A stretch of DNA of 64,000 bases from IMG/VR virus record IMGVR_UViG_3300031578_004185, positions 3,779 through 67,778 of that record. One strand, 5' to 3'. A model generated the notes under the pieces. That model saw only the letters and a program-made list of their open reading frames with translations, did not search any database and was not told where the DNA came from. This DNA comes from a virus. Below, piece by piece: positions 1 to 64,000 of the stretch (position 1 is its first letter; the number at the start of each line of letters is the position of its first letter). The translations under genes were made by a program, and so were the position numbers.

Positions 1-1561
1 GACGGACGACTCTGGTGTCGTCGGTATCCGTAATACCCAAGGCAAACTCTGCATATCCTTCGACCCCGCCGACCTGCTAGAATTTCTCCGTTACTCTTCC
101 AAGAAAACAGTGCGGGTTTTCTGGGATCTTGATGCATCTATCGCGTCAGTCCTTAAAACCCTCTCAAAATCGGTTCTGGTGCGTCTGGTGGCGTTTGACG
201 ACGACCTTTCGGTGTCGGGGCACCAGCTCTACTACCTGCCCGACCGGATGTTCCGTGTTGGCCGTTCTCGTTACTACTCTATTAGACAATTCTGGCCAAC
301 CTCTGAGCCGACTCCTGGAACCCTTGAAGAAGTCCAAGCTAAGGCAGACGAACTAGCCGAGACTCTCACCGATTGCGGCATGGGCGACTTCACCCGCTTG
401 GTATCCCCCATATCCGTGTTCGAGGAGACCGAGCTGGGGCAACAGACCTATAACTCTATTCCTAAGGGCTACGAGATACCGCCGTCCTGCTTCGAGTGCT
501 TGGAATATGCGTCCAAGTGTGATAAACGAGAGTGGGTATCAGCATACCAGCTCGGTCATTGGGTAGGGGGCGAGATCTGGGACTACGACGTGAACTCGAT
601 GTACCCTTCCGTAGCATCCAACTTGTTCAATTTACACGAGATGGAGATGTGGAAGTCGGACAAGTTCGGGTCCCGAGAGCAGGGTGCTTACTACGGTTTC
701 CTGCGAGGACGCCTCTACCTTGACCCGTCCTCACCGACTATTCACTGCTCCCCTATTATTGCTGATCTTGAGCGGCTCCCCGGCAACCCCGCCGGAGACT
801 TCGGGGACGACTACCCTCTCACTCTGGACGAACTTCGCCTTATCCAGCGCAACGGCTGGGGGGAGTTCCGTATGAAAGACGGCTGGTTCTTGAAACCTTA
901 CGCTGGTGTCCGCCCTACCAGACCCTTCAAGGAGATTATGGATCATCTCTACCAACAACGCTATAAGTCCGAGCTGGTTAGTTCTATTATAAAGGGTGTC
1001 GCTAATCAGCTAATCGGGAAACTCATTGAGACCCGCGTAGATGGTGATTATGGTAAGTTGAGAAACGATATTTACCACGCTTTAATATTGTCCCAGGCGA
1101 GAGTAAAAGTAGCCGAGTTCCTACTCAATAACGATGTCCAGAAGGACGAGCTGGTAGCCGTGCAGACTGATGGTGTCCGTATGACCAAGTTCGTTCCGGT
1201 GAAGGGCAACGGTATGGGGAGTTGGCGGTGTAATGGAAGCCAAAGCACAATTGTCGCTTCGCCTTACCGAGTTTTCTGTGGTGACAAGAAGCCTGGTCAT
1301 TTGACTCATGATATGCTTGTGTCGATGATACAGGAACATCCTCTCTCAAAATACTATGGAACAAACGTCAAGCATCGTTTAACTTTGCGCCAAGCACTTC
1401 AGATAGGAGATATAGCGTTAGTTGGTACAATTGATAACTTACCTGCACATATTGATTTACTGGCGCTCACTCGCGAGCAAAACAGGAACTTTTCTCGTTT
1501 CCCCCAAACTGGCTCAAGTCTACTTAGCAACCAGTACCAATCCACCCCAATAATTCTTTAG
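1..1561 (+). CDS. Divergent family B DNA polymerase (protein-primed-like), 5' partial
   Basis: Motif A DYDVNSMYPS, motif B KGVANQLIGK, motif C VQTDGV; the frame is open from base 2, so the start lies upstream of the window. Confidence 0.75.
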   Translation, partial: TDDSGVVGIRNTQGKLCISFDPADLLEFLRYSSKKTVRVFWDLDASIASVLKTLSKSVLVRLVAFDDDLSVSGHQLYYLPDRMFRVGRSRYYSIRQFWPTSEPTPGTLEEVQAKADELAETLTDCGMGDFTRLVSPISVFEETELGQQTYNSIPKGYEIPPSCFECLEYASKCDKREWVSAYQLGHWVGGEIWDYDVNSMYPSVASNLFNLHEMEMWKSDKFGSREQGAYYGFLRGRLYLDPSSPTIHCSPIIADLERLPGNPAGDFGDDYPLTLDELRLIQRNGWGEFRMKDGWFLKPYAGVRPTRPFKEIMDHLYQQRYKSELVSSIIKGVANQLIGKLIETRVDGDYGKLRNDIYHALILSQARVKVAEFLLNNDVQKDELVAVQTDGVRMTKFVPVKGNGMGSWRCNGSQSTIVASPYRVFCGDKKPGHLTHDMLVSMIQEHPLSKYYGTNVKHRLTLRQALQIGDIALVGTIDNLPAHIDLLALTREQNRNFSRFPQTGSSLLSNQYQSTPIIL

Positions 1562-1580
1562 AAAAATCTTTGGTTACCCC

Positions 1581-1609
1581 TTGACAAATGTTCAGTAGTA
1601 TGCTATGCT
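1581..1609 (+). promoter_or_regulatory. sigma70-type promoter with extended -10
   Basis: TTGACA(1581-86), 17 nt, TATGCT(1604-09), TG at 1601-02. Confidence 0.85.
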
Positions 1610-1615
1610 ATTTGT

Positions 1616-1783
1616 ATGGACATTAAAGAGGTTCGCAAGCAGTTGGGAATGACTTCTCAGGACTTGGCTGTAGTTCTCGGTGTATCTGTTGCTACTGTGA
1701 GTCGCTGGGAGACCGGGAAGCACAAGCCTTCCAAGTTGGCTCTGTTGCGTCTGAAGGAGTTGATCGACAAAATGAAAACTTGA
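1616..1783 (+). CDS. XRE/Cro-like HTH regulator (55 aa, probably leaderless)
   Basis: Manual translation MDIKEVRKQLGMTSQDLAVVLGVSVATVSRWETGKHKPSKLALLRL; ATG 7 nt after the -10 box, no SD. Confidence 0.9.
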   Translation: MDIKEVRKQLGMTSQDLAVVLGVSVATVSRWETGKHKPSKLALLRLKELIDKMKT

Positions 1784-1862
1784 TGGTTGCCGTGACTTGA
1801 TTTCGTGTGGCTTGAGGTTCCTTGTATTCAATCGGTTTTTATTAAGCTAAATTAAGCAAAAA
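1778..1862 (+). ncRNA. Candidate guide RNA 1: 5-nt-periodic array (KTG-like trimer + variable NN)
   Basis: TTG cc GTG ac TTG at TTC gt GTG gc TTG ag GTT cc TTG ta TTC aa TCG gt TTT ta TTA ag CTA aa TTA ag; pyrimidine at the trimer centre in 14/14 units; leader ACTTGATGGTTG and trailer TTAAGCTA..AGCAAAA shared with array 2. Confidence 0.65.
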
Positions 1863-1879
1863 GTAGAAGGAGGCATTTT

Positions 1880-2497
1880 ATGCCAACAGCAATACCAGTA
1901 TATTTTTGGGAAGCCGAAGTCGAGGTTGAAACAAATGACTTAGCCTTTTCTCCACAGACTAATACCGAAGGTCGAGGGGCATTGGCGAAGCGGATATTCA
2001 CAGCAGACTGGCTCCACGATGGTCAGGTCTGGTTCAGTCCGTCCAAGAGGCTAGGAGGGTGGCTGAAGTCGCAGTTGCCACTGGCTAGGTCAACCTATGC
2101 TAACCAGATGGCTGCGGTCAAGGTCTTCCCCGCAGATGGTGATGGGGAGTATGTCCTTATTGCCGAAGTGAGCGAGTTGGTTGGAGGCAATAATCCTCTA
2201 CCTATGGCTCATGTGCTACCGAAGGGGTTGTCGTGTCCTTACTGGACATATATTAACGTCCCACAGGAGCGTGGGACTGGGACGAGGGTTGCCCCAACTT
2301 ATTGGTATGAGTTGCATAAACCCGTTGTCCACCGAGTCCGCATCCTGAGCTTTGCTAGGGGCATTAGCCCTGAGATTGTGAAAGAGGCCCTGAGCAAGCT
2401 GGGCAGAGCTACCGGGATTGGCGATAAACATAGTGTTGGGAAGGGCAGATTCAAGTTGGTGAAGTTTGAATATAAGCAAGAGAAATTGGCACTTTAG
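1880..2497 (+). CDS. Solitary RAMP-superfamily protein (Cas7/Csm3-like)
   Basis: C-terminal glycine-rich loop LGRATGIGDKHSVGKGRFKL typical of RAMPs, N-terminal beta strand, 205 aa, strong SD AGGAGG; no other cas genes recognised. Confidence 0.75.
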   Translation: MPTAIPVYFWEAEVEVETNDLAFSPQTNTEGRGALAKRIFTADWLHDGQVWFSPSKRLGGWLKSQLPLARSTYANQMAAVKVFPADGDGEYVLIAEVSELVGGNNPLPMAHVLPKGLSCPYWTYINVPQERGTGTRVAPTYWYELHKPVVHRVRILSFARGISPEIVKEALSKLGRATGIGDKHSVGKGRFKLVKFEYKQEKLAL

Positions 2498-2507
2498 GAT
2501 ACTTGAG

Positions 2508-2587
2508 ACTTGATGGTTGAGTGTGGTACGCAGTTCAGTGTCGCGTGTCTCCTTGGATTGTACTGGGTTGTGTTAAGCTAAGCAAAA
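2508..2587 (+). ncRNA. Candidate guide RNA 2: 5-nt-periodic array
   Basis: Same 12-nt leader ACTTGATGGTTG (2508-19); GTG gt ACG ca GTT ca GTG tc GCG tg TCT cc TTG ga TTG ta CTG gg TTG tg TTA ag CTA ag CAAAA; central pyrimidine 12/12. Confidence 0.55.
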
Positions 2588-2604
2588 TATTACCGAGGTT
2601 GGAA

Positions 2605-3030
2605 ATGACGGAAAACGAGATAAACGAGAAGGTCAAAGAGTGGTTGACTAGCCAAGGGTACGTCTATAAGGGTGTCCTAAATGCCAAGCCTAAAGAGGGT
2701 GCTAATCCGAATGGCTATGGTCAAGTAGCAGTCCCCGACGGAACTAGGGATGTTCTTATTGACCATACCGGACACAAAGATAGACCTGTTGACCTTATTT
2801 GGATAGAAGCTAAAGGTTCAGGCATCGGATTGTCTATGCTCCTTCAGGGGTTCGCCAGAGTTGGCTACGCCGTTTATCATGGGGGCGGGCGAGGGTTACT
2901 TGCCTGTCCTGCTACCGAGTTTGATACGATGTTCGCCCAAAGGGATTTTCTGAAGGCTATCGGAGTCGCCAGTGAGAGGTCTTTGGGACTGCTGGATGGA
3001 GAGTCCGGGAGAGTTGAGTGGCTGACCTAA
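2605..3030 (+). CDS. PD-(D/E)XK restriction-endonuclease-like protein
   Basis: DVLIDH...LIWIEAKG catalytic pattern; probable start ATG 2605 after GAGG. Confidence 0.6.
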   Translation: MTENEINEKVKEWLTSQGYVYKGVLNAKPKEGANPNGYGQVAVPDGTRDVLIDHTGHKDRPVDLIWIEAKGSGIGLSMLLQGFARVGYAVYHGGGRGLLACPATEFDTMFAQRDFLKAIGVASERSLGLLDGESGRVEWLT

Positions 3031-3037
3031 GCAACTT

Positions 3038-3226
3038 ATGGGAGTTACACTGAGACAGGCGATCCAGCAGGGGGACGTCAGCAAAGTGGGGGAGCTGGAC
3101 GATCTACCTGCTCACTTGGATCTGATAGGGATTACTAGGGAGCAGAACAGGTACTTCCCGAAGCTCCCTAAGACAGGTAGGGCGTTGCTGAACGGGAGGT
3201 ACCAGTCGAAGGCAGTAGTCCTCTAG
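3038..3226 (+). pseudogene. Orphan C-terminal fragment of the polB-like gene (second allele)
   Basis: TLRQAIQQGDVSKVGELDDLPAHLDLIGITREQNRYFPKLPKTG aligns with TLRQALQIGDIALVGTIDNLPAHIDLLALTREQNRNFSRFPQTG at the end of 1..1561. Confidence 0.85.
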
Positions 3227-3231
3227 GGGTA

Positions 3232-3260
3232 TTGACAAACACTAAAGCCTGTGATAAGGT
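3232..3260 (+). promoter_or_regulatory. sigma70-type promoter
   Basis: TTGACA, 17 nt, TAAGGT with TG extension. Confidence 0.7.
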
Positions 3261-3270
3261 GGTAGGTAGC

Positions 3271-3450
3271 ATGAGAGCAGACGATATCCGAAGAATAAGG
3301 CTCAGTTTGAGTATGTCCCAGCAGCGATTCGCCGAGAGGCTGGGGGTCAGCATTACCACCGTGAACAGATGGGAGCGTGGTCGCTCTAACCCCTCTCCTC
3401 TTGCTCTGACACGGTTGCGAAGGATGCAGCGGAAGGTGGTGGTGGAATGA
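3271..3450 (+). CDS. XRE/Cro-like HTH regulator (paralog of 1616..1783)
   Basis: MRADDIRRIRLSLSMSQQRFAERLGVSITTVNRWERGRSNPSPLAL. Confidence 0.9.
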   Translation: MRADDIRRIRLSLSMSQQRFAERLGVSITTVNRWERGRSNPSPLALTRLRRMQRKVVVE

Positions 3451-4079
3451 CCAATCCTGTATCAATCAGCCCCAGTTCGTTCTCGGATTCCTTTCTGCTA
3501 AAGCGGTCTATGGAGTACGAGATCCCCGCGGACACCGAGAGGCGTTCCAAGTTCTCGGTATCCGGTTTCCCCACAAAGTTACTTAACGCTGTCAACTATA
3601 CTATTCCCAAGAGATTGGATGGCAAGTGGCGGAAGAGCATCGCCAACACGGAGCGGTTCCTGTTGAGCATCGGCATTCCTTTGCTGGACAAGGCGACCGA
3701 GAAGTGTTCTATCTTTAGAGAACTGATGGCAGAGGCTGTTGACACGGATGATGACGTCAAGCAAAACTACCTCCGCTCAATGCGCTTCCTCTATTCGGTT
3801 GATGACATGCGGATTACCGGTGGGAGAGAGATAAACCAAGGGGGTACGCAAGTGCAGTGCCTTGAGAGGGATGTTCAAGCTGTGAAGGAAGTACAGGTGC
3901 GGTTGGGGATGACGGGAGTAACGCAATCGGCACTGGTTGTCCTTTCTCTGGTATGGACACTGTCCACTGACAACGATAACCAGGTAGTGTCTATACCGAT
4001 ACAGAAGATATGCCATCGGGTGGTGACACAGTTCCGTGAGAAGGTAACCCTTTGGGAAGCGGAGTTGCGTCGCGGGTAG
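3447..4079 (+). CDS. Hypothetical protein (210 aa)
   Basis: ORF coupled to the HTH gene by ATGA overlap. Confidence 0.7.
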   Translation: MTNPVSISPSSFSDSFLLKRSMEYEIPADTERRSKFSVSGFPTKLLNAVNYTIPKRLDGKWRKSIANTERFLLSIGIPLLDKATEKCSIFRELMAEAVDTDDDVKQNYLRSMRFLYSVDDMRITGGREINQGGTQVQCLERDVQAVKEVQVRLGMTGVTQSALVVLSLVWTLSTDNDNQVVSIPIQKICHRVVTQFREKVTLWEAELRRG

Positions 4080-4102
4080 CAACAATGCTCTACTGCGCTA
4101 GT

Positions 4103-4174
4103 GCACTAATACACTATTACACTAACACACTATTACACTACTATACTATTGCACTACTATACTATTGCACTATT
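4103..4174. repeat. Nine tandem 8-bp repeats (RYACTANT), iteron-like
   Basis: gcactaat acactatt acactaac acactatt acactact atactatt gcactact atactatt gcactatt. Confidence 0.9.
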
Positions 4175-4183
4175 AAATAGTCT

Positions 4184-4251
4184 CGCGTGCGCGCGCGTAC
4201 GCGCGTGGGGGTCCCGGGGAGGGGGTAAGGGGGTGTGGGGGGAAGGGGGGG
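4184..4251. other. 24-nt purine/pyrimidine alternation followed by G-tracts (Z-DNA/G-quadruplex potential)
   Basis: cgcgtgcgcgcgcgtacgcgcgtg, then six runs of 4-7 G. Confidence 0.75.
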
Positions 4252-4319
4252 TTTTGTAGACTATTGGGAACACCGACCGATTATTTACCAACAACTCGAA
4301 AAATAATCCCTTTGCCCTA

Positions 4320-4348
4320 TTGACAAACATAGAAATCTGTGGTAATAT
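4320..4348 (+). promoter_or_regulatory. sigma70-type promoter
   Basis: TTGACA, 17 nt, TAATAT with TG extension. Confidence 0.8.
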
Positions 4349-4399
4349 TATAGCGTTCATAGTTTGTGCGAAACTTTAATAGCGGAGGTCATAGTTTAG

Positions 4400-4750
4400 G
4401 TGGAATTGAATATCAGTCAAAGGCAAATGGCTTGGAATGCGATAAACCTAGCGAAGAGGGAGTTAGCCAAGGGGGACTACGATTCGGTCCGCTCCGCGAA
4501 CTATATGCTCCGTGATCTGGATGCCACGAGAGAAGCGGGCTTATCGGGTTTGGCTTGGGCGATACATAAAGGCACCGCCCATAAAAACGATGTTCTAGGA
4601 CTGATAGAGTACCTTGAAGATTATTTGCTGCTTTTGACTGATACCGAGAGAGAAACTGTAGGATATGCTTTTATCACGGAGTACAAAGAGGAGCTGAATG
4701 CCTTTCTGTTACGGCAGGTACGCAAGGTTAGGGAGCATTTTGGTGGGTAA
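4400..4750 (+). CDS. Hypothetical protein
   Basis: 116-aa ORF, SD GGAGG, GTG start. Confidence 0.65.
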   Translation: MELNISQRQMAWNAINLAKRELAKGDYDSVRSANYMLRDLDATREAGLSGLAWAIHKGTAHKNDVLGLIEYLEDYLLLLTDTERETVGYAFITEYKEELNAFLLRQVRKVREHFGG

Positions 4751-4774
4751 AGTGACTGTTCTAGGAGGTTAAAA

Positions 4775-5257
4775 ATGCTGATAGATAAAGTAAAGGAGAT
4801 ACTGGGCGATCTGGAGTACACTGAGTACAATGAGTCAGGGAATAAGTTTATTGATGCTGCCCTTGATATAAAGCAAGTCAATGAAACTGCCAAACAAATC
4901 TGCCAGCTCTCTCCCAAATCCCCTGATAATCCAGAGGGGTACGAGGGTAGGTTGCTGACGGATGATGGGGAATTGAGGAGAAGGATTAGTAGGGTGCTAC
5001 ACAAGGCTATCAGGCAATTTGAAATTGAAGAATACCCCGAAGCATTCGACTTAAGTGTGCATATTGACCAAATCATAGCCAATACCCAAGCAAACTACAG
5101 GGAAAGGATAGAGGGGATACTGCAGATTTTCACAGATTGGGACAAATGGTCAGTTGAAGAAGGCGGTGAGAAGAAGTTCCAAAAGAAGTATGGCAGGGAT
5201 ACAGCCAGCATTTTAGACGTGGTAGAGCAAGCTCTCAAGGAGGAATTAAATGGATAA
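4775..5257 (+). CDS. Hypothetical protein
   Basis: 160-aa acidic ORF, SD AGGAGG. Confidence 0.7.
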   Translation: MLIDKVKEILGDLEYTEYNESGNKFIDAALDIKQVNETAKQICQLSPKSPDNPEGYEGRLLTDDGELRRRISRVLHKAIRQFEIEEYPEAFDLSVHIDQIIANTQANYRERIEGILQIFTDWDKWSVEEGGEKKFQKKYGRDTASILDVVEQALKEELNG

Positions 5258-5561
5258 AGAAGCAGTAGAGAAGATAGCAAAGAGTATGTTTCAGTTGGTA
5301 TTTTTGGTAGATGACAAAGAGATTGAGCAGCGCTGGGAGCATCTCCAGTTAAGTGTTAAGAGGCAGTGGAGCGATAAAGCAGAGAACCTAATTGAAGTTT
5401 TTGAGGAATTCGGCTACCGCAAACCAACTGAACCACCATTATTGAGTGATGAGGAGATAGATGAAGTTGCACGGGCAGAGAGTCGTCTTACTTGGCTACA
5501 ATATGGGCGTGATATAGCCCAAGCCCAGTTCCAACTCTGTAAAAAGCACTATGAAGGATAA
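5250..5561 (+). CDS. Hypothetical protein
   Basis: 103-aa ORF, SD GGAGG, overlaps upstream stop. Confidence 0.7.
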   Translation: MDKEAVEKIAKSMFQLVFLVDDKEIEQRWEHLQLSVKRQWSDKAENLIEVFEEFGYRKPTEPPLLSDEEIDEVARAESRLTWLQYGRDIAQAQFQLCKKHYEG

Positions 5562-5967
5562 GGAGGAAGATATGTTTAAGGAATTCAGTAAGAGAGTAAA
5601 GAAGGCTTTCTATCCCAAGAAACCCCCGACAAACTGGATGGCTTATAGCCGGGTAGCTTTTACGTGGTTGGTAGTAGGGTTCTGTAGTGGGTTACTGCTG
5701 ATAGTTATAGGGATAGTTCTTGTCGCAGAGGGTGGTGTTAAGCCAGTGGTCTGGTTCGTTGTTGGAGTTCTAGGTTTCATAACCCTCTACTGGGCTTGGA
5801 TAGCTCTCGATGATGCAAAGAAGGACGGACTGTTTGCGTTGTTAGGTGGCAGAGCCCGGGAATTGTGGTTGAGGAGAAGTGAGAAGCTAGGCATAAAAGG
5901 ATTACAAGAGGCTTTAGATAATTTTAACAAGAAAGGAGATGGCAAAGGAGGTGATAGGTTGAAATAG
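5551..5967 (+). CDS. Membrane protein (2 TM)
   Basis: Two hydrophobic stretches. Confidence 0.65.
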   Translation: MKDKEEDMFKEFSKRVKKAFYPKKPPTNWMAYSRVAFTWLVVGFCSGLLLIVIGIVLVAEGGVKPVVWFVVGVLGFITLYWAWIALDDAKKDGLFALLGGRARELWLRRSEKLGIKGLQEALDNFNKKGDGKGGDRLK

Positions 5968-6013
5968 TCTATTGGTATTTTAGGCAGACTTTAATAAACG
6001 AAAGGAGAAGAAA

Positions 6014-6664
6014 ATGAAAAGGAAACTGGCAATCGCTTTAATGTTGGCTCTAGCGGTATCACTCGTGTTTGGTTCTACTGTACTAGCATGGGACTACGAA
6101 GACCCACAAATCAACAAGAATGCCCAGATGGACAATGGCAAGACAAGAGGCTACTCTCTGGATGATATGAATGACAACGGGCAAGGAAATAGTCCTATAT
6201 ATCCCGATGAGGGCGATAATATCTATGTTGATACCTATAGCCATAACGGAGACCTTGTGCACATATCCTTACTAACCAAAAATGGCAAGCGAGTAAGAAA
6301 GTATTCAACAGAAGAGATGGCTCTCGCTGACCCTGGGAATACAGGTGCTTGGAAAGCCTACGATGGCTGTATGTTCTACTTTGCCCTAGAGCCTATGGGT
6401 TGGAATACTCCGGATGAGAAAACACTCTACTTTACAGTTGTCCTACCCGATGGTAAGCTAAAGGTAAAGCGTAAGGGCACAGTCCGGTACCAGGACATTG
6501 ACTTCTCAGACGATAACTGGCGAGTGCAGATACCTGCTAGAGTCCAATTATGGGTTGGCGGAGTTGGCAACGGCGCTGCCGATAAACTTATCCTGAGTGA
6601 AGACGGGTCTATCTGGAACAGCCTAAAGGTTATTGGCGGTGAGATTACCATCACTAAAGTTTAA
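6014..6664 (+). CDS. Secreted protein with signal peptide
   Basis: MKRKLAIALMLALAVSLVFGSTVLA signal, SD AAGGAG. Confidence 0.75.
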   Translation: MKRKLAIALMLALAVSLVFGSTVLAWDYEDPQINKNAQMDNGKTRGYSLDDMNDNGQGNSPIYPDEGDNIYVDTYSHNGDLVHISLLTKNGKRVRKYSTEEMALADPGNTGAWKAYDGCMFYFALEPMGWNTPDEKTLYFTVVLPDGKLKVKRKGTVRYQDIDFSDDNWRVQIPARVQLWVGGVGNGAADKLILSEDGSIWNSLKVIGGEITITKV

Positions 6665-6834
6665 CCTCTTGACTCAGCCCATCAGCTTAGGTTGGTGGAC
6701 TGGGATGAGGAGATTAAAATGATGGACATACTGACACCTATTGAGATGTTCCTAAGTGGCGTAGCTTGCGGGCTAATACTGGGAGTAATTGCCCGGTGGA
6801 TAGGTAGCAAGGTGTTTAAGGATAAAGAGGTCAA

Positions 6835-7068
6835 ATGAGCGTGAAGGGTTATTTGGTGATAGAGCCTAGATACCGGTTCATTATTACCTTCTTCCATTAC
6901 GTAAGTAGGAAGTATCTCGGGGGTTTGCCAGCGAAGCCCTACATATTCGTAGAGGTAGAAGGGGAGACAGAAGGAGAATTAGAGGCTTGTTATCCTCAAT
7001 CCCCAACGAGTAGGTCATACTGGTTAGGGGAAGGAAGAAAAGTTTGCTTGGAGGAGATACTGAGATGA
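6835..7068 (+). CDS. Hypothetical protein
   Basis: 77-aa ORF with SD GAGG. Confidence 0.5.
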   Translation: MSVKGYLVIEPRYRFIITFFHYVSRKYLGGLPAKPYIFVEVEGETEGELEACYPQSPTSRSYWLGEGRKVCLEEILR

Positions 7069-7169
7069 GAAGACTTGTAATGTTTTACTCCGCTCTGCTC
7101 TTGATAGTGGCAGGTGTGATGTGTGCTTGCTGGGATAGTGTAGTGAATTATAACTTTAGGGCATGGTGA

Positions 7170-7703
7170 ATGAAGAAGGATAGTATCGTAATGTTAGCTC
7201 TAGCTTGTTTAACAGTTGGTGTTGTATCAGGGCATTACTTAACACTAGCAGAGCCAGTAGAAATAGAGACACAGGTTCTAACCATTGCCCAAGTTGAGCG
7301 AGCGCCGGAGTATATTACTAAGGTTGAGTATGTACCCCAACCCTATGAAGTGATTAGAGAAGTTGAGGTAATAAAGGAAGTACCGGTAACACTGCGCAAG
7401 TTCGAGAATACAGAAGAGCTATTGAGGTTTGTTAAGTGGCTCAAACTGAATGTTCCGTTCCAACCGTTCGGTGACCACCGATGTGGTCTGGATGCTGATT
7501 TAGTCCAACAACTAGCTTGGGCGCAGGGGTATAATGTTAATGTGGATATTACGGAGAATGGTAAACATCTAATCCTTAATGCTGTGATGGCGGACGGCGA
7601 TGTTTACACCATGTACCCGCCGTACTACGGGATACACAAGGCGGGTTACATTAAGGGTTGGCACGAGTATAACGAGAACCTATGGCGGGAGATAGTAGGG
7701 TGA
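7170..7703 (+). CDS. Membrane-anchored protein, possible transglutaminase/Cys-protease-like C-terminus
   Basis: N-terminal hydrophobic anchor; HRCGLDADL...KHLILNAV with Cys-His-Asn spacing. Confidence 0.45.
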   Translation: MKKDSIVMLALACLTVGVVSGHYLTLAEPVEIETQVLTIAQVERAPEYITKVEYVPQPYEVIREVEVIKEVPVTLRKFENTEELLRFVKWLKLNVPFQPFGDHRCGLDADLVQQLAWAQGYNVNVDITENGKHLILNAVMADGDVYTMYPPYYGIHKAGYIKGWHEYNENLWREIVG

Positions 7704-7925
7704 GCGGAATAACGAATAAGCTTGACCACCCCTGCCGTGTTTGTGGTAGTAATTGTTGGTGGTTGCGGGATAATCGATGGGGTAGACCGGAGTGGCTTTG
7801 TTGTCGGTGCCCCCCTAAACCGCCTATGTAAACGGTTCTCAATCAGTAATGGAGCTTATATGAACACGCAAAAGAAGGAAGATATGAATAAATGGTACCC
7901 AGAGATAACTAAGGAGATTGGGTAA

Positions 7926-8315
7926 ATGCCGTTAGATTTTAAGCCGACCAAAGCATGGATTAGGGAACACAAAGTTAGACCCAAGGAGTGTATCCACCCT
8001 GACACTCCTTGCTACTGTGTGCTTGATCACTTTGACCATCGTGGTTGTGGGTTCTGTGTCGGTATAGCTCTCGCCCCAGAAGACGACTTGGACATGATTA
8101 GATTCTGTGATATAACTTATGATACCGAGTCAGGAGAGACAGTCAGTACTAGTAGACAGTGGCATCCGAACGAAGCCCAACTGGTCAGCACCTACCTTTC
8201 AGTGGCCGTAATAAATGCTTGGGGTCTCTTGTCCGAATACAGGAAACAACTAGGAAAAATGGGCAGGCAGAGAACAAGAAAGATGCACAAAGGAAATAAC
8301 GCAAAGGGAGACTAG
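7926..8315 (+). CDS. Cys/His-rich hypothetical protein
   Basis: CIHPDTPCYCVLDHFDHRGCGFC. Confidence 0.6.
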   Translation: MPLDFKPTKAWIREHKVRPKECIHPDTPCYCVLDHFDHRGCGFCVGIALAPEDDLDMIRFCDITYDTESGETVSTSRQWHPNEAQLVSTYLSVAVINAWGLLSEYRKQLGKMGRQRTRKMHKGNNAKGD

Positions 8316-8374
8316 AGGAGTGAATTCCAATAAATGTCAAGCAGAGTATTCAGAGACAGGAAGGAGAACAGATA

Positions 8375-8554
8375 ATGAGCGAGGAACTGAGAAGGAAACT
8401 GGAACTGAGAAGGAAACTGGAACTGAGAAGGAAACTGGAGACACTGTCCACCCAAGCCCTCTATAAGCGCAGGGCGTTGGAGTACCTGCTGTTGGTCGAG
8501 TATAGGACACGCGTCCTGCTGGGACACGCAAGCACACGGACCGGGTCTCGCTGA
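8375..8554 (+). CDS. Small protein with (ELRRKL)x3 repeat
   Basis: 18-bp unit gaactgagaaggaaactg x3 at 8384-8437 in frame; SD AAGGAG; TGATG coupling to the next gene. Confidence 0.55.
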   Translation: MSEELRRKLELRRKLELRRKLETLSTQALYKRRALEYLLLVEYRTRVLLGHASTRTGSR

Positions 8555-8775
8555 TGGCGACCGACTCGCACAGACGATCACTGGCGAAGGCACTGGTCTA
8601 CAAATTGGTGAGCATCGCCCTGCTGGCTGGCCTGTCGTGGCTCTTCACCCGTGGCCTCGTGCAGATGTCACTGATAACTGTTACTTATGAGGTTATTGCG
8701 GTAATAGGTTACTATATCCACGAAAGGCTATGGGAGCGGATACGCTGGGGGAAGAAGTACCGACATTCGCCCTGA
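8554..8775 (+). CDS. DUF2061-like small membrane protein
   Basis: DSHRRSLAKALVYK...YYIHERLWERIRWGK pattern. Confidence 0.75.
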   Translation: MATDSHRRSLAKALVYKLVSIALLAGLSWLFTRGLVQMSLITVTYEVIAVIGYYIHERLWERIRWGKKYRHSP

Positions 8776-8828
8776 TATGCGATGGGAATGCATTCAAGTT
8801 GTAGGTCATATAGCGAGAAGTACTAACG

Positions 8829-8860
8829 GAGCGGTCTAACCCCCCGCTCTTTTTTTTTTT
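8829..8860 (+). terminator. Rho-independent terminator
   Basis: GAGCGG/CCGCTC stem followed by 11 T. Confidence 0.85.
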
Positions 8861-8881
8861 GCCAACTTTCCGCAGGGGTAC

Positions 8882-8911
8882 TTGACAAACCCACTATCCG
8901 TATGCTATGCT
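8882..8911 (+). promoter_or_regulatory. sigma70-type promoter heading small-gene array
   Basis: TTGACA, 18 nt, TATGCT with TG extension. Confidence 0.8.
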
Positions 8912-8944
8912 TATTCTAATTAGATTTACTGGAGGTGTTCAGAG

Positions 8945-9214
8945 ATGGCAAGTTTCAGCCCGACCCGAATAAAAGTTGGTGATATAGTCAGTCTGGAAGA
9001 GAACAAGTTTGACCGACCGAGACGTAAGGTCGGTTTTCGTGTTATTGAGAGGAAACCGAGAATGTACCGCCTCGCCAAGATGCCGGGTGTGAAGTATCGC
9101 TACTCTTGGGATTACAAGAATGGTTGGTGGACGGCGAAGGAGTTGTCCTCCCACTACGCTAGCATCTACCGGGGTGGGAAGAAACTCGGAGACATCGTGA
9201 CGAAGTACTGGTAG
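8945..9214 (+). CDS. Small basic protein, SH3/KOW-like start
   Basis: IKVGDIVSLEE motif, SD GGAGG. Confidence 0.6.
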   Translation: MASFSPTRIKVGDIVSLEENKFDRPRRKVGFRVIERKPRMYRLAKMPGVKYRYSWDYKNGWWTAKELSSHYASIYRGGKKLGDIVTKYW

Positions 9215-9227
9215 GGAGGAAGTAACA

Positions 9228-9449
9228 ATGGCTAAGACCAAGAAGAAGTTACAGAGATTTCCGCTCCACGAGCGTAGACCATCTTGGGATCCCCGTAGCT
9301 ACGAGTTCTTTACCACCGACGACTACTGGAAGGCACAGCGTGGGGCTAATCTCAGGGTAGAGCAGGGAGCGAAACACATCTGGATTTACAAACGACCCGC
9401 TATATTTCATAGGGGGTCATCCTATCAAGTGTTTTATATGTGGAGGTAA
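9228..9449 (+). CDS. Small basic protein
   Basis: SD GGAGG, K/R-rich. Confidence 0.65.
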   Translation: MAKTKKKLQRFPLHERRPSWDPRSYEFFTTDDYWKAQRGANLRVEQGAKHIWIYKRPAIFHRGSSYQVFYMWR

Positions 9450-9452
9450 ATA

Positions 9453-9665
9453 ATGGCAAGAAACTGGAGGAAAGACGGCATCCGTGGCTTTGATAAGATT
9501 ATTCGTGAGAATGGTCGTATCTACAAGCTGTGGACGACTAAAGACTCACGGAGCAAGGCTCTGAAAAGGGCAGACAAGGGCGACAAGGTGTATAAGGTGC
9601 AGAATACTCCGTACTACGCAATATACTCACCTTATTCGGGTGCTGAAAGACCTATTCAGAGGTAG
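9453..9665 (+). CDS. Small basic protein (paralog family A)
   Basis: ENGRIYKLWTTKDSRSKALKRA...YYAIY. Confidence 0.65.
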   Translation: MARNWRKDGIRGFDKIIRENGRIYKLWTTKDSRSKALKRADKGDKVYKVQNTPYYAIYSPYSGAERPIQR

Positions 9666-9681
9666 ATGGAGGTAAATAACG

Positions 9682-9975
9682 ATGGCAAAGAATATACCGT
9701 GGAAGGTTATGGGGAGCGAGACAGGGCGGAAAGACTGGCTAAGTGCTTATATCAAAGACCAAGAGCGGGTAGCCCGGTGGTTTATGGGGCAACTGGTAAA
9801 AGCTGGTGTGCCACGTTCGGCACTCGGAACTACCGATTTCCATAGTTCTACTCCTCGTGTGTATATCACAATTCCTTACGGAAGACCGGGAGGTGGCAAG
9901 AGCAAAGGCTACCAGCGGTGGAATCCGACAACGGTCAAGCAGGCTGTGAAGTTCTACAGGTCGGGAGGTAAATAA
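9682..9975 (+). CDS. Small basic protein
   Basis: SD GGAGG. Confidence 0.65.
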   Translation: MAKNIPWKVMGSETGRKDWLSAYIKDQERVARWFMGQLVKAGVPRSALGTTDFHSSTPRVYITIPYGRPGGGKSKGYQRWNPTTVKQAVKFYRSGGK

Positions 9976-10130
9976 TGGCTAAAAGCGTTAAATGTATACG
10001 ATGTGGCAACGAGTGGACTCCGCTGGTCCGTCGAGGTAGACCCAAGCAGTGTCCGAGATGCCGGAACCGGAACTGGTGGAAGCCTTACGAGAGACCACCG
10101 AGGAAGAACTGGAACAGGGAGGGCAAGTAG
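9975..10130 (+). CDS. Zn-finger protein (51 aa)
   Basis: Manual: MAKSVKCIRCGNEWTPLVRRGRPKQCPRCRNRNWWKP. Confidence 0.7.
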   Translation: MAKSVKCIRCGNEWTPLVRRGRPKQCPRCRNRNWWKPYERPPRKNWNREGK

Positions 10131-10133
10131 GAG

Positions 10134-10337
10134 ATGAGAACTTTAGCTAGTTTGAAACGGAAGCGGAAGTTTGACGGTAGGTGGTATGAACTTGACTATA
10201 CCGCCGAGCGAGGACACTGGGATGACTTCAACAAGCGGTTAGCACAAGTCAAGAAGCACGGGTGGAATTATCGAGTGGTCGTCAAGACTTATCCCCAGTT
10301 CGGCACTTACAAGGCACTCTATGTGAGGGGGATATAG
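10134..10337 (+). CDS. Small basic protein (family A)
   Basis: KRKFDGRWYEL...YRVV...ALYVRG. Confidence 0.65.
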   Translation: MRTLASLKRKRKFDGRWYELDYTAERGHWDDFNKRLAQVKKHGWNYRVVVKTYPQFGTYKALYVRGI

Positions 10338-10339
10338 TC

Positions 10340-10558
10340 ATGGCAAAACGGAATGTGTTAACCAAAACCGAGGCAGTAGCTGCGCTCCGAAAAGGTAGGC
10401 TTAACTTGAGCCACGACTATCACCAGTTATCGTCGTCCGATGTGGATAAGGTGTTGTTCGTAGCCAGTCTCTATGGCTACAGGAAACCGAAGAACGCATC
10501 CGGTTCTAAAGGTCGGATGTTCTGGCAGTTCATGCAGAGAGTGGCGAGGAGGAAATAG
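10340..10558 (+). CDS. Small basic protein
   Basis: MAKRNVLTKTEAVAALRKG; start reassigned to ATG 10340. Confidence 0.65.
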   Translation: MAKRNVLTKTEAVAALRKGRLNLSHDYHQLSSSDVDKVLFVASLYGYRKPKNASGSKGRMFWQFMQRVARRK

Positions 10559-10561
10559 ACA

Positions 10562-10759
10562 ATGGCTTTACTTTCCAACCGAAAGCACATCGTATACAAC
10601 AAGCGGATAAACGGCAGGAGCTATTCCCTCTGGGCAACCACAGACCACAAGAAGGAAGCCGAGTCTATTGCCGAAGATGAACGCAAGAAGGGCAATCTGG
10701 CTCGTGTGTTCAAGTTCAAGGGTGTCTACTAAGTCTATGTGAGCTGGAGGAAAAAGTAA
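10562..10759 (+). CDS. Family A protein with in-frame TAA at 10730-32
   Basis: Manual: MALLSNRKHIVYNKRINGRSYSLWATTDHKKEAESIAEDERKKGNLARVFKFKGVY*VYVSWRKK*. Confidence 0.6.
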
Positions 10760-10995
10760 TGCCAAGTGATTTTGGTCCAAAGTATATCGGGGACATAATC
10801 GGGATGGGGCCGAGACGGAAACCGCATCGGATAGTCCGTAAGGCTGGCCCGAACACAATCATTATGCAGGAAATGGCGAGAGACAAGCTGGGTCGGTTGC
10901 GCTCTATCGGTGAAGATGGTCGGTTCTCTACAACCAAGAGCGCTGTCTATTCGGCTCCGCTCTACAAGATGGGCACGAGAAAGACAAAGGTGTAG
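10759..10995 (+). CDS. Small basic protein
   Basis: TAATG coupling, SD GGAGG. Confidence 0.6.
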   Translation: MPSDFGPKYIGDIIGMGPRRKPHRIVRKAGPNTIIMQEMARDKLGRLRSIGEDGRFSTTKSAVYSAPLYKMGTRKTKV

Positions 10996-11201
10996 TTGGT
11001 GCTATGAAGCTGAAAAAGCAACCGCCGAGGGCTAAAATATCACTTTTCGGCGAACGGAAGTTCCGTCGCTGTCGGCGGCGACATGCAGGGTATTGTGAAG
11101 GAGCTGTTGCCTGAAGTTGAGCACTTCAAGAGGTATGTACAGGAGAGATCTTTTGATATGGAGGCGTATTGGAAGAAGGCTCAGAGCAGATTGCAAAAGG
11201 A

Positions 11202-11407
11202 GACACCTACGCACCCACGAAATGGCAAATCGTAGGTGTTGCTTTCTTAAAAAGGAGAATTGACCCTTTGTCAATAGAAACATCTGAAATCCAGAGGCGA
11301 AAAGAGGCGAAAAGAGGCAAAAACGATGCCCATTTAGTAAGTCAAAATGCTCACCAAAGCTCGCTCAAGCTCGCTCAAGCTCGCTCGGACGTTGACACCT
11401 ACGCACC
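11202..11407. repeat. Repeat-rich segment
   Basis: 14-bp direct repeat gacacctacgcacc (11202, 11394); palindrome ATTGAC-N5-GTCAAT (11259-75); agaggcgaaa x3 (11293-322); aagctcgctc x3 (11357-386). Confidence 0.8.
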
Positions 11408-11475
11408 TACTAGTAGGTTAAAAAATAAAAAATACTGGAAAGTGAGTAAAAGGAATAAGGTAATAGAAGGGGGCG

Positions 11476-11793
11476 ATGGGTGTCATGACCAAGTTTGTTA
11501 AGATACAACATCCACGGGCTAAACATCGACGGCTGGCAGTATTCCAATATAGGGAAACTGTTCCTCTAGCTGATCCTGCTCTATTGTTTCGAATCTACGA
11601 CGCTTGGAGGCAGACCAAGAGTCCGCTGGGATATGCACCTTATACTGATATCTATTCAGTTACACGAATACCATATTCCAAGATATTTGGTGTTCTCAAG
11701 TGGTGTCACAAGCAGAATCCACGTGGTATTCGCTTTAATATAGACCGCTTTGGCAACAACGTATATGTTAAGTTTATTGGTGGGACAAGGTAA
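11476..11793 (+). CDS. Hypothetical basic protein
   Basis: 105-aa ORF, TAATG coupling downstream. Confidence 0.6.
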   Translation: MGVMTKFVKIQHPRAKHRRLAVFQYRETVPLADPALLFRIYDAWRQTKSPLGYAPYTDIYSVTRIPYSKIFGVLKWCHKQNPRGIRFNIDRFGNNVYVKFIGGTR

Positions 11794-12149
11794 TGGCAAG
11801 TAGTCACTGGATGAGTCGTCCTCCCAAGACGGCGAGGATAGCCCGCAGGATATGGGATCTGATTACTGTGGCTGATGGTGAGGAGCCTTGTGAATTGTGG
11901 CACAACTGGAATGGGGTAGTATACGGACAGCAGCTAAGCGACGTTGACTATGGTGCGTGGAAGAGAGATGGCGGGGTTTATGGCTATGGCGAGGATGTTG
12001 ACGGTTATATTTTGATTATGGCTGGTACCAGGTTGGGTGGTATGCTGGAGGAGGAGTACCTTGCCAAATATAACCCAAAGGCATTAGACGTTATCAGGAA
12101 ACAAATAGCAGAGTTCAAAGAAAAATACGGAGGAAACCAAAATAGTTAG
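11793..12149 (+). CDS. Hypothetical protein
   Basis: 118-aa ORF. Confidence 0.65.
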   Translation: MASSHWMSRPPKTARIARRIWDLITVADGEEPCELWHNWNGVVYGQQLSDVDYGAWKRDGGVYGYGEDVDGYILIMAGTRLGGMLEEEYLAKYNPKALDVIRKQIAEFKEKYGGNQNS

Positions 12150-12369
12150 GATTCCGAAGACTCGCAAGTTTGGTAACAAGAGGTACGTCCTAAAGTGGGA
12201 TAGCTCAACCTTTGCCACTTACCATGACCCCGACTCCAAAGCCGGGATTGCTGAGAAAAGGAAGATGGCAAAGGTGTGGGCTATGGACTACAATGACATC
12301 AATTGGATGTCTAAGATCACGACTTACAATAAGGGCAGGGATTTCAAGGTATGGGCGGTGCCGAGATGA
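12142..12369 (+). CDS. Family A protein with apparent ATA start
   Basis: IVRIPKTRKFGNKRYVLKW...DFKVWAVPR; GGAGG 8 nt upstream of ATA; no ATG/GTG/TTG back to in-frame stop 12106. Confidence 0.5.
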   Translation: MVRIPKTRKFGNKRYVLKWDSSTFATYHDPDSKAGIAEKRKMAKVWAMDYNDINWMSKITTYNKGRDFKVWAVPR

Positions 12370-12563
12370 CCGACCGAATCCCCGGAACCTACTACAAGTC
12401 CAAGAACTTCCTTCGTTGCCAGAAGTGTGGGAAGCGAACTATGTGGAGGCGGTATACTAAGGGTCTTCGAACTGATAAGCATGGTGTTCAGGGTATGGCT
12501 ATCATAGCGATGCCATACTGCAAGAAGCATGACCTTGAGGACAAACGGAGGTACAAGAAGTGA
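12366..12563 (+). CDS. Zn-finger protein
   Basis: MTDRIPG...LRCQKCGKR...YCKKHD. Confidence 0.65.
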   Translation: MTDRIPGTYYKSKNFLRCQKCGKRTMWRRYTKGLRTDKHGVQGMAIIAMPYCKKHDLEDKRRYKK

Positions 12564-12748
12564 GAGGAATAAGCACCAAGCGCAAGTTCAACGGAGAAGT
12601 ATTCACACTCCGGGACCCTGGAGGGTATGCTATCCGCAAGCGGGATGCCCAGCAGATAGCCGACTTCGTTCGCAGTCTAGGCGAGAAGAAAGTCCGTATT
12701 GTTCCGGCTAGTCCTCACGGGTATTTTATCTACGAGAGGAAGAAGTAG
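12560..12748 (+). CDS. Small basic protein (family A)
   Basis: KRKFNGEVFTL...KRDAQQIADFVRSLGEKKVRIVP...YFIYER. Confidence 0.7.
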   Translation: MRGISTKRKFNGEVFTLRDPGGYAIRKRDAQQIADFVRSLGEKKVRIVPASPHGYFIYERKK

Positions 12749-12749
12749 G

Positions 12750-12932
12750 ATGAGTGCTAAAGTCCACTTGCTCCGAGCCGGTCGCACAACTGCCTGCGGG
12801 TTGCGGGTTGGGAGAGGCATTAACTACGTGGAGCGTCTTTTCCCATGGGAAGGCTATGGCGATGTGGATTGCGAGACCTGTAAGAATTTCATTCGCAAGT
12901 TGAACAAGGAGGCAAAGGGCTACAGGAGGTAG
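12750..12932 (+). CDS. Small Cys/His metal-binding protein
   Basis: VHLL...TACG...VDCETC. Confidence 0.6.
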   Translation: MSAKVHLLRAGRTTACGLRVGRGINYVERLFPWEGYGDVDCETCKNFIRKLNKEAKGYRR

Positions 12933-12936
12933 ACTT

Positions 12937-13113
12937 ATGAAATACGTCTGGCACAGATACTACACCTACGGGCGGAAAGCCGATGCTGAGAAAGCGAAGG
13001 CTAAGCTCAAGAAGAAGTACACCAACGTCCGTATCGTTCGGGAGAAGCAATCACCGGCACATCCGAGGGGTGCGTATCGAGTCGAATGGTACGGCTGGGA
13101 AGGTGCGTTGTAG
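12937..13113 (+). CDS. Small basic protein (family A)
   Basis: Manual: MKYVWHRYYTYGRKADAEKAKAKLKKKYTNVRIVREKQSPAHPRGAYRVEWYG; SD GGAGG. Confidence 0.7.
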   Translation: MKYVWHRYYTYGRKADAEKAKAKLKKKYTNVRIVREKQSPAHPRGAYRVEWYGWEGAL

Positions 13114-13388
13114 TGGGAGAATACCAATGGCTACCCCTTAGCGAGATAGCCAAGTACGAGCCAGAGATGAAACGGTTCGGGGTATCCAAGGTCGCTCGCT
13201 CACCGAGAGGGTTTTTGACCGCATACCGGCGATGGTCTAGATTGTCTCTTGGTGTTCGGGATAAGTGGGTAGTAAAGAGGTCGGCGTTCATAGCCCGCCA
13301 CATGGCGCAGTACAAGGTGAACCCAACATATCGTCGGTGGCTATCGCTGGTAGCGTGGGCTTATAGACCAGACAGGAGGTTTGGCTAG
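13086..13388 (+). CDS. Basic hypothetical protein
   Basis: GVSKVARSPRGFLTAY...WVVKRSAFIARH; true start may be GTG 13113. Confidence 0.6.
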   Translation: MVRLGRCVVVGEYQWLPLSEIAKYEPEMKRFGVSKVARSPRGFLTAYRRWSRLSLGVRDKWVVKRSAFIARHMAQYKVNPTYRRWLSLVAWAYRPDRRFG

Positions 13389-14673
13389 AATGGCTATAAC
13401 AGATAAAGACTGGAATCCCGAGCACAGTTATGGGATAACAAGAAAGAGGGCTATCGAGTTGAGAGAAGATGTGGAATATCCTCGGATAAGTGCCGCTGTT
13501 TTCCACTTTGATAAACTTACCCCTGAAGAGCAAGTCATTGTCATAGGACACAAGGAGAAAGAACTAAAGGACGCTCTAGAGGAACGTAAACAGATATATA
13601 GGTCTGCTAAAGAATCGGCTGTCATAAGTCGTAAACTGAATCTGCGTCCTGGAGAGATGAGTCCCTATCCTCGCCAGAAGAAGCAGGTCAAAGAACGCAT
13701 AGAGATGTTGCAGAAGTCTGTAGATAGACTTAAGAGTAGTGTGAAGGTATCTAAACCAGCGAACAATACGACATCGGGACTTGCTGTCAAGAAAGTCAAG
13801 GGCGGCTACGAGGTAATCCATACCAAATCTGGTAATCGATTAATGCCGTTCTCTTATCCAGAGCGAGAACTGGCTACCGATTTCGCTCGGCGTGCTGGTC
13901 GAGTCGGCGTGGACTGGACACGACCTTTCCCCGAATTACAGAAGGAATCCGAGAAGATAGCAGACCTTATCCGTGGCGGTAGAAAGCCGGGGATGTTCGA
14001 GAAGGTGCTGGATATGCCGACTACCTTTCCAAAGACCCCAAGTCGTAAGCCCTTAAAGGATATGACTAAAGCCGAGCTGAAGAACCTGCGGGTCATTCTC
14101 CACGTTCTTCCCGATGGTACTCTTGAAATCAAAGAGAAAGGTACTGACAGCCTTGAGCGACAAGTGGCATCGTGGAATCCTCCGAACCGACCGGATATGA
14201 CCGAAAGGAGTTGGGTTGGTGGTTATATCAGCGGTGAACGAGTCGCAGATGATGCTAAGAGTTGGCTGGATAAGGTAGCCAAGCGATATGACCTTGATAC
14301 GGACGAGATTGTGTCAGATTCCTGGCGTGGTGGTGGGATGAGACATAAAGCATCTCCGTATAGCCTGCTCACCAATATTGTTACGGGTAAGGTGAAGACC
14401 GTGAGTGGTAGCGATACGGTGATAGACAAGGCTACCGACCTCCAAGCTATCCACGATGCCCGTTCCCAACGCTCTCGTGAATCCGATGAACGGCAATCCA
14501 ATGCCGATACCATAGAGCCGGACGACCCGAGGGTAGAGCGATGGTTACGAGACCCGGGTAGAGTGGATGTTGTCGGGATAGACACCCCCAGAAAGGGCAA
14601 GAGCCAGAAGCCCGTTCGTAAGTCCAAACGAACGGGTAAGATAGAGACACAGGTTCGTGGAGTAAGGAGATAG
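13381..14673 (+). CDS. 430-aa multi-segment protein with C-terminal RGVRR tag
   Basis: SD GGAGG; ends KPVRKSKRTGKIETQVRGVRR. Confidence 0.8.
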   Translation: MARMAITDKDWNPEHSYGITRKRAIELREDVEYPRISAAVFHFDKLTPEEQVIVIGHKEKELKDALEERKQIYRSAKESAVISRKLNLRPGEMSPYPRQKKQVKERIEMLQKSVDRLKSSVKVSKPANNTTSGLAVKKVKGGYEVIHTKSGNRLMPFSYPERELATDFARRAGRVGVDWTRPFPELQKESEKIADLIRGGRKPGMFEKVLDMPTTFPKTPSRKPLKDMTKAELKNLRVILHVLPDGTLEIKEKGTDSLERQVASWNPPNRPDMTERSWVGGYISGERVADDAKSWLDKVAKRYDLDTDEIVSDSWRGGGMRHKASPYSLLTNIVTGKVKTVSGSDTVIDKATDLQAIHDARSQRSRESDERQSNADTIEPDDPRVERWLRDPGRVDVVGIDTPRKGKSQKPVRKSKRTGKIETQVRGVRR

Positions 14674-14675
14674 GA

Positions 14676-14867
14676 GTGGGTATCCGTCGTCCATCAATCA
14701 CGAAGAAAATCGGTAAGCACCGATACGCTATCTACGCCGACCGACCTATGAACAAGGACGAAGCGGAGAGGCTTGCCGAACGATTACGGGGTAAGTATAG
14801 CAGTGTTCGGGTAGTGAGATTACAGGCCGGATGGGTCGTTTATCATTACCCGCAGTATTTGGATTAG
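14676..14867 (+). CDS. Small basic protein (family A)
   Basis: KIGKHRYAI...KDEAERLAERLRGKYSSVRVV...WVVY. Confidence 0.65.
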   Translation: MGIRRPSITKKIGKHRYAIYADRPMNKDEAERLAERLRGKYSSVRVVRLQAGWVVYHYPQYLD

Positions 14868-14884
14868 TTAGGAGGAGAAAGAAA

Positions 14885-15151
14885 ATGTCTAGCAGAAGAA
14901 CTGAACTCAGGGCAGTCAAGGACTGGAGACCTATTGAAAATTCTAGCCCCAAGCCTGTGAAGAAGGTTGCACCTGATGTGCGGATATCAAAGAATCATCG
15001 CTTGTGGAAGTACCCGTACAGCACTGAGGTACGCGAAGGGCGGGGATGGTATATAGCTTCCCAGCACCGCACAATGTCTGGTGCGTTGGCGGACGCGAAG
15101 CTGATTACCCGTAAGTATAAGCCAGTGGCTAAAGTACTCCTTGACAGGTAG
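14885..15151 (+). CDS. Small basic protein
   Basis: SD GGAGG before ATG 14885; HRTMSGALADAK. Confidence 0.6.
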   Translation: MSSRRTELRAVKDWRPIENSSPKPVKKVAPDVRISKNHRLWKYPYSTEVREGRGWYIASQHRTMSGALADAKLITRKYKPVAKVLLDR

Positions 15152-15276
15152 ACACGGGAGGGGGAACTCTAGTGTCTCAGTAGCACAACCACCTTCCTCA
15201 GTAGCCCCGACAGGTATCTGGCTAGACCGGGTTACCGATAGGGAGGCGGCCGTGATAAGGATGTTTTTCACTGCGT

Positions 15277-16170
15277 TTACTTTGGTTTCCTGTAAATATT
15301 ACCGACTTGTCCTGTCTCTTTGAACCACTCATATGTATGGCGTAGACCATCTTCCCATTTTACCTTAGCTTTCCACCCAACCTCTTCCAACATCTTATTG
15401 GCTGATATCTCTTCGTGGAAGGTCTGCCCGATACGCTGTGGAATGTTTACAATCTCCGATATTGACCCAGTGATTTCCTTGATATCCTGCGCTGTCTGGA
15501 TAGCTGATACCATTCTACTCGTAGTCATGTTCCATGTATTGTTAATCTTGCCCGATTGGTATAAGGCAACGATGGCATCTGCCAAATCCCTAATATACGT
15601 TAGCGTCCTAGTCTGCTTGCCGTCCCCATGCACCGTTATTGGTTCCTTTCGCAGTGCTTGCCCCAAGAAGATGTGAGGGGCCAGTGCCGACCTCATTCCC
15701 TCACCGTAGATAGTGGCGAACCGCATGAAGTTGTATTTCAGTCCGAATGAGTGATGCAGTCCTCGTATCACGTTCTCTCCCGCCAGCTTGGTGCAGGCAT
15801 ATATTTCGGCGGGATTAGGTAAAGATTCCTCGGTAGACGGATGGTGGTCTTGGTTACCGTATACGCAGCATGTGCTTGCGTAGTACAGTTTGGCTTTTGC
15901 TTCTAGGCAGGCGATGGCGACGTTCCAAGTGCCGCCAACGTTAATCCCCATAGTCTCTGCAGGATGAGCGTAAGCCCAGTTCAGGTCGGCAATTGCCGCC
16001 AGATGGAACACAATGTCCTTGCCCCGAATGGCTTCCCGTACCTGCTCAAGGTTGCAAATGTCCTGTCCATCTGTGATATCAAACGGTGTAACATTGTCTC
16101 CTAATTGTGATAATCTACCCGCTAGATGTTTCCCGATAAACCCCTCTCCCCCGGTAATGAGTACTTTCAT
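15277..16170 (-). CDS. NAD-dependent nucleotide-sugar epimerase/dehydratase
   Basis: MKVLITGGEGFIG, YACTK (YxxxK), GDGKQTR. Confidence 0.92.
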   Translation of the reverse strand: MKVLITGGEGFIGKHLAGRLSQLGDNVTPFDITDGQDICNLEQVREAIRGKDIVFHLAAIADLNWAYAHPAETMGINVGGTWNVAIACLEAKAKLYYASTCCVYGNQDHHPSTEESLPNPAEIYACTKLAGENVIRGLHHSFGLKYNFMRFATIYGEGMRSALAPHIFLGQALRKEPITVHGDGKQTRTLTYIRDLADAIVALYQSGKINNTWNMTTSRMVSAIQTAQDIKEITGSISEIVNIPQRIGQTFHEEISANKMLEEVGWKAKVKWEDGLRHTYEWFKETGQVGNIYRKPK

Positions 16171-16201
16171 TGTCTCCGTCCTCCTGCTTTTATTTTCCAA
16201 G

Positions 16202-17467
16202 TTATACGTCATACCAGATCTGTAGCGTGAACAGTCCCCAAATCACGTTTGCTAGACTTGTAGCCGCGACCCCGCTACCTATCCTGCCTGACTTCAACGC
16301 TCCTGTTATCCTACTTAGTGATTGCTTCCTGCATATCTCGTTCAGTAGTTTCCCGTTTTCAAGTCTATCCAGCACCATCGGCTTAAGTTCTCTGCTGTTG
16401 AGCCAGTCGGCTATAGGGGTGCCGAAGCCCGCCTTCTTTCTCCAGACTACTGAGTCCGGCAACAAGTGTTCAGCGGCCTTTCTTAACATATACTTATCCT
16501 TTCTTAGCTTGTTAGGCAACCCTGCGGCAAGGGCGACTATTCCGTCATCTACAAGGGGCGATATTATCTTGGGAGTGAATCTGTCGAGCTTGTTAATGAA
16601 CTTGCCTGGTATTAGGTTGAGGTAATCCATGGCTAGTACCTTTTTGTATAGATCCGGCTCGTTTATTGTCCTGTATAAATAGTTTATTTTTGTGCCCTTT
16701 TCAAGAAGCCACTCCACATTCTGCTTGCTCATTGCTGTGGTTGGGTAAAGTATCATCTTGTCCAAGTTGGTTTGTAGTGGGAATAGCAGTATCCTTTCAA
16801 TTCTATTCCTGTACCCCGCAGTCGGGTTGCCGTTTATCAGCAGTTGTCCCGCTCGACGTATTATTGCCGGTATTTTGTTCATTATCCTGATGTATTTAGC
16901 GAAGTGATGCCAAGGGTAGCCGCCAAATATTTCATCACCCCCATCGCCACATATTACTAAATCGCAGTACTCCTTTGCCGCCTGACACAGGAAGTAGTTG
17001 TTGATTGCTCCGGCGTCCCCCAGTGGTTCATCATAGATCTTAGTAATCTCGCTGATGTTCTCGGCTACCATCTTAGCCGTGATTGTTACTTTATGGTGCT
17101 TCAGCCCGATATGTTTGGCAATTACAGATGCTTCATCAAACTCAGAGTGAGTTTCGAACTCCACGGTGAAGGCACCTCCTAGCTTGTTTCCCAGCACTTC
17201 CTTGCCTAGGCAGCCCACAATAGATGAATCTATGCCCCCTGAGAGAAATAGTCCAAATTTGTTACCTTGTGCTTTGTTCTTGATTGAACTCCTTATTGAG
17301 TTGCATAGCTCTTGTGCCACCGCTGATTCACTTAGTCCTGCAGATGCTCTAGGTTGAGGTATAGCCCATTCCTTGACTTCTCTGTGTAGGATATCAGAAC
17401 CTATTGGGTACTGGTACATCAGAAAAGCCGGGACATTAAAGTTCACGAATCTGGTATCCAGTTTCAT
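16202..17467 (-). CDS. Asparagine synthetase-like amidotransferase, synthetase domain only
   Basis: FLSGGIDSS PP-loop, GDGGDEIFGGY, WRKKAGFGTP; no N-terminal CGI glutaminase domain. Confidence 0.85.
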   Translation of the reverse strand: MKLDTRFVNFNVPAFLMYQYPIGSDILHREVKEWAIPQPRASAGLSESAVAQELCNSIRSSIKNKAQGNKFGLFLSGGIDSSIVGCLGKEVLGNKLGGAFTVEFETHSEFDEASVIAKHIGLKHHKVTITAKMVAENISEITKIYDEPLGDAGAINNYFLCQAAKEYCDLVICGDGGDEIFGGYPWHHFAKYIRIMNKIPAIIRRAGQLLINGNPTAGYRNRIERILLFPLQTNLDKMILYPTTAMSKQNVEWLLEKGTKINYLYRTINEPDLYKKVLAMDYLNLIPGKFINKLDRFTPKIISPLVDDGIVALAAGLPNKLRKDKYMLRKAAEHLLPDSVVWRKKAGFGTPIADWLNSRELKPMVLDRLENGKLLNEICRKQSLSRITGALKSGRIGSGVAATSLANVIWGLFTLQIWYDV

Positions 17468-18285
17468 TTTCCTTTTACCCCCAGTCCTCTTATTCCTGTT
17501 GCTGATCCATCCAGCATCCGATACGATATCCGTATGTCTTTGAGACCCGCCTGCTCGAACCACTCTTGGATTTCGTTGGGGTTGTAGTATCTTGCCTTTG
17601 GAGCCGACATCATATCAAAGACGTCGTTCCACTTGGTTTTGAACGGAAAGTGGGTGTAGTGTCTGACGAAGGGTATCCTCGTTCTAAGTCTGCCAACCAG
17701 CTCAAATGCCAGTGCACCCACAAATGCCAAAGGATAAAGTACTCTGAGTGGCAGTCGTGTGGTGATTCTCCGCATTGGCTCGAACAGGTGTATGGTTAGA
17801 CCGTTATCCTTTCTGCCGTACACCCAAACGGATATAGTACCCCCCGGCTTTACCGTCTTCACCAGTCCCCTGAAGCCCTCCTGTGGATCAGGAAGATGGT
17901 GGAGTACTCCGATGCAAAAGGTATAGTCGAACCTGTTGTCCCACTCTGTCGGCAAATTGTATATGTCACCCCGCATGACTCTGGCATTCAGCCCCTTTAG
18001 GTTTTCTGTTGCTGACTCTACCGCCCCCTTACCAATGTCGAAGGCAACGACCTCTGCCCCGTATTTAGCAGCAAAATAGGAATGCCTACCTGCTCCGCAA
18101 CCGGCATCCAAGACTGTCTTCCCTTTGAAGAACTCCTTGTTTATTGGGGCAATGTAGCCTAAGAAATTCTCCTCATACTCCGGAAAGATATCACTGAATC
18201 TTGCCCACTCAAAACCGAAGCTGGACGCCGTGCGTTCCTTCAGTTGCTCATTTGCCCGTACAGCTTTCGTACTACGTTCTCCCAT
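17464..18285 (-). CDS. Class I SAM-dependent methyltransferase
   Basis: VLDAGCGAGR, GVLHHLPDP. Confidence 0.9.
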   Translation of the reverse strand: MGERSTKAVRANEQLKERTASSFGFEWARFSDIFPEYEENFLGYIAPINKEFFKGKTVLDAGCGAGRHSYFAAKYGAEVVAFDIGKGAVESATENLKGLNARVMRGDIYNLPTEWDNRFDYTFCIGVLHHLPDPQEGFRGLVKTVKPGGTISVWVYGRKDNGLTIHLFEPMRRITTRLPLRVLYPLAFVGALAFELVGRLRTRIPFVRHYTHFPFKTKWNDVFDMMSAPKARYYNPNEIQEWFEQAGLKDIRISYRMLDGSATGIRGLGVKGK

Positions 18286-19298
18286 GTATATTGCCCTGCC
18301 TTTCTCTTGTTATTTTCGGCCATGACTTTTGACCAATTGCTGTCACTCAGTATCAGCTTAATCGCTTTAGATGTAGATGCTGCGCTGTTGGGTACGGTTA
18401 GTGTACCGTTAACCCAATCTTCTACTATTTCCGGTATTCCGCATACTCTGGGGGCTACTACAGGTAGTCCGCTCGCCATTGCCTCCAAGATTGCTACGGG
18501 AAAGCCTTCAGAGAGGCTGGTGTTTACCAGAACATCGGCGGCGCTCAAATAAGTCGGTATATCGGTGTTGCTCACGTGCCCGCAGAATACCACCCGTCCA
18601 TCGGCCTGCCTCCTGAGATGATTTGCTTCCGGTCCATCCCCAACTAAGATGTACGTGTTCCTGTTGTCCATTTTAGCTGCTTCGACGAAGACACGCAAGT
18701 TCTTTTCGGGGCGACATCTTCCAACCGCAATTACAGCCTTCCCTTCAGCCGGCAAACTCAGCTTCCTTCTTGCTTTGCTCCGGGAAAGTACACCAAACCT
18801 GCTAGTGTCTATGCCGTTAGGGACGACCTCGACTGGTTTGTGTGTATACTTGCTCATTTCATTTGCCATGTCTGTTGTCTGTGCAATGACTCTGCTGGCA
18901 TTGTTAAATAGTAGCCGCGATATCAATCCTTTTCCAATCCAGTTCACGTATATTTCACCGCGCCCGTAGACAATATATGGTATCCTTGCCATCTTGGATG
19001 CTACGAAGGCTGTCAGAGCCATTTGAGTACCTTGTGCGTGAATTATGTCCGGTCGTACTCTTAGTATAGCTCGTACTGCTCTTGGAAGGTAAAGTAGCCC
19101 GAACAGGTATGGCACGTTAACCGACTTGATCGTGTGAACAGTTACACCCCCAATTTCACACTTAACATGCTTAGTTGCTCCCGCAATCACATGAACTTCA
19201 TGTGACCCCGATGCACATTTAGCTATTGATACTGTAGCTATCTCAGTTCCACCATTACAGAGTGGGGGGAGACCAGAAACAAGTATAGCGATCCTCAT
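18240..19298 (-). CDS. GT4 family glycosyltransferase
   Basis: VPNGID, EGFPVAILEAMASGLPVV. Confidence 0.92.
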   Translation of the reverse strand: MRIAILVSGLPPLCNGGTEIATVSIAKCASGSHEVHVIAGATKHVKCEIGGVTVHTIKSVNVPYLFGLLYLPRAVRAILRVRPDIIHAQGTQMALTAFVASKMARIPYIVYGRGEIYVNWIGKGLISRLLFNNASRVIAQTTDMANEMSKYTHKPVEVVPNGIDTSRFGVLSRSKARRKLSLPAEGKAVIAVGRCRPEKNLRVFVEAAKMDNRNTYILVGDGPEANHLRRQADGRVVFCGHVSNTDIPTYLSAADVLVNTSLSEGFPVAILEAMASGLPVVAPRVCGIPEIVEDWVNGTLTVPNSAASTSKAIKLILSDSNWSKVMAENNKRKAGQYTWENVVRKLYGQMSN

Positions 19299-20266
19299 CT
19301 GTGTACCTCATGGTATCGTTTAACGTAAGACTCGACCATGGTAAAGTAGCTTCTGCCTTCATGCTCTTCTGCTTGCGCTATTTCGACATACTTCTCCACG
19401 ATGTCAGGGTTATTTGTGTCCAGTCCCAAAACCACCATATAAAATACAGCTTCGTCGTAGAATCTCCCTGTTGTTGCTTTGTATATGGCTTCTGCCCTGT
19501 CATATAACCCAAATAACTGATACAGCCGAGCCTTGTATATTGGGAAAAATTCAGCATCAGAATATTCATTTAAATAATAGTCGCTTACGCTGGACGCTTT
19601 ATGTATATCCATTAAGTTACTGCCCTTCCGCAGAGAGTATAGTTCCAACCACCAATCAATATACTGCTTGCTGTAACATCTGTATATTAGATTGTGTACA
19701 CTGCTTAAGTACGACATATTCGATATACTCAGATTAGGACTATAGTTGTTAACACAATCGCCACTGTAATCACCAGACTTGACAGTGTATCTGCCACCCT
19801 TTAAAATAACCTCACAATTAAACGCCGGATCGTAGTACCTCTCCTCCTCATTAATATACACTACCGTAAATGTGTGGCAAGGGAACAATATACTTCTGGC
19901 TTCTATTCCTTTTATTGCTAGTAGCTTGGTTAAGAGGAACGCCTTTTGGTCACACCATCCGATACCACGTACCAAGTCAAATAGACAGGTATAATCGATT
20001 GCACTACTATCCCCCACGCCCATCCAAGGCAGGTTTTGCTCTTCGTTAACATACACCCATGAATTCAGATTCCCTACAACTTCTGTTTTCGTTAACTCGG
20101 TGTTGTCCACAACCCTATCTGCTACCCTGTGATAGGCAAACTCGGATATCATATTATCTGCGGTGACATCTAATAGTAGCCACGTCAACGGGAATACTAA
20201 GTATAAAATTGTTATACAGATGATCACTATAGACGTTATGCGGGTTATCCGTATAGCTGCCTTCAT
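19295..20266 (-). CDS. Membrane-anchored transglutaminase-like protein
   Basis: N-terminal TM; GWCDQKA...CHTF...YYDP (Cys-His-Asp). Confidence 0.6.
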   Translation of the reverse strand: MKAAIRITRITSIVIICITILYLVFPLTWLLLDVTADNMISEFAYHRVADRVVDNTELTKTEVVGNLNSWVYVNEEQNLPWMGVGDSSAIDYTCLFDLVRGIGWCDQKAFLLTKLLAIKGIEARSILFPCHTFTVVYINEEERYYDPAFNCEVILKGGRYTVKSGDYSGDCVNNYSPNLSISNMSYLSSVHNLIYRCYSKQYIDWWLELYSLRKGSNLMDIHKASSVSDYYLNEYSDAEFFPIYKARLYQLFGLYDRAEAIYKATTGRFYDEAVFYMVVLGLDTNNPDIVEKYVEIAQAEEHEGRSYFTMVESYVKRYHEVHR

Positions 20267-22167
20267 TCTAACCCTTCCTTCATCAAGATATGAACTTCAT
20301 CGTTTTTCCAGATTTCACGATATCCTTGCTGTTTAGCTAATTCCACGAGGTCACAGTTCAACCTGTATATTGCTCCGTTGCCAAAGGCAAAAGGTTCCTC
20401 ATGAAGTGCATCCCTGAGCAGCAGTATATTGGCTCGCTGGGCACTGAAGTCGCCCGACAAGATTTCATCCGTCAGGGAAATCACTTTGGCGTTGTCGACA
20501 CCCATGGTTGCAGGAGGGTAGAATACCGGGTCTGTGCCTATAATTCGATGATTATATTCCTGTACTATGGCCAAGCTCCCCATTTCGTCTTCAGTGAAAG
20601 CGTAGCGGGCAATTAGGTTTGGGGACAGTGTTCTATTGGTCATGTTGGATACCAAGCCGATAGCAGATAAGAATGTTATTACAACCACCAACATTGTTAC
20701 CGATACCGCCCATCGGTACCCTGTTGATGCCAGAGATACTATAGCTACCCCCAGCGGTATTGCCAGAAGCACTTCGGCAAAATACCACCACCGATGTTCC
20801 AGCACTGGAAAGTCAAACAGGAGCGGAAAGAATCCAATAGACAGTGTAGCCAAGCCCAATACCACAAAAGTCTTCTGTATTGGCGCGGTAGTCCGTCTCA
20901 GCATTATAAGACAGCCTAAGACCGCTAAGCCGAAATACAAGAACATTCCTACGCTGTCTACTACCATTTCGCTTAACGTACTACCACCTTTGTATTCAAA
21001 GACAGTTTCAGATGTCTGCTCCACTACATAAATTGTTCCATGAATAGGGACAGGTCCGTTCTCGGTTGTGTAACGCAGTGCGTCATCTGCTGGTGTAAAA
21101 TAAAACAACATTGCTACTACTAACACCCCAAGTAGTGGGATAACCGAGAGTTCTCCTGTTTTTTTCGTCTTGGCCTTTACACTCAGTGTCTTGTTAAATA
21201 GTGTCGGTAGTACCCACAGGCAAGCAAACGTTCCCAGAACCCATACAGCGGCGATAAGATGGGTGGCGTATGCTGTCAAGACAATCAGTGCTATGGGTAC
21301 AAGTAACCACTTCGTGCTCCCTTTGCTCATTTTCAGCACCAAGTACGCTACCACCAAGCCATACGTTGCTCCCGTTGCATTTGGTATAATCCACCCCCCG
21401 AAGAATACCACCCAATTGGCACTCGCTGCCATTAGACCCGCTACGCAACCCACTTTCGTGTTCCACAATATTCGCCCTATCAGAAAGGTAAATAAGACAA
21501 TCCCAGCCGTCTGAAAACTACCTACGAAGATCAGAGAAGCCCACTTATAGCTAATGTCCAACAATCCCATAACAGATTTCAAGTATATGTGCATCAGGGA
21601 GTATCCACTACCTATAGATAAGAAACTCGGTTGCCCTGCGGTTATCGCTTGATGTATCCACGGATCCAGCCCAATCAGGCTACCCGGAAACAGGAGGTGT
21701 TCCGTCCAGATATGAGACAAGCCTATAATGCAGGCTATTCCCACTACAATCCATGGTTGTATTTTGCCTTCGCTCTTCAGTACACCGTAGAAAGCCAGAC
21801 TTGTTGCACAAGCCATTAGTACATAATAAGCTGTCGGCTTAATGTACTGCTCGGAGCGGAGAACAAAAGCTAGCCAAGCCGACAAGCAGAGGAGGAGCGA
21901 TCCAGCAATGAATATCCATGAAACTGTCCTATCATTGCCTAGGTCACCTTCTCTCGTCTCACGTCGTCTTAGTATTAGGTATAAGCCGATACTGCCCAAA
22001 CCCACGCCTACTGCAACCAGATATACGGGGTGGAACTCTTTGCATACCAGTATTACTGATGAGGTAGCCATGACCACTAGTCCCGCAACCGCTGCTACAA
22101 TATCTGGGTATCGTAATAGCTTGCTCATTTTCCGTTTCTTGTAACTTGCTGAAACAATTCCATCCAC
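20263..22167 (-). CDS. Polytopic membrane protein, GT-C/glycan-transfer-like
   Basis: More than 12 hydrophobic segments, GLDPWIH motif, soluble C-terminal tail, glycan-cluster context. Confidence 0.55.
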   Translation of the reverse strand: MDGIVSASYKKRKMSKLLRYPDIVAAVAGLVVMATSSVILVCKEFHPVYLVAVGVGLGSIGLYLILRRRETREGDLGNDRTVSWIFIAGSLLLCLSAWLAFVLRSEQYIKPTAYYVLMACATSLAFYGVLKSEGKIQPWIVVGIACIIGLSHIWTEHLLFPGSLIGLDPWIHQAITAGQPSFLSIGSGYSLMHIYLKSVMGLLDISYKWASLIFVGSFQTAGIVLFTFLIGRILWNTKVGCVAGLMAASANWVVFFGGWIIPNATGATYGLVVAYLVLKMSKGSTKWLLVPIALIVLTAYATHLIAAVWVLGTFACLWVLPTLFNKTLSVKAKTKKTGELSVIPLLGVLVVAMLFYFTPADDALRYTTENGPVPIHGTIYVVEQTSETVFEYKGGSTLSEMVVDSVGMFLYFGLAVLGCLIMLRRTTAPIQKTFVVLGLATLSIGFFPLLFDFPVLEHRWWYFAEVLLAIPLGVAIVSLASTGYRWAVSVTMLVVVITFLSAIGLVSNMTNRTLSPNLIARYAFTEDEMGSLAIVQEYNHRIIGTDPVFYPPATMGVDNAKVISLTDEILSGDFSAQRANILLLRDALHEEPFAFGNGAIYRLNCDLVELAKQQGYREIWKNDEVHILMKEGLE

Positions 22168-23357
22168 CGTGTACCGGTAACCTCTGGATTACAGTATGTC
22201 TCAATCCACTCCCTGCCCCTCCTGCCTATATCATTCCTCAAATCTTCATCTTCAGCGAGACGGTGTATGCTTTTAAGTATTTCGTCATCGTCGTGAGCGT
22301 TGATAATAGGAGGTATCTCAGGATACTGTGCGTCCTTGACAATTGGTGCTACATAGGATACTACAGGAGTTCCACATGACATGGCTTCCACGGGTACCAG
22401 AGCAATAACACCAACGACAAACTGATCCAAGACTATATCGGCTATGTTGTACAGGCAACACATTTCAGGTCCCGGAACGGGATCGAGCCATACAACATAC
22501 TTTGATATCTCCAACTCGTGTACCAAGTCCACACTGGACTCCACGTCCCATCCCTTTCTTATAACAAGCAATTTGGCGCGTCCCTTGTAAACGTCTACAA
22601 ACTTGGCGAATGCTCTGAACACCTTGTCGTTGCCTTTGCGGTCGGTAAAGGGTCTATTTAGCCACGACTGTCGAGGTGGATGAAACAGAATGAAGTCGCA
22701 TCCAAACCCACTGTACGCCTTTTGCTTTTCCTGTCGCCTCTGTTGGTCTTCCATTGGTTTGAACAGCTGCGTATCTATGTTGTGGGGGAAGCAGTGCAGA
22801 TTCTTCAGTCCTACCAGCTTGGCGATCTCTATTTGGTGGGGCATGAGTACAGTAGCTTTAGCCTTCCGCAATGACCCCGTCAGGTGATACTTTACGAGGA
22901 AGTGGAATATTCTCTGCCCCAAGCTGAACGGACCATTATCCGTTCCCGACCAACCCTGCACTGCAAGCTGATCGAGGTCCGACCCGTAGGAATAAAAGAT
23001 GAATGGCTTCCCCGTCCAACGCATCCACATTGGAGCGTACCCGGAACACACAATAACATCAAACCTTCTAGCGAAGTCAATAAGTGTTTTCAGCCTTGCT
23101 AGGTATCCGATTGGATTCTTGTATGGAGCGAAGTGCGGTAGGTGTAGGGGGTGAACCCAATCGGAGGCATCTGTGTCATCATTGTGCCAGCTAGGAAGAC
23201 TGTCATCTGGGACAATGGAGTCGAGTCCCAATATTGTGTGAGCGTCAATTCCCGTCTGCCTCAGGCGTTTTGCACACACATATAGCCAGTTCTGTGTGTT
23301 TAGTGGATCACAAAATAATACTTTCAACTTGTCACTTTGTTGTCCTGTCCCACCCAT
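22125..23357 (-). CDS. GT4-like glycosyltransferase
   Basis: VPVEAMSCGTPVV, GT-B layout. Confidence 0.85.
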   Translation of the reverse strand: MGGTGQQSDKLKVLFCDPLNTQNWLYVCAKRLRQTGIDAHTILGLDSIVPDDSLPSWHNDDTDASDWVHPLHLPHFAPYKNPIGYLARLKTLIDFARRFDVIVCSGYAPMWMRWTGKPFIFYSYGSDLDQLAVQGWSGTDNGPFSLGQRIFHFLVKYHLTGSLRKAKATVLMPHQIEIAKLVGLKNLHCFPHNIDTQLFKPMEDQQRRQEKQKAYSGFGCDFILFHPPRQSWLNRPFTDRKGNDKVFRAFAKFVDVYKGRAKLLVIRKGWDVESSVDLVHELEISKYVVWLDPVPGPEMCCLYNIADIVLDQFVVGVIALVPVEAMSCGTPVVSYVAPIVKDAQYPEIPPIINAHDDDEILKSIHRLAEDEDLRNDIGRRGREWIETYCNPEVTGTRWMELFQQVTRNGK

Positions 23358-23683
23358 TATAATTGATTACCCGCTTGTAAGTCTTTATTAAAAGCTATTA
23401 TACCGCACAGCTTGCAACACTGCTTGTCGTCACCATAAGATTCCCATACATGTTTGTGTGGTTCCGAAAATAGCGATGGTATAGGTTTGCCGTCAAACAC
23501 ACTACTCAGAATTGCGTCAAAGTACTGACGCTCTTTTTCCTTCTTGCTTTCATAATCATTGTGCCTTCTTGTGTCATCTTCTAAATGCTTAGCCTGATTT
23601 GGGCAGACACCGTAGTGGTTTAGCCTAGCACCGCATCGATGACAGAATCTATCTATTGGTTGAGGGTACTGAAGATAGGGCAT
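23357..23683 (-). CDS. Hypothetical protein with Zn-finger motifs
   Basis: FCHRCG...VCPN and HVW..CCKLCG; probable start ATG 23683. Confidence 0.5.
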   Translation of the reverse strand: MPYLQYPQPIDRFCHRCGARLNHYGVCPNQAKHLEDDTRRHNDYESKKEKERQYFDAILSSVFDGKPIPSLFSEPHKHVWESYGDDKQCCKLCGIIAFNKDLQAGNQL

Positions 23684-23852
23684 CTGTTTCACTCCCTTCA
23701 TCTTTATGACTTGGTGCGTAGGTTCTCCCGCACTTAGGACAACGGTATCGTTGAACCTGCTTGCGTCCAGACCAAGATTTTCCCATCTTGTGCATCTTGG
23801 AACCACACTCAGGACAGAAAACTGCCCTATCCTTGCTGTCTCCTATTTTCAT
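23649..23852 (-). CDS. InsA-like Zn-ribbon protein
   Basis: CPECGSKMHKMGKSWSGRKQVQRYRCPKCG. Confidence 0.75.
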   Translation of the reverse strand: MKIGDSKDRAVFCPECGSKMHKMGKSWSGRKQVQRYRCPKCGRTYAPSHKDEGSETDALSSVPSTNR

Positions 23853-24039
23853 CACCGATTTCCTAATACCAACAACGCCGCAAGTGTTCGGCAGTAGCCT
23901 TCCTTGCAAGCTCGTCATTCTGTCTTTGTTGTCCCCTTTTGTTCCTCTTAATTGAGGATTTATTGAACTTCTTTTTCACCGATTTCGCTTTCGATGCCCC
24001 TGTCTTCATTGTATACTCCTCCCTGACTTCCTGACATGC

Positions 24040-24288
24040 TTATTTGTTGTGTGGATTATACCACCGAGAGGTTTCTTTACCGTACATTAGTTCACACGCT
24101 CGTCTCCGCTGTCGGGACAGTTGTATACTTCCACGACCCCACCGCATACGTCTATAGGAAAGAACGGTTGAACTAATTATAAAGAAAGCAATAACAGCAC
24201 CGAAAACAATGAGAACTACTCCGTAATAGATTGCCCATTCCCCGTCTCCTGAGAACCAGTACCCAATATTACATAGGAAGTCACCCAT
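24040..24288 (-). CDS. Small membrane protein
   Basis: One TM, SD AGGAGG. Confidence 0.6.
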   Translation of the reverse strand: MGDFLCNIGYWFSGDGEWAIYYGVVLIVFGAVIAFFIISSTVLSYRRMRWGRGSIQLSRQRRRACELMYGKETSRWYNPHNK

Positions 24289-24322
24289 TTCGTCTTCACC
24301 TCCTTGCTAATCTATTGTTACT

Positions 24323-24352
24323 ATTAAAGCACACAGCACAGCACTTTGTCAA
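24323..24352 (-). promoter_or_regulatory. sigma70-type promoter with GTGCTGTGCTGTGT spacer
   Basis: TTGACA, 18 nt, TTTAAT; 14-bp spacer identical to the promoter at 60201-60229. Confidence 0.7.
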
Positions 24353-24370
24353 GTATTAAGGTTTCCCTTC

Positions 24371-25321
24371 CTATGTTACCCACAACCGCTTGAACAGTAC
24401 CGCGTCGAAAACTGTAGCCAGTCCCAGAATCCCAAGAACCCCCACACAAATGCCCAAAGGAATCCTAAGAACTTTCCTGGTACCCTTGTGCCGCAACAAG
24501 GAGACCGCCTTCCCCTTTACGCCTGCAATCTCTGTTGATTCTGGTAGGAAATCACTGTTTACGCAACAGTTATAACCAAAGAATACGGCGTTAATCCATC
24601 CTCGCCCGGACGGATACAGTCTACCGCAAGTCTCCTTAGAGTCGAGGTATCTCTTGAACATCTTAGGAGTTGTAAAGTTAAGCTCGTCGACAAAGTTCGG
24701 GTCCCGCCCGAACAACTTCACATATCCCCTAGCTATACTTCTAGTGATATACGGTATCCAGAACATGTTATAGTGCCCCTCGTAAATGCTGTTGTAATTG
24801 GGGACATTTGCCCACAGGAGTCCCCCCGGCTTCAATACACGGATAGCTTCCTTCATTGACATATCCAAGTCCCTAACGTGCTCCAAGACAGCTACACTGA
24901 TTACCGCGTCGAAGGTATTATCGTCAAAGGGAAGGTTCTCCGCCGTGGCATCAAGTAGTCTAGTTCTCGCATTGGTTATTAAATTCGACTCCAGTAGCTC
25001 AATAGCTCTTTCGTATCTGCCCTCGAAGCCGGCACTTGCTCCAGGTTCAATTCCCACTACATCCAAGCCGAGTTTCAACATGCAACAAAGAGAGAAGCCA
25101 TAGCCGCTACCGATTTCGAGTACCTTCAGTGTTTTGACTTTTTCCCTACCAAGGAGCCTCTCTAGCATTGTTAGAGGATACCTGCAACCACTTACGGACT
25201 TCCTGATAGCTTCCATGGAGTCACGCTTCCCTACTCGCCAAAAGAAATCAGCCTCAGCGTCCGCCATTTTGTGGAGCAACTGATCTGGAGTTACCACGTC
25301 GTAGCCACTCACCTCCTGCAT
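24371..25321 (-). CDS. Class I SAM-dependent methyltransferase
   Basis: VLEIGSGYG, VLEHV, VLKPGG. Confidence 0.9.
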   Translation of the reverse strand: MQEVSGYDVVTPDQLLHKMADAEADFFWRVGKRDSMEAIRKSVSGCRYPLTMLERLLGREKVKTLKVLEIGSGYGFSLCCMLKLGLDVVGIEPGASAGFEGRYERAIELLESNLITNARTRLLDATAENLPFDDNTFDAVISVAVLEHVRDLDMSMKEAIRVLKPGGLLWANVPNYNSIYEGHYNMFWIPYITRSIARGYVKLFGRDPNFVDELNFTTPKMFKRYLDSKETCGRLYPSGRGWINAVFFGYNCCVNSDFLPESTEIAGVKGKAVSLLRHKGTRKVLRIPLGICVGVLGILGLATVFDAVLFKRLWVT

Positions 25322-25558
25322 CTGTCTACCTCTTTTTTATCAAGGCATTAACGTAGGATTTCAAATCGTCTCTAATTTCTTGTCTGGTTTTGTGTCCTTT
25401 GGTACCATGAGATTTGTATATTTCGTGTGATAGATGAGCCACATAGTAGCTGGTACCACGTAGTCCGTTCCTCTGCACCCATAGCCTAAGCCTCTTACGA
25501 ACGCAGAATCTTTTGTTGGAGCTGTCAAATACTGCTATCTCTGCGAAACTCGTGTTAC

Positions 25559-26734
25559 TCATTTTCTGTACTTGGTGGTAACTTTCTTCACGACATCGAT
25601 TACGTCCCGCACATCTTGTACGGTCATGGCAGGGTACAATGGCAATGATATAATTCTATCGGATGCATACTCGGCGTTCGGATAGTCTCCTCGCTTATGT
25701 CCATACAGTTTACGGTAACCTTCCTGCAGGTGCATTGCCCTAAAGTGGATACCAATCCCCACGTTCTCAGCCTGTATGGCGTTCATGACAACGTCCCTGT
25801 CCACCGTAAGTCGGTCCGTGTCTACTACGACAACATAAAGGTGGTAGGAGTGTCGTATATAACTCTTCCGCTCAAGGGGTCTAACTTCAGGTATCTCCTT
25901 GAACGCCTCATCATACATCTCGGTATATCTCTTGCGTACTTCCCAGAACTCTTCCACCTTCTTCAGTTGACAGATACCTATAGTTGCCAAGATATCCGGC
26001 ATGTTATACTTGTACCCCGGATAAATGACCTCCCAGTGCTTGTACCCCTCACTTCCATACCGCTTCCAAGCATCTCGGTCTATACCATTAAAGCTGTATG
26101 TTCTGGCCAGCTCCGCAATTCGACCATCGTTGATAGTTAACATGCCACCTTCGCCAGTGGTTATGTTCTTGGTTGGATAGAAGCTGAAACAGCCAACGTT
26201 GCCTATAATTCCTGTCTTCCTTCCCTTATATTCTGCCTCCAGAGCATGCGCGGAATCCTCTATAACGTAGAGACCATACTTGTCGGCAATATCGTTAATC
26301 TCATCCATATCGCACGGGTGCCCAGCCAAGTGTACTGGAAGTATTGCTTTAGTCCTCTTGGTAATCTTCTCCTCTATCTCGTTTACGTCAATGTTAAGCG
26401 TGCCTAGCTCAACATCAACAAATACCGGTTTCGCTCTCTGGTGTACGATAGAATTGATCGTGGACGGCCACGTTATTGGAGTGGTGATTACCTCATCGCC
26501 GTCCCCTATCCCCCGTGCTACCAGTGCCAGATGCAGGGCAGCTGTGCAGGAACTAACAGCAACAGTATGCTTACACCCCTTAAACTCAGCAAAATCCTTC
26601 TCAAACTGTAGTGTCCTTGCTCCCGTAGTGAGCCACCCCGACCTTAGTACATTCAGTACTGCATCTTCTTCCTCTTTGCCCAGTAGTGGTCTACAGAACG
26701 GTAGGAAATCTTTTCTTGTCGGCTGATTATCCAA
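25559..26734 (-). CDS. DegT/DnrJ/EryC1/StrS sugar aminotransferase
   Basis: SSCTAALHLAL, FSFYPTKNITTGEGGM; probable TTG start at 26734 after GGGGGA. Confidence 0.93.
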   Translation of the reverse strand: MDNQPTRKDFLPFCRPLLGKEEEDAVLNVLRSGWLTTGARTLQFEKDFAEFKGCKHTVAVSSCTAALHLALVARGIGDGDEVITTPITWPSTINSIVHQRAKPVFVDVELGTLNIDVNEIEEKITKRTKAILPVHLAGHPCDMDEINDIADKYGLYVIEDSAHALEAEYKGRKTGIIGNVGCFSFYPTKNITTGEGGMLTINDGRIAELARTYSFNGIDRDAWKRYGSEGYKHWEVIYPGYKYNMPDILATIGICQLKKVEEFWEVRKRYTEMYDEAFKEIPEVRPLERKSYIRHSYHLYVVVVDTDRLTVDRDVVMNAIQAENVGIGIHFRAMHLQEGYRKLYGHKRGDYPNAEYASDRIISLPLYPAMTVQDVRDVIDVVKKVTTKYRK

Positions 26735-26745
26735 AATATTCCCCC

Positions 26746-27765
26746 TTAATGCAGGACTTTCTTCCCATCCTTGGTTGTTATTTGTATTGATCTCATCCAC
26801 AGTTGCCGCTCCCACCATGACCAATTCCGTCTATACCATCCTATGGTTTCATATAACCCATCGGCAAATTTGGTCTCTGCTTTCCAGTCCAGCAATCTCA
26901 GCGCCTTCTCTGTGGACGATGTATGTCTGAGTACCTGACCTGGTCTGTCCTCGACGTGTGTAATTGTGCTCTTGGTGTGTCGATTCATTGCAGATACTAC
27001 CATTTCGGCGATGCGACCTATACTTATACTTTCCCCGGAGCCTATATTTATAACTTCCCCCCTGACAGTATCAATATTACAGTGCAGGGCTTTGTCTATT
27101 GCCTTGCAGGTATCTTCCACATATACCCAATCACGGCTCATGCTACCGTCTCCGTGAATCGTTATTGGTTCGTTCAGTATACAGGATGTGATGAATCTTG
27201 GTAACATCTTCTCCAAGTGCTGGTAGGCTCCGTACTGGTTAAAGGGACGTAGAATAACCACAGGAATACCATAAGTGTACCAATAAGAGTAGACCAGTCT
27301 GTCCGCTCCCGCCTTGGCGCTGGCGTAAGGACTGAAGGGCAATAGCGGGTGCTCCTCGTTCATTATAGGTGTTATTGCGGTGCCGTACACCTCCGAGGTT
27401 GAAATGTGAATGAACCGCTCTATGTGCTTCCCGTGTTCCACAATGGCATTAACCACTGCTTGCGTCCCCAGCACGTCGGTCTCATAGAACAGCAGGTTAT
27501 CAAATATGGACCGAGAGACGTGGGATTCCGCCGCCATATGTACGACTGTATTGCATTGAGTCACCAGCTTGCCCACCAAGCCGGCGTTCCTGACATTTCC
27601 GAATACAAATTGCACTCTTGGGTCTCTGGGGATGTTATCCATGCAACCAGCGTAGGTGAGGGCGTCCAGTATTATTATTTGATAGTCGGGATACTTCTTG
27701 AGCAGGTAGCGTACAAAATTAGATGCAATAAATCCGGCGCCACCAGTAACCAATACGGTTCTCAT
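26746..27765 (-). CDS. rfbB: dTDP-glucose 4,6-dehydratase
   Basis: VTGGAGFIAS, DALTYAG, AAESHV, HISTSEVYG, SPYASAK. Confidence 0.9.
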   Translation of the reverse strand: MRTVLVTGGAGFIASNFVRYLLKKYPDYQIIILDALTYAGCMDNIPRDPRVQFVFGNVRNAGLVGKLVTQCNTVVHMAAESHVSRSIFDNLLFYETDVLGTQAVVNAIVEHGKHIERFIHISTSEVYGTAITPIMNEEHPLLPFSPYASAKAGADRLVYSYWYTYGIPVVILRPFNQYGAYQHLEKMLPRFITSCILNEPITIHGDGSMSRDWVYVEDTCKAIDKALHCNIDTVRGEVINIGSGESISIGRIAEMVVSAMNRHTKSTITHVEDRPGQVLRHTSSTEKALRLLDWKAETKFADGLYETIGWYRRNWSWWERQLWMRSIQITTKDGKKVLH

Positions 27766-28469
27766 AACATTTTCTCCTTCTTGTTGGTGATTATATCCAA
27801 GCTATCCTTCCCACAATTAAATAATAAATCAATTACTGATAGATAGGGGACAAATTCCCCGTAGAGTTGCCCGTACACAGGATGCTGGTAGTCGTGATAT
27901 GTTAGCTTGATACCATTCTGGGCAAATGCTCGTTCGCCCTCCCCAGTCAAGTAGTTCCTACCAGCGCTTCCCTCCAAGAGTTCGTCGGCCCCCAGTTCTA
28001 AGCAAATATTTACCATCCGGTGTACCTTGTCACCGTCAATACACAAGTCGCTGGAGAACTCCATCCTAGACTCTATCCCCAAGATGCTCCTCAGTTCTCT
28101 AATGAGGGTCAAATCAACATCAATCAGGTACTTCCACTCTTTGGAATACATCTCACAGAACACGTCATAGTAATCCGCAAAGAACGGCGCTTTAGAGTAG
28201 TTTTGCTGGATACTCCTCAAGTGATTCTTCCTCCAGTTGGTACTGTTATCTATCAGCACATCTTTGATTAGAGACGTGTAATTTCCTTTGGTTGCCACTG
28301 GAATGGTCAACCACTGTACTCCTTGATGAGTCTTGATTCTGTTTCTGTTTCTCCAGCTGCGCCTATCATACTGGACATCATCGTACACAACAAAGATATC
28401 ACTCCTAACCATTTGATCAAAGAATCCTAACCAAGGGAGGTATCCAGGTTGAAGTACTACAAGCCTCAT
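27762..28469 (-). CDS. WbqC family protein
   Basis: QPGYLPWLGFF...DDVQY...WRNRNRI, SVIDLLFNCG. Confidence 0.92.
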   Translation of the reverse strand: MRLVVLQPGYLPWLGFFDQMVRSDIFVVYDDVQYDRRSWRNRNRIKTHQGVQWLTIPVATKGNYTSLIKDVLIDNSTNWRKNHLRSIQQNYSKAPFFADYYDVFCEMYSKEWKYLIDVDLTLIRELRSILGIESRMEFSSDLCIDGDKVHRMVNICLELGADELLEGSAGRNYLTGEGERAFAQNGIKLTYHDYQHPVYGQLYGEFVPYLSVIDLLFNCGKDSLDIITNKKEKML

Positions 28470-29452
28470 GTTTCCAGAACTCCTTTAGTTCGTCTTTGTT
28501 CGGCAACTTTCAGCACGTTCTGATAATTATAGTTCCAAGATATATATTTCCAAGCGGAACACTTACTGCATACACCAATCTCGTCATACCTGCCTTCCAA
28601 TAACAACTTCCGGTATAGGTTGAACTTCTCTCCTTTCCAAATACTGCTGAGAGATTCATCCATCACATTACCCATATTAGTTTCCCCAGCGACGTCATGA
28701 CTACACAGCAACACTTTGCCCCTACTATCAATTTCAACCCTCTCGAACGGATATGGACAAGGCACTCTGTTAGTAATAAATGGTATAGTATCTCCAGATT
28801 CGGATGCGTATTTATCATCCCAAGTAAGATACTTCCTAACTTGGACATTGTCTACGATACCATTCCAGAAGGCCACAATGGAATCCAGTTTACCAGCTAT
28901 TACTTTCTGGTTAATTATGCTAGCTATTATCTTGGTGTTGCCTCTTATGGCATCCCTCTTCTTTGCAAGGTATCGCACATTACGGACTAGTTTATCAAAT
29001 TTCAATCCCACCCTGATCTTGGCGTAGGTTTCTCCATCGGCTGCGTCGGCACTGATGTCAATGGCGTCAATTCCCACATTCAGCATTCTGTTCACTTTGT
29101 CTGGTGTCAGGAGAGATCCATTAGTAATAAGCCCTACCCTCGCGTTGACGGACTTGGCGTACTTAATCAGCTCAATCACTTGTGGATGAAGCAACGGCTC
29201 GCCGCCGCCAGTAAGACGAAGCAAAGAGCCGAACTCACCACATTCTCTTGCTATCTTCTTAAATATCTCAGGTGGCATGAACGGGGCATCCCCGTAACTC
29301 CCCCTGATACTGGCGGACTGTGTATAGGGGCAGTGTGGGCATCTAGCATTACATACATAGGAAACGTTCACCGCTACCATTAAGGGGAACTCCTCGGCTC
29401 CCTCCTTGATTCCGTAGACTATCGGCAGGTGACTCATTTCAGTGATTTCCAT
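28466..29452 (-). CDS. Radical SAM/SPASM-domain protein
   Basis: CNARCPHC, GGGEPLLH, CPYPF...LCSHD...CSKC; probable start ATG 29452. Confidence 0.9.
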   Translation of the reverse strand: MEITEMSHLPIVYGIKEGAEEFPLMVAVNVSYVCNARCPHCPYTQSASIRGSYGDAPFMPPEIFKKIARECGEFGSLLRLTGGGEPLLHPQVIELIKYAKSVNARVGLITNGSLLTPDKVNRMLNVGIDAIDISADAADGETYAKIRVGLKFDKLVRNVRYLAKKRDAIRGNTKIIASIINQKVIAGKLDSIVAFWNGIVDNVQVRKYLTWDDKYASESGDTIPFITNRVPCPYPFERVEIDSRGKVLLCSHDVAGETNMGNVMDESLSSIWKGEKFNLYRKLLLEGRYDEIGVCSKCSAWKYISWNYNYQNVLKVAEQRRTKGVLET

Positions 29453-29834
29453 TACGATCTCCCTGTTCTGTTTTTTGACTCTGCATTTCCGCCAGTATCT
29501 CTTTAACATCAGCGAGTTCCTTTTCCATTTTCTCAAATATGTCACGGAAAGGACCCCCCGAGTCCCATGACTGCACGTTGTTGGCTCTATAGAAGGAGGG
29601 CAACATAAATACCCACTCAAGTATGGCCATAATAATTACAATCAAGACTAATACCAAACAAAACACCCAGAATGACAACGGTATCCCCCATGCCGTGAAT
29701 ATGGGGTTTATCGTTGTATAGAAACTCATTACTCCTACCAATGCAAGAGACAGCCAGCTCGCATAAGGACTTATATTGCCTATAACTATCTTAACTGCTC
29801 CCATGAATGTACCTGTCTGACGTTGCCTAAACAC
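29439..29834 (-). CDS. Small membrane protein (2 TM + coiled coil)
   Basis: Hydrophobic helices; start may be ATG 29804. Confidence 0.6.
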   Translation of the reverse strand: MFRQRQTGTFMGAVKIVIGNISPYASWLSLALVGVMSFYTTINPIFTAWGIPLSFWVFCLVLVLIVIIMAILEWVFMLPSFYRANNVQSWDSGGPFRDIFEKMEKELADVKEILAEMQSQKTEQGDRNGNH

Positions 29835-30943
29835 TATTCACCTCCCTTTAGATCTTCTAGCAGTTTGCAGTATTGGTCGGTTATTTCATTCCACGAGAAC
29901 AGCTCCAATACCCGCTTCCTACAGGCTTTCGCCATCCGTTGGGCAGCTTCTTTATGCTTCAGTGTCCAAGATATAGACCGTTCTAAGTCATCCACGTTCC
30001 CCGGCTCAATCAATAGCCCAGTAGTTCCCGCCTGTATTATTTCTTCTGTTCCTCCAACACTTGTGGCTATCACGGGAATACCAAACGACGCGGCCTCCAT
30101 CACTGCTGTTGGTAACCCCTCCGAGTATGATGGGTTAACAAAAATACGAGCCGAACGGTAAACATCGTCCAGTTGCTTCCCCGACAACTCCCCAAGAAAT
30201 TGGATACTGTTGCTACCGCCAGCAATCTCCCGCAACTGCCTCCGATACGGACCATCCCCGACAACCACAAGTGGAAGCCTCCCACCTAGTCGCTTGTGGG
30301 CTTCAATCAGATCCTGAACGCCCTTCGCCCGTACCAATCTGCCGACATAGAGTATTGAATCCGCCGTACCGGCAACGTTGCCGTTACCCACTATTCCATT
30401 AGAAATTCTGATTGTTCCCCGTGCCCCCAAATGCTTGGCGAAATTACAGGCAGCTCCGGATACTCCGACCACTCGCTCGGCTCTTCGCATGATCCAGCTC
30501 CCGATACTATGATCGTATGCTTTGCTGATAAGGTTGATCGCTAGATTTGCCACAACAGCATGACGGGAACCCCTTTCCACGTGAACTAGTGGCAACCCAT
30601 GCAACGCCGAGAAGACAACTCCTACAAAGGACAACACAAAGAATCTTGTCTGCGTGATAACTACATCGTAGTCACGTTTCCTCGCTAAGACACTAAGCAA
30701 CATTTTGGATGGCAATGGTACAGGGTACTGCCTATCCAGTAGAAGTAGACTCGGAACACGCCTGACCTCCACCCCGTCTATTGCCTCAATTGCTAGTGAG
30801 TCACCCAATTGACATGTGATCACATCCACTTGATACCCTCGCTCAACCAGCCTCCGGGACAACTCCAGTACGTTCTTTTCGTAACCCCCGACGTGTGGTG
30901 GGAAGAAGGACGCCCACACCAACAATCTTCTGGTACTACTCAC
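29834..30943 (-). CDS. GT4 family glycosyltransferase
   Basis: PPHVGG, YVGRLVRAKG, EGLPTAVMEAA. Confidence 0.92.
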   Translation of the reverse strand: MSSTRRLLVWASFFPPHVGGYEKNVLELSRRLVERGYQVDVITCQLGDSLAIEAIDGVEVRRVPSLLLLDRQYPVPLPSKMLLSVLARKRDYDVVITQTRFFVLSFVGVVFSALHGLPLVHVERGSRHAVVANLAINLISKAYDHSIGSWIMRRAERVVGVSGAACNFAKHLGARGTIRISNGIVGNGNVAGTADSILYVGRLVRAKGVQDLIEAHKRLGGRLPLVVVGDGPYRRQLREIAGGSNSIQFLGELSGKQLDDVYRSARIFVNPSYSEGLPTAVMEAASFGIPVIATSVGGTEEIIQAGTTGLLIEPGNVDDLERSISWTLKHKEAAQRMAKACRKRVLELFSWNEITDQYCKLLEDLKGGE

Positions 30944-31157
30944 TTTTTTTGTTCCATTCTATAATATTCCAGACTCGTTCATGAACATAATACAGTACCA
31001 CTCCTGCAACCAAATCCGCGATGCCTATACCGGTAGACAACCAGAGTTCCCCAGTAAACAGGAAGACTATAGTCATCGTTCCCAGAACCCCAACACATCT
31101 ATAGGAAACAGCTTTTGTTAGTGACCTTGACTTGGTTTCTTTCGTTTCAACCCCCAT
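30936..31157 (-). CDS. DUF2061-like small membrane protein (second copy)
   Basis: RSLTKAVSYR...YYVHERVWNIIEW. Confidence 0.75.
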   Translation of the reverse strand: MGVETKETKSRSLTKAVSYRCVGVLGTMTIVFLFTGELWLSTGIGIADLVAGVVLYYVHERVWNIIEWNKKSE

Positions 31158-31266
31158 TTGTCTTTTATTTGCTCCCGTATTTAGTTATTCTACCGGCGGG
31201 AAAGCTCCTTTATGTCTAAAGACGTACCAAACCAGCCACACCAAAATCAGGTAGTGCTTTACAAAG

Positions 31267-32466
31267 TCAATTGCCCATTCCCAAACCGACATTAGTCTGC
31301 TCATAACCCGCCCTCCTGAATATCAAATCCGATCCAACGGCACTGGTAGCAGATACACCAGCCAGCATCCACCAGAGGGGAGCCAACTGTGACCAAACGA
31401 AATGGTCGAATATGCTGAGAGTTAATATCAGTACCCAAGCATATTTCGTCTTTGTCTTTACCAAACACCACATTGATATCCATAGCCATGCCACTGACGC
31501 CAAAATACCCGGAACCCCCAATTGTTGAATAATTATTAGCGGGACGTTATGAACGGTGTGTACCGTGAACCCCGTCAAGTTGTACCCTTCCCCAAGCGGC
31601 TTTATACTAGTGAGTGCGTCCCTTATAACTAGCGCCCGATGGGTCAGCGGGGATACGTTAGCCGTTTCACCACTTGGTGCAACATAAACCGCCATGGGAT
31701 CCTGTTGGACGGTTCTAACAACATATGAATACAACGACTGTCCCCAACCAACAACAAATACCACAACAATCAGTAAAACTGTTGTGGTACCTATAGCCAT
31801 CAACCTTTTGCTCCAATCTCGTCTTATCAGCAATGTTAGTCCTAGTACCCCCATCGCAAATAATGCCTCGGGTGCACCACTGAAGAGCAACGCTATTACT
31901 GCTAATCCAGCCAGCAACCACTGCCACTTATGAATGAACAGGGCGACCCCCAAGAGGATATACCCCGTAGCAATATCAAAATTGTGTTCAAATATGAACC
32001 CCCCCGTGTGTTGTCCTGGATACACTAATCCACGAATAACAATTCCCAGCGAAGCAATTCCGGCACCGATAGCCAATGGAAGGAATACTTCCTTGCCCAG
32101 AACCCTCGATGCCAAATAGACGGCAAATAACGCAATTCCCATCCCCAGTGGAGCGACCTTGTCCTGCCAGCCATTGGCAGTGATCCCCGATAGTCCTATT
32201 GCCGCAACTATAATAAGAAGGGGAACAACTATTCTCTTATCCCCCCATCCTATCTCTTTAACCTTATCCCAGTTGTAGAGAAGAAACAGCCCCGTTCCCA
32301 TCATTAGGAGCAGGTAGCCGAAAGCAGGAAGAAAGAAGAGGGTTTCACCCTTACTATTTGTGGCCAGATCAGTTAACCATAAATTGTGAATTGGGGACAA
32401 AGCAAACCCGGCACCGATGACAACCACCCACCACTTGCTTACCTTGCTACTTTCTTCTCGTACCAT
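31267..32466 (-). CDS. O-antigen ligase/Wzy-like membrane protein
   Basis: About 10 TM; HNVPLIIIQQLGVPG ligase motif. Confidence 0.75.
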   Translation of the reverse strand: MVREESSKVSKWWVVVIGAGFALSPIHNLWLTDLATNSKGETLFFLPAFGYLLLMMGTGLFLLYNWDKVKEIGWGDKRIVVPLLIIVAAIGLSGITANGWQDKVAPLGMGIALFAVYLASRVLGKEVFLPLAIGAGIASLGIVIRGLVYPGQHTGGFIFEHNFDIATGYILLGVALFIHKWQWLLAGLAVIALLFSGAPEALFAMGVLGLTLLIRRDWSKRLMAIGTTTVLLIVVVFVVGWGQSLYSYVVRTVQQDPMAVYVAPSGETANVSPLTHRALVIRDALTSIKPLGEGYNLTGFTVHTVHNVPLIIIQQLGVPGILASVAWLWISMWCLVKTKTKYAWVLILTLSIFDHFVWSQLAPLWWMLAGVSATSAVGSDLIFRRAGYEQTNVGLGMGN

Positions 32467-32851
32467 TTGCTACTACCCTCGCTAGACTCTCGCTGAAGCC
32501 CGGTATCGCCTTAGCCAGTTGCGCCACCGCCACGGGTCCGTCCCTGACGATGACCTCCGCCCTGTTTGCGCGGTAGTCGTACCTGAACAGGACATCTATG
32601 CAGGGAGTCTCCCCCCAGAGCCAGTCTATAGCAACGCTGGCAGACATGTCCCAGCTCACCTCCACCTCGGGGTACACCTCATAGTATTTTACAAACTTCT
32701 TGCTAGGGAACTGTTCACCCTGAACGGGGTGCTTCGCCCGCACTGTCCCCACTCCCTCGGTGTACTTTTTAGTAGCCCGAATACAGTCCTCTACGTCCCT
32801 AACCAGCACAATTGCTCCGCTGAATAAACTTTGCTTGTCTTTTTTGCTCAT
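32447..32851 (-). CDS. Hypothetical protein
   Basis: 134-aa ORF in tight operon. Confidence 0.65.
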   Translation of the reverse strand: MSKKDKQSLFSGAIVLVRDVEDCIRATKKYTEGVGTVRAKHPVQGEQFPSKKFVKYYEVYPEVEVSWDMSASVAIDWLWGETPCIDVLFRYDYRANRAEVIVRDGPVAVAQLAKAIPGFSESLARVVANGTRRK

Positions 32852-33277
32852 TTAGACCTCCGTAATCCCATGTATCTTCATCCGCTCCTTTGCTAGCCCG
32901 TCGAACCAAGACATCTCCAAACCGATTCTCTCGCACATCGCCACGAAACTCGGTGTGTTACGTGCTTCCTTGGTCAGTGTCTCTACGGTTACAGGTTTCC
33001 CCTTCTCTTGGAAGTCACGAATCGCCTTGTCCATTTCCCTCGGAGCCTTCTTCATAATCGCTTGACGTAGCTTGCTCGGTCGTTGCCCGACCACAGTGCT
33101 ACTTAGAGTCTCAATCTGCTGCTCCGTGGACGCTTGTTCCAGTGTTCTCACTACATCGCGACGGCTAGCAAGGGCAACCGCTTTTCTCGCGACAGGGTTA
33201 CCCAAGGCTTGTGAAGCGATAGACTTCTCCTCGCCCCTCTGGATGCGCTCTATCCGTTCTCTATCCCTTCTTCCCAC
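32852..33277 (-). CDS. Hypothetical protein
   Basis: 141-aa ORF, SD GGAGG. Confidence 0.65.
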   Translation of the reverse strand: MGRRDRERIERIQRGEEKSIASQALGNPVARKAVALASRRDVVRTLEQASTEQQIETLSSTVVGQRPSKLRQAIMKKAPREMDKAIRDFQEKGKPVTVETLTKEARNTPSFVAMCERIGLEMSWFDGLAKERMKIHGITEV

Positions 33278-33515
33278 TCTTACCTCCTACTAGCGCTGAA
33301 TATATTGCTAAGGGCCAGAATAGCCACATAGCGCCAATAATCAAGACTGTTGCCTCTTTTGTACTGACAAACGACCCCGACGTTATCAGCTTGTCCCTCG
33401 TGTCCTGAGATGCAGAGAACAAGCGAGTGCGAATACGCTTGGTCGCCAAGTCTAGTATACCGAGAACTATAACCCCCAAGCAGAGGTATATACCAATACC
33501 AGCTAGAATGTTCAA
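33261..33515 (-). CDS. Small membrane protein (2 TM)
   Basis: Hydrophobic helices, basic tail. Confidence 0.65.
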   Translation of the reverse strand: MNILAGIGIYLCLGVIVLGILDLATKRIRTRLFSASQDTRDKLITSGSFVSTKEATVLIIGAMWLFWPLAIYSALVGGKSGKKG

Positions 33516-33931
33516 AAGCCAAACTCCCCCCTCCGTTTCTTCCGCCTTACTACCCGTTTACCGGGCTTGGGCTTTGCCCGCAGGTTCTCGTCCAAGTCGG
33601 GCATACCATCGTCCGCATAAAAGCTCTCGTCCTTCTTCTCCGTCTCCTCGCCTATTCGCTCGCCACCTCCCTTCTCCATGCTCTGCTCCCCAATAGCATC
33701 CCGTTTCTCGCGCAAACCGTATGCAGCAAACATACAGAACACGGTCATACCAAGCAGGCAGGCAAAGCCGAATATGTAGTACAAGTCCCAAGTGACTACG
33801 GACTGCTGGAAGCAGTACCCGCCGAGTAGCGCCCAGAATATAGCTGAGGGGAAACCGAGCATAGCGTTTCGGGATTGGAACATCGCGTAGGTCAGTATCA
33901 CCGCTATTGCTGTTAACATTCCGAACAACAT
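33512..33931 (-). CDS. Membrane protein (3 TM + charged tail)
   Basis: Hydrophobic N-terminal half, SD GAGGGGG. Confidence 0.7.
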   Translation of the reverse strand: MLFGMLTAIAVILTYAMFQSRNAMLGFPSAIFWALLGGYCFQQSVVTWDLYYIFGFACLLGMTVFCMFAAYGLREKRDAIGEQSMEKGGGERIGEETEKKDESFYADDGMPDLDENLRAKPKPGKRVVRRKKRRGEFGF

Positions 33932-33945
33932 AATATCACCCCCTC

Positions 33946-35505
33946 CTAGTCGTGCTCTGGCATACCAAGTTTGTCACATAAGAATTCAAGACCTATATGC
34001 TGCACTACTACTTCCCCTGCTATCTCATCAGAGGATGCAATCCTGTCTATAATAATCCCCATATTGTCAACAATTTCTACTCCTGTCATATCCAGAGGAA
34101 AGTGTATGCTGTAGGTTTGGAACTGAGCAGCTACGCCGGTTAGGGTCTCTATGATAACAGTATCACCAGTAGCAGGTACAATGTCTGTCCCTACTGTAAT
34201 GCTCTCATATTCTAGCTCAATCCTGAAAGCATCGGTAGCTGCGCCTTGGGCATCGGTTATCCAGCAATGTAAGTGTACCCAAGTGGTTTCGCCTTCGTAT
34301 ACCCAGATGCCATCGCCGTCTTCACAGCTACAGTAGAGTCTTCCATCGTATTCTTTTAGGAACATTGGAACATCAGCACTAACCTTGCTGTAGTCCGAGT
34401 TCTTGTTCCAGAAGTCTCCTATGTTTGACCAAACGCTTGATTGACAGGCACTAAATAGTTTCCCGTCATATTCCTCAAGCCCTATTGGCTGATTGTCCTG
34501 AGTGGTTTGAATATTGGTGCTTACTGCCCAAGCTCCTCCAGATTTTGCCCAGGTTATATCATCTCCCTCACAATTTAAATATAAATCTCCATCGTGTTCG
34601 TGAAACTCAGCAGGGTCGCTGCCAACATCATCATCTTTTGCCCAAGTTCCAGCACTTCTTATCCACACATCGTCATCAGTACCAAGACATCCAACATAAA
34701 GGTCTCCCTCGTATTCAGCCAAGAATCTCGGCATAGCACCAACAGCACCGGCAACACCGCCTGCACCAAGAGCAGGGTCTACAGACCATACCCCACCACT
34801 AAGTCTCCAGATTTCGTCATCATCTTCGCAGGTAACATATAAGTCTCCTCCGAACACTGCCATTCCTTCAGGATGACCACCTACATCACCGCTTTTCGCC
34901 CAAGTAGAACCGTCAAACATCCAGACAGTATCATCAAGGCGACAGGTAACATATAAATTGCCATCGTATGTGCAAGAATAGCGTGGGTTTCTATCTACAG
35001 CACCGCTTATACTAAAGGTTGTGCCGTCATAGACCCATACATTGTCATCGCCATTGCAAGGAATATAAAGTTTGTCCTCATAAACAGCCATCCCTCTGGG
35101 CTTGTCGCCAACGTCCTGCAAGTATGTCCAAGCTGGCTCTGACCACCTGTTAGGAATGCACATATCAATTGTTAGTATCTCATCAGCACCAGCAACAGGC
35201 AAGCTAAATCCACCAAAGACTCCTCTAGTTACCCAAGTGGGCGCTCCCTGTGCCCTGATTGTCTCAAAATCTAGGTCGGGTCTTAACTCTATCCACGCTT
35301 TGCCATCTCCACTGAGGACAATCTGGCCACCAAACTCAGACGTTCCGGTTGTGGTTAGCCCGTCGGTGTTGGCTATCCCGGTAGTATATAACCTATCCGG
35401 CAAAGGGTCATCAGCAGTGCAACTTAGCGGTATTACCAGCGCGATGAGAAGGAGTATGCCAAGCACGGCACCTCCGATTCTCCTAGCTTGGACGCGCCCA
35501 CTCAT
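33946..35505 (-). CDS. Exported beta-propeller protein, putative receptor-binding/virion surface protein
   Basis: Signal/TM, then about 6 repeats of type DVGxxPxxMxxYxGxLYxxCxxDDxVW; probable start ATG 35505. Confidence 0.7.
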   Translation of the reverse strand: MSGRVQARRIGGAVLGILLLIALVIPLSCTADDPLPDRLYTTGIANTDGLTTTGTSEFGGQIVLSGDGKAWIELRPDLDFETIRAQGAPTWVTRGVFGGFSLPVAGADEILTIDMCIPNRWSEPAWTYLQDVGDKPRGMAVYEDKLYIPCNGDDNVWVYDGTTFSISGAVDRNPRYSCTYDGNLYVTCRLDDTVWMFDGSTWAKSGDVGGHPEGMAVFGGDLYVTCEDDDEIWRLSGGVWSVDPALGAGGVAGAVGAMPRFLAEYEGDLYVGCLGTDDDVWIRSAGTWAKDDDVGSDPAEFHEHDGDLYLNCEGDDITWAKSGGAWAVSTNIQTTQDNQPIGLEEYDGKLFSACQSSVWSNIGDFWNKNSDYSKVSADVPMFLKEYDGRLYCSCEDGDGIWVYEGETTWVHLHCWITDAQGAATDAFRIELEYESITVGTDIVPATGDTVIIETLTGVAAQFQTYSIHFPLDMTGVEIVDNMGIIIDRIASSDEIAGEVVVQHIGLEFLCDKLGMPEHD

Positions 35506-35506
35506 T

Positions 35507-35788
35507 CTACTCACTCTCGACCCCTGTATTGGCCGACACGTACTGGATGTACTGCCCAACAGCCAATGGTCGGATAAACCTCTCTACCTGCCCTCTCGAC
35601 AACCCACTCGTTTCGGAGATCTCGTCGATATCGCTCGTTCCTCTAGTCTCCAAAGCCATCAGTATCCTACTCTTGGGATCGCCGGAGAACTCCTGTAGTT
35701 TCTCTCGCCCTTCCTGCGTCAACCTGAAGGTAGCATTCCTCGGTATCCCCGGTCCCTTGTGTCCAAATCGTCCGAAGAAGAAACTCAT
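35507..35788 (-). CDS. Winged-helix DNA-binding protein
   Basis: RILMALETRGTSDIDEISETSGLSRGQVERFIRPL. Confidence 0.65.
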   Translation of the reverse strand: MSFFFGRFGHKGPGIPRNATFRLTQEGREKLQEFSGDPKSRILMALETRGTSDIDEISETSGLSRGQVERFIRPLAVGQYIQYVSANTGVESE

Positions 35789-35962
35789 TTTATCTTCTTA
35801 TCCTCCTTCGTGCTTTATTCAAGTGCCTTTGCGTTTTGGTAGTCTTTATTTTAGGCAACTCCCTAGTTTTTATCACCTTACCACCCCGGACAGTTTGTCT
35901 CACCCGCTTCCCCGATGAGTAGGTTCTTACTCTATGGGTTACTCCACCAAACATAATAGACA

Positions 35963-37069
35963 TTAGCTGTCATCCGCCCTAACTCGCGTAGAAAGTTGTG
36001 GGGCCGACTTCGAGTTGTAAATTTTGAAATAACACGGGTAGTCTACAACCATCTTCGGTCTCTTCCCAGCTAACTTCAATCCTAGCCCTTTCAGGGTACC
36101 CAACACCTCGTCCTCGGTCATATCCCCATCAGTAGCCAGCAGGTCTACCATCTCTTCGTAGTTGTCAACACCTGCCCTCAGTACCTCTAGGACAATCCGT
36201 TCTTCGTCCGTTTCCGGCTGGTACCGCTTGCCATACTCGGTGATTCGTATCTTCCCATCTCCCAGATGGCTTCTCGGTCGCCCGGCGTCTACCGGTATCG
36301 GGAATGGCCGTCCTATCGGTAGTATCAAGTCCTTTCGCTTGTCGTATGCCACTCTCTGCACATAGTAAACGAATCCTGTGATATTGGCGGCGGACTTGGT
36401 ACAGGTTACCATCCAGTTGATGTAGGGCTTCGCGGTAAACCTGTCCAAGTCATCCGTAGTCTGTATCGTTCCCAAGACGAAGCTATCCAGATGCCTGTAC
36501 ACCTTATGGATAGCCCCCATCGTCTTGTTCATGGGACTGTGAGGTTCTCGTTTGTAGCAGTACTTCCAGAACTCGGTGAGGTACAGCACGGAGTTTTTGA
36601 GCATAATCTCCCCCGCACCCTTTACCCACTCGTCGGCAGCCTTCTCCAAGACTGCGTTGACATCGGCTACTTTCGCTACTCCCTTCGTTGCCTGCCTCAT
36701 CTTGGCGAAGTCGTCGTGGAGGACATGTTCATTGAACAACCCGCCATAAGGTCCGTAGAGGTCTCTAGGCGGTTCATCACGCAGTATGCGCTTCCATGGG
36801 AAGTATCGCTTGATAGTGTGGCTCAGGTAGTTACCGAACAAGTCCTTACCTGTGCCAGGGACACCATACACGACACACAAGCCCCACAGACCAGTCACTT
36901 CCCTTGGCACAGTGAACAGGCGGTATAGCAAAGTAGCTCGCCGCCTGTCTAACATAGACAGATCGGAGCCGAACTTGATTCCCGACTCGTCGTCGTACCC
37001 TACAGATTCGTCGTAGAGTTCAAAGGTATTTCTATCCGGCTTATTCCTTCCCCCAAGCGTCGACACCAC
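35963..37069 (-). CDS. Zot/pI-like (FtsK-HerA clade) P-loop morphogenesis/packaging ATPase
   Basis: Walker A GVPGTGKD, Walker B-like VLYLTE, YRHLDSFVLGTIQTTDDLD motif; C-terminal wHTH-like region. Confidence 0.75.
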   Translation of the reverse strand: MVSTLGGRNKPDRNTFELYDESVGYDDESGIKFGSDLSMLDRRRATLLYRLFTVPREVTGLWGLCVVYGVPGTGKDLFGNYLSHTIKRYFPWKRILRDEPPRDLYGPYGGLFNEHVLHDDFAKMRQATKGVAKVADVNAVLEKAADEWVKGAGEIMLKNSVLYLTEFWKYCYKREPHSPMNKTMGAIHKVYRHLDSFVLGTIQTTDDLDRFTAKPYINWMVTCTKSAANITGFVYYVQRVAYDKRKDLILPIGRPFPIPVDAGRPRSHLGDGKIRITEYGKRYQPETDEERIVLEVLRAGVDNYEEMVDLLATDGDMTEDEVLGTLKGLGLKLAGKRPKMVVDYPCYFKIYNSKSAPQLSTRVRADDS

Positions 37070-37541
37070 CAGCTTCCTCTCCTTCTTCGCTCCTAGACTC
37101 CATCTCCGCTAGAGCGATATCCGTAATCTTGGTCAAGTTTATCCCGCCGATAGACTTCTGCCACAAGGCTGTCCTGTGGAGCAGTTCGTCCAGCCAGTTC
37201 GATGTTGTGGGTCTCGCCTTCTTGAAGACCCGCTTGTACTCATCCCTGTCCTGTCTGTAAACAGCAATACTTATTACGTCCTCCCAGATGACGTTTATAA
37301 CATCAATGAGGGGAAACAGTCTCCCTTGGAACTTATCGATAACCGTAACCGAAGGAAGCATCTCACGGGACGGCGCGAACGCTAAGTCCAGAGCTTTATC
37401 TACAGCGGCTGACGAAACGCGCACCTCCTCGGGTTTATCACCCGGTTCGGCGACCTCCTCCTTCTTTCGCCTCAACCTAGCTGGATCTATCTTCGGTTTA
37501 GTATCCTCTGATGTGGTGGCAGTAGCATCCTTCTTTGCCAT
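37041..37541 (-). CDS. Hypothetical protein (morphogenesis module)
   Basis: 166-aa ORF overlapping the ATPase start. Confidence 0.7.
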   Translation of the reverse strand: MAKKDATATTSEDTKPKIDPARLRRKKEEVAEPGDKPEEVRVSSAAVDKALDLAFAPSREMLPSVTVIDKFQGRLFPLIDVINVIWEDVISIAVYRQDRDEYKRVFKKARPTTSNWLDELLHRTALWQKSIGGINLTKITDIALAEMESRSEEGEEAGGVDAWGKE

Positions 37542-37573
37542 CGGTGGTTGACCCCCTTACCATCATTCTGCTC

Positions 37574-38347
37574 CTATTGTACTCCTAGCGCATTCCGGAT
37601 CTTGGCGACATCATCAGCTATCTTGGCTACATCCATACCCGATATGTTAACCAGCTGGTATATCACATAACCGAGCAAGAGCAGTATCAGTGCCAGCCCG
37701 ACATAGACGACAGTCGGGTTGAGTTGTCTCCCCAGTTTCTTAATCGCGTCCTGTAGAGGGTTCATGATATCCTTAGCTACCGTAACGGCCAGTTCAGATA
37801 CTTTCTCTTTGGCTATATTCCCCAGCACAGCAGGACTGGCTACCATCTCCCTAGTGGGCGCGGTCTTTAACTCGTCAGCCATATCCAGCAACTGACTCTT
37901 GACCTTGCTATCAGTCAGCGACTCGGCGAGTTCCCGCAACGAGTCCTTAACGTCAGGACTAGCGACACCCTCACTGTACGAACCTCGGTTAAGCAACGGT
38001 TCCCAGTCATTGGCATCCACGATGAGTGTCCGTATCTTGCGCTGGAGAAATGTAGGGATAAAGCCGTCCCCAGGGTACAGCATCTCAATCGTGCATATCT
38101 CGGCAAACGGCCACGTCTTGGTTGTGCCCGTCTTCGGATCGGTAATCGATACGCTAGTGCTTGTCTTTGGAACATAGTGTGTCGTCGTGCTTCCATCCGA
38201 CTCGCGGACAAGTAGTTTCAGCTCGTTATCTACTCTCTTGTGCCACTGCCACTGGTAAAAAGCAATCATCAGGACGAATATCACAAACAGGTAAAGGACG
38301 ATGTCTAGTCCGCTAAAATAAGTTGCCTCTACTTCTGGTCCAGTCAT
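37574..38347 (-). CDS. Membrane protein with N- and C-terminal TM
   Basis: Two terminal hydrophobic helices. Confidence 0.75.
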   Translation of the reverse strand: MTGPEVEATYFSGLDIVLYLFVIFVLMIAFYQWQWHKRVDNELKLLVRESDGSTTTHYVPKTSTSVSITDPKTGTTKTWPFAEICTIEMLYPGDGFIPTFLQRKIRTLIVDANDWEPLLNRGSYSEGVASPDVKDSLRELAESLTDSKVKSQLLDMADELKTAPTREMVASPAVLGNIAKEKVSELAVTVAKDIMNPLQDAIKKLGRQLNPTVVYVGLALILLLLGYVIYQLVNISGMDVAKIADDVAKIRNALGVQ

Positions 38348-38646
38348 CCGATCCCCCTTTCGAGTCTCCTTTGTTCTCGTTTTCTTAGTCTATCTATGCT
38401 CCGGCTATGCCCGATTCTCCTGCTAGATTCTCTCAAGTTATGCGTATCGTCTAACCTCTTGCCTCGGAGAAACGCACTCGCAGTACCCAAGTCACGCGTC
38501 GGGTACCGTTTCAACTCAAAGTTTGCCCCAGCCAGAAGCTCCAGACCCTTGCGACGAGCTTCCTCCTCGTTTACACCACCGTAAACGAGATACGGGCGAT
38601 TTTGGTCATAGGCTACGATCCAGTAATGGTATCTTCGCTCTCTCAT
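38344..38646 (-). CDS. Hypothetical basic protein
   Basis: Start reassigned to MRERRYHYW at 38646 (SD GGAGG). Confidence 0.6.
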   Translation of the reverse strand: MRERRYHYWIVAYDQNRPYLVYGGVNEEEARRKGLELLAGANFELKRYPTRDLGTASAFLRGKRLDDTHNLRESSRRIGHSRSIDRLRKREQRRLERGIG

Positions 38647-38735
38647 CTTTTCCTCCAAGCGAAGAACAGGTATGCGATAACGATAAAGGCAATGAGTACC
38701 ACAGACCACACAGAGAGAGAACTGAAATCAATCAT
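38643..38735 (-). CDS. 30-aa single-TM protein
   Basis: Manual: MIDFSSLSVWSVVLIAFIVIAYLFFAWRKR; SD GAGG; ATGA coupling. Confidence 0.55.
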   Translation of the reverse strand: MIDFSSLSVWSVVLIAFIVIAYLFFAWRKR

Positions 38736-38752
38736 TGTTCAATACCTCTTGC

Positions 38753-38797
38753 AAAAAAGGGACAGAGAGTACCCTTCTATGGAGTACTCTCTGTCCC
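38753..38797 (-). terminator. Rho-independent terminator after capsid-like gene
   Basis: 14-bp perfect stem GGGACAGAGAGTAC/GTACTCTCTGTCCC followed by T-run. Confidence 0.9.
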
Positions 38798-38819
38798 GTT
38801 CGCCCGGGAGGTGCCATTC

Positions 38820-39005
38820 TTAGCCCTTCCTCCCGATTGACATGACCACGCCTATCAGGATCGCGGCCGCCACGATCACCCGGAGCAGGTTCTGGAGGAT
38901 GACGGAACCAGTATCGGTTCCGGTTATGATGTTGGTGATGAGGCTGTCAATCACGACGAAAGCTACAACGCCGATTACGACGGTAACAAGTCCTCGTACT
39001 GACAT
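38820..39005 (-). CDS. Putative major capsid protein, spindle-virus-like helical hairpin (61 aa)
   Basis: Two hydrophobic helices joined by NIITGTDTGS loop, basic C-terminus; own promoter and terminator. Confidence 0.6.
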   Translation of the reverse strand: MSVRGLVTVVIGVVAFVVIDSLITNIITGTDTGSVILQNLLRVIVAAAILIGVVMSIGRKG

Positions 39006-39050
39006 TAACTATCACCTTCCTTCTCGGGCTGGACGGCCCTGTTAAAAGTT

Positions 39051-39079
39051 ACTTTAGCACTTGTGTTCTGTTTTGTCAA
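39051..39079 (-). promoter_or_regulatory. sigma70-type promoter for capsid-like gene
   Basis: TTGACA, 17 nt, TAAAGT with TG extension. Confidence 0.8.
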
Positions 39080-39114
39080 GGTGTGGTATGGGTAGAGTAG
39101 TACACCCAGTAACA

Positions 39115-40989
39115 TTACACTCTCCTTCCACCTGCCAACGACATAACGAACCCGACAATCATTCCGGCGGCAACCACTATCCAGATGTAGGATAGCGCGG
39201 CCAGATCCGTTCCCAAAAACCCGAGCGGTAGAGTGGAGATAGTTAGTATCAGGTCAAGCAACTTGGCAGGGAACGTGATAAATCCCATAACACCCGCCGT
39301 GTCTGCGATGCGGGCTATCTTGTAGTCTATACTGGCATTCAGTATCGCTGCCTCTCTGGTACGGACGGTAGCGTTCTCAGCATGGGTCGCTGCGTCCGTA
39401 TCATGCTCCCCTCTGGTTAGCGGGTTAACAGTGAGCGGTCCGACTGTGGTACTCTCGAAGGTAGTATCCGTCTTGGAGGGGTAGCCGATATGCTCGTCTC
39501 CAATAACTACAAAACCGCTATCCGGGAAGCCATCCGTGCTGGCTACGTTGATAGTTGCAGTCTCCGTGTCCGTAACAGCGGATGTAAGGTAGGTCGCTAC
39601 CATCGCATTACTGCCCGCAGCGTAGTTCCCGGCGATGGACACGATAACAAACATCCACAACATAAACATAAAGCCTTTGTGGAGGGTCTCCGAGCGGAAG
39701 AACAAGACATAACCAACGAAGGCACCACTAGCTATAAATAACAAAGAGGCGACTAACGGAGACAGCATACCGAGCAATGCTCCTCCGACTATCATTATGG
39801 AGAATACAATCATCACCGACTTGCCACTACCTACTCCCTCGCCGCGACCAGCACTCTCGCCGAACTCGCCACTGGGGGTTTCTACTTTATACACAGCAGC
39901 GCACACCAGCAAAGTTATCAGCATCCAGACAATCCCGGAGAGGAACCACCGAGACATACCGAATGTAGCAGCCAGCGTGGTCAGGTCGATACCTGTGCCC
40001 GTCACGGAGGTATCCATTAAGGTGATTGTGGTAACTTCCTCTACATCCACCGTGAACGTCCCTGCCCCGGTAACAGTCAAGGTATTTATACCTGGGGTCA
40101 GGTCAATAGGGACACCTGCGATTGTTCCCGTGCCGTCGTCTATATCGCCGAATGTCCACCCAGCGAGGTCTATGATGATAGTGCCAGTAGTTACCCCCGT
40201 GTCTATCGTATTCACCCCCTCGGTTAGTGTTACGGGCGAACCGACTATGGTCGCCCCGCCACTGGTCGCTGCCCCCCCGAAAGCGGTGTCGTAGTCCAAC
40301 GGTGTGTACTCGGGGTCGGTCTCCACGCTAGAGAACGCATCAGGAGCAATGTCCCTGAGATGCGGAATAGTGTTAGCGAAGTAACTCTCACCGAGAGTAG
40401 TCAGGGTACTCCCACCTCCGTATATCTCCTGTATCAAATCAAGCGACCAGAGTACTTCCAGCACGTCGGCGTAGTAAAGAACGCGTAGAGCAATAAGACT
40501 GGATGGGTCGCCCACAGTACTCCACTGGTCAATACCCGCTATCGTCTTGGGCGGGTCGGGACCCGGCACCCATCCCAGAGCAGGGTTACCGGATAGCCAT
40601 ACTTCGTGGAGGGCAATGTTGGTGCTGTCCAGTCCGTACGCAGTCGCTTCGGCGGCGGTGAACCGTATCCATATCAGTCCCCTGCCATAGCCGCTATCCT
40701 GATAAACGTATGGTGCTACCGACTTTAGCTGGGTAGTCCCGTCCGTGTCCACGAATATCGCCATATAGGCCTCGGCTGCGGTCTCGCTGGGGAGGGCTGC
40801 GTAGTCGAGGTAGTAGTCAACGAGGACACCGACGTCCCCGTCCTCGTAGCAGTTCTCGTAAACGTAGACGGCGTTGATAGACGGCGCACTATCAGGATCG
40901 GCGATGGCGTAAACAAGAGCAGGAGCGACCAGTATAGCCACAAGAGCAATCAGAGGGACGATTATAATTCGCTTCACAAGCCTTATCAT
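39115..40989 (-). CDS. Exported acidic protein with several C-terminal TM helices (virion/membrane)
   Basis: Start reassigned to MIRLVKRIIIVPLIALVAILVAPALVYA (ATGA overlap); beta-rich ectodomains. Confidence 0.75.
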   Translation of the reverse strand: MIRLVKRIIIVPLIALVAILVAPALVYAIADPDSAPSINAVYVYENCYEDGDVGVLVDYYLDYAALPSETAAEAYMAIFVDTDGTTQLKSVAPYVYQDSGYGRGLIWIRFTAAEATAYGLDSTNIALHEVWLSGNPALGWVPGPDPPKTIAGIDQWSTVGDPSSLIALRVLYYADVLEVLWSLDLIQEIYGGGSTLTTLGESYFANTIPHLRDIAPDAFSSVETDPEYTPLDYDTAFGGAATSGGATIVGSPVTLTEGVNTIDTGVTTGTIIIDLAGWTFGDIDDGTGTIAGVPIDLTPGINTLTVTGAGTFTVDVEEVTTITLMDTSVTGTGIDLTTLAATFGMSRWFLSGIVWMLITLLVCAAVYKVETPSGEFGESAGRGEGVGSGKSVMIVFSIMIVGGALLGMLSPLVASLLFIASGAFVGYVLFFRSETLHKGFMFMLWMFVIVSIAGNYAAGSNAMVATYLTSAVTDTETATINVASTDGFPDSGFVVIGDEHIGYPSKTDTTFESTTVGPLTVNPLTRGEHDTDAATHAENATVRTREAAILNASIDYKIARIADTAGVMGFITFPAKLLDLILTISTLPLGFLGTDLAALSYIWIVVAAGMIVGFVMSLAGGRRV

Positions 40990-43826
40990 AAGGTCGGACT
41001 CCTTTCGGACACGACACCCGCAGCGAATAGTATTATGGACAAAACTACCAGATAAAGAGGGAATATGTTGTGGTCGAAAGCGACCAATCCTCCCAGTGCG
41101 ACCCCCGCGATAATTACCACGATACCTCGATGACCTCGTAACCACCGAGCTGCTCCGACTGTAACGAACAGCAGGAACGCCAAGCCGAGCCAGCGCCATA
41201 CCCATATCTCGGTCAGGGTAGTGTTATCGGATACCATCGTGATAAACGGACGGACAGGGTTAGCCAGCGTCGCCGCTTTGGTTACCGTTCCGTCTCCATG
41301 TATATCTCCCCCTGCAGGCGTAACGAGTATGTCTCTGGTCTCCCTATCCTCGGCTGTTCCCGGTGCAGGTTGGTCTTCAGCAGTAAAGCTACCGAGGGCG
41401 ACGGCTACTCCTGTGGGGTTAACCCCCCAAGTTATTCTGCCGTCGTTAGCACCAGTCTCGTCTACTACAGTCCCGAAGTCGACAGTGAAGGTGTCGCCAG
41501 CGTCTACGTTAGCCGTAAGAGCAGCAAACTGTAGCTCGTCAGTAGCGGCGAGGAAGTCGGTAATCACCGCCGTTTCGCCTTCAGGGGCAAGACCATCGGT
41601 GGTCTCGGTGATTATCAATCTCGCCCCGTTCCAGTAGTCGTCAGCCTGTGTGAGAGCAGCGTCTATAATCTTGACATCGGTACTACCCGCGTCGGCGGTA
41701 CTGTCCTCGCCAGTATTGTCAACTATCGTGTCGGGTTGGTATTTTAGTACCTCTGCCCCGCCGACATCAATGGTCATATAGTCCATATAAGGCATAACAT
41801 TGTTTTGCATCAATAACCAGTCATTAGCAGTGTTAGGAACACTCGCTCCTAATAGTCTAGCATCATCTTCCATAGTCCCATCAATAGAAATACTTAGTGT
41901 ATGTGGTCTAGTACCAACAATCCAAGATGTGTTTGCGCCTGCTGTGCCTGCGTTTGCCCCAGAGCCGTAAGAGGTTATATTAACTCCTGTCCCCTCATCA
42001 ATATACCAGAAGTCTGTCTCATCCCCCGGTGGTGTGCCATTATACAAAGCTGTCTCTTCAGCAGCAGATAAATCATCTGTCCCAACACAGAAATCACATA
42101 TACTCCCGATGAACGGGCTCGCACTGCTTGTATTTGTATAACAGCCTATATAAAAGTTATTTGTAGTGCCGATTGCCTCGGCGTTTGCGTTAGTATCGGC
42201 AACCCCGTTATCTACTCTCAATCTTGCTCCATTACTGGCAGCACCACCACCAACTGCCTGCCCCATACTGGCAATTACATGATACCACTGCCCCCCATTC
42301 CAACTAGCTTGGGTACTGTAATAAGCAAACTTTGTAGCACCTGCTACTACGTTATTAAAATAGAGCTTCCCGTTGAAGCTCCTGAGGTAAAGATTAAAAG
42401 TAGTTGTCCCGCTATACTTGTTAAACAAATACATATTATCGTCTGCACCAGCCTCATAGTCCTCATCCAGTTTGAACCAGAAGCTAATCCACAGTTTAGC
42501 TGAGGCGTCATAAATATCACCGCAGTCTATTCCTTTATTAGTAGCATCGGGGAAGTATAGTAGTGTCCCTTCAGCTAGATTGGAAGTTGTCCCTGCTTTA
42601 GTGTTGATTGTATATTCACCACTGTCAATACTTGTGGCAGTTACATCTAGGTCAGCTGGACAGATAGCTATAGTGTTAGACATCCACTGTTGTCCTGCCG
42701 AAAGAGTAAAAACTCCCGGGTCATCACTTACTGCATTTAACTCTCGCCTAGCACTGCCTATAGCTACACCCTCAGCATTAGCAGCAACATTGTTAAGCCC
42801 ATTCCCATAGTTGGCAGGATAAGCATTGACAGTTACGTTGTCATCATTTAGTTCCATAGCAAACCACAGCGTATTTCTAGCACCCCACGAAGGTACTAAG
42901 TTAGGGGGGTCAGGATTAGCACTATTCCCATTGGTAGCGACCCCGTTTTCTGGCACCTCTGAATAGCCAGTAATGCGGTATATAGTGTAAGCAGTCATTT
43001 CAGCAGCATCGGTAGTAACAGTGAAAGGGTCATCTTCGCTAGCACTAGCTACCTTATACCAAGCCCCACCTCTAGCATCTGGTGCACCAAAAGTGTCCTT
43101 CTGAAACAGATTAGTCCATCCTCCGGGAAAGGCTATAGCAGGAGTCCCATCAGTCCCAAAGAACACTAACAGTAGGTCGCCAGCTACAACCCCAGCAGGT
43201 AGGTTAACAGTATGGTTCAGTCCATTAACGGCGTTATTGCCACCATTAGTTGTTGCAACGGTAGGAAAAGCTCCTCTATGTATCAGTGCAGAGGTAATCT
43301 CATCTTCAGCACTAACATAAGTCCTGAAAGCATCTTCTTTATAAACCAAGTTCTTATCAGCACCAGCGTCAGTATTGATATACCCGCTCTGCTCAATCTC
43401 AAAGGTATCACCAAGCTCAATAGTAGCGTCATCAGGGATAGTTATGTACCCGTCATGCCCGGGGATAATATCCATACTGGAAGCAGGAGTGCTTCCCGTA
43501 GTGTAGTAGAGATTGACCTGCGAATCGGCAGGGACGGCGGTAGCAGTAAGTGTCCTGTCTTGGGCAACCATCCAAGGCTTCTCGGAACCCCCCAAGGTCT
43601 CGACACGGGTATCCAGCGCGTCCGCTCGCATAAAGCCGTTATCCGCCATCCATTGATTATTGGCGTCGGTCTGCGTCGCCAGCATATCGTAGGCGTTGCC
43701 GCTATCCTCGGTGATAGCGAACGAGGCACTGTACGCAGCAGCTAGCACAGGAGCCGCAACAACTACCAGAGCGAGGAACACCAAGGCTAACGATAAAACA
43801 CGACTAAGTAGCTTGGTCTTAATCAC
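40986..43826 (-). CDS. Exported LamG/ConA-domain protein with C-terminal TM anchors (putative spike/tail)
   Basis: Signal peptide; WISFWFK...WYHVIAS...FYIG...FIGSICD LamG pattern; 3 C-terminal TMs. Confidence 0.75.
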   Translation of the reverse strand: MIKTKLLSRVLSLALVFLALVVVAAPVLAAAYSASFAITEDSGNAYDMLATQTDANNQWMADNGFMRADALDTRVETLGGSEKPWMVAQDRTLTATAVPADSQVNLYYTTGSTPASSMDIIPGHDGYITIPDDATIELGDTFEIEQSGYINTDAGADKNLVYKEDAFRTYVSAEDEITSALIHRGAFPTVATTNGGNNAVNGLNHTVNLPAGVVAGDLLLVFFGTDGTPAIAFPGGWTNLFQKDTFGAPDARGGAWYKVASASEDDPFTVTTDAAEMTAYTIYRITGYSEVPENGVATNGNSANPDPPNLVPSWGARNTLWFAMELNDDNVTVNAYPANYGNGLNNVAANAEGVAIGSARRELNAVSDDPGVFTLSAGQQWMSNTIAICPADLDVTATSIDSGEYTINTKAGTTSNLAEGTLLYFPDATNKGIDCGDIYDASAKLWISFWFKLDEDYEAGADDNMYLFNKYSGTTTFNLYLRSFNGKLYFNNVVAGATKFAYYSTQASWNGGQWYHVIASMGQAVGGGAASNGARLRVDNGVADTNANAEAIGTTNNFYIGCYTNTSSASPFIGSICDFCVGTDDLSAAEETALYNGTPPGDETDFWYIDEGTGVNITSYGSGANAGTAGANTSWIVGTRPHTLSISIDGTMEDDARLLGASVPNTANDWLLMQNNVMPYMDYMTIDVGGAEVLKYQPDTIVDNTGEDSTADAGSTDVKIIDAALTQADDYWNGARLIITETTDGLAPEGETAVITDFLAATDELQFAALTANVDAGDTFTVDFGTVVDETGANDGRITWGVNPTGVAVALGSFTAEDQPAPGTAEDRETRDILVTPAGGDIHGDGTVTKAATLANPVRPFITMVSDNTTLTEIWVWRWLGLAFLLFVTVGAARWLRGHRGIVVIIAGVALGGLVAFDHNIFPLYLVVLSIILFAAGVVSERSPTL

Positions 43827-44344
43827 CTAGTACCTCCCATACTGGTCGGTGGAGTATAGGGTCGCTGAGTCCTTTGGGGTCGTTCAGGTCGCTTCGACCT
43901 CGGGGGCGCACCCATAATGTCCTCTTCAGTCACCCGTGTCAGGTCAGCCAAACTCTCCTCGTCTCCCACGTCCTCTTCGTCCAGCTCGAACAAGTCGTCG
44001 GTGTACATGTCGTTATCTTCCTCTTGGGGAACCTCAAAGAGGTCGCTCATATCGTTCTTGGGCTTCTCCGCTTCCGGTCCACCTTTCCCCCAGAGCGTGT
44101 CTCCTGTCCTTTGTAGGGTAGGGGCAACAGGCACAGGAATACTGACAGGACGGGCAACGGCAGGAACGGGCGACGGCTCAGGAGGCTCGGTACTAGTGCT
44201 GGGTACACCTTCGCCTTGCTCGTCCAGCGAGTCCCACCCACCTTCCTGTTCAGTTTCTGCGCTGAGTGCATCCCCGACCTCTAGCTCGGCGAGTTCCTCT
44301 TGTTCCTGCTCGTTCAGGTCATTCAGCTCTTCATCTTTAGACAT
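43823..44344 (-). CDS. Acidic low-complexity protein with C-terminal PTSMGGTR tag
   Basis: D/E-rich, 173 aa. Confidence 0.7.
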   Translation of the reverse strand: MSKDEELNDLNEQEQEELAELEVGDALSAETEQEGGWDSLDEQGEGVPSTSTEPPEPSPVPAVARPVSIPVPVAPTLQRTGDTLWGKGGPEAEKPKNDMSDLFEVPQEEDNDMYTDDLFELDEEDVGDEESLADLTRVTEEDIMGAPPRSKRPERPQRTQRPYTPPTSMGGTR

Positions 44345-44476
44345 TTACTTGACCCCCTTACCGACTCTACTCCGCAGTTTTTTTACAAGGTACCGCATAA
44401 GTGGGACAACTGTGAACACTACTATCCCAATTAGAGCGTAAACAAACACTCCGAACGACGATGGTATTTCACTCAT
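44345..44476 (-). CDS. 43-aa single-TM protein
   Basis: Manual: MSEIPSSFGVFVYALIGIVVFTVVPLMRYLVKKLRSRVGKGVK. Confidence 0.55.
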   Translation of the reverse strand: MSEIPSSFGVFVYALIGIVVFTVVPLMRYLVKKLRSRVGKGVK

Positions 44477-47400
44477 AGTCTCACACTCCTTACCACGGTT
44501 GGCTGGTTGTCCCTTTTGCCGATCCGCTTCGGTTTCTTCTTGCTCATCTTAGCTCGGTTGACCCCCTTGCTACTCACGCCCTCTGTACTATGGGCGTCAG
44601 ACCCTCTGAGCCACCCGGGGTCCTCGTCAAAGTACAAGTCCCTTGGTTCGGGTTCAACCTGCCTTATTCTAGCAGACTCCACCCGCTCTTCAGCTACTCT
44701 CTTTCTCTCCTCCACTACCTCTGGACGATTAACGCCCCGCATCTCGATTTCCCCTTTTACCCTGTCAGGCTTGGTAGTAGCGGATATAGCCGTCCTTGAT
44801 ACGCTGTGAGCGGGCTTGACAGTACCAATCTCCGAGCGAGATATGCCTTGACTCGGCACGGACATGCCCTTCGTAGGACTGTCAACTCCTCTACCGACAT
44901 TGGTCTCCAGACCCTTACCACCGACCTCTATCCGTTGTCCATAGTCGCTGATAAAGAAGTCCACTATGCCGAAATCGGCATTAACCTTCTCAGGGACTTT
45001 AGCCCTTGGTTTGCCTATCATCTGCACCGTCCCCTTGACCGTCTTTAGGTGCGTGTTCTTTGCCCCCATTGGGACTACGCCTCTAGGGAGCGTCTGCATC
45101 TTCGGCTGGTCCCACGGAGGAGGTGCCCATCGCCAGAACAGACCATGCTTCACTGTAATGCTCCCCGGCGGTAACTCTGCTCGCTTACCGGATATCCGTG
45201 GTCTGACCAAGGCAACTGGTGGGGGCGGCGTAACAGGTATTATTCTGGGCGTCGGTCTAGGGGTCACCACAGACATAATAGGTGTTTTCACAGGCGTAAC
45301 CGGCGTTTTTCTCGGTGTCTCTCTCGGTGTCTCTCTCGGTGTCTCTCTCGGTGTCTCTCTCGGTGTCTCCCTAGACGTTGTTCTGGGAGTCGTCCTAGGT
45401 GTTATCTCGGGAACCAATCTTGGGGTGCCCCTAGCACTAATCTCCGGCACAGGCTCCCCTGCTACACGCGTTGGTGCGAACCCGGATGTGACTGGAACTC
45501 TCTCAGCGAAGATTGTTTGTTCCCTAGCCTCGGAGGGTGGGATTTCCCTAATTCCAGCCATAGCACGAGGAACTATTGGGATAACGCGCAACATTCTCCG
45601 TTCACGGAAAGGAACGAGGAAATCAGTAGGCCCGGCTCTTGGAACCTCAGCAAGTGTTGCTTTAACTCGCCTAGCATTGTCGTTCGAGGCGTACAACAAA
45701 TCCCGCTCAGGGGTCTTAAAAGTAGCCTTCAAGTTCTTAACATCCCTAGCCTTCTTTGCTCCCCGTAATATCTCATACTCAGGAGTTCCTTTGGGGTACT
45801 GCTTTATCCCCGCAGTCGGTAGGTGTTTATCCACCACAACCAACTTGGAAGTATCAAACCCCCGCTTGTAAAGTTCTATGTACAGAGACGGGCTGACGGC
45901 TGCTGAATCCCCGGAGCGAAGAACACGGACAGCACCAATCTCCGGCTCGTATACCCACTCTCTCGCCTTCCAGTCGTACCACTTGTTCATTGGTATCTTC
46001 AATTTCAGGCTAGCAGGTTCGCCGTCAAACATATATGTCCCAAAGGCGGAGTGTTCAGTGGTCTTGCCCATGTGGACTTCGGCAGGACGCATATTTTTAA
46101 CTCTAATCCCCAGTTCGGATATTATTTGCTCCTCAGCGAACTCCTTTAGTGTCCCTCTACCAAAGGGTCGACCAACTCTCGGTTGCCCTCTCACATCTAT
46201 TTGCCCACCGATGGTATTCCAGACTCCAGCAAGATCAGTCGCAGCCGTATCGGTTCCTACGATATATGCCCCCTTGATAGTGGGGTGTTTAAGCATCACA
46301 GCCGTTCTCGGAACGACCCAGTTATCACCGAATTCCCGTACCGGGTGATAGTATGGGTCTCTCGTTCGTACCAACCTACCATTTCGGTCAACAAAAGGAA
46401 CGTCAGCCAACCCAGAAGGGTCTCCGGCTTTCTCTAACTTGGAGGCTAATTCAGGGGTAGACAATCTTCGACTTGGGTCTCTACCTTCCAAGAACGCGCG
46501 GACAGCAACGTCGACAGGACTGGATTTCATCTCCTGCAACGTTATTCCCCGGCTGTACCACATCTTCGGCGAGGTGACGATATCACTAGCCCTAGCTCTT
46601 GGTCTAATAGCTTTGCCAGGGTCAAACCAGTTCTCTATCGCCACTTTAGGGCGACTAACGAATTTGGTATGATACAACTGTCGCATAGTTGGTAATACTC
46701 TGCCCTCGGCGATTGCCGCGTTCGTTGCCGTAATGACAATCGGCATACTCTGACCGGCTCTGATACGTTGCCCGGTTACTATATCCATACCCGCGATCGG
46801 GCTGTAAGTTGTTATGGTCGCCACTTCGGGCATCGTCTCCCCACCTGTGGCAACCTTATCTAACCTACGGACAGGAGCGAACACCTTGGAAGTAAACCCT
46901 GCAGGGGTAACCATCTCCAATTCCCAAGTGGGTCTAATTTCACCGCTCGGTTCTTGTGACCAGTGAAACTTGTAAACAGGGTAAACACCTTGGGGCAGAG
47001 CATCGGGATGCCCGGGAGGTAATAGTGCTCTCCGTTCTACTTCACGCCTGAGCAGGTCGTTCGCCGCGGATACGGGGTCGCCAAAGTTGCGCTTCTTGGC
47101 TGCCATCCATATCCTCTCGTTCCGCATCTGCTTAGAAACCGCTTCGTGGACAACCATAGGCAAATCCCGTATGTCTTTAGAGCTGTAGCGGAGCATTTTG
47201 CCACCAGGAGAATACCAATCCTTTATCTTAGGAATCGTATCCTTGGGTATCACGTAGTCCTTGAACTTGGGACTGGACGGGTTCTCTAAAAGTTCACGCA
47301 ATACCGTCTCCGCAGTCTTCTTGGTAACCAACGCACGATTGGCGACGCGAAATGAGTTGACTACTTCCTGCGGTATCTTGCCCAAGTACCACCCAGCGAC

Positions 47401-49902
47401 ATCGCCGGAGAAGTTGGGTGACCACCACTCCATTGAACCCGTGGGAGTGACATCCTTGCCGAGTTTGCCTATCTGCCGGAGATAGGTATTGATGTCGGGT
47501 TTAACGCTAAATAAAATTCGCTGGTCAAGAGACACCTGTGCTGGATTACTCCTAGCCCTGATAGATGTCTCCCTCGGTGTTCCCCCGACGACACCCCCTC
47601 TTACCGTCTTGATCTGACCTGTCAACTTGCTATACGACACAAACTGCTCAGCATAGGCAAGAGCGTCTTCTGGTCGCTTGAACATTTTGAGTGCTTGCTC
47701 TACGGCACGAGGGAGCTTGCCTCCGTATATCTTCTCCACCTGTTGTACCAAATCCACAGCATATTCAGGGGTCATAAACCCCTTCAACTGCGTCCTAGGG
47801 ATACTAATCTCCAACGACAAGTTAGGTGGCTCAAAACTCCCCGGACGTACAGCTTGGCGGACCTCCTTGAACACAAACTTGCCACCACCAATAGCGACAC
47901 CGGCAAACAAAAGGGCTTCGACACCAACAGCCAATACTTTTTCCGTGGGACTAGCTTTAGGGCTAAGAACGGTTTTTGCGGCGTCAGGTAGAAGCAGGAC
48001 GCCTAACCCGGCAGGTACACCCCTCTTTACTATCTCGCCTGTTAAGCGACCAACTGTTGTAATGGCACCCCGGGCAACGGTTGGTATCACTCTCATCCCC
48101 GTCATTCTCGCCAATGTTGCGGAACCGATTGAACTAACAGGGAGACCCAGCATCATAACATCCAGAGCAGCCACCAACCCACCGATAGCCCACTCTTTTG
48201 CTGTTACCCTCGTTCCATAGTTGTAATACTCCAACCCAGCCTTCAGGTCGTCAGATGTCTCATACCCTATATCCTCGGCAATAGCCTGAACCTTCGCCGG
48301 ATCCGCTTTGTCTAGTTTCTTGACATCGAACGAGCCATCGGGTTTCACATAATCGCGCAGGGCGGATAATTCAGTCTTATAGGTCTTTGTTAGCTGTGCT
48401 TTGGCTTCTGGTAAAGTCAACCGCTTCCCAATAGGGGTTGTAATCGGCTGTATCGGGGCAAAGAGCAACTGCAGGGCGAGGTTTTTGCTGGATATGTGTT
48501 CAATGTCTTTCGCAAAGGCGGAGAAGACACTACCCTTCGTCCAATCCTTGTCGAACAGGACGGCAACCGCTCGCTTTTGGTCGTCATTGAGTTGCCGATA
48601 GGCTTCAGTGTATGACCCCTTGACAGGCTTGATATCGAGGTCGTCTAAGGCTCTACCTAACGAGCTTAGTTCCCCAGAGGACAACCCAAGACGCCTCGCA
48701 AATCCTGTTCCGGTAGGTACAACACCCTTGTCTAAGTGGGCGGCGATACTACCAGTAGTTTTATTCCACTGAGTAACTGCGGACAGAATATCGTCCCCAA
48801 AACCAGCATCACGTAGTGTCTTCATTCCATCGGGGTTCTTCCGAACAAACTCAGCCATAGCAGGGAGCGTGTACTCGCGGAGTGAGGGACCGAACGCCCT
48901 CATATATGCCCCTTCGGGAAGTTTCTCCACGAAGCCAGCACTAGATAGTCGTTGCAGGGCAACCTGTTGTCTTGCATACGCTTTGGTGGTAGCAATCTCA
49001 CCCACCTTATACTTACCAGAGTACACCTCCCCTAATTCTTCCGGGGATAACCCCATCTCGTCCCTCTGCTTCGCAAACGCCTCCCACACTAGGACAAACT
49101 TGCCCTTTTTGATGTTCCCAGGGTCGTCGGGGTCAGGCATAAACGCCTTATACTTCCCACTCTGGATCTCGGCTAATTGCTTCTCGGCTTCGGCAAGGTT
49201 CTTGGCATATCCAGCAGAAACCTGCTGGGATATCCAGTCCTGTTTAGCCTTCTCTTGCCCTCTGGCTTGCGCAACAGTATAATATACAAAGCTCCCGTCC
49301 TTCTCGCCGGCGTAGACACTACCTCTAGGGACAAAACCCAGCTGGACAGCCCTATTAAACTTAGCCTTGCCTGTGAGTTTGCTATAATCTGCTAACTGCT
49401 TGTTGATAGTCTCGGATACCCTAGACGGGAGAGCGACATCGGAGTGAGTTTTAATGAAGTCCAGTTGCACAGCCAGTGGAGCACCGGCTTTTCGCATAGC
49501 ACTTAGCTGGATATCAGGTCTGGCTCCACGAACCTTGGCAGGCAGGTAAGCCTCAACCGTAGCAGGTCTCTCCTTGGTAGGAGGAACACCAACGAACTCT
49601 ACAGGCTCTGCAGGTGGAACCACAGCAGGTTCGGGAGCACCGATGAATTCTACAGACGCTTCCGCTTTAGCCCTTGCTTTCTCGGCTCTGGCTTTCTTCT
49701 CAGCCTCCTGAGCCTTGTAGGCTTCTGAACCCTTCCATGGTGTACCCTTCTTCCACGTCCCTGCTTTGCGAGCAGCTTTTTTAGCGTCTACTCTAGCTCT
49801 CTGCTCCGCTTTCTGCTTCGCATAGCTGGGTTGCGGAGTAGTAGGTGGTGCCGAGGTAGTCGCTACCGAGGTAGTCGCTACCCCTCTTGTATCATCAGCC
49901 AT
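44473..49902 (-). CDS. 1809-aa putative internal virion protein with TM hairpin, Nudix-like segment and C-terminal tag
   Basis: Hydrophobic region near aa 570-680; GGQID...EFAEEQIISELG; ETPR repeats; ends PTVVRSVRL. Confidence 0.75.
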   Translation of the reverse strand: MADDTRGVATTSVATTSAPPTTPQPSYAKQKAEQRARVDAKKAARKAGTWKKGTPWKGSEAYKAQEAEKKARAEKARAKAEASVEFIGAPEPAVVPPAEPVEFVGVPPTKERPATVEAYLPAKVRGARPDIQLSAMRKAGAPLAVQLDFIKTHSDVALPSRVSETINKQLADYSKLTGKAKFNRAVQLGFVPRGSVYAGEKDGSFVYYTVAQARGQEKAKQDWISQQVSAGYAKNLAEAEKQLAEIQSGKYKAFMPDPDDPGNIKKGKFVLVWEAFAKQRDEMGLSPEELGEVYSGKYKVGEIATTKAYARQQVALQRLSSAGFVEKLPEGAYMRAFGPSLREYTLPAMAEFVRKNPDGMKTLRDAGFGDDILSAVTQWNKTTGSIAAHLDKGVVPTGTGFARRLGLSSGELSSLGRALDDLDIKPVKGSYTEAYRQLNDDQKRAVAVLFDKDWTKGSVFSAFAKDIEHISSKNLALQLLFAPIQPITTPIGKRLTLPEAKAQLTKTYKTELSALRDYVKPDGSFDVKKLDKADPAKVQAIAEDIGYETSDDLKAGLEYYNYGTRVTAKEWAIGGLVAALDVMMLGLPVSSIGSATLARMTGMRVIPTVARGAITTVGRLTGEIVKRGVPAGLGVLLLPDAAKTVLSPKASPTEKVLAVGVEALLFAGVAIGGGKFVFKEVRQAVRPGSFEPPNLSLEISIPRTQLKGFMTPEYAVDLVQQVEKIYGGKLPRAVEQALKMFKRPEDALAYAEQFVSYSKLTGQIKTVRGGVVGGTPRETSIRARSNPAQVSLDQRILFSVKPDINTYLRQIGKLGKDVTPTGSMEWWSPNFSGDVAGWYLGKIPQEVVNSFRVANRALVTKKTAETVLRELLENPSSPKFKDYVIPKDTIPKIKDWYSPGGKMLRYSSKDIRDLPMVVHEAVSKQMRNERIWMAAKKRNFGDPVSAANDLLRREVERRALLPPGHPDALPQGVYPVYKFHWSQEPSGEIRPTWELEMVTPAGFTSKVFAPVRRLDKVATGGETMPEVATITTYSPIAGMDIVTGQRIRAGQSMPIVITATNAAIAEGRVLPTMRQLYHTKFVSRPKVAIENWFDPGKAIRPRARASDIVTSPKMWYSRGITLQEMKSSPVDVAVRAFLEGRDPSRRLSTPELASKLEKAGDPSGLADVPFVDRNGRLVRTRDPYYHPVREFGDNWVVPRTAVMLKHPTIKGAYIVGTDTAATDLAGVWNTIGGQIDVRGQPRVGRPFGRGTLKEFAEEQIISELGIRVKNMRPAEVHMGKTTEHSAFGTYMFDGEPASLKLKIPMNKWYDWKAREWVYEPEIGAVRVLRSGDSAAVSPSLYIELYKRGFDTSKLVVVDKHLPTAGIKQYPKGTPEYEILRGAKKARDVKNLKATFKTPERDLLYASNDNARRVKATLAEVPRAGPTDFLVPFRERRMLRVIPIVPRAMAGIREIPPSEAREQTIFAERVPVTSGFAPTRVAGEPVPEISARGTPRLVPEITPRTTPRTTSRETPRETPRETPRETPRETPRKTPVTPVKTPIMSVVTPRPTPRIIPVTPPPPVALVRPRISGKRAELPPGSITVKHGLFWRWAPPPWDQPKMQTLPRGVVPMGAKNTHLKTVKGTVQMIGKPRAKVPEKVNADFGIVDFFISDYGQRIEVGGKGLETNVGRGVDSPTKGMSVPSQGISRSEIGTVKPAHSVSRTAISATTKPDRVKGEIEMRGVNRPEVVEERKRVAEERVESARIRQVEPEPRDLYFDEDPGWLRGSDAHSTEGVSSKGVNRAKMSKKKPKRIGKRDNQPTVVRSVRL
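45311..45370 (-). repeat. 12-bp tandem repeat x5 encoding ETPR
   Basis: ctcggtgtctct x5. Confidence 0.9.
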
Positions 49903-50056
49903 TCCTCAACCCCCGCGGTCTAATCGTGACACTATTACATCTTCGGCATCGGTACCGTTGCTTGCCGTCTTGGTTCAACCCGTCCTTTACGAGACGAACC
50001 GAGCGACACTTCCGGCAACGGTATCTTTCCTTATTCTTCCATGGGTTACTGACCAT
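49895..50056 (-). CDS. InsA-like Zn-ribbon protein (53 aa)
   Basis: Manual: MVSNPWKNKERYRCRKCRSVRLVKDGLNQDGKQRYRCRRCNSV. Confidence 0.7.
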   Translation of the reverse strand: MVSNPWKNKERYRCRKCRSVRLVKDGLNQDGKQRYRCRRCNSVTIRPRGLRNG

Positions 50057-50089
50057 CGCACATCCAACCCTTATCCAACATTACTCAAC

Positions 50090-50118
50090 ATTGTATAACA
50101 AAAAGCGAGGGTTGTCAA
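50090..50118 (-). promoter_or_regulatory. sigma70-type promoter for structural operon
   Basis: TTGACA, 17 nt, TACAAT. Confidence 0.85.
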
Positions 50119-50151
50119 TACCCCCGCTACGAAGAAGGGCTAAACCATAGA

Positions 50152-50334
50152 CTAAGGCCACCTCTTGCTCCCCAGTGCTTCACCGAACGTATAGGCTTCG
50201 ACTCGGCCACCTCGAGAGAACTTCCGGCGCTGTGGCGCATCCTCCTTGACTTGGCTGACACTGTACTTATTCTTTCTCTTGGATGTTCGCTTCTTGACTC
50301 CGGTGTTCTTTTTCTTCGCCTTGGATTTCGCCAT
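50152..50334 (-). CDS. Highly basic small protein (DNA-condensing candidate)
   Basis: MAKSKAKKKNTGVKKRTSKRK. Confidence 0.65.
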   Translation of the reverse strand: MAKSKAKKKNTGVKKRTSKRKNKYSVSQVKEDAPQRRKFSRGGRVEAYTFGEALGSKRWP

Positions 50335-50337
50335 ATT

Positions 50338-50733
50338 CTACCTCCGCTTGGTAACCTTCCGTGTAGTCCGTCTTCGTTTAGGGCGTTGTGCTTTCTCTAA
50401 AGCCCGGTATACACCCACTGTCTCCCTACCCAGTCTTGACCCGACGGCACCGAGGCGCTCCCCGACAGTCAAGTCTCCTGCCTCCCTGCGGGCTTTCTTG
50501 GCAGCCGTTTCAGCCTTGTAGGTAGCTACCTTAGCCTCAGACAACTCCTTCCTCAGCGTCGCCTTGTCCCGCCGGAGTTGCAACATAGCCAGCTCCCGCT
50601 CCTGCTTGGTTCGCGCCCTATCTAGCTTGTGTCTAGCACGAACCTCGGCTTCGGCTACTCGCCGATCGTACGCCGCTTCGATGCTGGCAATGTGTTTCTT
50701 AACAATGGATGATACTCTTTGTACAAAGTTCAT
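50338..50733 (-). CDS. Basic coiled-coil protein
   Basis: Heptad-like, R/K-rich tail. Confidence 0.7.
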   Translation of the reverse strand: MNFVQRVSSIVKKHIASIEAAYDRRVAEAEVRARHKLDRARTKQERELAMLQLRRDKATLRKELSEAKVATYKAETAAKKARREAGDLTVGERLGAVGSRLGRETVGVYRALEKAQRPKRRRTTRKVTKRR

Positions 50734-50742
50734 TGCATCCTC

Positions 50743-51036
50743 CTACCTCATACTGGCGAACATCTTGTGCGCGGCTAAGTCGTATATCTTGACCGTCGCC
50801 CAGTACTCGTTCCGCTCCCTGCGGGACAAGTTGCTCCGCTTGACTGAGACTCTGGCACGATTGGCAGCGAGTTGTGTAGCACGGGCTATACGGAGCTTCT
50901 TGGTCTTCGTTTTAGCCCCATCAAACTCGCGCTGGAGTTCCTTAACAGAGCCACGGGCAGCCGACGGATTGCGCAGGGATATCATATCGCCGAGGTACTT
51001 GTGCTTGGTTGGCACGAACATTGTCTTTGTCGCCAC
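50743..51036 (-). CDS. Basic hypothetical protein
   Basis: 97-aa ORF, SD GGAGG. Confidence 0.7.
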   Translation of the reverse strand: MATKTMFVPTKHKYLGDMISLRNPSAARGSVKELQREFDGAKTKTKKLRIARATQLAANRARVSVKRSNLSRRERNEYWATVKIYDLAAHKMFASMR

Positions 51037-51049
51037 GACTATACACCTC

Positions 51050-51226
51050 CTACAGCTTCAGTTCCCGGACGGTCGGCTTGTACGGCCACTTCCCAGTAAG
51101 TCGCTTAGCGACTTTCTCGGCATCCGACCTAGTACCGAAATGGATGAAGCGCTCGGTACGGTATGGCCAGCGGATGCCCCAAGCACGATACGTACCGACT
51201 TTTATTGTTCCCTGTACGTCTTTCAT
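51050..51226 (-). CDS. Small basic protein (family A-like)
   Basis: Manual: ...RFIHFGTRSDAEKVAKRLTGKWPYKPTVRELKL. Confidence 0.65.
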   Translation of the reverse strand: MKDVQGTIKVGTYRAWGIRWPYRTERFIHFGTRSDAEKVAKRLTGKWPYKPTVRELKL

Positions 51227-51229
51227 CTC

Positions 51230-51370
51230 CTACATACCCCCTATTTTGAACATCTTTGTCCCACACACTGGACACGTCCCCCGTACGGCTTTCCTGCCGT
51301 TCTTCAGGGTCACTTCCTGCGGGTCTTTCATCTCCCGCTTGGCTCTACACTTGAAACAATACGCTGTCAT
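51230..51370 (-). CDS. DUF5679 (Cren7-like Cys-containing) protein
   Basis: Manual: MTAYCFKCRAKREMKDPQEVTLKNGRKAVRGTCPVCGTKMFKIGGM. Confidence 0.85.
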   Translation of the reverse strand: MTAYCFKCRAKREMKDPQEVTLKNGRKAVRGTCPVCGTKMFKIGGM

Positions 51371-51372
51371 GT

Positions 51373-51576
51373 CTATTTACCTCCTATAGTCCACACGATA
51401 TAATAAGGACTACGAGAGACCAAAGTCTGCCCCCTCGTCACGCGCGCTAACTTGCCTCGCTTTCGCAGGACAGAAGCAAAGTTGCGCGCTTCCGACTTGG
51501 TATCAAAATCACGAGAGAAGCGATATTTGATACCGCCGAAGGTTCTATAGCCAAACTGTTTCCGCCTGTTAGCCAT
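51373..51576 (-). CDS. Small basic protein (family A)
   Basis: RTFGGIKYRFSRDFDTKSEARNFASVLRKRGKLARV...YIVW. Confidence 0.7.
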   Translation of the reverse strand: MANRRKQFGYRTFGGIKYRFSRDFDTKSEARNFASVLRKRGKLARVTRGQTLVSRSPYYIVWTIGGK

Positions 51577-51591
51577 TGCTGGTTACCTCCA

Positions 51592-51789
51592 CTAAATGTA
51601 AATCTTCCGACCTTTTTTCATAATGTACTTCCCGCCCCGCTCGCCTTGATGGACTTTGAACCGCTTGCGGACTTTTACGACTTTCTTCTTGCCCGTTTTC
51701 TTGTCGAACATTATCCGGGTCGTTTCCGCCACAACTCCCATCCCAATAACGGTCGGAAGGGTCGTCGACATAATCATTGCACCTGTCAT
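51592..51789 (-). CDS. Small protein, hydrophobic N-terminus and basic C-terminus
   Basis: KVHQGERGGKYIMKKGRKIYI. Confidence 0.65.
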   Translation of the reverse strand: MTGAMIMSTTLPTVIGMGVVAETTRIMFDKKTGKKKVVKVRKRFKVHQGERGGKYIMKKGRKIYI

Positions 51790-51807
51790 TTTCGTTTACC
51801 TCCTCTA

Positions 51808-51996
51808 TTACTGGTATTGCTTCGGCAGTAACTGGACAAGCGCCCACCACTTACCGACCTTTCTTACTTTAGCTGTTCTGGGAAAGTCAGATCTCCTGAC
51901 CTGCCTCTTTGCATTGAACTTGGTCCGGTGACGGGACAATACGTAGTACTTGTGTCCCCTGATAACTACTACCGACCGTCCCCCGTAGGTTTCCAT
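51808..51996 (-). CDS. Small basic protein (family A-like)
   Basis: IRGHKYYVLSRHRTKFNAKRQVR...AKVRKVGKWWAL. Confidence 0.6.
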   Translation of the reverse strand: METYGGRSVVVIRGHKYYVLSRHRTKFNAKRQVRRSDFPRTAKVRKVGKWWALVQLLPKQYQ

Positions 51997-52002
51997 CCTG
52001 AC

Positions 52003-52110
52003 CTATCTCCGTCCCCCCTTCTTGCTCTTCTTCTTAGGTTTACAACCACCCAGCTTTCTACCTGTTCTCGGTCCCTTACCTTCGGGGCCGGTTTTATCTC
52101 GATTTGGCAT
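52003..52110 (-). CDS. DUF5320-like 35-aa protein
   Basis: Manual: MPNRDKTGPEGKGPRTGRKLGGCKPKKKSKKGGRR; SD GGAGG. Confidence 0.75.
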   Translation of the reverse strand: MPNRDKTGPEGKGPRTGRKLGGCKPKKKSKKGGRR

Positions 52111-52130
52111 AACTTACCTCCTTACTCTCA

Positions 52131-52376
52131 TCAAGCACTTGTCAGGCAGTCAGCACCCAAGAAGTAGTCCCGCTTCTCACCCTCAAACCTGACCCAGTAA
52201 TTCAGCTTGTATGGGACGTTGCGATACGCTGACCGCATCAGACCGTGCCCTTTAGTCAGTATCTCTTTCCCCCGGACGACACCTACTTTACCCACGAATT
52301 GAGGGTAAATCTTCCTCGCCCAAGAGGTGAGTTTAACTTTACTGCCTACCTTGCGGCCCACTCGCGGCTTAGACAT
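52131..52376 (-). CDS. SH3/KOW-like small protein
   Basis: KVGSKVKL...GKVGVV...YWVRFEG. Confidence 0.6.
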   Translation of the reverse strand: MSKPRVGRKVGSKVKLTSWARKIYPQFVGKVGVVRGKEILTKGHGLMRSAYRNVPYKLNYWVRFEGEKRDYFLGADCLTSA

Positions 52377-52378
52377 AG

Positions 52379-52738
52379 TTATCTCCTTATCCCCCGCATA
52401 CTGGTCGGGGTACTAGATGACCGCTTGGATGATTTCTTAACCCTCGGTTTTCTGGGCTTCGGGCTATCCGGCATATCCGGGAACTGTTTGCCCTTACGGA
52501 TATTGGACAGTATCATTACTGCCTCTTTGCGGTCGAAAGCATCGTAGAGATTGTCGCCGTGTTCTATGTAGAACGGCTCACCCATTTCGCCAGTATCCTC
52601 GTCATACCCAGCACTGTCAATATCAATACGGATTTTTGCCCCCGTCTTGGCATCCACTACGGTCTCACGGGCATCCGTTCCTGCCGTGTAATTTACAATG
52701 TCTCGAACACTACCTGACATTTTAGTATCCATATCCAT
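52379..52738 (-). CDS. Acidic domain + basic C-terminal tag
   Basis: Ends KKSSKRSSSTPTSMRGIRR. Confidence 0.75.
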   Translation of the reverse strand: MDMDTKMSGSVRDIVNYTAGTDARETVVDAKTGAKIRIDIDSAGYDEDTGEMGEPFYIEHGDNLYDAFDRKEAVMILSNIRKGKQFPDMPDSPKPRKPRVKKSSKRSSSTPTSMRGIRR

Positions 52739-52744
52739 ACCTCC

Positions 52745-53068
52745 TTACCTTATCCCTCTGACACTCGTGAGAGTAGATGACCGCTTGCTAGACTTGCGCT
52801 TGGCAGTCGGCTTCTTGGCTCTCGGTTTAGAGTGCTTCCACTCGTATTCCTCCATCGTGTAGGGCATATAGGCTTCGGTTTCCTCTTCAGCACCTTCTCG
52901 CACTAGGGCGGACAGACCAGCAGTGCCGTCCCCCCAGCGGTTAGTCGCCTTGCCCGTACGCCCGTTAACTAAGACACCGATACCGTCCTCGTCTCCATAT
53001 AACTCACCAGGGAACACAAGCAGTTCGGATGTAGTCCCTTTACCTGTTTTCCTATTCACGAATGGCAT
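52745..53068 (-). CDS. Acidic domain + basic C-terminal tag
   Basis: Ends KRKSSKRSSTLTSVRGIRR. Confidence 0.75.
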   Translation of the reverse strand: MPFVNRKTGKGTTSELLVFPGELYGDEDGIGVLVNGRTGKATNRWGDGTAGLSALVREGAEEETEAYMPYTMEEYEWKHSKPRAKKPTAKRKSSKRSSTLTSVRGIR

Positions 53069-53071
53069 AAT

Positions 53072-53455
53072 CTACCTCCTTATCCCGCGAAGGCTAGTCG
53101 GGCTTGAACCGCATCTAGCCCTACTCGGCTTCCGTTTAGGAGACTTTTTAGACCCACCCCGTACTTTGGATAGAGATATTCCGTATCCGTCAGGCAGTGG
53201 CTCAGTCAAGGTATCCTTGACGAACCTCCGTGCCTCATCTGGTAAGCTCTCAAGGCTAACCAGTTTGCCGAGATGGGAATACGAACCCATCTGGCGGTAT
53301 TCGCCCGCATACTGACCGAATCCTTGCGGGTGGTATGGGTTATCATTGAACCCGTACATATCCAGCATCCCCGGCGTATTGACGCTAGGAACTACCAGCG
53401 TGTAGCGGTCTATGGTCTTACCGCCGTTATCATAGATTCTTACCTGTGATGACAT
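53072..53455 (-). CDS. Hypothetical domain + basic C-terminal tag
   Basis: YDNGGKTIDRYT N-terminus; ends GSSPTSLRGIRR. Confidence 0.75.
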   Translation of the reverse strand: MSSQVRIYDNGGKTIDRYTLVVPSVNTPGMLDMYGFNDNPYHPQGFGQYAGEYRQMGSYSHLGKLVSLESLPDEARRFVKDTLTEPLPDGYGISLSKVRGGSKKSPKRKPSRARCGSSPTSLRGIRR

Positions 53456-53568
53456 ATCTTACCTCCTATCGCTTCTCCGACCAGAATACTAGGTCAAACT
53501 TCTTGCCCCCGATGGTCTTGGTTCCGCTGTACCGTGATTTGTATACCCCCATTTGGATTACCTCCTCT

Positions 53569-53766
53569 CTACTTCCCGCTCCTAGACTTCCGTCCACCGA
53601 CTATCGAGCCGGGCTGTCCCCTGTAGAACGAGTGTCCACATTCGGTACACTTGAATCTATCCTTACGCCCGGAAGTAGTAGGGACAAACCCTACTTTCCA
53701 AACGTAGGTAGACCCACACTTGGGACACTTCACCCCGTATTTGTTTTTATGTACTGTTTTTGCCAT
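53569..53766 (-). CDS. InsA-like Zn-ribbon protein
   Basis: CPKCGS...KVG...GRKDRFKCTECG. Confidence 0.75.
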   Translation of the reverse strand: MAKTVHKNKYGVKCPKCGSTYVWKVGFVPTTSGRKDRFKCTECGHSFYRGQPGSIVGGRKSRSGK

Positions 53767-53835
53767 CTTTACTTCCTCCCCTTGAGACTAAAATTTAGCT
53801 AAACTCTCCGTAATCGGACAACCATTCAGATACCC

Positions 53836-54084
53836 TCAAGAGAATACTGCCTTAGTCCCTAGCTCCTTCGCCTTCTGGTTAGCGAACCGTCGTGCTAGCG
53901 ACCAGAGACGGAACCTCTTGACATCGCCCCGTCTTCCTGCTGCGTTTAGATTACCGTCCTGTGCCCAAGACACCTCGTGGTAACGCCCACTGGCAGTCTC
54001 GTCCTTGTGTACAGCGAACACGGACGGCTCAACCTTGTACCGCCCTCTCCTCTCCCGTGGGTTTGTATAAGCATACTTTGCCAT
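53836..54084 (-). CDS. Small basic protein
   Basis: SD GGAGG, first gene after promoter. Confidence 0.65.
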   Translation of the reverse strand: MAKYAYTNPRERRGRYKVEPSVFAVHKDETASGRYHEVSWAQDGNLNAAGRRGDVKRFRLWSLARRFANQKAKELGTKAVFS

Positions 54085-54117
54085 TATCTACTTCCTCCTA
54101 ACACCAGCTAACCACAC

Positions 54118-54146
54118 AGTATACCACCAAAATACCCACCTGTCAA
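54118..54146 (-). promoter_or_regulatory. Near-consensus sigma70 promoter
   Basis: TTGACA, 17 nt, TATACT with TG extension. Confidence 0.9.
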
Positions 54147-54171
54147 GCCCTCCCACCAACTACCCATAAAA

Positions 54172-54210
54172 AGGATAAAAAGAAGGGGAGCCGACCTTAG
54201 CCAGCTCCCC
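54172..54210 (-). terminator. Rho-independent terminator
   Basis: GGGGAGC/GCTCCCC stem followed by TTCTTTTT. Confidence 0.8.
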
Positions 54211-54268
54211 ACGATAAGCAGAGACCCGATACCCCTTCACCTAACCATACCACGGAGGAGGGTGCTTG

Positions 54269-54475
54269 TCAAGACCTGACCACAACGGGCTGTCCCTGCT
54301 CGCACTGCTTCCTCACCGGGCACAACCGACACTTCTCGCTGGACAAATCGGGTTTTTGGGACAGGTAGCAGGCAGGAACGCGATAGAGCGTGGTCGAGGC
54401 GAGGCGGACATAATTGTCGGACTGAGCCAGTATCGGTACTCCTTCAGTCGGTACTTCCTCGGTTGGTACTTCCAC
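54269..54475 (-). CDS. Small Cys-containing protein
   Basis: TAATG coupling; C..C motifs. Confidence 0.5.
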   Translation of the reverse strand: MEVPTEEVPTEGVPILAQSDNYVRLASTTLYRVPACYLSQKPDLSSEKCRLCPVRKQCEQGQPVVVRS

Positions 54476-54942
54476 TATTCATTCTCCTCTAACACCTTAC
54501 TCAAATCAGTGGCTATTGTTGCCTGCGGTTCTACCAAACAAGCCACAAACGGTATCGGGTCTGTCTTAATCTGAGCCTTAGCTATAGCCTTAAATGCTGT
54601 ATCATCAAGTTTGAGTGCCATCTTGTGTTCGACAGCCCACTTGAAGGCTTCCGCACCGTCGTAGCTATAGGTCGTTATTTCCCTGACACCCACGCCTTCG
54701 GCTGGAGATTTACTCCCTGTTTCCCTATATACCCTGAGAGTAAGTTCCCGTAACTTTGACTCCTCTACAGCCACACTTGCTCCAGCCTGTGTCAGGTCAT
54801 CCAGAAGCTCTTGATTATTCTTATTCCAATTCTCCAGCAGTAAATCCCTTTGCCTTTTGAGCTTCGCTGTTCCTGACCGGGCCTCGGCAACAATCATTAT
54901 CTGTGCTTTCAACTCCGCTAATGTAAACCCTTCTGTTGTCAT
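54475..54942 (-). CDS. Coiled-coil phage protein (Gam/Gp157-like, uncertain)
   Basis: MTTEGFTLAELK...GVGVRE...LKLD; SD GGAGG. Confidence 0.5.
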   Translation of the reverse strand: MTTEGFTLAELKAQIMIVAEARSGTAKLKRQRDLLLENWNKNNQELLDDLTQAGASVAVEESKLRELTLRVYRETGSKSPAEGVGVREITTYSYDGAEAFKWAVEHKMALKLDDTAFKAIAKAQIKTDPIPFVACLVEPQATIATDLSKVLEENE

Positions 54943-57644
54943 TATTTCTCCTCCAAACTGTATTTCGCCAAAGAACCCCATTTTTTACCCACCTTGAAAT
55001 CCACTTTCACGGGTACCTCCAGTTTCACGACACCTGTCATGATACCTCGCATCCAAACGAGGAACTCTCGCACGAACTCAGGGTCGTCCTCCAGTTCCAC
55101 TATAAGACTGTCGTGGATCTGCATCAACCATCCCGCCTTATCCCGCCAACCTGTTCTCGGTAGTCCTCGCCACAATTCACCCATAGCCAGTTTTATAATA
55201 CCTTGAGCTGACGATGTGACGGGCATGTTGGCCGCCATCCTCAGACCAGACTCCTGCACTGACCGCACAGGGCAAGACACCTCAGGAATGAACCGCCGAC
55301 GACCGAACATATCAGCAACATACCCGTACCTGCGTGCCATAGCTGCCATCTCCAGCTGGTAATCCCTGACTTCGGGGTATAGCTCGTACCAGTCGGCAAT
55401 AAACTTCTCGCAGTCTTGCTCCGTCCACGGCTCGATGTCGACAGGCTCCCCCTCCATCTCCAAGTCGGCAATATACTCTGCTATCTGCGCCGACAACCCC
55501 TTCGCGCCAATCATGTAGATAACTCCGAAGTTGGCCCGTTTGGTAGGGTACCGATACTTCTCCTTCCCAGCCTCCTCGTATGGCACGCCAAATATCTCGG
55601 AGGCGGTCAAGGTGTGCGGATCGTCCCCGCGCAGGAATAGCTCTATTAAACCTCGACACCGCGCAAGATGGGCTTGCGTACACATCTCTATCTGAGCCAG
55701 ATCCCCCTCAGCCAACAGCCGACCATCAGGGGCAACGAACCCGCTCTTAATCGCCTTACCCTCTTTACTCCTAGTCGGGATGTTCTGCAAGTTCGGGTCC
55801 GCGCTAGCCAGTCTTCCCGTCTCTACTCTGGTCGTTTTCAAGGTCGTATGGACTCTAGGAATACCAGCCTTGCTAGGTCTAGCCCACTCTAGCAGAGCGT
55901 CCGAGTAAGTCCCCTTCATCTTGCTCAGTCGACGATACTCAATAACTCCCTTAGCTACAGGATGCCCGGTCTTTTTCAGTTCCTGATCATCCGTGCTGAT
56001 TAGCCCTGTCGCTGTAGTCCTAGTCGGTTTGAAACCCAGCTCGTTGTATACTACCTCGGCGACCTGCTTGGAACTGGATGGATTGAATGGATGACCAACC
56101 ACCGAAGCCACCTCCGAGGCCTTCGCCCGCATCCGGGCGTCATAATCTACGGATAAGTTGCGGAAGTGGTCGAGGTCAACTGCCATACCCGTGTCCATCA
56201 TCTCCCTGACCATCGGGAGTATGTTGGTGTCCATCCACAGCACGAAGTCCAGCCCTGCCTCGTGGATAAGTTGCTCCATTTTTAGCTTGACACGAAGAGT
56301 GGTGTCTGCATCACGGGTCGCGTACCGCACAGCATCCTCAAAGGGGATATCGACGAGAGACGACTCCGGCATAGTATCCAGCACCTTCTCTACACACTCA
56401 CGTTCGGTATCGGGTATCTTACGCCACTTGTCCCACAGATCAATATCCTCGCCCTTCTCCATATCCTTGAACATCTTGGCTATCTTGCGGGATATATGCC
56501 ATGGGTGCTTGACGCGAGTAACAATTCTCCCTTGCTTGTTATTCCACTTGGTCTCCTCCAGCTCGGGTGGGTCCGGCCACTCCCGCTTAGACGCCTCAGT
56601 AAGGTAGTCCAAAGCGATCCTGTGTTGCCCAGGACGAACCACTTCGGAGTAATCGACCATCTTTACCCCGCACAGGTTCTGGGCGAGCGTCTTTAACCCT
56701 TGTGGCAACCCTAATAGGTAGGCAGAAACCATTGTATCTGTGAAATCATTACCGGGGATATCCAACCATTTAATATCGTGAAGGTAGTAGTGGACTATGA
56801 TATGACCCCAGCTCGCTGTACTACTAACTCCGCTCCGATAAACCTTAGCTGGAATAAAGAATCCACGCCCGGGCGCCACACTCGCCTGAACACTCCACAA
56901 CTCCGAATCCTGCTTGACGGATTCAGTGTCTACGGCAACTTGGCCAAAACCCTTGAAAGTCGACGCGACACGATACAGCTTCTCAGGTGTATCCAGTACT
57001 TGATAATCAGGATTTGGGTACTCGTCTCTTACCATATAGTCCGAGACCGACTTCCCCCGAAGCAACCCTCGCAACACTTGGAAATCCTCGTAGATAAAGC
57101 GCAGGGTGGATGTGTCATGAAGACCAGCGGCGGGGTGGTAGACGGGAAGTATAATCCTGCCGTCCTTCTCGATAGGTCGTCCATGGAGGTGCTCCACCGT
57201 GTCAGCATCGTTCCCCAATATCGCACGGATAGCGAAAGCACCCATAGCCACAATAATCTGCGGTTGGACGATAGACAACTCGATATTGAGCCACTTAGCA
57301 CAAGCACCCACAGGACCGGGCTTCGGGGGAGTGTTGCCACGAGTCAGGCACTTCACGACGTTGGTAATATAGACATCCTCCCTGTTCAACCCACACTGGA
57401 AAAGCAGAGACTCAAGTTGCCGACCATCCTTGCCGATGAATGGCTCTCCCCACTCGTCCTCTTCTTTACCTGGGTTCTGTCCCAGAAACATAACAGATGC
57501 AGGAACGGCACCTTCACCCGGAACAGGGGCAGTGCAACTTGCGCGCAACTCACAGTCCGAACACTGCCGGACAAGGTTGCCCGGGAAGGGGAGAGACTCG
57601 GCAGGAGGCAAGGAGGGCGCGGGGCGACGGTAATAGCTAGGCAC
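54942..57644 (-). CDS. Family A DNA polymerase fused to family-4-like uracil-DNA glycosylase domain
   Basis: N-terminal CSDC..C, GQNPGKEED..GEPFIG, YHPAA; polymerase TGRLASADPNLQNIP, DLAQIE, KRANFGVIY, QIHD. Confidence 0.93.
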   Translation of the reverse strand: MPSYYRRPAPSLPPAESLPFPGNLVRQCSDCELRASCTAPVPGEGAVPASVMFLGQNPGKEEDEWGEPFIGKDGRQLESLLFQCGLNREDVYITNVVKCLTRGNTPPKPGPVGACAKWLNIELSIVQPQIIVAMGAFAIRAILGNDADTVEHLHGRPIEKDGRIILPVYHPAAGLHDTSTLRFIYEDFQVLRGLLRGKSVSDYMVRDEYPNPDYQVLDTPEKLYRVASTFKGFGQVAVDTESVKQDSELWSVQASVAPGRGFFIPAKVYRSGVSSTASWGHIIVHYYLHDIKWLDIPGNDFTDTMVSAYLLGLPQGLKTLAQNLCGVKMVDYSEVVRPGQHRIALDYLTEASKREWPDPPELEETKWNNKQGRIVTRVKHPWHISRKIAKMFKDMEKGEDIDLWDKWRKIPDTERECVEKVLDTMPESSLVDIPFEDAVRYATRDADTTLRVKLKMEQLIHEAGLDFVLWMDTNILPMVREMMDTGMAVDLDHFRNLSVDYDARMRAKASEVASVVGHPFNPSSSKQVAEVVYNELGFKPTRTTATGLISTDDQELKKTGHPVAKGVIEYRRLSKMKGTYSDALLEWARPSKAGIPRVHTTLKTTRVETGRLASADPNLQNIPTRSKEGKAIKSGFVAPDGRLLAEGDLAQIEMCTQAHLARCRGLIELFLRGDDPHTLTASEIFGVPYEEAGKEKYRYPTKRANFGVIYMIGAKGLSAQIAEYIADLEMEGEPVDIEPWTEQDCEKFIADWYELYPEVRDYQLEMAAMARRYGYVADMFGRRRFIPEVSCPVRSVQESGLRMAANMPVTSSAQGIIKLAMGELWRGLPRTGWRDKAGWLMQIHDSLIVELEDDPEFVREFLVWMRGIMTGVVKLEVPVKVDFKVGKKWGSLAKYSLEEK

Positions 57645-58236
57645 CCCGGAACCTCTCGATATCGTCTAATACCTTACGCAAAGCAACTGGGGCAAACTCG
57701 ATAACATCAGCACTAACATTCACGCGACCTCCAGCGAGAAAGCGTCGCTTGTAGATATAGGGCTTGTTGTTATGAACATGCCCATGAACCACCCATCCAC
57801 GCCACCAGTACGGGATGAATAGAGGACTCGGTTCGTGAACGACCAAGACGGACAGCGTGTCAGTTACTATGATAGCAGACAACCCAATACTGACAACACC
57901 ATCCCCCAGAACCGACGTCGGACGAATGCCCTTGTCGTGACTACCCTTTATGTACACCTTCCTACCGGAGAGTTGCGATAACCACCAGCGGGCGGAGCGA
58001 GCACCGCGACCAAAGCACATATCGCCGAGAAAGAACACCAAATCATCGTCGGCAATACACCGCCTCCAATTATCCAGTATAACATTATTCATCTCGGACA
58101 CAGATCGGAACGGCCGGTCGCAGTAGCGTGTAATGTTCTCGTGATCAAAGTGCGGGTCGGAGAACAGCCACGTGTGCGACAACTCACTCTCCGTCACGTG
58201 TATGACCACAGGATCGGCAGAAAGCGGACCAGCCAT
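57637..58236 (-). CDS. Calcineurin-like metallophosphoesterase
   Basis: SDPHFDH, LGD, GSHD, HEP, HGHVH. Confidence 0.9.
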   Translation of the reverse strand: MAGPLSADPVVIHVTESELSHTWLFSDPHFDHENITRYCDRPFRSVSEMNNVILDNWRRCIADDDLVFFLGDMCFGRGARSARWWLSQLSGRKVYIKGSHDKGIRPTSVLGDGVVSIGLSAIIVTDTLSVLVVHEPSPLFIPYWWRGWVVHGHVHNNKPYIYKRRFLAGGRVNVSADVIEFAPVALRKVLDDIERFRGA

Positions 58237-58238
58237 CT

Positions 58239-58454
58239 CTAACCTGCCAAACCCTCTAGGTGTTCTCGGCAGGCGTCTCGCACCATTGGGATAGTCGCGC
58301 CAGCCTGTAGGAACCGAGCCACTACATCGTCGTGGTAGTGAAGCTCCAGCACGTGGTCATCCGGCTCTACTAACTCGAACCCCTTAGTGCCGTATTCGCC
58401 TAGCGTAGCGTCAAGTATTGACTGCAATCCGTGTTCTTTATCGTAAATCGCCAC
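58239..58454 (-). CDS. Hypothetical protein
   Basis: 71-aa ORF, SD GGAGG. Confidence 0.6.
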   Translation of the reverse strand: MAIYDKEHGLQSILDATLGEYGTKGFELVEPDDHVLELHYHDDVVARFLQAGATIPMVRDACREHLEGLAG

Positions 58455-58458
58455 CTTA

Positions 58459-58692
58459 CTAACCCTCCTTCCTACTATCTGTCTGTGCGTCCAAACTACC
58501 GTAGTCAGCTTGATCTCTGTAACGAGGTTCGTTGTCTTTGTATAACCGCTCCGTCCCGTCTCTCAAGACTACTCGGACGGTATCGGAACGCAGTTCCACT
58601 CGCTTTATATCACCTGGTTTTGTAAGCCTGTTAATGAATAGCATTATCGTTAGTCTCCTTACTATTTGATTGCGGGTCAGTTGTCGGTGCAT
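58459..58692 (-). CDS. Hypothetical protein
   Basis: Operon position; start probably MLFINR. Confidence 0.5.
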   Translation of the reverse strand: MHRQLTRNQIVRRLTIMLFINRLTKPGDIKRVELRSDTVRVVLRDGTERLYKDNEPRYRDQADYGSLDAQTDSRKEG

Positions 58693-58825
58693 AGGTTCTC
58701 CCGCACTTGGGACACCGATACCTTTGAACTAAGTGCCTACCCGACCAGACCTTGCCCATACGGTGCATCTTGGAACCACATTCGGGGCAAAGGACTACGG
58801 TGTCGTTATTATTGCCTGTAGTCAT
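58631..58825 (-). CDS. InsA-like Zn-ribbon protein (close paralog of 23649..23852)
   Basis: CPECGSKMHRMGKVWSGRHLVQRYRCPKCGRTYAP. Confidence 0.75.
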   Translation of the reverse strand: MTTGNNNDTVVLCPECGSKMHRMGKVWSGRHLVQRYRCPKCGRTYAPTTDPQSNSKETNDNAIH

Positions 58826-60165
58826 TTTACCACTCTCTGCCTATTCTGCCACTTCATCGTATCTACCCGTTTAGCCACGTCAAAGTTCAGCATCCCATCA
58901 GAGGTAATCAACTCAATCTCTAGTCCCCTCTTCAGTGCATCCCGCTCCGACCTAGCACTATCATCGAACCCGACTTGGGAAACGATAATCGCCCTTTTGA
59001 CTGGTTGGTGTACGACAGGATGTGTCTCAACGGCGGTTGCAAATTGCTGGAGCACATTATACTTTACTAAGAAAGTTTTGGTCTGGATGGGAATGCCGTC
59101 AGGGGTTATCCCATCTACACCTCGGTCTGGATTAGGCTTGGTCGCTCCATAGAACTCATTGACCCATGCTTCGAACTCTAGTGGCTTTAGCCTCTTTACT
59201 GCCTCTAAGTCTCGCTCAATAACAGGCTCGCTTATCAGGCCCGCCCCCAAGTTATTGGGGAGCTGATTACACCTGCTCTGGGTAGCACTGATAGCTTGGT
59301 TGCTAGCGTCTATCCCTATCCACTTCCGACCTAGCTTCTGTGCTGCCACTACCGCCGTCCCGCAACCACAGAATGGGTCAAGAAGGACATCGTTGGGACG
59401 GCTTGAAGCATTGATGACTCGCTCTAACAAGGTTAAAGGCTTCTGTGTAGGGTAGCCCAACATTTCGTTGCCATGAGACGCTGTAGATGATGGTATGTCA
59501 TCCCACCAATCGTAAGGCAACTGCCCGTCCGGGTGCAGATAAACCTTACCTGACTCGTTCTGTCCAGTCTTGTAATATCGCCTCCCGTCAGGGTCAGTAT
59601 GAGCAACTGCTTGTATTTTTTCGGAGTAGGGTATCCTTATCGCATCACTGTTGAACGTGTACTTGCTTGATTTCGTGTAGAACAGGATAATATCATGCTT
59701 CTTCCTGAACTTGTTGGTTGCGTTTCCACCCTTGTAGCACCATACCAACTCATTTCTAAAGTTCTCCCACCCGAATATCTCATCCATAATCATCTTCAGA
59801 TAGTGGCTTGCCTTCTCATCGCAATGCAGGTAGATGCTACCAGTTTGCTTCAGAACTCTGTGGCACTGCTGGAGTCTCAATCGCATATAGTAAAGATACT
59901 TGGCAAAATCGGGGCGCAATCTCCCCAACTCTTTTAACCACCCAGGGGCACTGACGGAGTAACCCTGTTTGCTCCAGAACGCCCTACTGTCATCATAGGA
60001 TACCTCCATCGCCTCCGGTGTCCAAGCATTAGCTTTCACCACCCCTCTCTGCACCTTACCCGTGAAGAAGGGCGGGTCAAGATAAATCAGGTCTATGGAC
60101 TGAGACTCTACATCGTGACTTAATACCGTCAGACAATCTCCGTGGTAGAACACACTGGTTTTCAT
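58822..60165 (-). CDS. N6/N4 DNA methyltransferase fused to Mrr-like endonuclease domain
   Basis: DLIYLDPPF, YPTQKP, DPFCGCGT; C-terminal FEAWV...GVDG...IQTK...SQVGFDDSA. Confidence 0.88.
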   Translation of the reverse strand: MKTSVFYHGDCLTVLSHDVESQSIDLIYLDPPFFTGKVQRGVVKANAWTPEAMEVSYDDSRAFWSKQGYSVSAPGWLKELGRLRPDFAKYLYYMRLRLQQCHRVLKQTGSIYLHCDEKASHYLKMIMDEIFGWENFRNELVWCYKGGNATNKFRKKHDIILFYTKSSKYTFNSDAIRIPYSEKIQAVAHTDPDGRRYYKTGQNESGKVYLHPDGQLPYDWWDDIPSSTASHGNEMLGYPTQKPLTLLERVINASSRPNDVLLDPFCGCGTAVVAAQKLGRKWIGIDASNQAISATQSRCNQLPNNLGAGLISEPVIERDLEAVKRLKPLEFEAWVNEFYGATKPNPDRGVDGITPDGIPIQTKTFLVKYNVLQQFATAVETHPVVHQPVKRAIIVSQVGFDDSARSERDALKRGLEIELITSDGMLNFDVAKRVDTMKWQNRQRVVK

Positions 60166-60200
60166 TTTTGGTTCCCCCTTTTCTTATATATCTACCACAC

Positions 60201-60229
60201 ACTATAACACAGCACAGCACATTTGTCAA
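60201..60229 (-). promoter_or_regulatory. sigma70-type promoter
   Basis: TTGACA, 17 nt (aatgtgctgtgctgtgt), TATAGT. Confidence 0.85.
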
Positions 60230-60260
60230 GAGGTTAGAGGGTTATTTTTCGGGTTATTTT

Positions 60261-60578
60261 TTACCCGCTACTGGTACACGCCTTCCCAACCAGCAATAGT
60301 ACTACTACCAGTAGGCCTATCACTGAGAAAAACTTTATTGGGGTAGGCACTCTCCCCCATAAACTACCGACAGAATCGAAGTCAAACGCACTCCGTGGCT
60401 GATTCTCCCTTATCTTGTCCTCGGCATCCCGTATCCGCTTCCTGACTTGAGCTTCCTTCTCAGCATACGCAGCTTTCTCCTCGAGAGACGAGGCTCGGGA
60501 TTCCAACGCAGACAGCTTCCTCTTCTGCTTCTCCTGCTTGGAGAGAGGTCGTAGTCTCCTTCTAACTTCCTCTATCAT
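60261..60578 (-). CDS. Coiled-coil protein with C-terminal TM
   Basis: 105 aa, SD GGAGG. Confidence 0.6.
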   Translation of the reverse strand: MIEEVRRRLRPLSKQEKQKRKLSALESRASSLEEKAAYAEKEAQVRKRIRDAEDKIRENQPRSAFDFDSVGSLWGRVPTPIKFFSVIGLLVVVLLLVGKACTSSG

Positions 60579-61330
60579 TTGTCTCCTCCCCCGTTATGTA
60601 GTTCCGACACAATACTCTTAGCTAGTTTCTTACCAATACCAGGAACAGACAGCCAGTCCTTCTCGGTAGCACCGACCATCTCGGCTACAGACGAGAACCT
60701 GTGAGCAATATCCGCCGACTTTTCCCAACCTACACCCTTTAACTCGCTCGCCACCCGGCGGACAAAACTCGGTCTGACAAGCTGAACAGTCGGCATCGGT
60801 GGCTTGAATATCTGCTTCAGGGACTGGTGCCTGTCGGGAGGGGTTTGGTAGTTATCCCACAGCGCTTTAATAACAGATACTGTCTCCTTAACATCCTCCG
60901 TTCGCTTAATCATTATCCCGGCATCACGATGCAACTCGGTGAGGAACTGGTCGAACCGACTGTAGGTTATTGTCGGTTTTACCGGAGTCCAGATCTCGGC
61001 ACGATGTAGGGTTCGGGGATTGATGCCCCAGACCGGTATCTCCAGCAACCCGTCATCAGGATTAGAACGGACTCTGCCCTCCGCGATGACAATAAAGACA
61101 TCTATCCCGTTCTCCTTGACTATCTGCGCTTGGTGCAGAAGGCGACCATCATTGATGCACTGAACGAGGTCGCCGATCTTCTTACGTTCAACCCCGATCG
61201 TGAGTGCGGTGTCGTTCTCGCCCTTACCCCAGAAAGCACAGTCGGTGAACAGGGGGCAAGGGACGGCAATAGAGCCGAGGGCTTTTATCATGTCCTGATC
61301 GTTGGGGAGATTAGAGCAGAATACAGGCAT
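60575..61330 (-). CDS. ERCC4-type nuclease with HhH domain
   Basis: TDCAF...GVERKKIGDL; VPGIGKK. Confidence 0.85.
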   Translation of the reverse strand: MPVFCSNLPNDQDMIKALGSIAVPCPLFTDCAFWGKGENDTALTIGVERKKIGDLVQCINDGRLLHQAQIVKENGIDVFIVIAEGRVRSNPDDGLLEIPVWGINPRTLHRAEIWTPVKPTITYSRFDQFLTELHRDAGIMIKRTEDVKETVSVIKALWDNYQTPPDRHQSLKQIFKPPMPTVQLVRPSFVRRVASELKGVGWEKSADIAHRFSSVAEMVGATEKDWLSVPGIGKKLAKSIVSELHNGGGDK

Positions 61331-61974
61331 CAGATTACCTCCTGTTCAGCGATAATTCTAGCCAGCGACACCCGGATATCCTCCCCACTAATAGTAGAAC
61401 CGACACAGTCCCAACTATCTGTCCAAGAAGTAGCAAACAGTTCCAACCTAGGGGACAACCCACACAGCTCTACCAGCTCTCGCATCTCCTCGGGTTTCTG
61501 TGAATGGTCACGAACCTTGGTCTGGATAAAGTTAGGTTTCTGGATACGGAAAGCCTTGACCCTGCCCCTGACACCAAGCAATAGTTGCTCCACTTGACCC
61601 CGGTACCAGAATCCCATACCAAGAGACATTATTTTACGCCAGTACAGCGACGTCTTATAGGTAAACCCCCAAGCGGACATCACAGATAAGGCTTCAGGGA
61701 GCAGTGGCGTAGTCGCCCATAGAAACAGAACACTATCACGATCCGCGACCAAAGCAACGGGAAGAGACAGGATGTCGGGGAGAGATAGTGTCTTATACTT
61801 CTGTGCAGAACCACTGCTCATCGAACCACCAGTCCTCTCATTGCGGTAAGTCCACGGGACATCAGCGTAGATCACCTTGTATTTCGGTCTCACTTCCACC
61901 GCTCCCTGACATACCTCGTTGCACCGACTGGGGACAGCCCTAGACGGCGACAATGATGGTACCTGAATAACCAA
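61330..61974 (-). CDS. MT-A70 family adenine methyltransferase
   Basis: YKVIYADVPW, LFLWAT, HSQKP, RLELFA; start may be later. Confidence 0.9.
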   Translation of the reverse strand: MVIQVPSLSPSRAVPSRCNEVCQGAVEVRPKYKVIYADVPWTYRNERTGGSMSSGSAQKYKTLSLPDILSLPVALVADRDSVLFLWATTPLLPEALSVMSAWGFTYKTSLYWRKIMSLGMGFWYRGQVEQLLLGVRGRVKAFRIQKPNFIQTKVRDHSQKPEEMRELVELCGLSPRLELFATSWTDSWDCVGSTISGEDIRVSLARIIAEQEVI

Positions 61975-62117
61975 CGACGGATACGACTAATCATTACAGC
62001 CCCCTTTGAAACAAAGCCTATATCCTACTACTACTACCATATCGCCTCTTTTAATAGCCGAAATTCTTCCGCTACCCACATTATCATCCCCGCTATTAGT
62101 ACAGATACCATCACCCC

Positions 62118-62348
62118 TTACCTCCTAGCCAATTTGGGTTGATAAACTACACCACCCCATTCGGAGTTCCACGCTGTTACTTGGCTCCCATCCGTGAACA
62201 CAATGGTTACTTCGCCACCATCAGATTCGACAGCTAAACCGCCTTTGCTTTCTACACCGAATCTATCTGCGGATGTGTATTTAACTTCAGCCACCGTCTT
62301 GCCCTTTACCTGCTCACTTAATCGGGTTGTCTCTTTATCTCTTGGCAT
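62118..62348 (-). CDS. Hypothetical protein
   Basis: 76-aa ORF. Confidence 0.55.
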   Translation of the reverse strand: MPRDKETTRLSEQVKGKTVAEVKYTSADRFGVESKGGLAVESDGGEVTIVFTDGSQVTAWNSEWGGVVYQPKLARR

Positions 62349-62495
62349 TACCCCTTACTTCCTTTAGCCATCATCAGTGTGGGCATTACCCACATACTAG
62401 GGGCGTATACTACCCCTAGTTTCGGCTTGTATAGGCTTGTCAATCCCGTTCGCTTTTGACTAATTGGTCAACTGACAAGCTCTCCTCCTGACCTC

Positions 62496-63278
62496 TTATT
62501 TATCGTGTACCAGACTGAGCAGGAACTCAAAATTGCACATAGGACCACGCAATATCTGCCCTGCTATGTACGGATTCTGCCGACAGTCCTTGATATACGC
62601 GGAGAACTGCGGACCATCGCTAGTATCCTCTCGGTACATCACCAAGTTCACCTGAACCATATACCCCATATCAGAATACCCGGACAGTTCAAACTCATTG
62701 GTCTTGGTGAGGGAGCTACGACCACTTGAGGTCGGTACGGCCCGCCATATCGCTTTAGTCTTGTGGATAAAAACAGTGTTCATAGGGGAGTCGTAAGCTA
62801 TACGGAGTACCTCTTTCCACTCGTTGTTCACAATAGAGTAATCCGACGGCTTAACCTCGGTGAGCCTCCCGAAATGGGAAAGGCGGCACAACTCATATAG
62901 TTCGGAAGCAGTGTCCCAGATAACGCTACCCGTCCTCAGCTCGTAGACCTTGCGGACACGTTGCCGGAACTCGGCCCAGAGAGACTGCCACATCTCTGCT
63001 TTCCCCTCCCGAGGGACGCGAACGTCATAGAGATACACCTGTTTCCCTTGATCTTGGAACTTACCGACTACGCCTTCTATACCGAGATCCACGTTGAGAT
63101 AAATGATCGGTTCCGGTGCAGTTAGCGCGAAATGCGACTTCCCCGTCTTCTCTCTACCCTCCTCCGAGATAATAAGGCGGCGAGGGGTCTCCACGTAGTC
63201 ATCGCTGAACCCCATCGCTCTGAGTTGCGCTAAGGTTACCTCGTCTTTTTGCTTCGTTGGGCCTGCTGTAGTTACCAT
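62496..63278 (-). CDS. AAA/RecA-like ATPase (Sak4-type recombinase-like)
   Basis: GREKTGKS Walker A, VIWDTASE Walker B, next to exonuclease. Confidence 0.75.
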   Translation of the reverse strand: MVTTAGPTKQKDEVTLAQLRAMGFSDDYVETPRRLIISEEGREKTGKSHFALTAPEPIIYLNVDLGIEGVVGKFQDQGKQVYLYDVRVPREGKAEMWQSLWAEFRQRVRKVYELRTGSVIWDTASELYELCRLSHFGRLTEVKPSDYSIVNNEWKEVLRIAYDSPMNTVFIHKTKAIWRAVPTSSGRSSLTKTNEFELSGYSDMGYMVQVNLVMYREDTSDGPQFSAYIKDCRQNPYIAGQILRGPMCNFEFLLSLVHDK

Positions 63279-63281
63279 TCG

Positions 63282-63470
63282 CTATCCTCCTTCTTTGTTA
63301 ATTTCGCCGAAATCGGGGCTATACCACTCCCCCGTCAGTCCCTCTATATCGGACAAGAAATCCGTCACAGTGTCCCGTTTCTCATCGTCGGTGATGACGG
63401 CGTGGAGATACTTACCATGGTGAATATCGTAGAAATCTTTCACTTTCTGCCAGAACAAATCAGCTCTCAT
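63282..63470 (-). CDS. Hypothetical protein
   Basis: MRADLFWQKVK; SD GGAGG. Confidence 0.55.
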   Translation of the reverse strand: MRADLFWQKVKDFYDIHHGKYLHAVITDDEKRDTVTDFLSDIEGLTGEWYSPDFGEINKEGG

Positions 63471-64000
63471 CGTACCTCCTCTCCAATCCGAGCAGGAGTA
63501 CACCCCTGGGACAACAGGTAGTCTCTTGTATTCACAATCATCTCCCAAGTCTCGTCAATACTCTGCTGTGTCAACCTGATAATTCGCACCGTAGCACTAG
63601 CGGTTGGTGGTCTACTGGACAGATGACCAGACACATAACACACGAGATCGGTTTCTGCCAAGTAACAGTACGCCCTGACTTGCTGGAGGTGGGAGAGTGG
63701 TATCTCTCCGCTGAGAGTAAACCGCAACTTGGTCTCGCAGACCAACCACCCTAGATCGGGTAGCCACATAACCCCATCCAGTGAACCAAGTATACCATCC
63801 TTTTCCTGCTCCATGTCAGGGACATAGACACCCCCCTTGGATAGAGCATAATCTGTAAGGTAGCGGTCTACCACTGCCTCCCAGATACGCCCCATACTCA
63901 TAATCCCTTTCGGTTCGCCTTCGTACTCATAATATTGGATGTCGCCCTTGGCTATCCTAGTAGCAGACTGGAGCAGGTTCGACACATGCCACTTAGAATA
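63467..64000 (-). CDS. PD-(D/E)XK exonuclease (Cas4/RecB-like), 5' partial
   Basis: HVS.L, GSLDG...VCETK, QVRAY; frame open to the window edge. Confidence 0.8.
   Translation of the reverse strand, partial: YSKWHVSNLLQSATRIAKGDIQYYEYEGEPKGIMSMGRIWEAVVDRYLTDYALSKGGVYVPDMEQEKDGILGSLDGVMWLPDLGWLVCETKLRFTLSGEIPLSHLQQVRAYCYLAETDLVCYVSGHLSSRPPTASATVRIIRLTQQSIDETWEMIVNTRDYLLSQGCTPARIGEEVR

Follow-up and report, generated by a model that had tools for sequence, protein, structure and literature searches.

A conserved two-helix membrane hairpin is a candidate major structural protein of a large, possibly non-tailed bacterial virus

Introduction

Nearly all known bacterial dsDNA viruses larger than ~20 kb are tailed phages. 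Among viruses of other kinds, the filamentous-phage protein pVIII is inserted in the membrane before assembly, and the Ff phages have a strong terminator after the coat gene. Members of the Pleolipoviridae and Plasmaviridae encode a P-loop NTPase, a small protein of the membrane, and a spike that carries a signal peptide and is anchored at its C-terminus; they have no capsid shell and leave the cell without lysing it.

A bacterial element without tailed-phage hallmarks, IME1 of Dehalococcoides and Dehalogenimonas, is 21–28 kb long, circular or integrated, and carries a tyrosine recombinase and a primase-helicase together with a pI-like ATPase (HOG04) and several small transmembrane (TM) proteins, including the hairpins HOG00 and HOG01; two of its small TM proteins are structurally like SSV1 VP1 (bioRxiv 10.64898/2026.09.15.751708). 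According to its authors, IME1 may form dsDNA virions that bud without lysis or are filamentous; filamentous particles were observed in the viral fraction (same preprint, October 2026).

Here we describe a 61-residue hairpin protein encoded within a 64,000-nucleotide stretch of an IMG/VR virus record (IMGVR_UViG_3300031578_004185), referred to below as the window. On balance we lean towards the reading that it forms the main structural component of a membrane-associated dsDNA virus that has no tail and infects a bacterium, and the virus probably represents a new lineage of large bacterial viruses without tails.

Results

The hairpin gene and its transcription unit

The gene and its signals occupy positions 38753–39079, which is the exact span from promoter to terminator:

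39051–39079, minus strand: sigma-70-type promoter, TTGACA-17-TAAAGT with an extended -10 (TG); an equivalent lies upstream of every homologue
39011–39020, minus strand: Shine-Dalgarno site GGAAGGTGAT, 5 nt before the ATG
38820–39005, minus strand: gene for the 61-residue two-helix hydrophobic hairpin protein, candidate major virion (coat or envelope-lattice) protein, from its translation, conservation and AlphaFold2 model
38753–38797, minus strand: intrinsic terminator, a G+C-rich hairpin at 38759–38797 (14 perfect pairs, 16 with wobble) followed by TTTTTT

Translation of the open reading frame reproduces exactly the 61 residues quoted in an earlier note on this DNA, and the location of promoter, Shine-Dalgarno site and hairpin terminator bears out its description of the gene as a transcription unit of its own. 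Shine-Dalgarno sites of the GGAGG type are present on most genes of the window. AlphaFold2, run on the protein with 21 homologues, predicts a helical hairpin (residues 3–26 and 32–58) with a mean pLDDT of 89.8; the turn reads TGTDTGS and the C-terminal tail GRKG. A complex prediction with four copies of the protein scored 0.00 against a mark of 0.42 and bears neither way.

Conservation and wider family

The protein has more than 210 database homologues at 77–100% identity. Across eight related loci it is the most conserved product of its module, with 82–100% amino acid identity, compared with 29–84% for the other module genes (40–74% for the large ones and 51–74% for the ATPase). Codon comparison with relatives, at nucleotide identities of 75–83%, gave 23–32 synonymous and 1–3 non-synonymous differences (9 in the most distant), and the protein is under very strong purifying selection. 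A TTGACA-N16-18-TAnnnT promoter and a hairpin/T-run terminator surround the gene in every relative checked; the flanks have diverged and the terminator sequences differ, with the signals kept. One locus (L001) has two tandem copies of the gene, each with its own promoter and terminator. The gene behaves like one for a major structural protein, being the most conserved, monocistronic, and duplicated in relatives.

Two residues do not vary within the close family, D20 of helix 1 and R42 of helix 2. The wider family consists of proteins of 57–77 residues with a common ITGTDTGS turn; in 12 of the 37 distant members a proline at position 42 lies in an LLPL or LVPL motif after the turn. The hairpin also recurs, in permuted form, at the end of some large proteins, namely P0305 and P0308 (E 4e-4 in a search of 1.84 billion proteins). 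The C-terminus of the 696-residue protein described below also shows a likeness to the family (z 4.8), which we set aside since it is absent from that protein's homologues.

Within the contig, a family HMM searched against all ORFs matched only the gene itself. No match was found by tblastn of the hairpin protein and the ATPase against GenBank phage records, by a family profile search of PDB sequences, or by a search for family members in 185,579 species genomes, and a Pfam scan of the 37 family members returned noise-level TM families only. In metagenomes the family is abundant, with hundreds of matches and relatives in sediments and wetlands, and the gene is therefore a ready marker for such viruses.

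Comparison with spindle-virus capsid proteins

The earlier note had likened the protein to the capsid proteins of SSV1 and His1. The architectural part of this claim stands, as the AlphaFold2 model has the two hydrophobic helices and short turn of the VP1/VP3 type; homology to SSV1 VP1 or His1 was not found by HMM, hhalign or Foldseek. PF06281 (SSV1 VP1/VP3) gave no match in the Pfam scan and nothing at E<=10 in a six-frame search, and PF25665 (His1 VP21) gave no match at E<=10. In hhalign, A1 and A6 scored 3.4% and 6.5% against a 30-member VP1/VP3 alignment, and the comparison with His1 VP21 gave 0.35%. The proposed Foldseek check turned out negative: nothing in the PDB was significant for the model, MscS TM hairpins rank above SSV19 VP1 (7xdi_A), and the latter, the only small whole-chain match among the PDB rows (TM 0.60/0.55), appears at a non-significant E of 5.7. 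The best BFVD match has an E of 1.4. The searches run here yield no sequence or profile tie to any known capsid family, and the two-helix hairpin is the commonest small membrane-protein fold, which counts against a structural role.

The protein could nonetheless be a true, very diverged homologue of SSV1 VP1/VP3 and His1 VP21, with a lemon-shaped virion. Besides the equal size and architecture and the SSV19 VP1 match, this would account for two neighbouring clusters in the ESM Atlas, taken as leads only (11% of the members of one, which scores 0.89, carry PF25665 His1_capsid; the other, at 0.81, has PF06281 in 29%), and for the resemblance of the LLPL/LVPL motif to NLVPLF in VP1 and ELLPLL in VP21. 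A linear genome with inverted terminal repeats, as in His1, would also fit, and so would the pPolB-like gene, the glycosyltransferases and the large proteins with a C-terminal anchor, all of which His1 has too; predicted archaeal spindle viruses reach 72.6 kb (PMC9894754). Set against these are the negative HMM, hhalign and Foldseek results, an ATPase that is not AAA+/DnaA-like as in SSV1 and His1, and the bacterial host signals, and we consider such homology unlikely. No matching motif was present in the supplement accompanying the ANME-1 spindle-virus records OP413839 and OP880254.

Neighbouring genes

Besides the hairpin gene, the conserved module holds genes for an ATPase, for small basic proteins, and for large proteins that have a signal peptide and are anchored in the membrane at the C-terminus. 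The neighbouring genes are:

33946–35559, minus strand: 537-residue acidic repeat protein, beta-propeller-like, with a TM helix at the N-terminus
35507–35788, minus strand: 93-residue conserved protein (48–84% identity) with a faint winged-helix match only
35790–35963, minus strand: 57-residue protamine-like protein (19 K+R, 1 D+E), candidate DNA-condensing protein
35963–37069, minus strand: 368-residue P-loop ATPase (GVPGTGKD) with a pI/Zot, B204 and HerA fold, candidate morphogenesis or packaging motor
37574–38347, minus strand: 257-residue conserved protein with TM helices at the N- and C-terminus
38344–38646, minus strand: 100-residue basic conserved protein starting MRERRYHYW, possibly DNA-binding
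39115–40989, minus strand: 624-residue protein (696 residues as the longest ORF); it has several TM helices, a signal peptide and a conserved C-terminal FLGTDL...GGRRV hairpin
40986–43826, minus strand: 946-residue protein containing a ConA-like lectin domain (Laminin_G_3), with a signal peptide and with TM anchors at the C-terminus
44473–49902, minus strand: 1809-residue protein with TPRE repeats and a central pair of TM helices; 1344–2722 residues among relatives

The predicted ATPase model folds like filamentous-phage pI/Zot, STIV B204 and HerA; its best Foldseek match is the Zot N-terminal domain, whose P-loop fold it shares. The Zot HMM (PF05707) gave nothing at E<=10 in four records and no match in the Pfam scan. 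The modelled fold supports an ATPase of the pI/Zot-B204-HerA kind and not a terminase. The 624-residue protein is a candidate minor virion or adhesin protein, and the 946-residue protein a candidate spike or receptor-binding protein. The slot of the 537-residue protein is hypervariable among relatives, and it is therefore a candidate host-recognition protein. The 1809-residue protein gave no usable match in the ESM Atlas. Its TM helices lie mid-protein, as they can in tape-measure proteins, an observation that weighs against a non-tailed virus.

Elsewhere, the window contains:

2–1561, plus strand: gene for a protein that weakly resembles family B polymerases of the protein-primed type; it lies close to the left inverted terminal repeat
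15277–32466, minus strand: glycosylation island of ~17 kb
54942–57644, minus strand: fusion of UDG, 3'-5' exonuclease and family A DNA polymerase

The island encodes GT4 glycosyltransferases, a DegT aminotransferase, epimerases/dehydratases, WbqC, radical SAM/SPASM and AsnB-like proteins, as well as methyltransferases and 13-TM and Wzy-like membrane proteins.

Searches for tailed-phage hallmarks

That no terminase, portal, HK97, tail or lysis gene had been recognised in the window was confirmed by Pfam and PHROG searches of all ORFs and by six-frame searches. The earlier note had singled out the rest of the contig as a place to look; an 11.4-kb extension of the window also gave no Caudoviricetes hallmark or lysin family, and three relatives likewise gave no significant match to terminase, portal, HK97 capsid, tail or lysin families. 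More specifically, the terminase families PF03354, PF03237 and PF04466 gave nothing at E<=1 in G000-G003 and there was no PHROG terminase, although a very divergent form could escape or lie on unassembled DNA; there was no match to PF04860 (portal) or to PHROG HK97 and portal families, and structures were predicted for two proteins. PF05065 (HK97) gave only a sub-threshold 14-bit match, inside a 2428-residue ORF of one relative. Divergent HK97 or jelly-roll capsids can evade HMMs; this and the 14-bit match count against the reading as a non-tailed virus.

One alternative is a very divergent tailed phage whose head genes were missed or unassembled, the 61-residue protein being a class II holin or an accessory protein, for example one of superinfection exclusion. 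Two TM helices and a short basic C-terminus would suit a holin, and the gene follows directly on genes for large proteins, one with a lectin domain and one with a likeness to baseplate wedge proteins, and for a giant protein whose TM helices are central. PHROG 'baseplate wedge subunit' families match a short stretch of the 696-residue protein (E 1.2e-7), which also speaks against our preferred reading. Automatic taxon labels of related clusters are Uroviricota, and in three distant family members a match to Phage_holin_3_6 stays at noise level (E ~0.05). CheckV puts the record at 42% complete, so that some genes may be missing, which likewise weighs against our preferred reading. However, searches of the ~79.5 kb and the three relatives turned up no endolysin, spanin, terminase, portal, capsid or tail family, and no lysin family that could form a lysis cassette beside the hairpin gene was found in the window, extension or relatives. 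Holins evolve fast, whereas this gene is the most conserved; it has a promoter-to-terminator unit of its own and duplicates in relatives, and it lacks a dual-start motif. There is no head module at the siphovirus position because the genes upstream of the 1809-residue giant are all small (46–131 residues), and the genome ends are inverted iterons. We assign this alternative a low probability.

Another possibility is a Varidnaviria-like virus, icosahedral and with a membrane inside, whose jelly-roll capsid went unrecognised; the 61-residue protein would then be abundant in that internal membrane. This we regard as quite improbable, as there were no PHROG or Pfam capsid matches and the conserved module has, besides the ATPase, no TM-free protein larger than 173 residues. 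We know of no membrane-containing icosahedral bacterial virus near ~79.5 kb.

The element might instead not be a virus at all, being a linear plasmid or other mobile element that spreads in membrane vesicles or by way of an apparatus resembling a secretion system or pilus; the hairpin would then be a subunit of the pilin type or of a vesicle coat. Pfam and PHROG scans of the ORFs gave no significant relaxase, VirB4, VirD4 or T4SS family, the replication and modification genes match phage families, and IMG/VR classes four such contigs as viral; we see very little likelihood in this explanation.

Genome ends and host signals

The genome is apparently linear, ~79.5 kb long and bounded by inverted terminal iterons, a call of inverted terminal repeats that rests on one 30-nt inverted match and the iteron distribution. 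IMG/VR 'provirus' labels were considered as a sign of integration, a reading we rejected because the provirus cut was placed within the glycosylation island of the virus itself and no homologue of the hairpin gene occurs on a contig larger than 86 kb.

The bacterial expression signals described earlier were borne out by their placement. Eight of the 12 strict TTGACA-N16-18-TAnnnT sites lie in the intergenic 5.1% of the window, and all eight are co-directional with the downstream gene; a looser region-wide promoter consensus is not enriched (21 sites, 19.4 expected). Terminators consisting of a hairpin and T-run are found at gene ends in the window and relatives. These promoters and terminators suggest, from the sequence, a bacterial host. 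An archaeal host was considered, since the assembly that yielded one relative is cited in papers on deep-sea sediment; the promoter statistics argue against it. For a Dehalococcoidia host there are leads only, namely taxon labels on ATPase-like ESM Atlas clusters and the analogy with IME1. A genome scan with the DegT enzyme gave mostly bacterial matches, the best at 53% identity in a groundwater bacterium, which is too weak for host assignment.

Discussion

Our preferred reading is that the 61-residue hairpin is the subunit from which the coat or envelope lattice of a membrane-associated, non-tailed virion is built. More tentatively, and with somewhat less than even confidence, we propose that this contig and its many relatives form a new high-rank lineage of non-tailed dsDNA viruses of bacteria with linear genomes of ~80 kb and inverted terminal repeats, in which a virion of the 61-residue hairpin would be assembled at the membrane by a pI/HerA-like ATPase. 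The particle may be spindle-shaped, ovoid, pleomorphic or a thick filament.

Assembly could proceed as follows. Host sigma-70 RNA polymerase would produce an abundant monocistronic mRNA of the hairpin gene, and the hairpin would insert into the cytoplasmic membrane so that its N-terminus (with R4) and its C-terminus (with R59/K60) both stay inside. The Thr/Ser-rich TGTDTGS turn would be left outside, where it might be modified by the virus's own glycosylation island. Lateral packing of hairpins would form a lattice, in which D20 and R42 could bridge helices. The ~79.5 kb linear genome may be condensed by the 57-residue protamine-like and 100-residue basic proteins and delivered to the lattice by the ATPase, with the lectin-domain, beta-propeller-like and multi-TM proteins incorporated as adhesins. 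The particle would then exit by budding or extrusion, without lysis.

A bacterial virus of 80 kb without head, tail and terminase genes would differ from the tailed phages. Its coat candidate is a membrane hairpin comparable to those of spindle viruses of archaea, and its motor is similar to filamentous-phage pI. Until now this plan has been established for no viruses other than the spindle-shaped or budding ones of archaea and the small ssDNA filamentous phages. If this is true, the known architectures of bacterial viruses would be widened, the claim that spindle or budding virions are restricted to archaea would be affected, and the IME1 proposal for Dehalococcoides would extend to far larger genomes that are widespread in anoxic sediments. 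Current pipelines label such viruses as Caudoviricetes or proviruses.

Several known systems share parts of this plan. Class II holins such as phage 21 S21 are, like the hairpin protein, ~60–70 residues long with two TM helices and a charged C-terminus, and are encoded after tail-fibre genes; unlike them, the present gene has no lysin partner and no dual start, and shows extreme conservation, a promoter and terminator of its own, and tandem duplicates. The pVIII protein of the Inoviridae is similarly small, hydrophobic and alpha-helical with a basic C-terminus, but it has one helix and a signal peptide where the 61-residue protein is a two-helix hairpin. Inovirus genomes are 4–11 kb of ssDNA, unlike the ~79.5 kb here, and the present ATPase differs from inovirus pI/Zot in having no TM segment and no match to the Zot HMM. 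The Pleolipoviridae and Plasmaviridae have kinds of genes comparable to those proposed here; their genomes are 7–17 kb, and pleolipoviruses infect archaea.

The SSV1 VP1/VP3 and His1 VP21 proteins share with the 61-residue protein a length of 60–75 residues, two hydrophobic helices, a Thr/Ser/Gly-rich turn and a basic C-terminus, and in both systems the gene stands as its own unit with paralogous copies. Glycosyltransferases and large signal-peptide proteins with a C-terminal anchor are common neighbours, and His1 also has a linear genome, inverted terminal repeats and a pPolB-like gene. The 61-residue protein differs from these capsid proteins in having no detectable sequence or profile similarity to them and no N-terminal propeptide, and the present genome differs in its bacterial promoters and terminators, its roughly fivefold larger size, its pI/B204/HerA-type ATPase in place of the AAA+/DnaA-like ones of SSV1 and His1, and the absence of a visible integrase.

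Compared with IME1, the present element is larger, at ~79.5 kb. It appears to be linear, ends in inverted repeats and carries genes for PolA and a pPolB-like protein as well as a 17-kb glycosylation island; no integrase was seen. As far as the published description of IME1 allows comparison, the two are alike in being bacterial, in showing no recognisable tailed-phage hallmarks, and in combining a pI-like ATPase with small TM proteins.

The hairpin gene and its transcription unit

The 61 residues quoted in the earlier note are exactly those encoded by a minus-strand ORF, and the signals of a separate transcription unit that it described are all present.

38820..39005, minus strand: 61-aa hairpin ORF
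39079..39051, minus strand: promoter TTGACA-17-TAAAGT with a TG extended -10 element, upstream of the gene
Upstream of the ORF, minus strand: ribosome-binding site GGAAGGTGAT
38797..38753, minus strand: terminator 3' of the gene, a 14–16-bp G+C-rich hairpin then TTTTTT

Positions 38753–39079 therefore span a whole transcription unit. With 21 homologues, AlphaFold2 models the protein as a helical hairpin, H3-26 and H32-58, with a mean pLDDT of 89.8. Between the terminator and the next gene lies a 30-aa single-TM ORF (38643–38735, minus strand), kept in at least one relative (locus L004, 52% identity).

A word-indexed search of 5.8 billion proteins recovered more than 210 homologues with 77–100% identity, on contigs of up to 85.5 kb. 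Across eight related loci the hairpin protein is 82–100% identical, the ATPase of the same module 51–74%, and other module genes 29–84% (40–74% for the large ones). DNA identity of the hairpin gene to its relatives is only 75–83%, and the codon differences are overwhelmingly synonymous (23–32, against 1–3 non-synonymous, or 9 in the most distant relative), showing that selection acts on the reading frame; the gene is real and strongly constrained. Every homologue examined has its own TTGACA-N16-18-TAnnnT promoter and a hairpin and T-run terminator that differs in sequence, and one relative carries two tandem copies of the gene, each with both signals.

The wider family, found by searching 1.84 billion representatives with a profile and no filter, consists of 57–77-aa proteins sharing the turn (I/V)TGTD(T/S)GS. 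Residues D20 and R42 never vary within the close family and occur together across the wider one, and a permuted hairpin copy forms the C-terminal end of a few large proteins of distant relatives (P0305, P0308). The C-terminal hairpin (FLGTDL...GGRRV; 39115–39330, minus strand) of a 696-aa ORF is co-linear with the 61-aa protein (z 4.8 versus shuffles), and the same domain in homologues of that ORF does not align to it (z about 0). A 65-aa DUF7838 (PF25208) protein is encoded in a small-gene cluster (53569–53766, minus strand); in a distant relative (L049:148-294) a DUF7838 gene lies directly upstream of a hairpin-family gene.

A conserved module includes a putative packaging motor

The gene order conserved around the hairpin gene is as follows, first to last.

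44473–49902, minus strand: giant 1809-aa protein with central TM helices
Acidic 173-aa protein
946-aa protein with signal peptide, ConA-like lectin domain and C-terminal anchors
624-aa multi-TM protein with signal peptide
61-aa hairpin protein
Basic 100-aa protein
257-aa protein with a TM helix at each end
166-aa protein
ATPase
35790–35963, minus strand: 57-aa protamine-like protein, directly after the ATPase gene
93-aa protein
Hypervariable slot, beta-propeller-like protein
Further two-TM proteins

The giant protein carries its two TM helices around residues 570–680 and a TPRE/TPRK repeat run around residue 1500; relatives encode versions of 1344 to 2722 aa. The 57-aa protein, which contains 19 Lys+Arg and only one acidic residue, looks like a protamine-like DNA condenser. 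A relative's structural module (L070:1-162; G003 51379-51774) encodes a protein with a prepilin-type N-terminal methylation motif (N_methyl, PF07963).

The ATPase has no match in Pfam or PHROG. The best matches of its structure model (pLDDT 84) are the N-domain of Zot (pI) from a Neisseria filamentous prophage (Foldseek E 3.7e-7) and the STIV/STIV2 B204 packaging NTPase; these folds indicate a motor of the FtsK-HerA/pI type, not a terminase. As leads only, PF05707 Zot occurs in 12–29% of members of neighbouring ESM Atlas clusters, and two Zot-carrying clusters are mostly Chloroflexota.

Genome form and replication genes

The window spans positions 3779–67778 of a 68,001-bp IMG/VR virus record. 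A 79,543-bp contig of the same virus starts within 122 nt of the record's left end and adds 11.4 kb on the right. A 3.7-kb contig is identical to the right arm of this longer contig, and its first 30 nt exactly match contig positions 88–117 in inverted orientation. Iterons (GTGTAATCAC) are confined to the two genome ends (G000:C1:1-117 in the record, 3.7 kb left of the window, and L072:1-110 at the other end), each with an inward-facing TTGACA promoter about 40–70 nt inside the repeat. The inverted match and the end-restricted iterons make a linear genome of about 79.5 kb the most likely form, with inverted terminal repeats and both arms transcribed inwards; the right terminus is calculated to lie at about 79,541. 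The linear form also fits a weak PolB-like gene near the left end, one of two polymerase genes in this genome.

2–1561, plus strand: protein-primed PolB-like protein, weak (Pfam E 0.006; PHROG DNA polymerase 5.9e-7), near the terminus
54942–57644, minus strand: UDG-exonuclease-PolA fusion (Pfam/PHROG scans)
15277–32466, minus strand: glycosylation island of ~17 kb, more than one-fifth of the genome (Pfam/PHROG scans)

The PolB-like gene is kept in relatives at 31–45% identity. The size also fits homologue searches, which found neither hairpin nor ATPase homologues on contigs larger than 86 kb. A CheckV completeness estimate of 42% for the record contradicts a near-complete genome of ~79.5 kb and remains a caveat. 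IMG/VR 'provirus' trimming of one relative cuts within the glycosylation island, so the provirus labels of the three related records (G001–G003) are probably artefacts, and low CheckV completeness values may be likewise.

A 320-nt intergenic region (4080–4399) contains about eight tandem copies of an ~11-nt unit like CACTATTACAC, whose reverse complement GTGTAATAGTG resembles the terminal iteron, followed by a G-rich tract and a perfect TTGACA-17-TAATAT promoter; the array may be an origin or operator array.

No detectable tailed-phage genes

The earlier note recognised no terminase, portal, HK97, tail or lysis genes in the window, and profile searches agree. Scanning every ORF of at least 55 aa against Pfam and PHROG found several DNA methyltransferases, an ERCC4-HhH nuclease, a Sak4-like ATPase and HTH regulators, and no terminase, portal, capsid, tail or lysin families. 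Six-frame searches of the record and the three related records with TerL, HK97 capsid and portal models were negative, except for one capsid match of 14 bits, below threshold, within a 2428-aa ORF of a relative. No Caudoviricetes hallmark was found in the 11.4-kb extension, where methyltransferases, MazG, a DinG-like helicase and small genes lie, and the strongest PHROG matches of 61 further ORFs from relatives are only to nucleotide-metabolism, methylase and HNH families. The main rival explanation, a very divergent tailed phage in which the 61-aa protein is a holin or other membrane protein, is less likely given the conservation of this protein, its own transcription unit, the failure to find a lysin and the near-complete genome.

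Some viral genes are interrupted by inteins or homing endonucleases: in the same virus a 974-aa N6/N4 methyltransferase (L056:4682-7606) has a faint LAGLIDADG match, and in an 85-kb relative an epimerase (L071:11210-13147) contains an intein.

A bacterial host

Exact TTGACA-N16-18-TAnnnT sites number 12 on both strands of the window; eight lie in intergenic DNA, which makes up 5.1% of the window (fewer than one expected by chance), and every one of the eight is directed towards the gene downstream. This placement, together with hairpin and T-run terminators, AXA-type signal peptides, a family A polymerase and, in one relative, the prepilin-type protein, upholds the bacterial signals reported earlier and shows the host to be a bacterium. 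The best DegT matches are bacterial and uninformative as to phylum.

Relation to spindle-shaped viruses and to IME1

Spindle viruses whose capsid proteins are hairpins are well established in archaea. Metagenomic ones reach 72.6 kb (PMC9894754). The earlier note read the hairpin architecture as that of SSV1 VP1/His1-type capsid proteins, and it does match SSV1 VP1 and His1 VP21 (sequences from GenBank records); homology could not be demonstrated. The PF06281 and PF25665 models have no match even at E<=10, hhalign probabilities for the hairpin family are 3.4% and 6.5% with an alignment of 30 VP1/VP3 members and 0.35% with VP21, and Foldseek finds no significant match for the hairpin model, with MscS TM hairpins ranking above SSV19 VP1 (E 5.7, TM 0.60/0.55). 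Two observations are leads only: neighbouring Atlas clusters partly carry PF25665 or PF06281, and an LLPL/LVPL motif follows the turn in 12 of 37 distant members, as in VP1 and VP21. It is plausible that the protein works like a spindle-virus capsid protein; membership of that family is not supported. The original observation is confirmed and its interpretation supported in part: bacterial signals, a coat-like gene and the lack of detectable tailed-phage genes have strong support, which does not extend to spindle-virus homology, the shape of the virion or a Dehalococcoidia host.

In the mechanism we propose, the monocistronic unit would be expressed at a high level and the hairpin would enter the membrane so that both of its ends stay inside and its Thr/Ser-rich turn is exposed outside. 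Hairpins would pack as a lattice, in which D20 and R42 could bridge helices, while small basic proteins would condense the DNA and the ATPase bring it to the lattice. Anchored lectin-domain and propeller-like proteins would be built in as adhesins, the glycan island possibly glycosylating virion proteins, and particles would be released without lysis. We infer that a thin filament would have to reach tens of micrometres in length to hold 79.5 kb of DNA in extended form, so that a thread of the inovirus kind seems less likely than a condensed core within a particle of spindle, ovoid or pleomorphic shape.

An October 2026 preprint describes the IME1 elements of Dehalococcoides (21–28 kb), which pair a pI-like ATPase with small TM proteins whose structure resembles SSV1 VP1. 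Filamentous particles were observed in the viral fraction, and its authors propose that the elements are dsDNA viruses, budding or filamentous, that are confined to Chloroflexota (bioRxiv 10.64898/2026.09.15.751708). Although the present element is three times larger, linear and without an integrase, and has other replication genes, it shares with IME1, as compared by published description only, the logic of a pI-like ATPase and a small hairpin-type TM protein.
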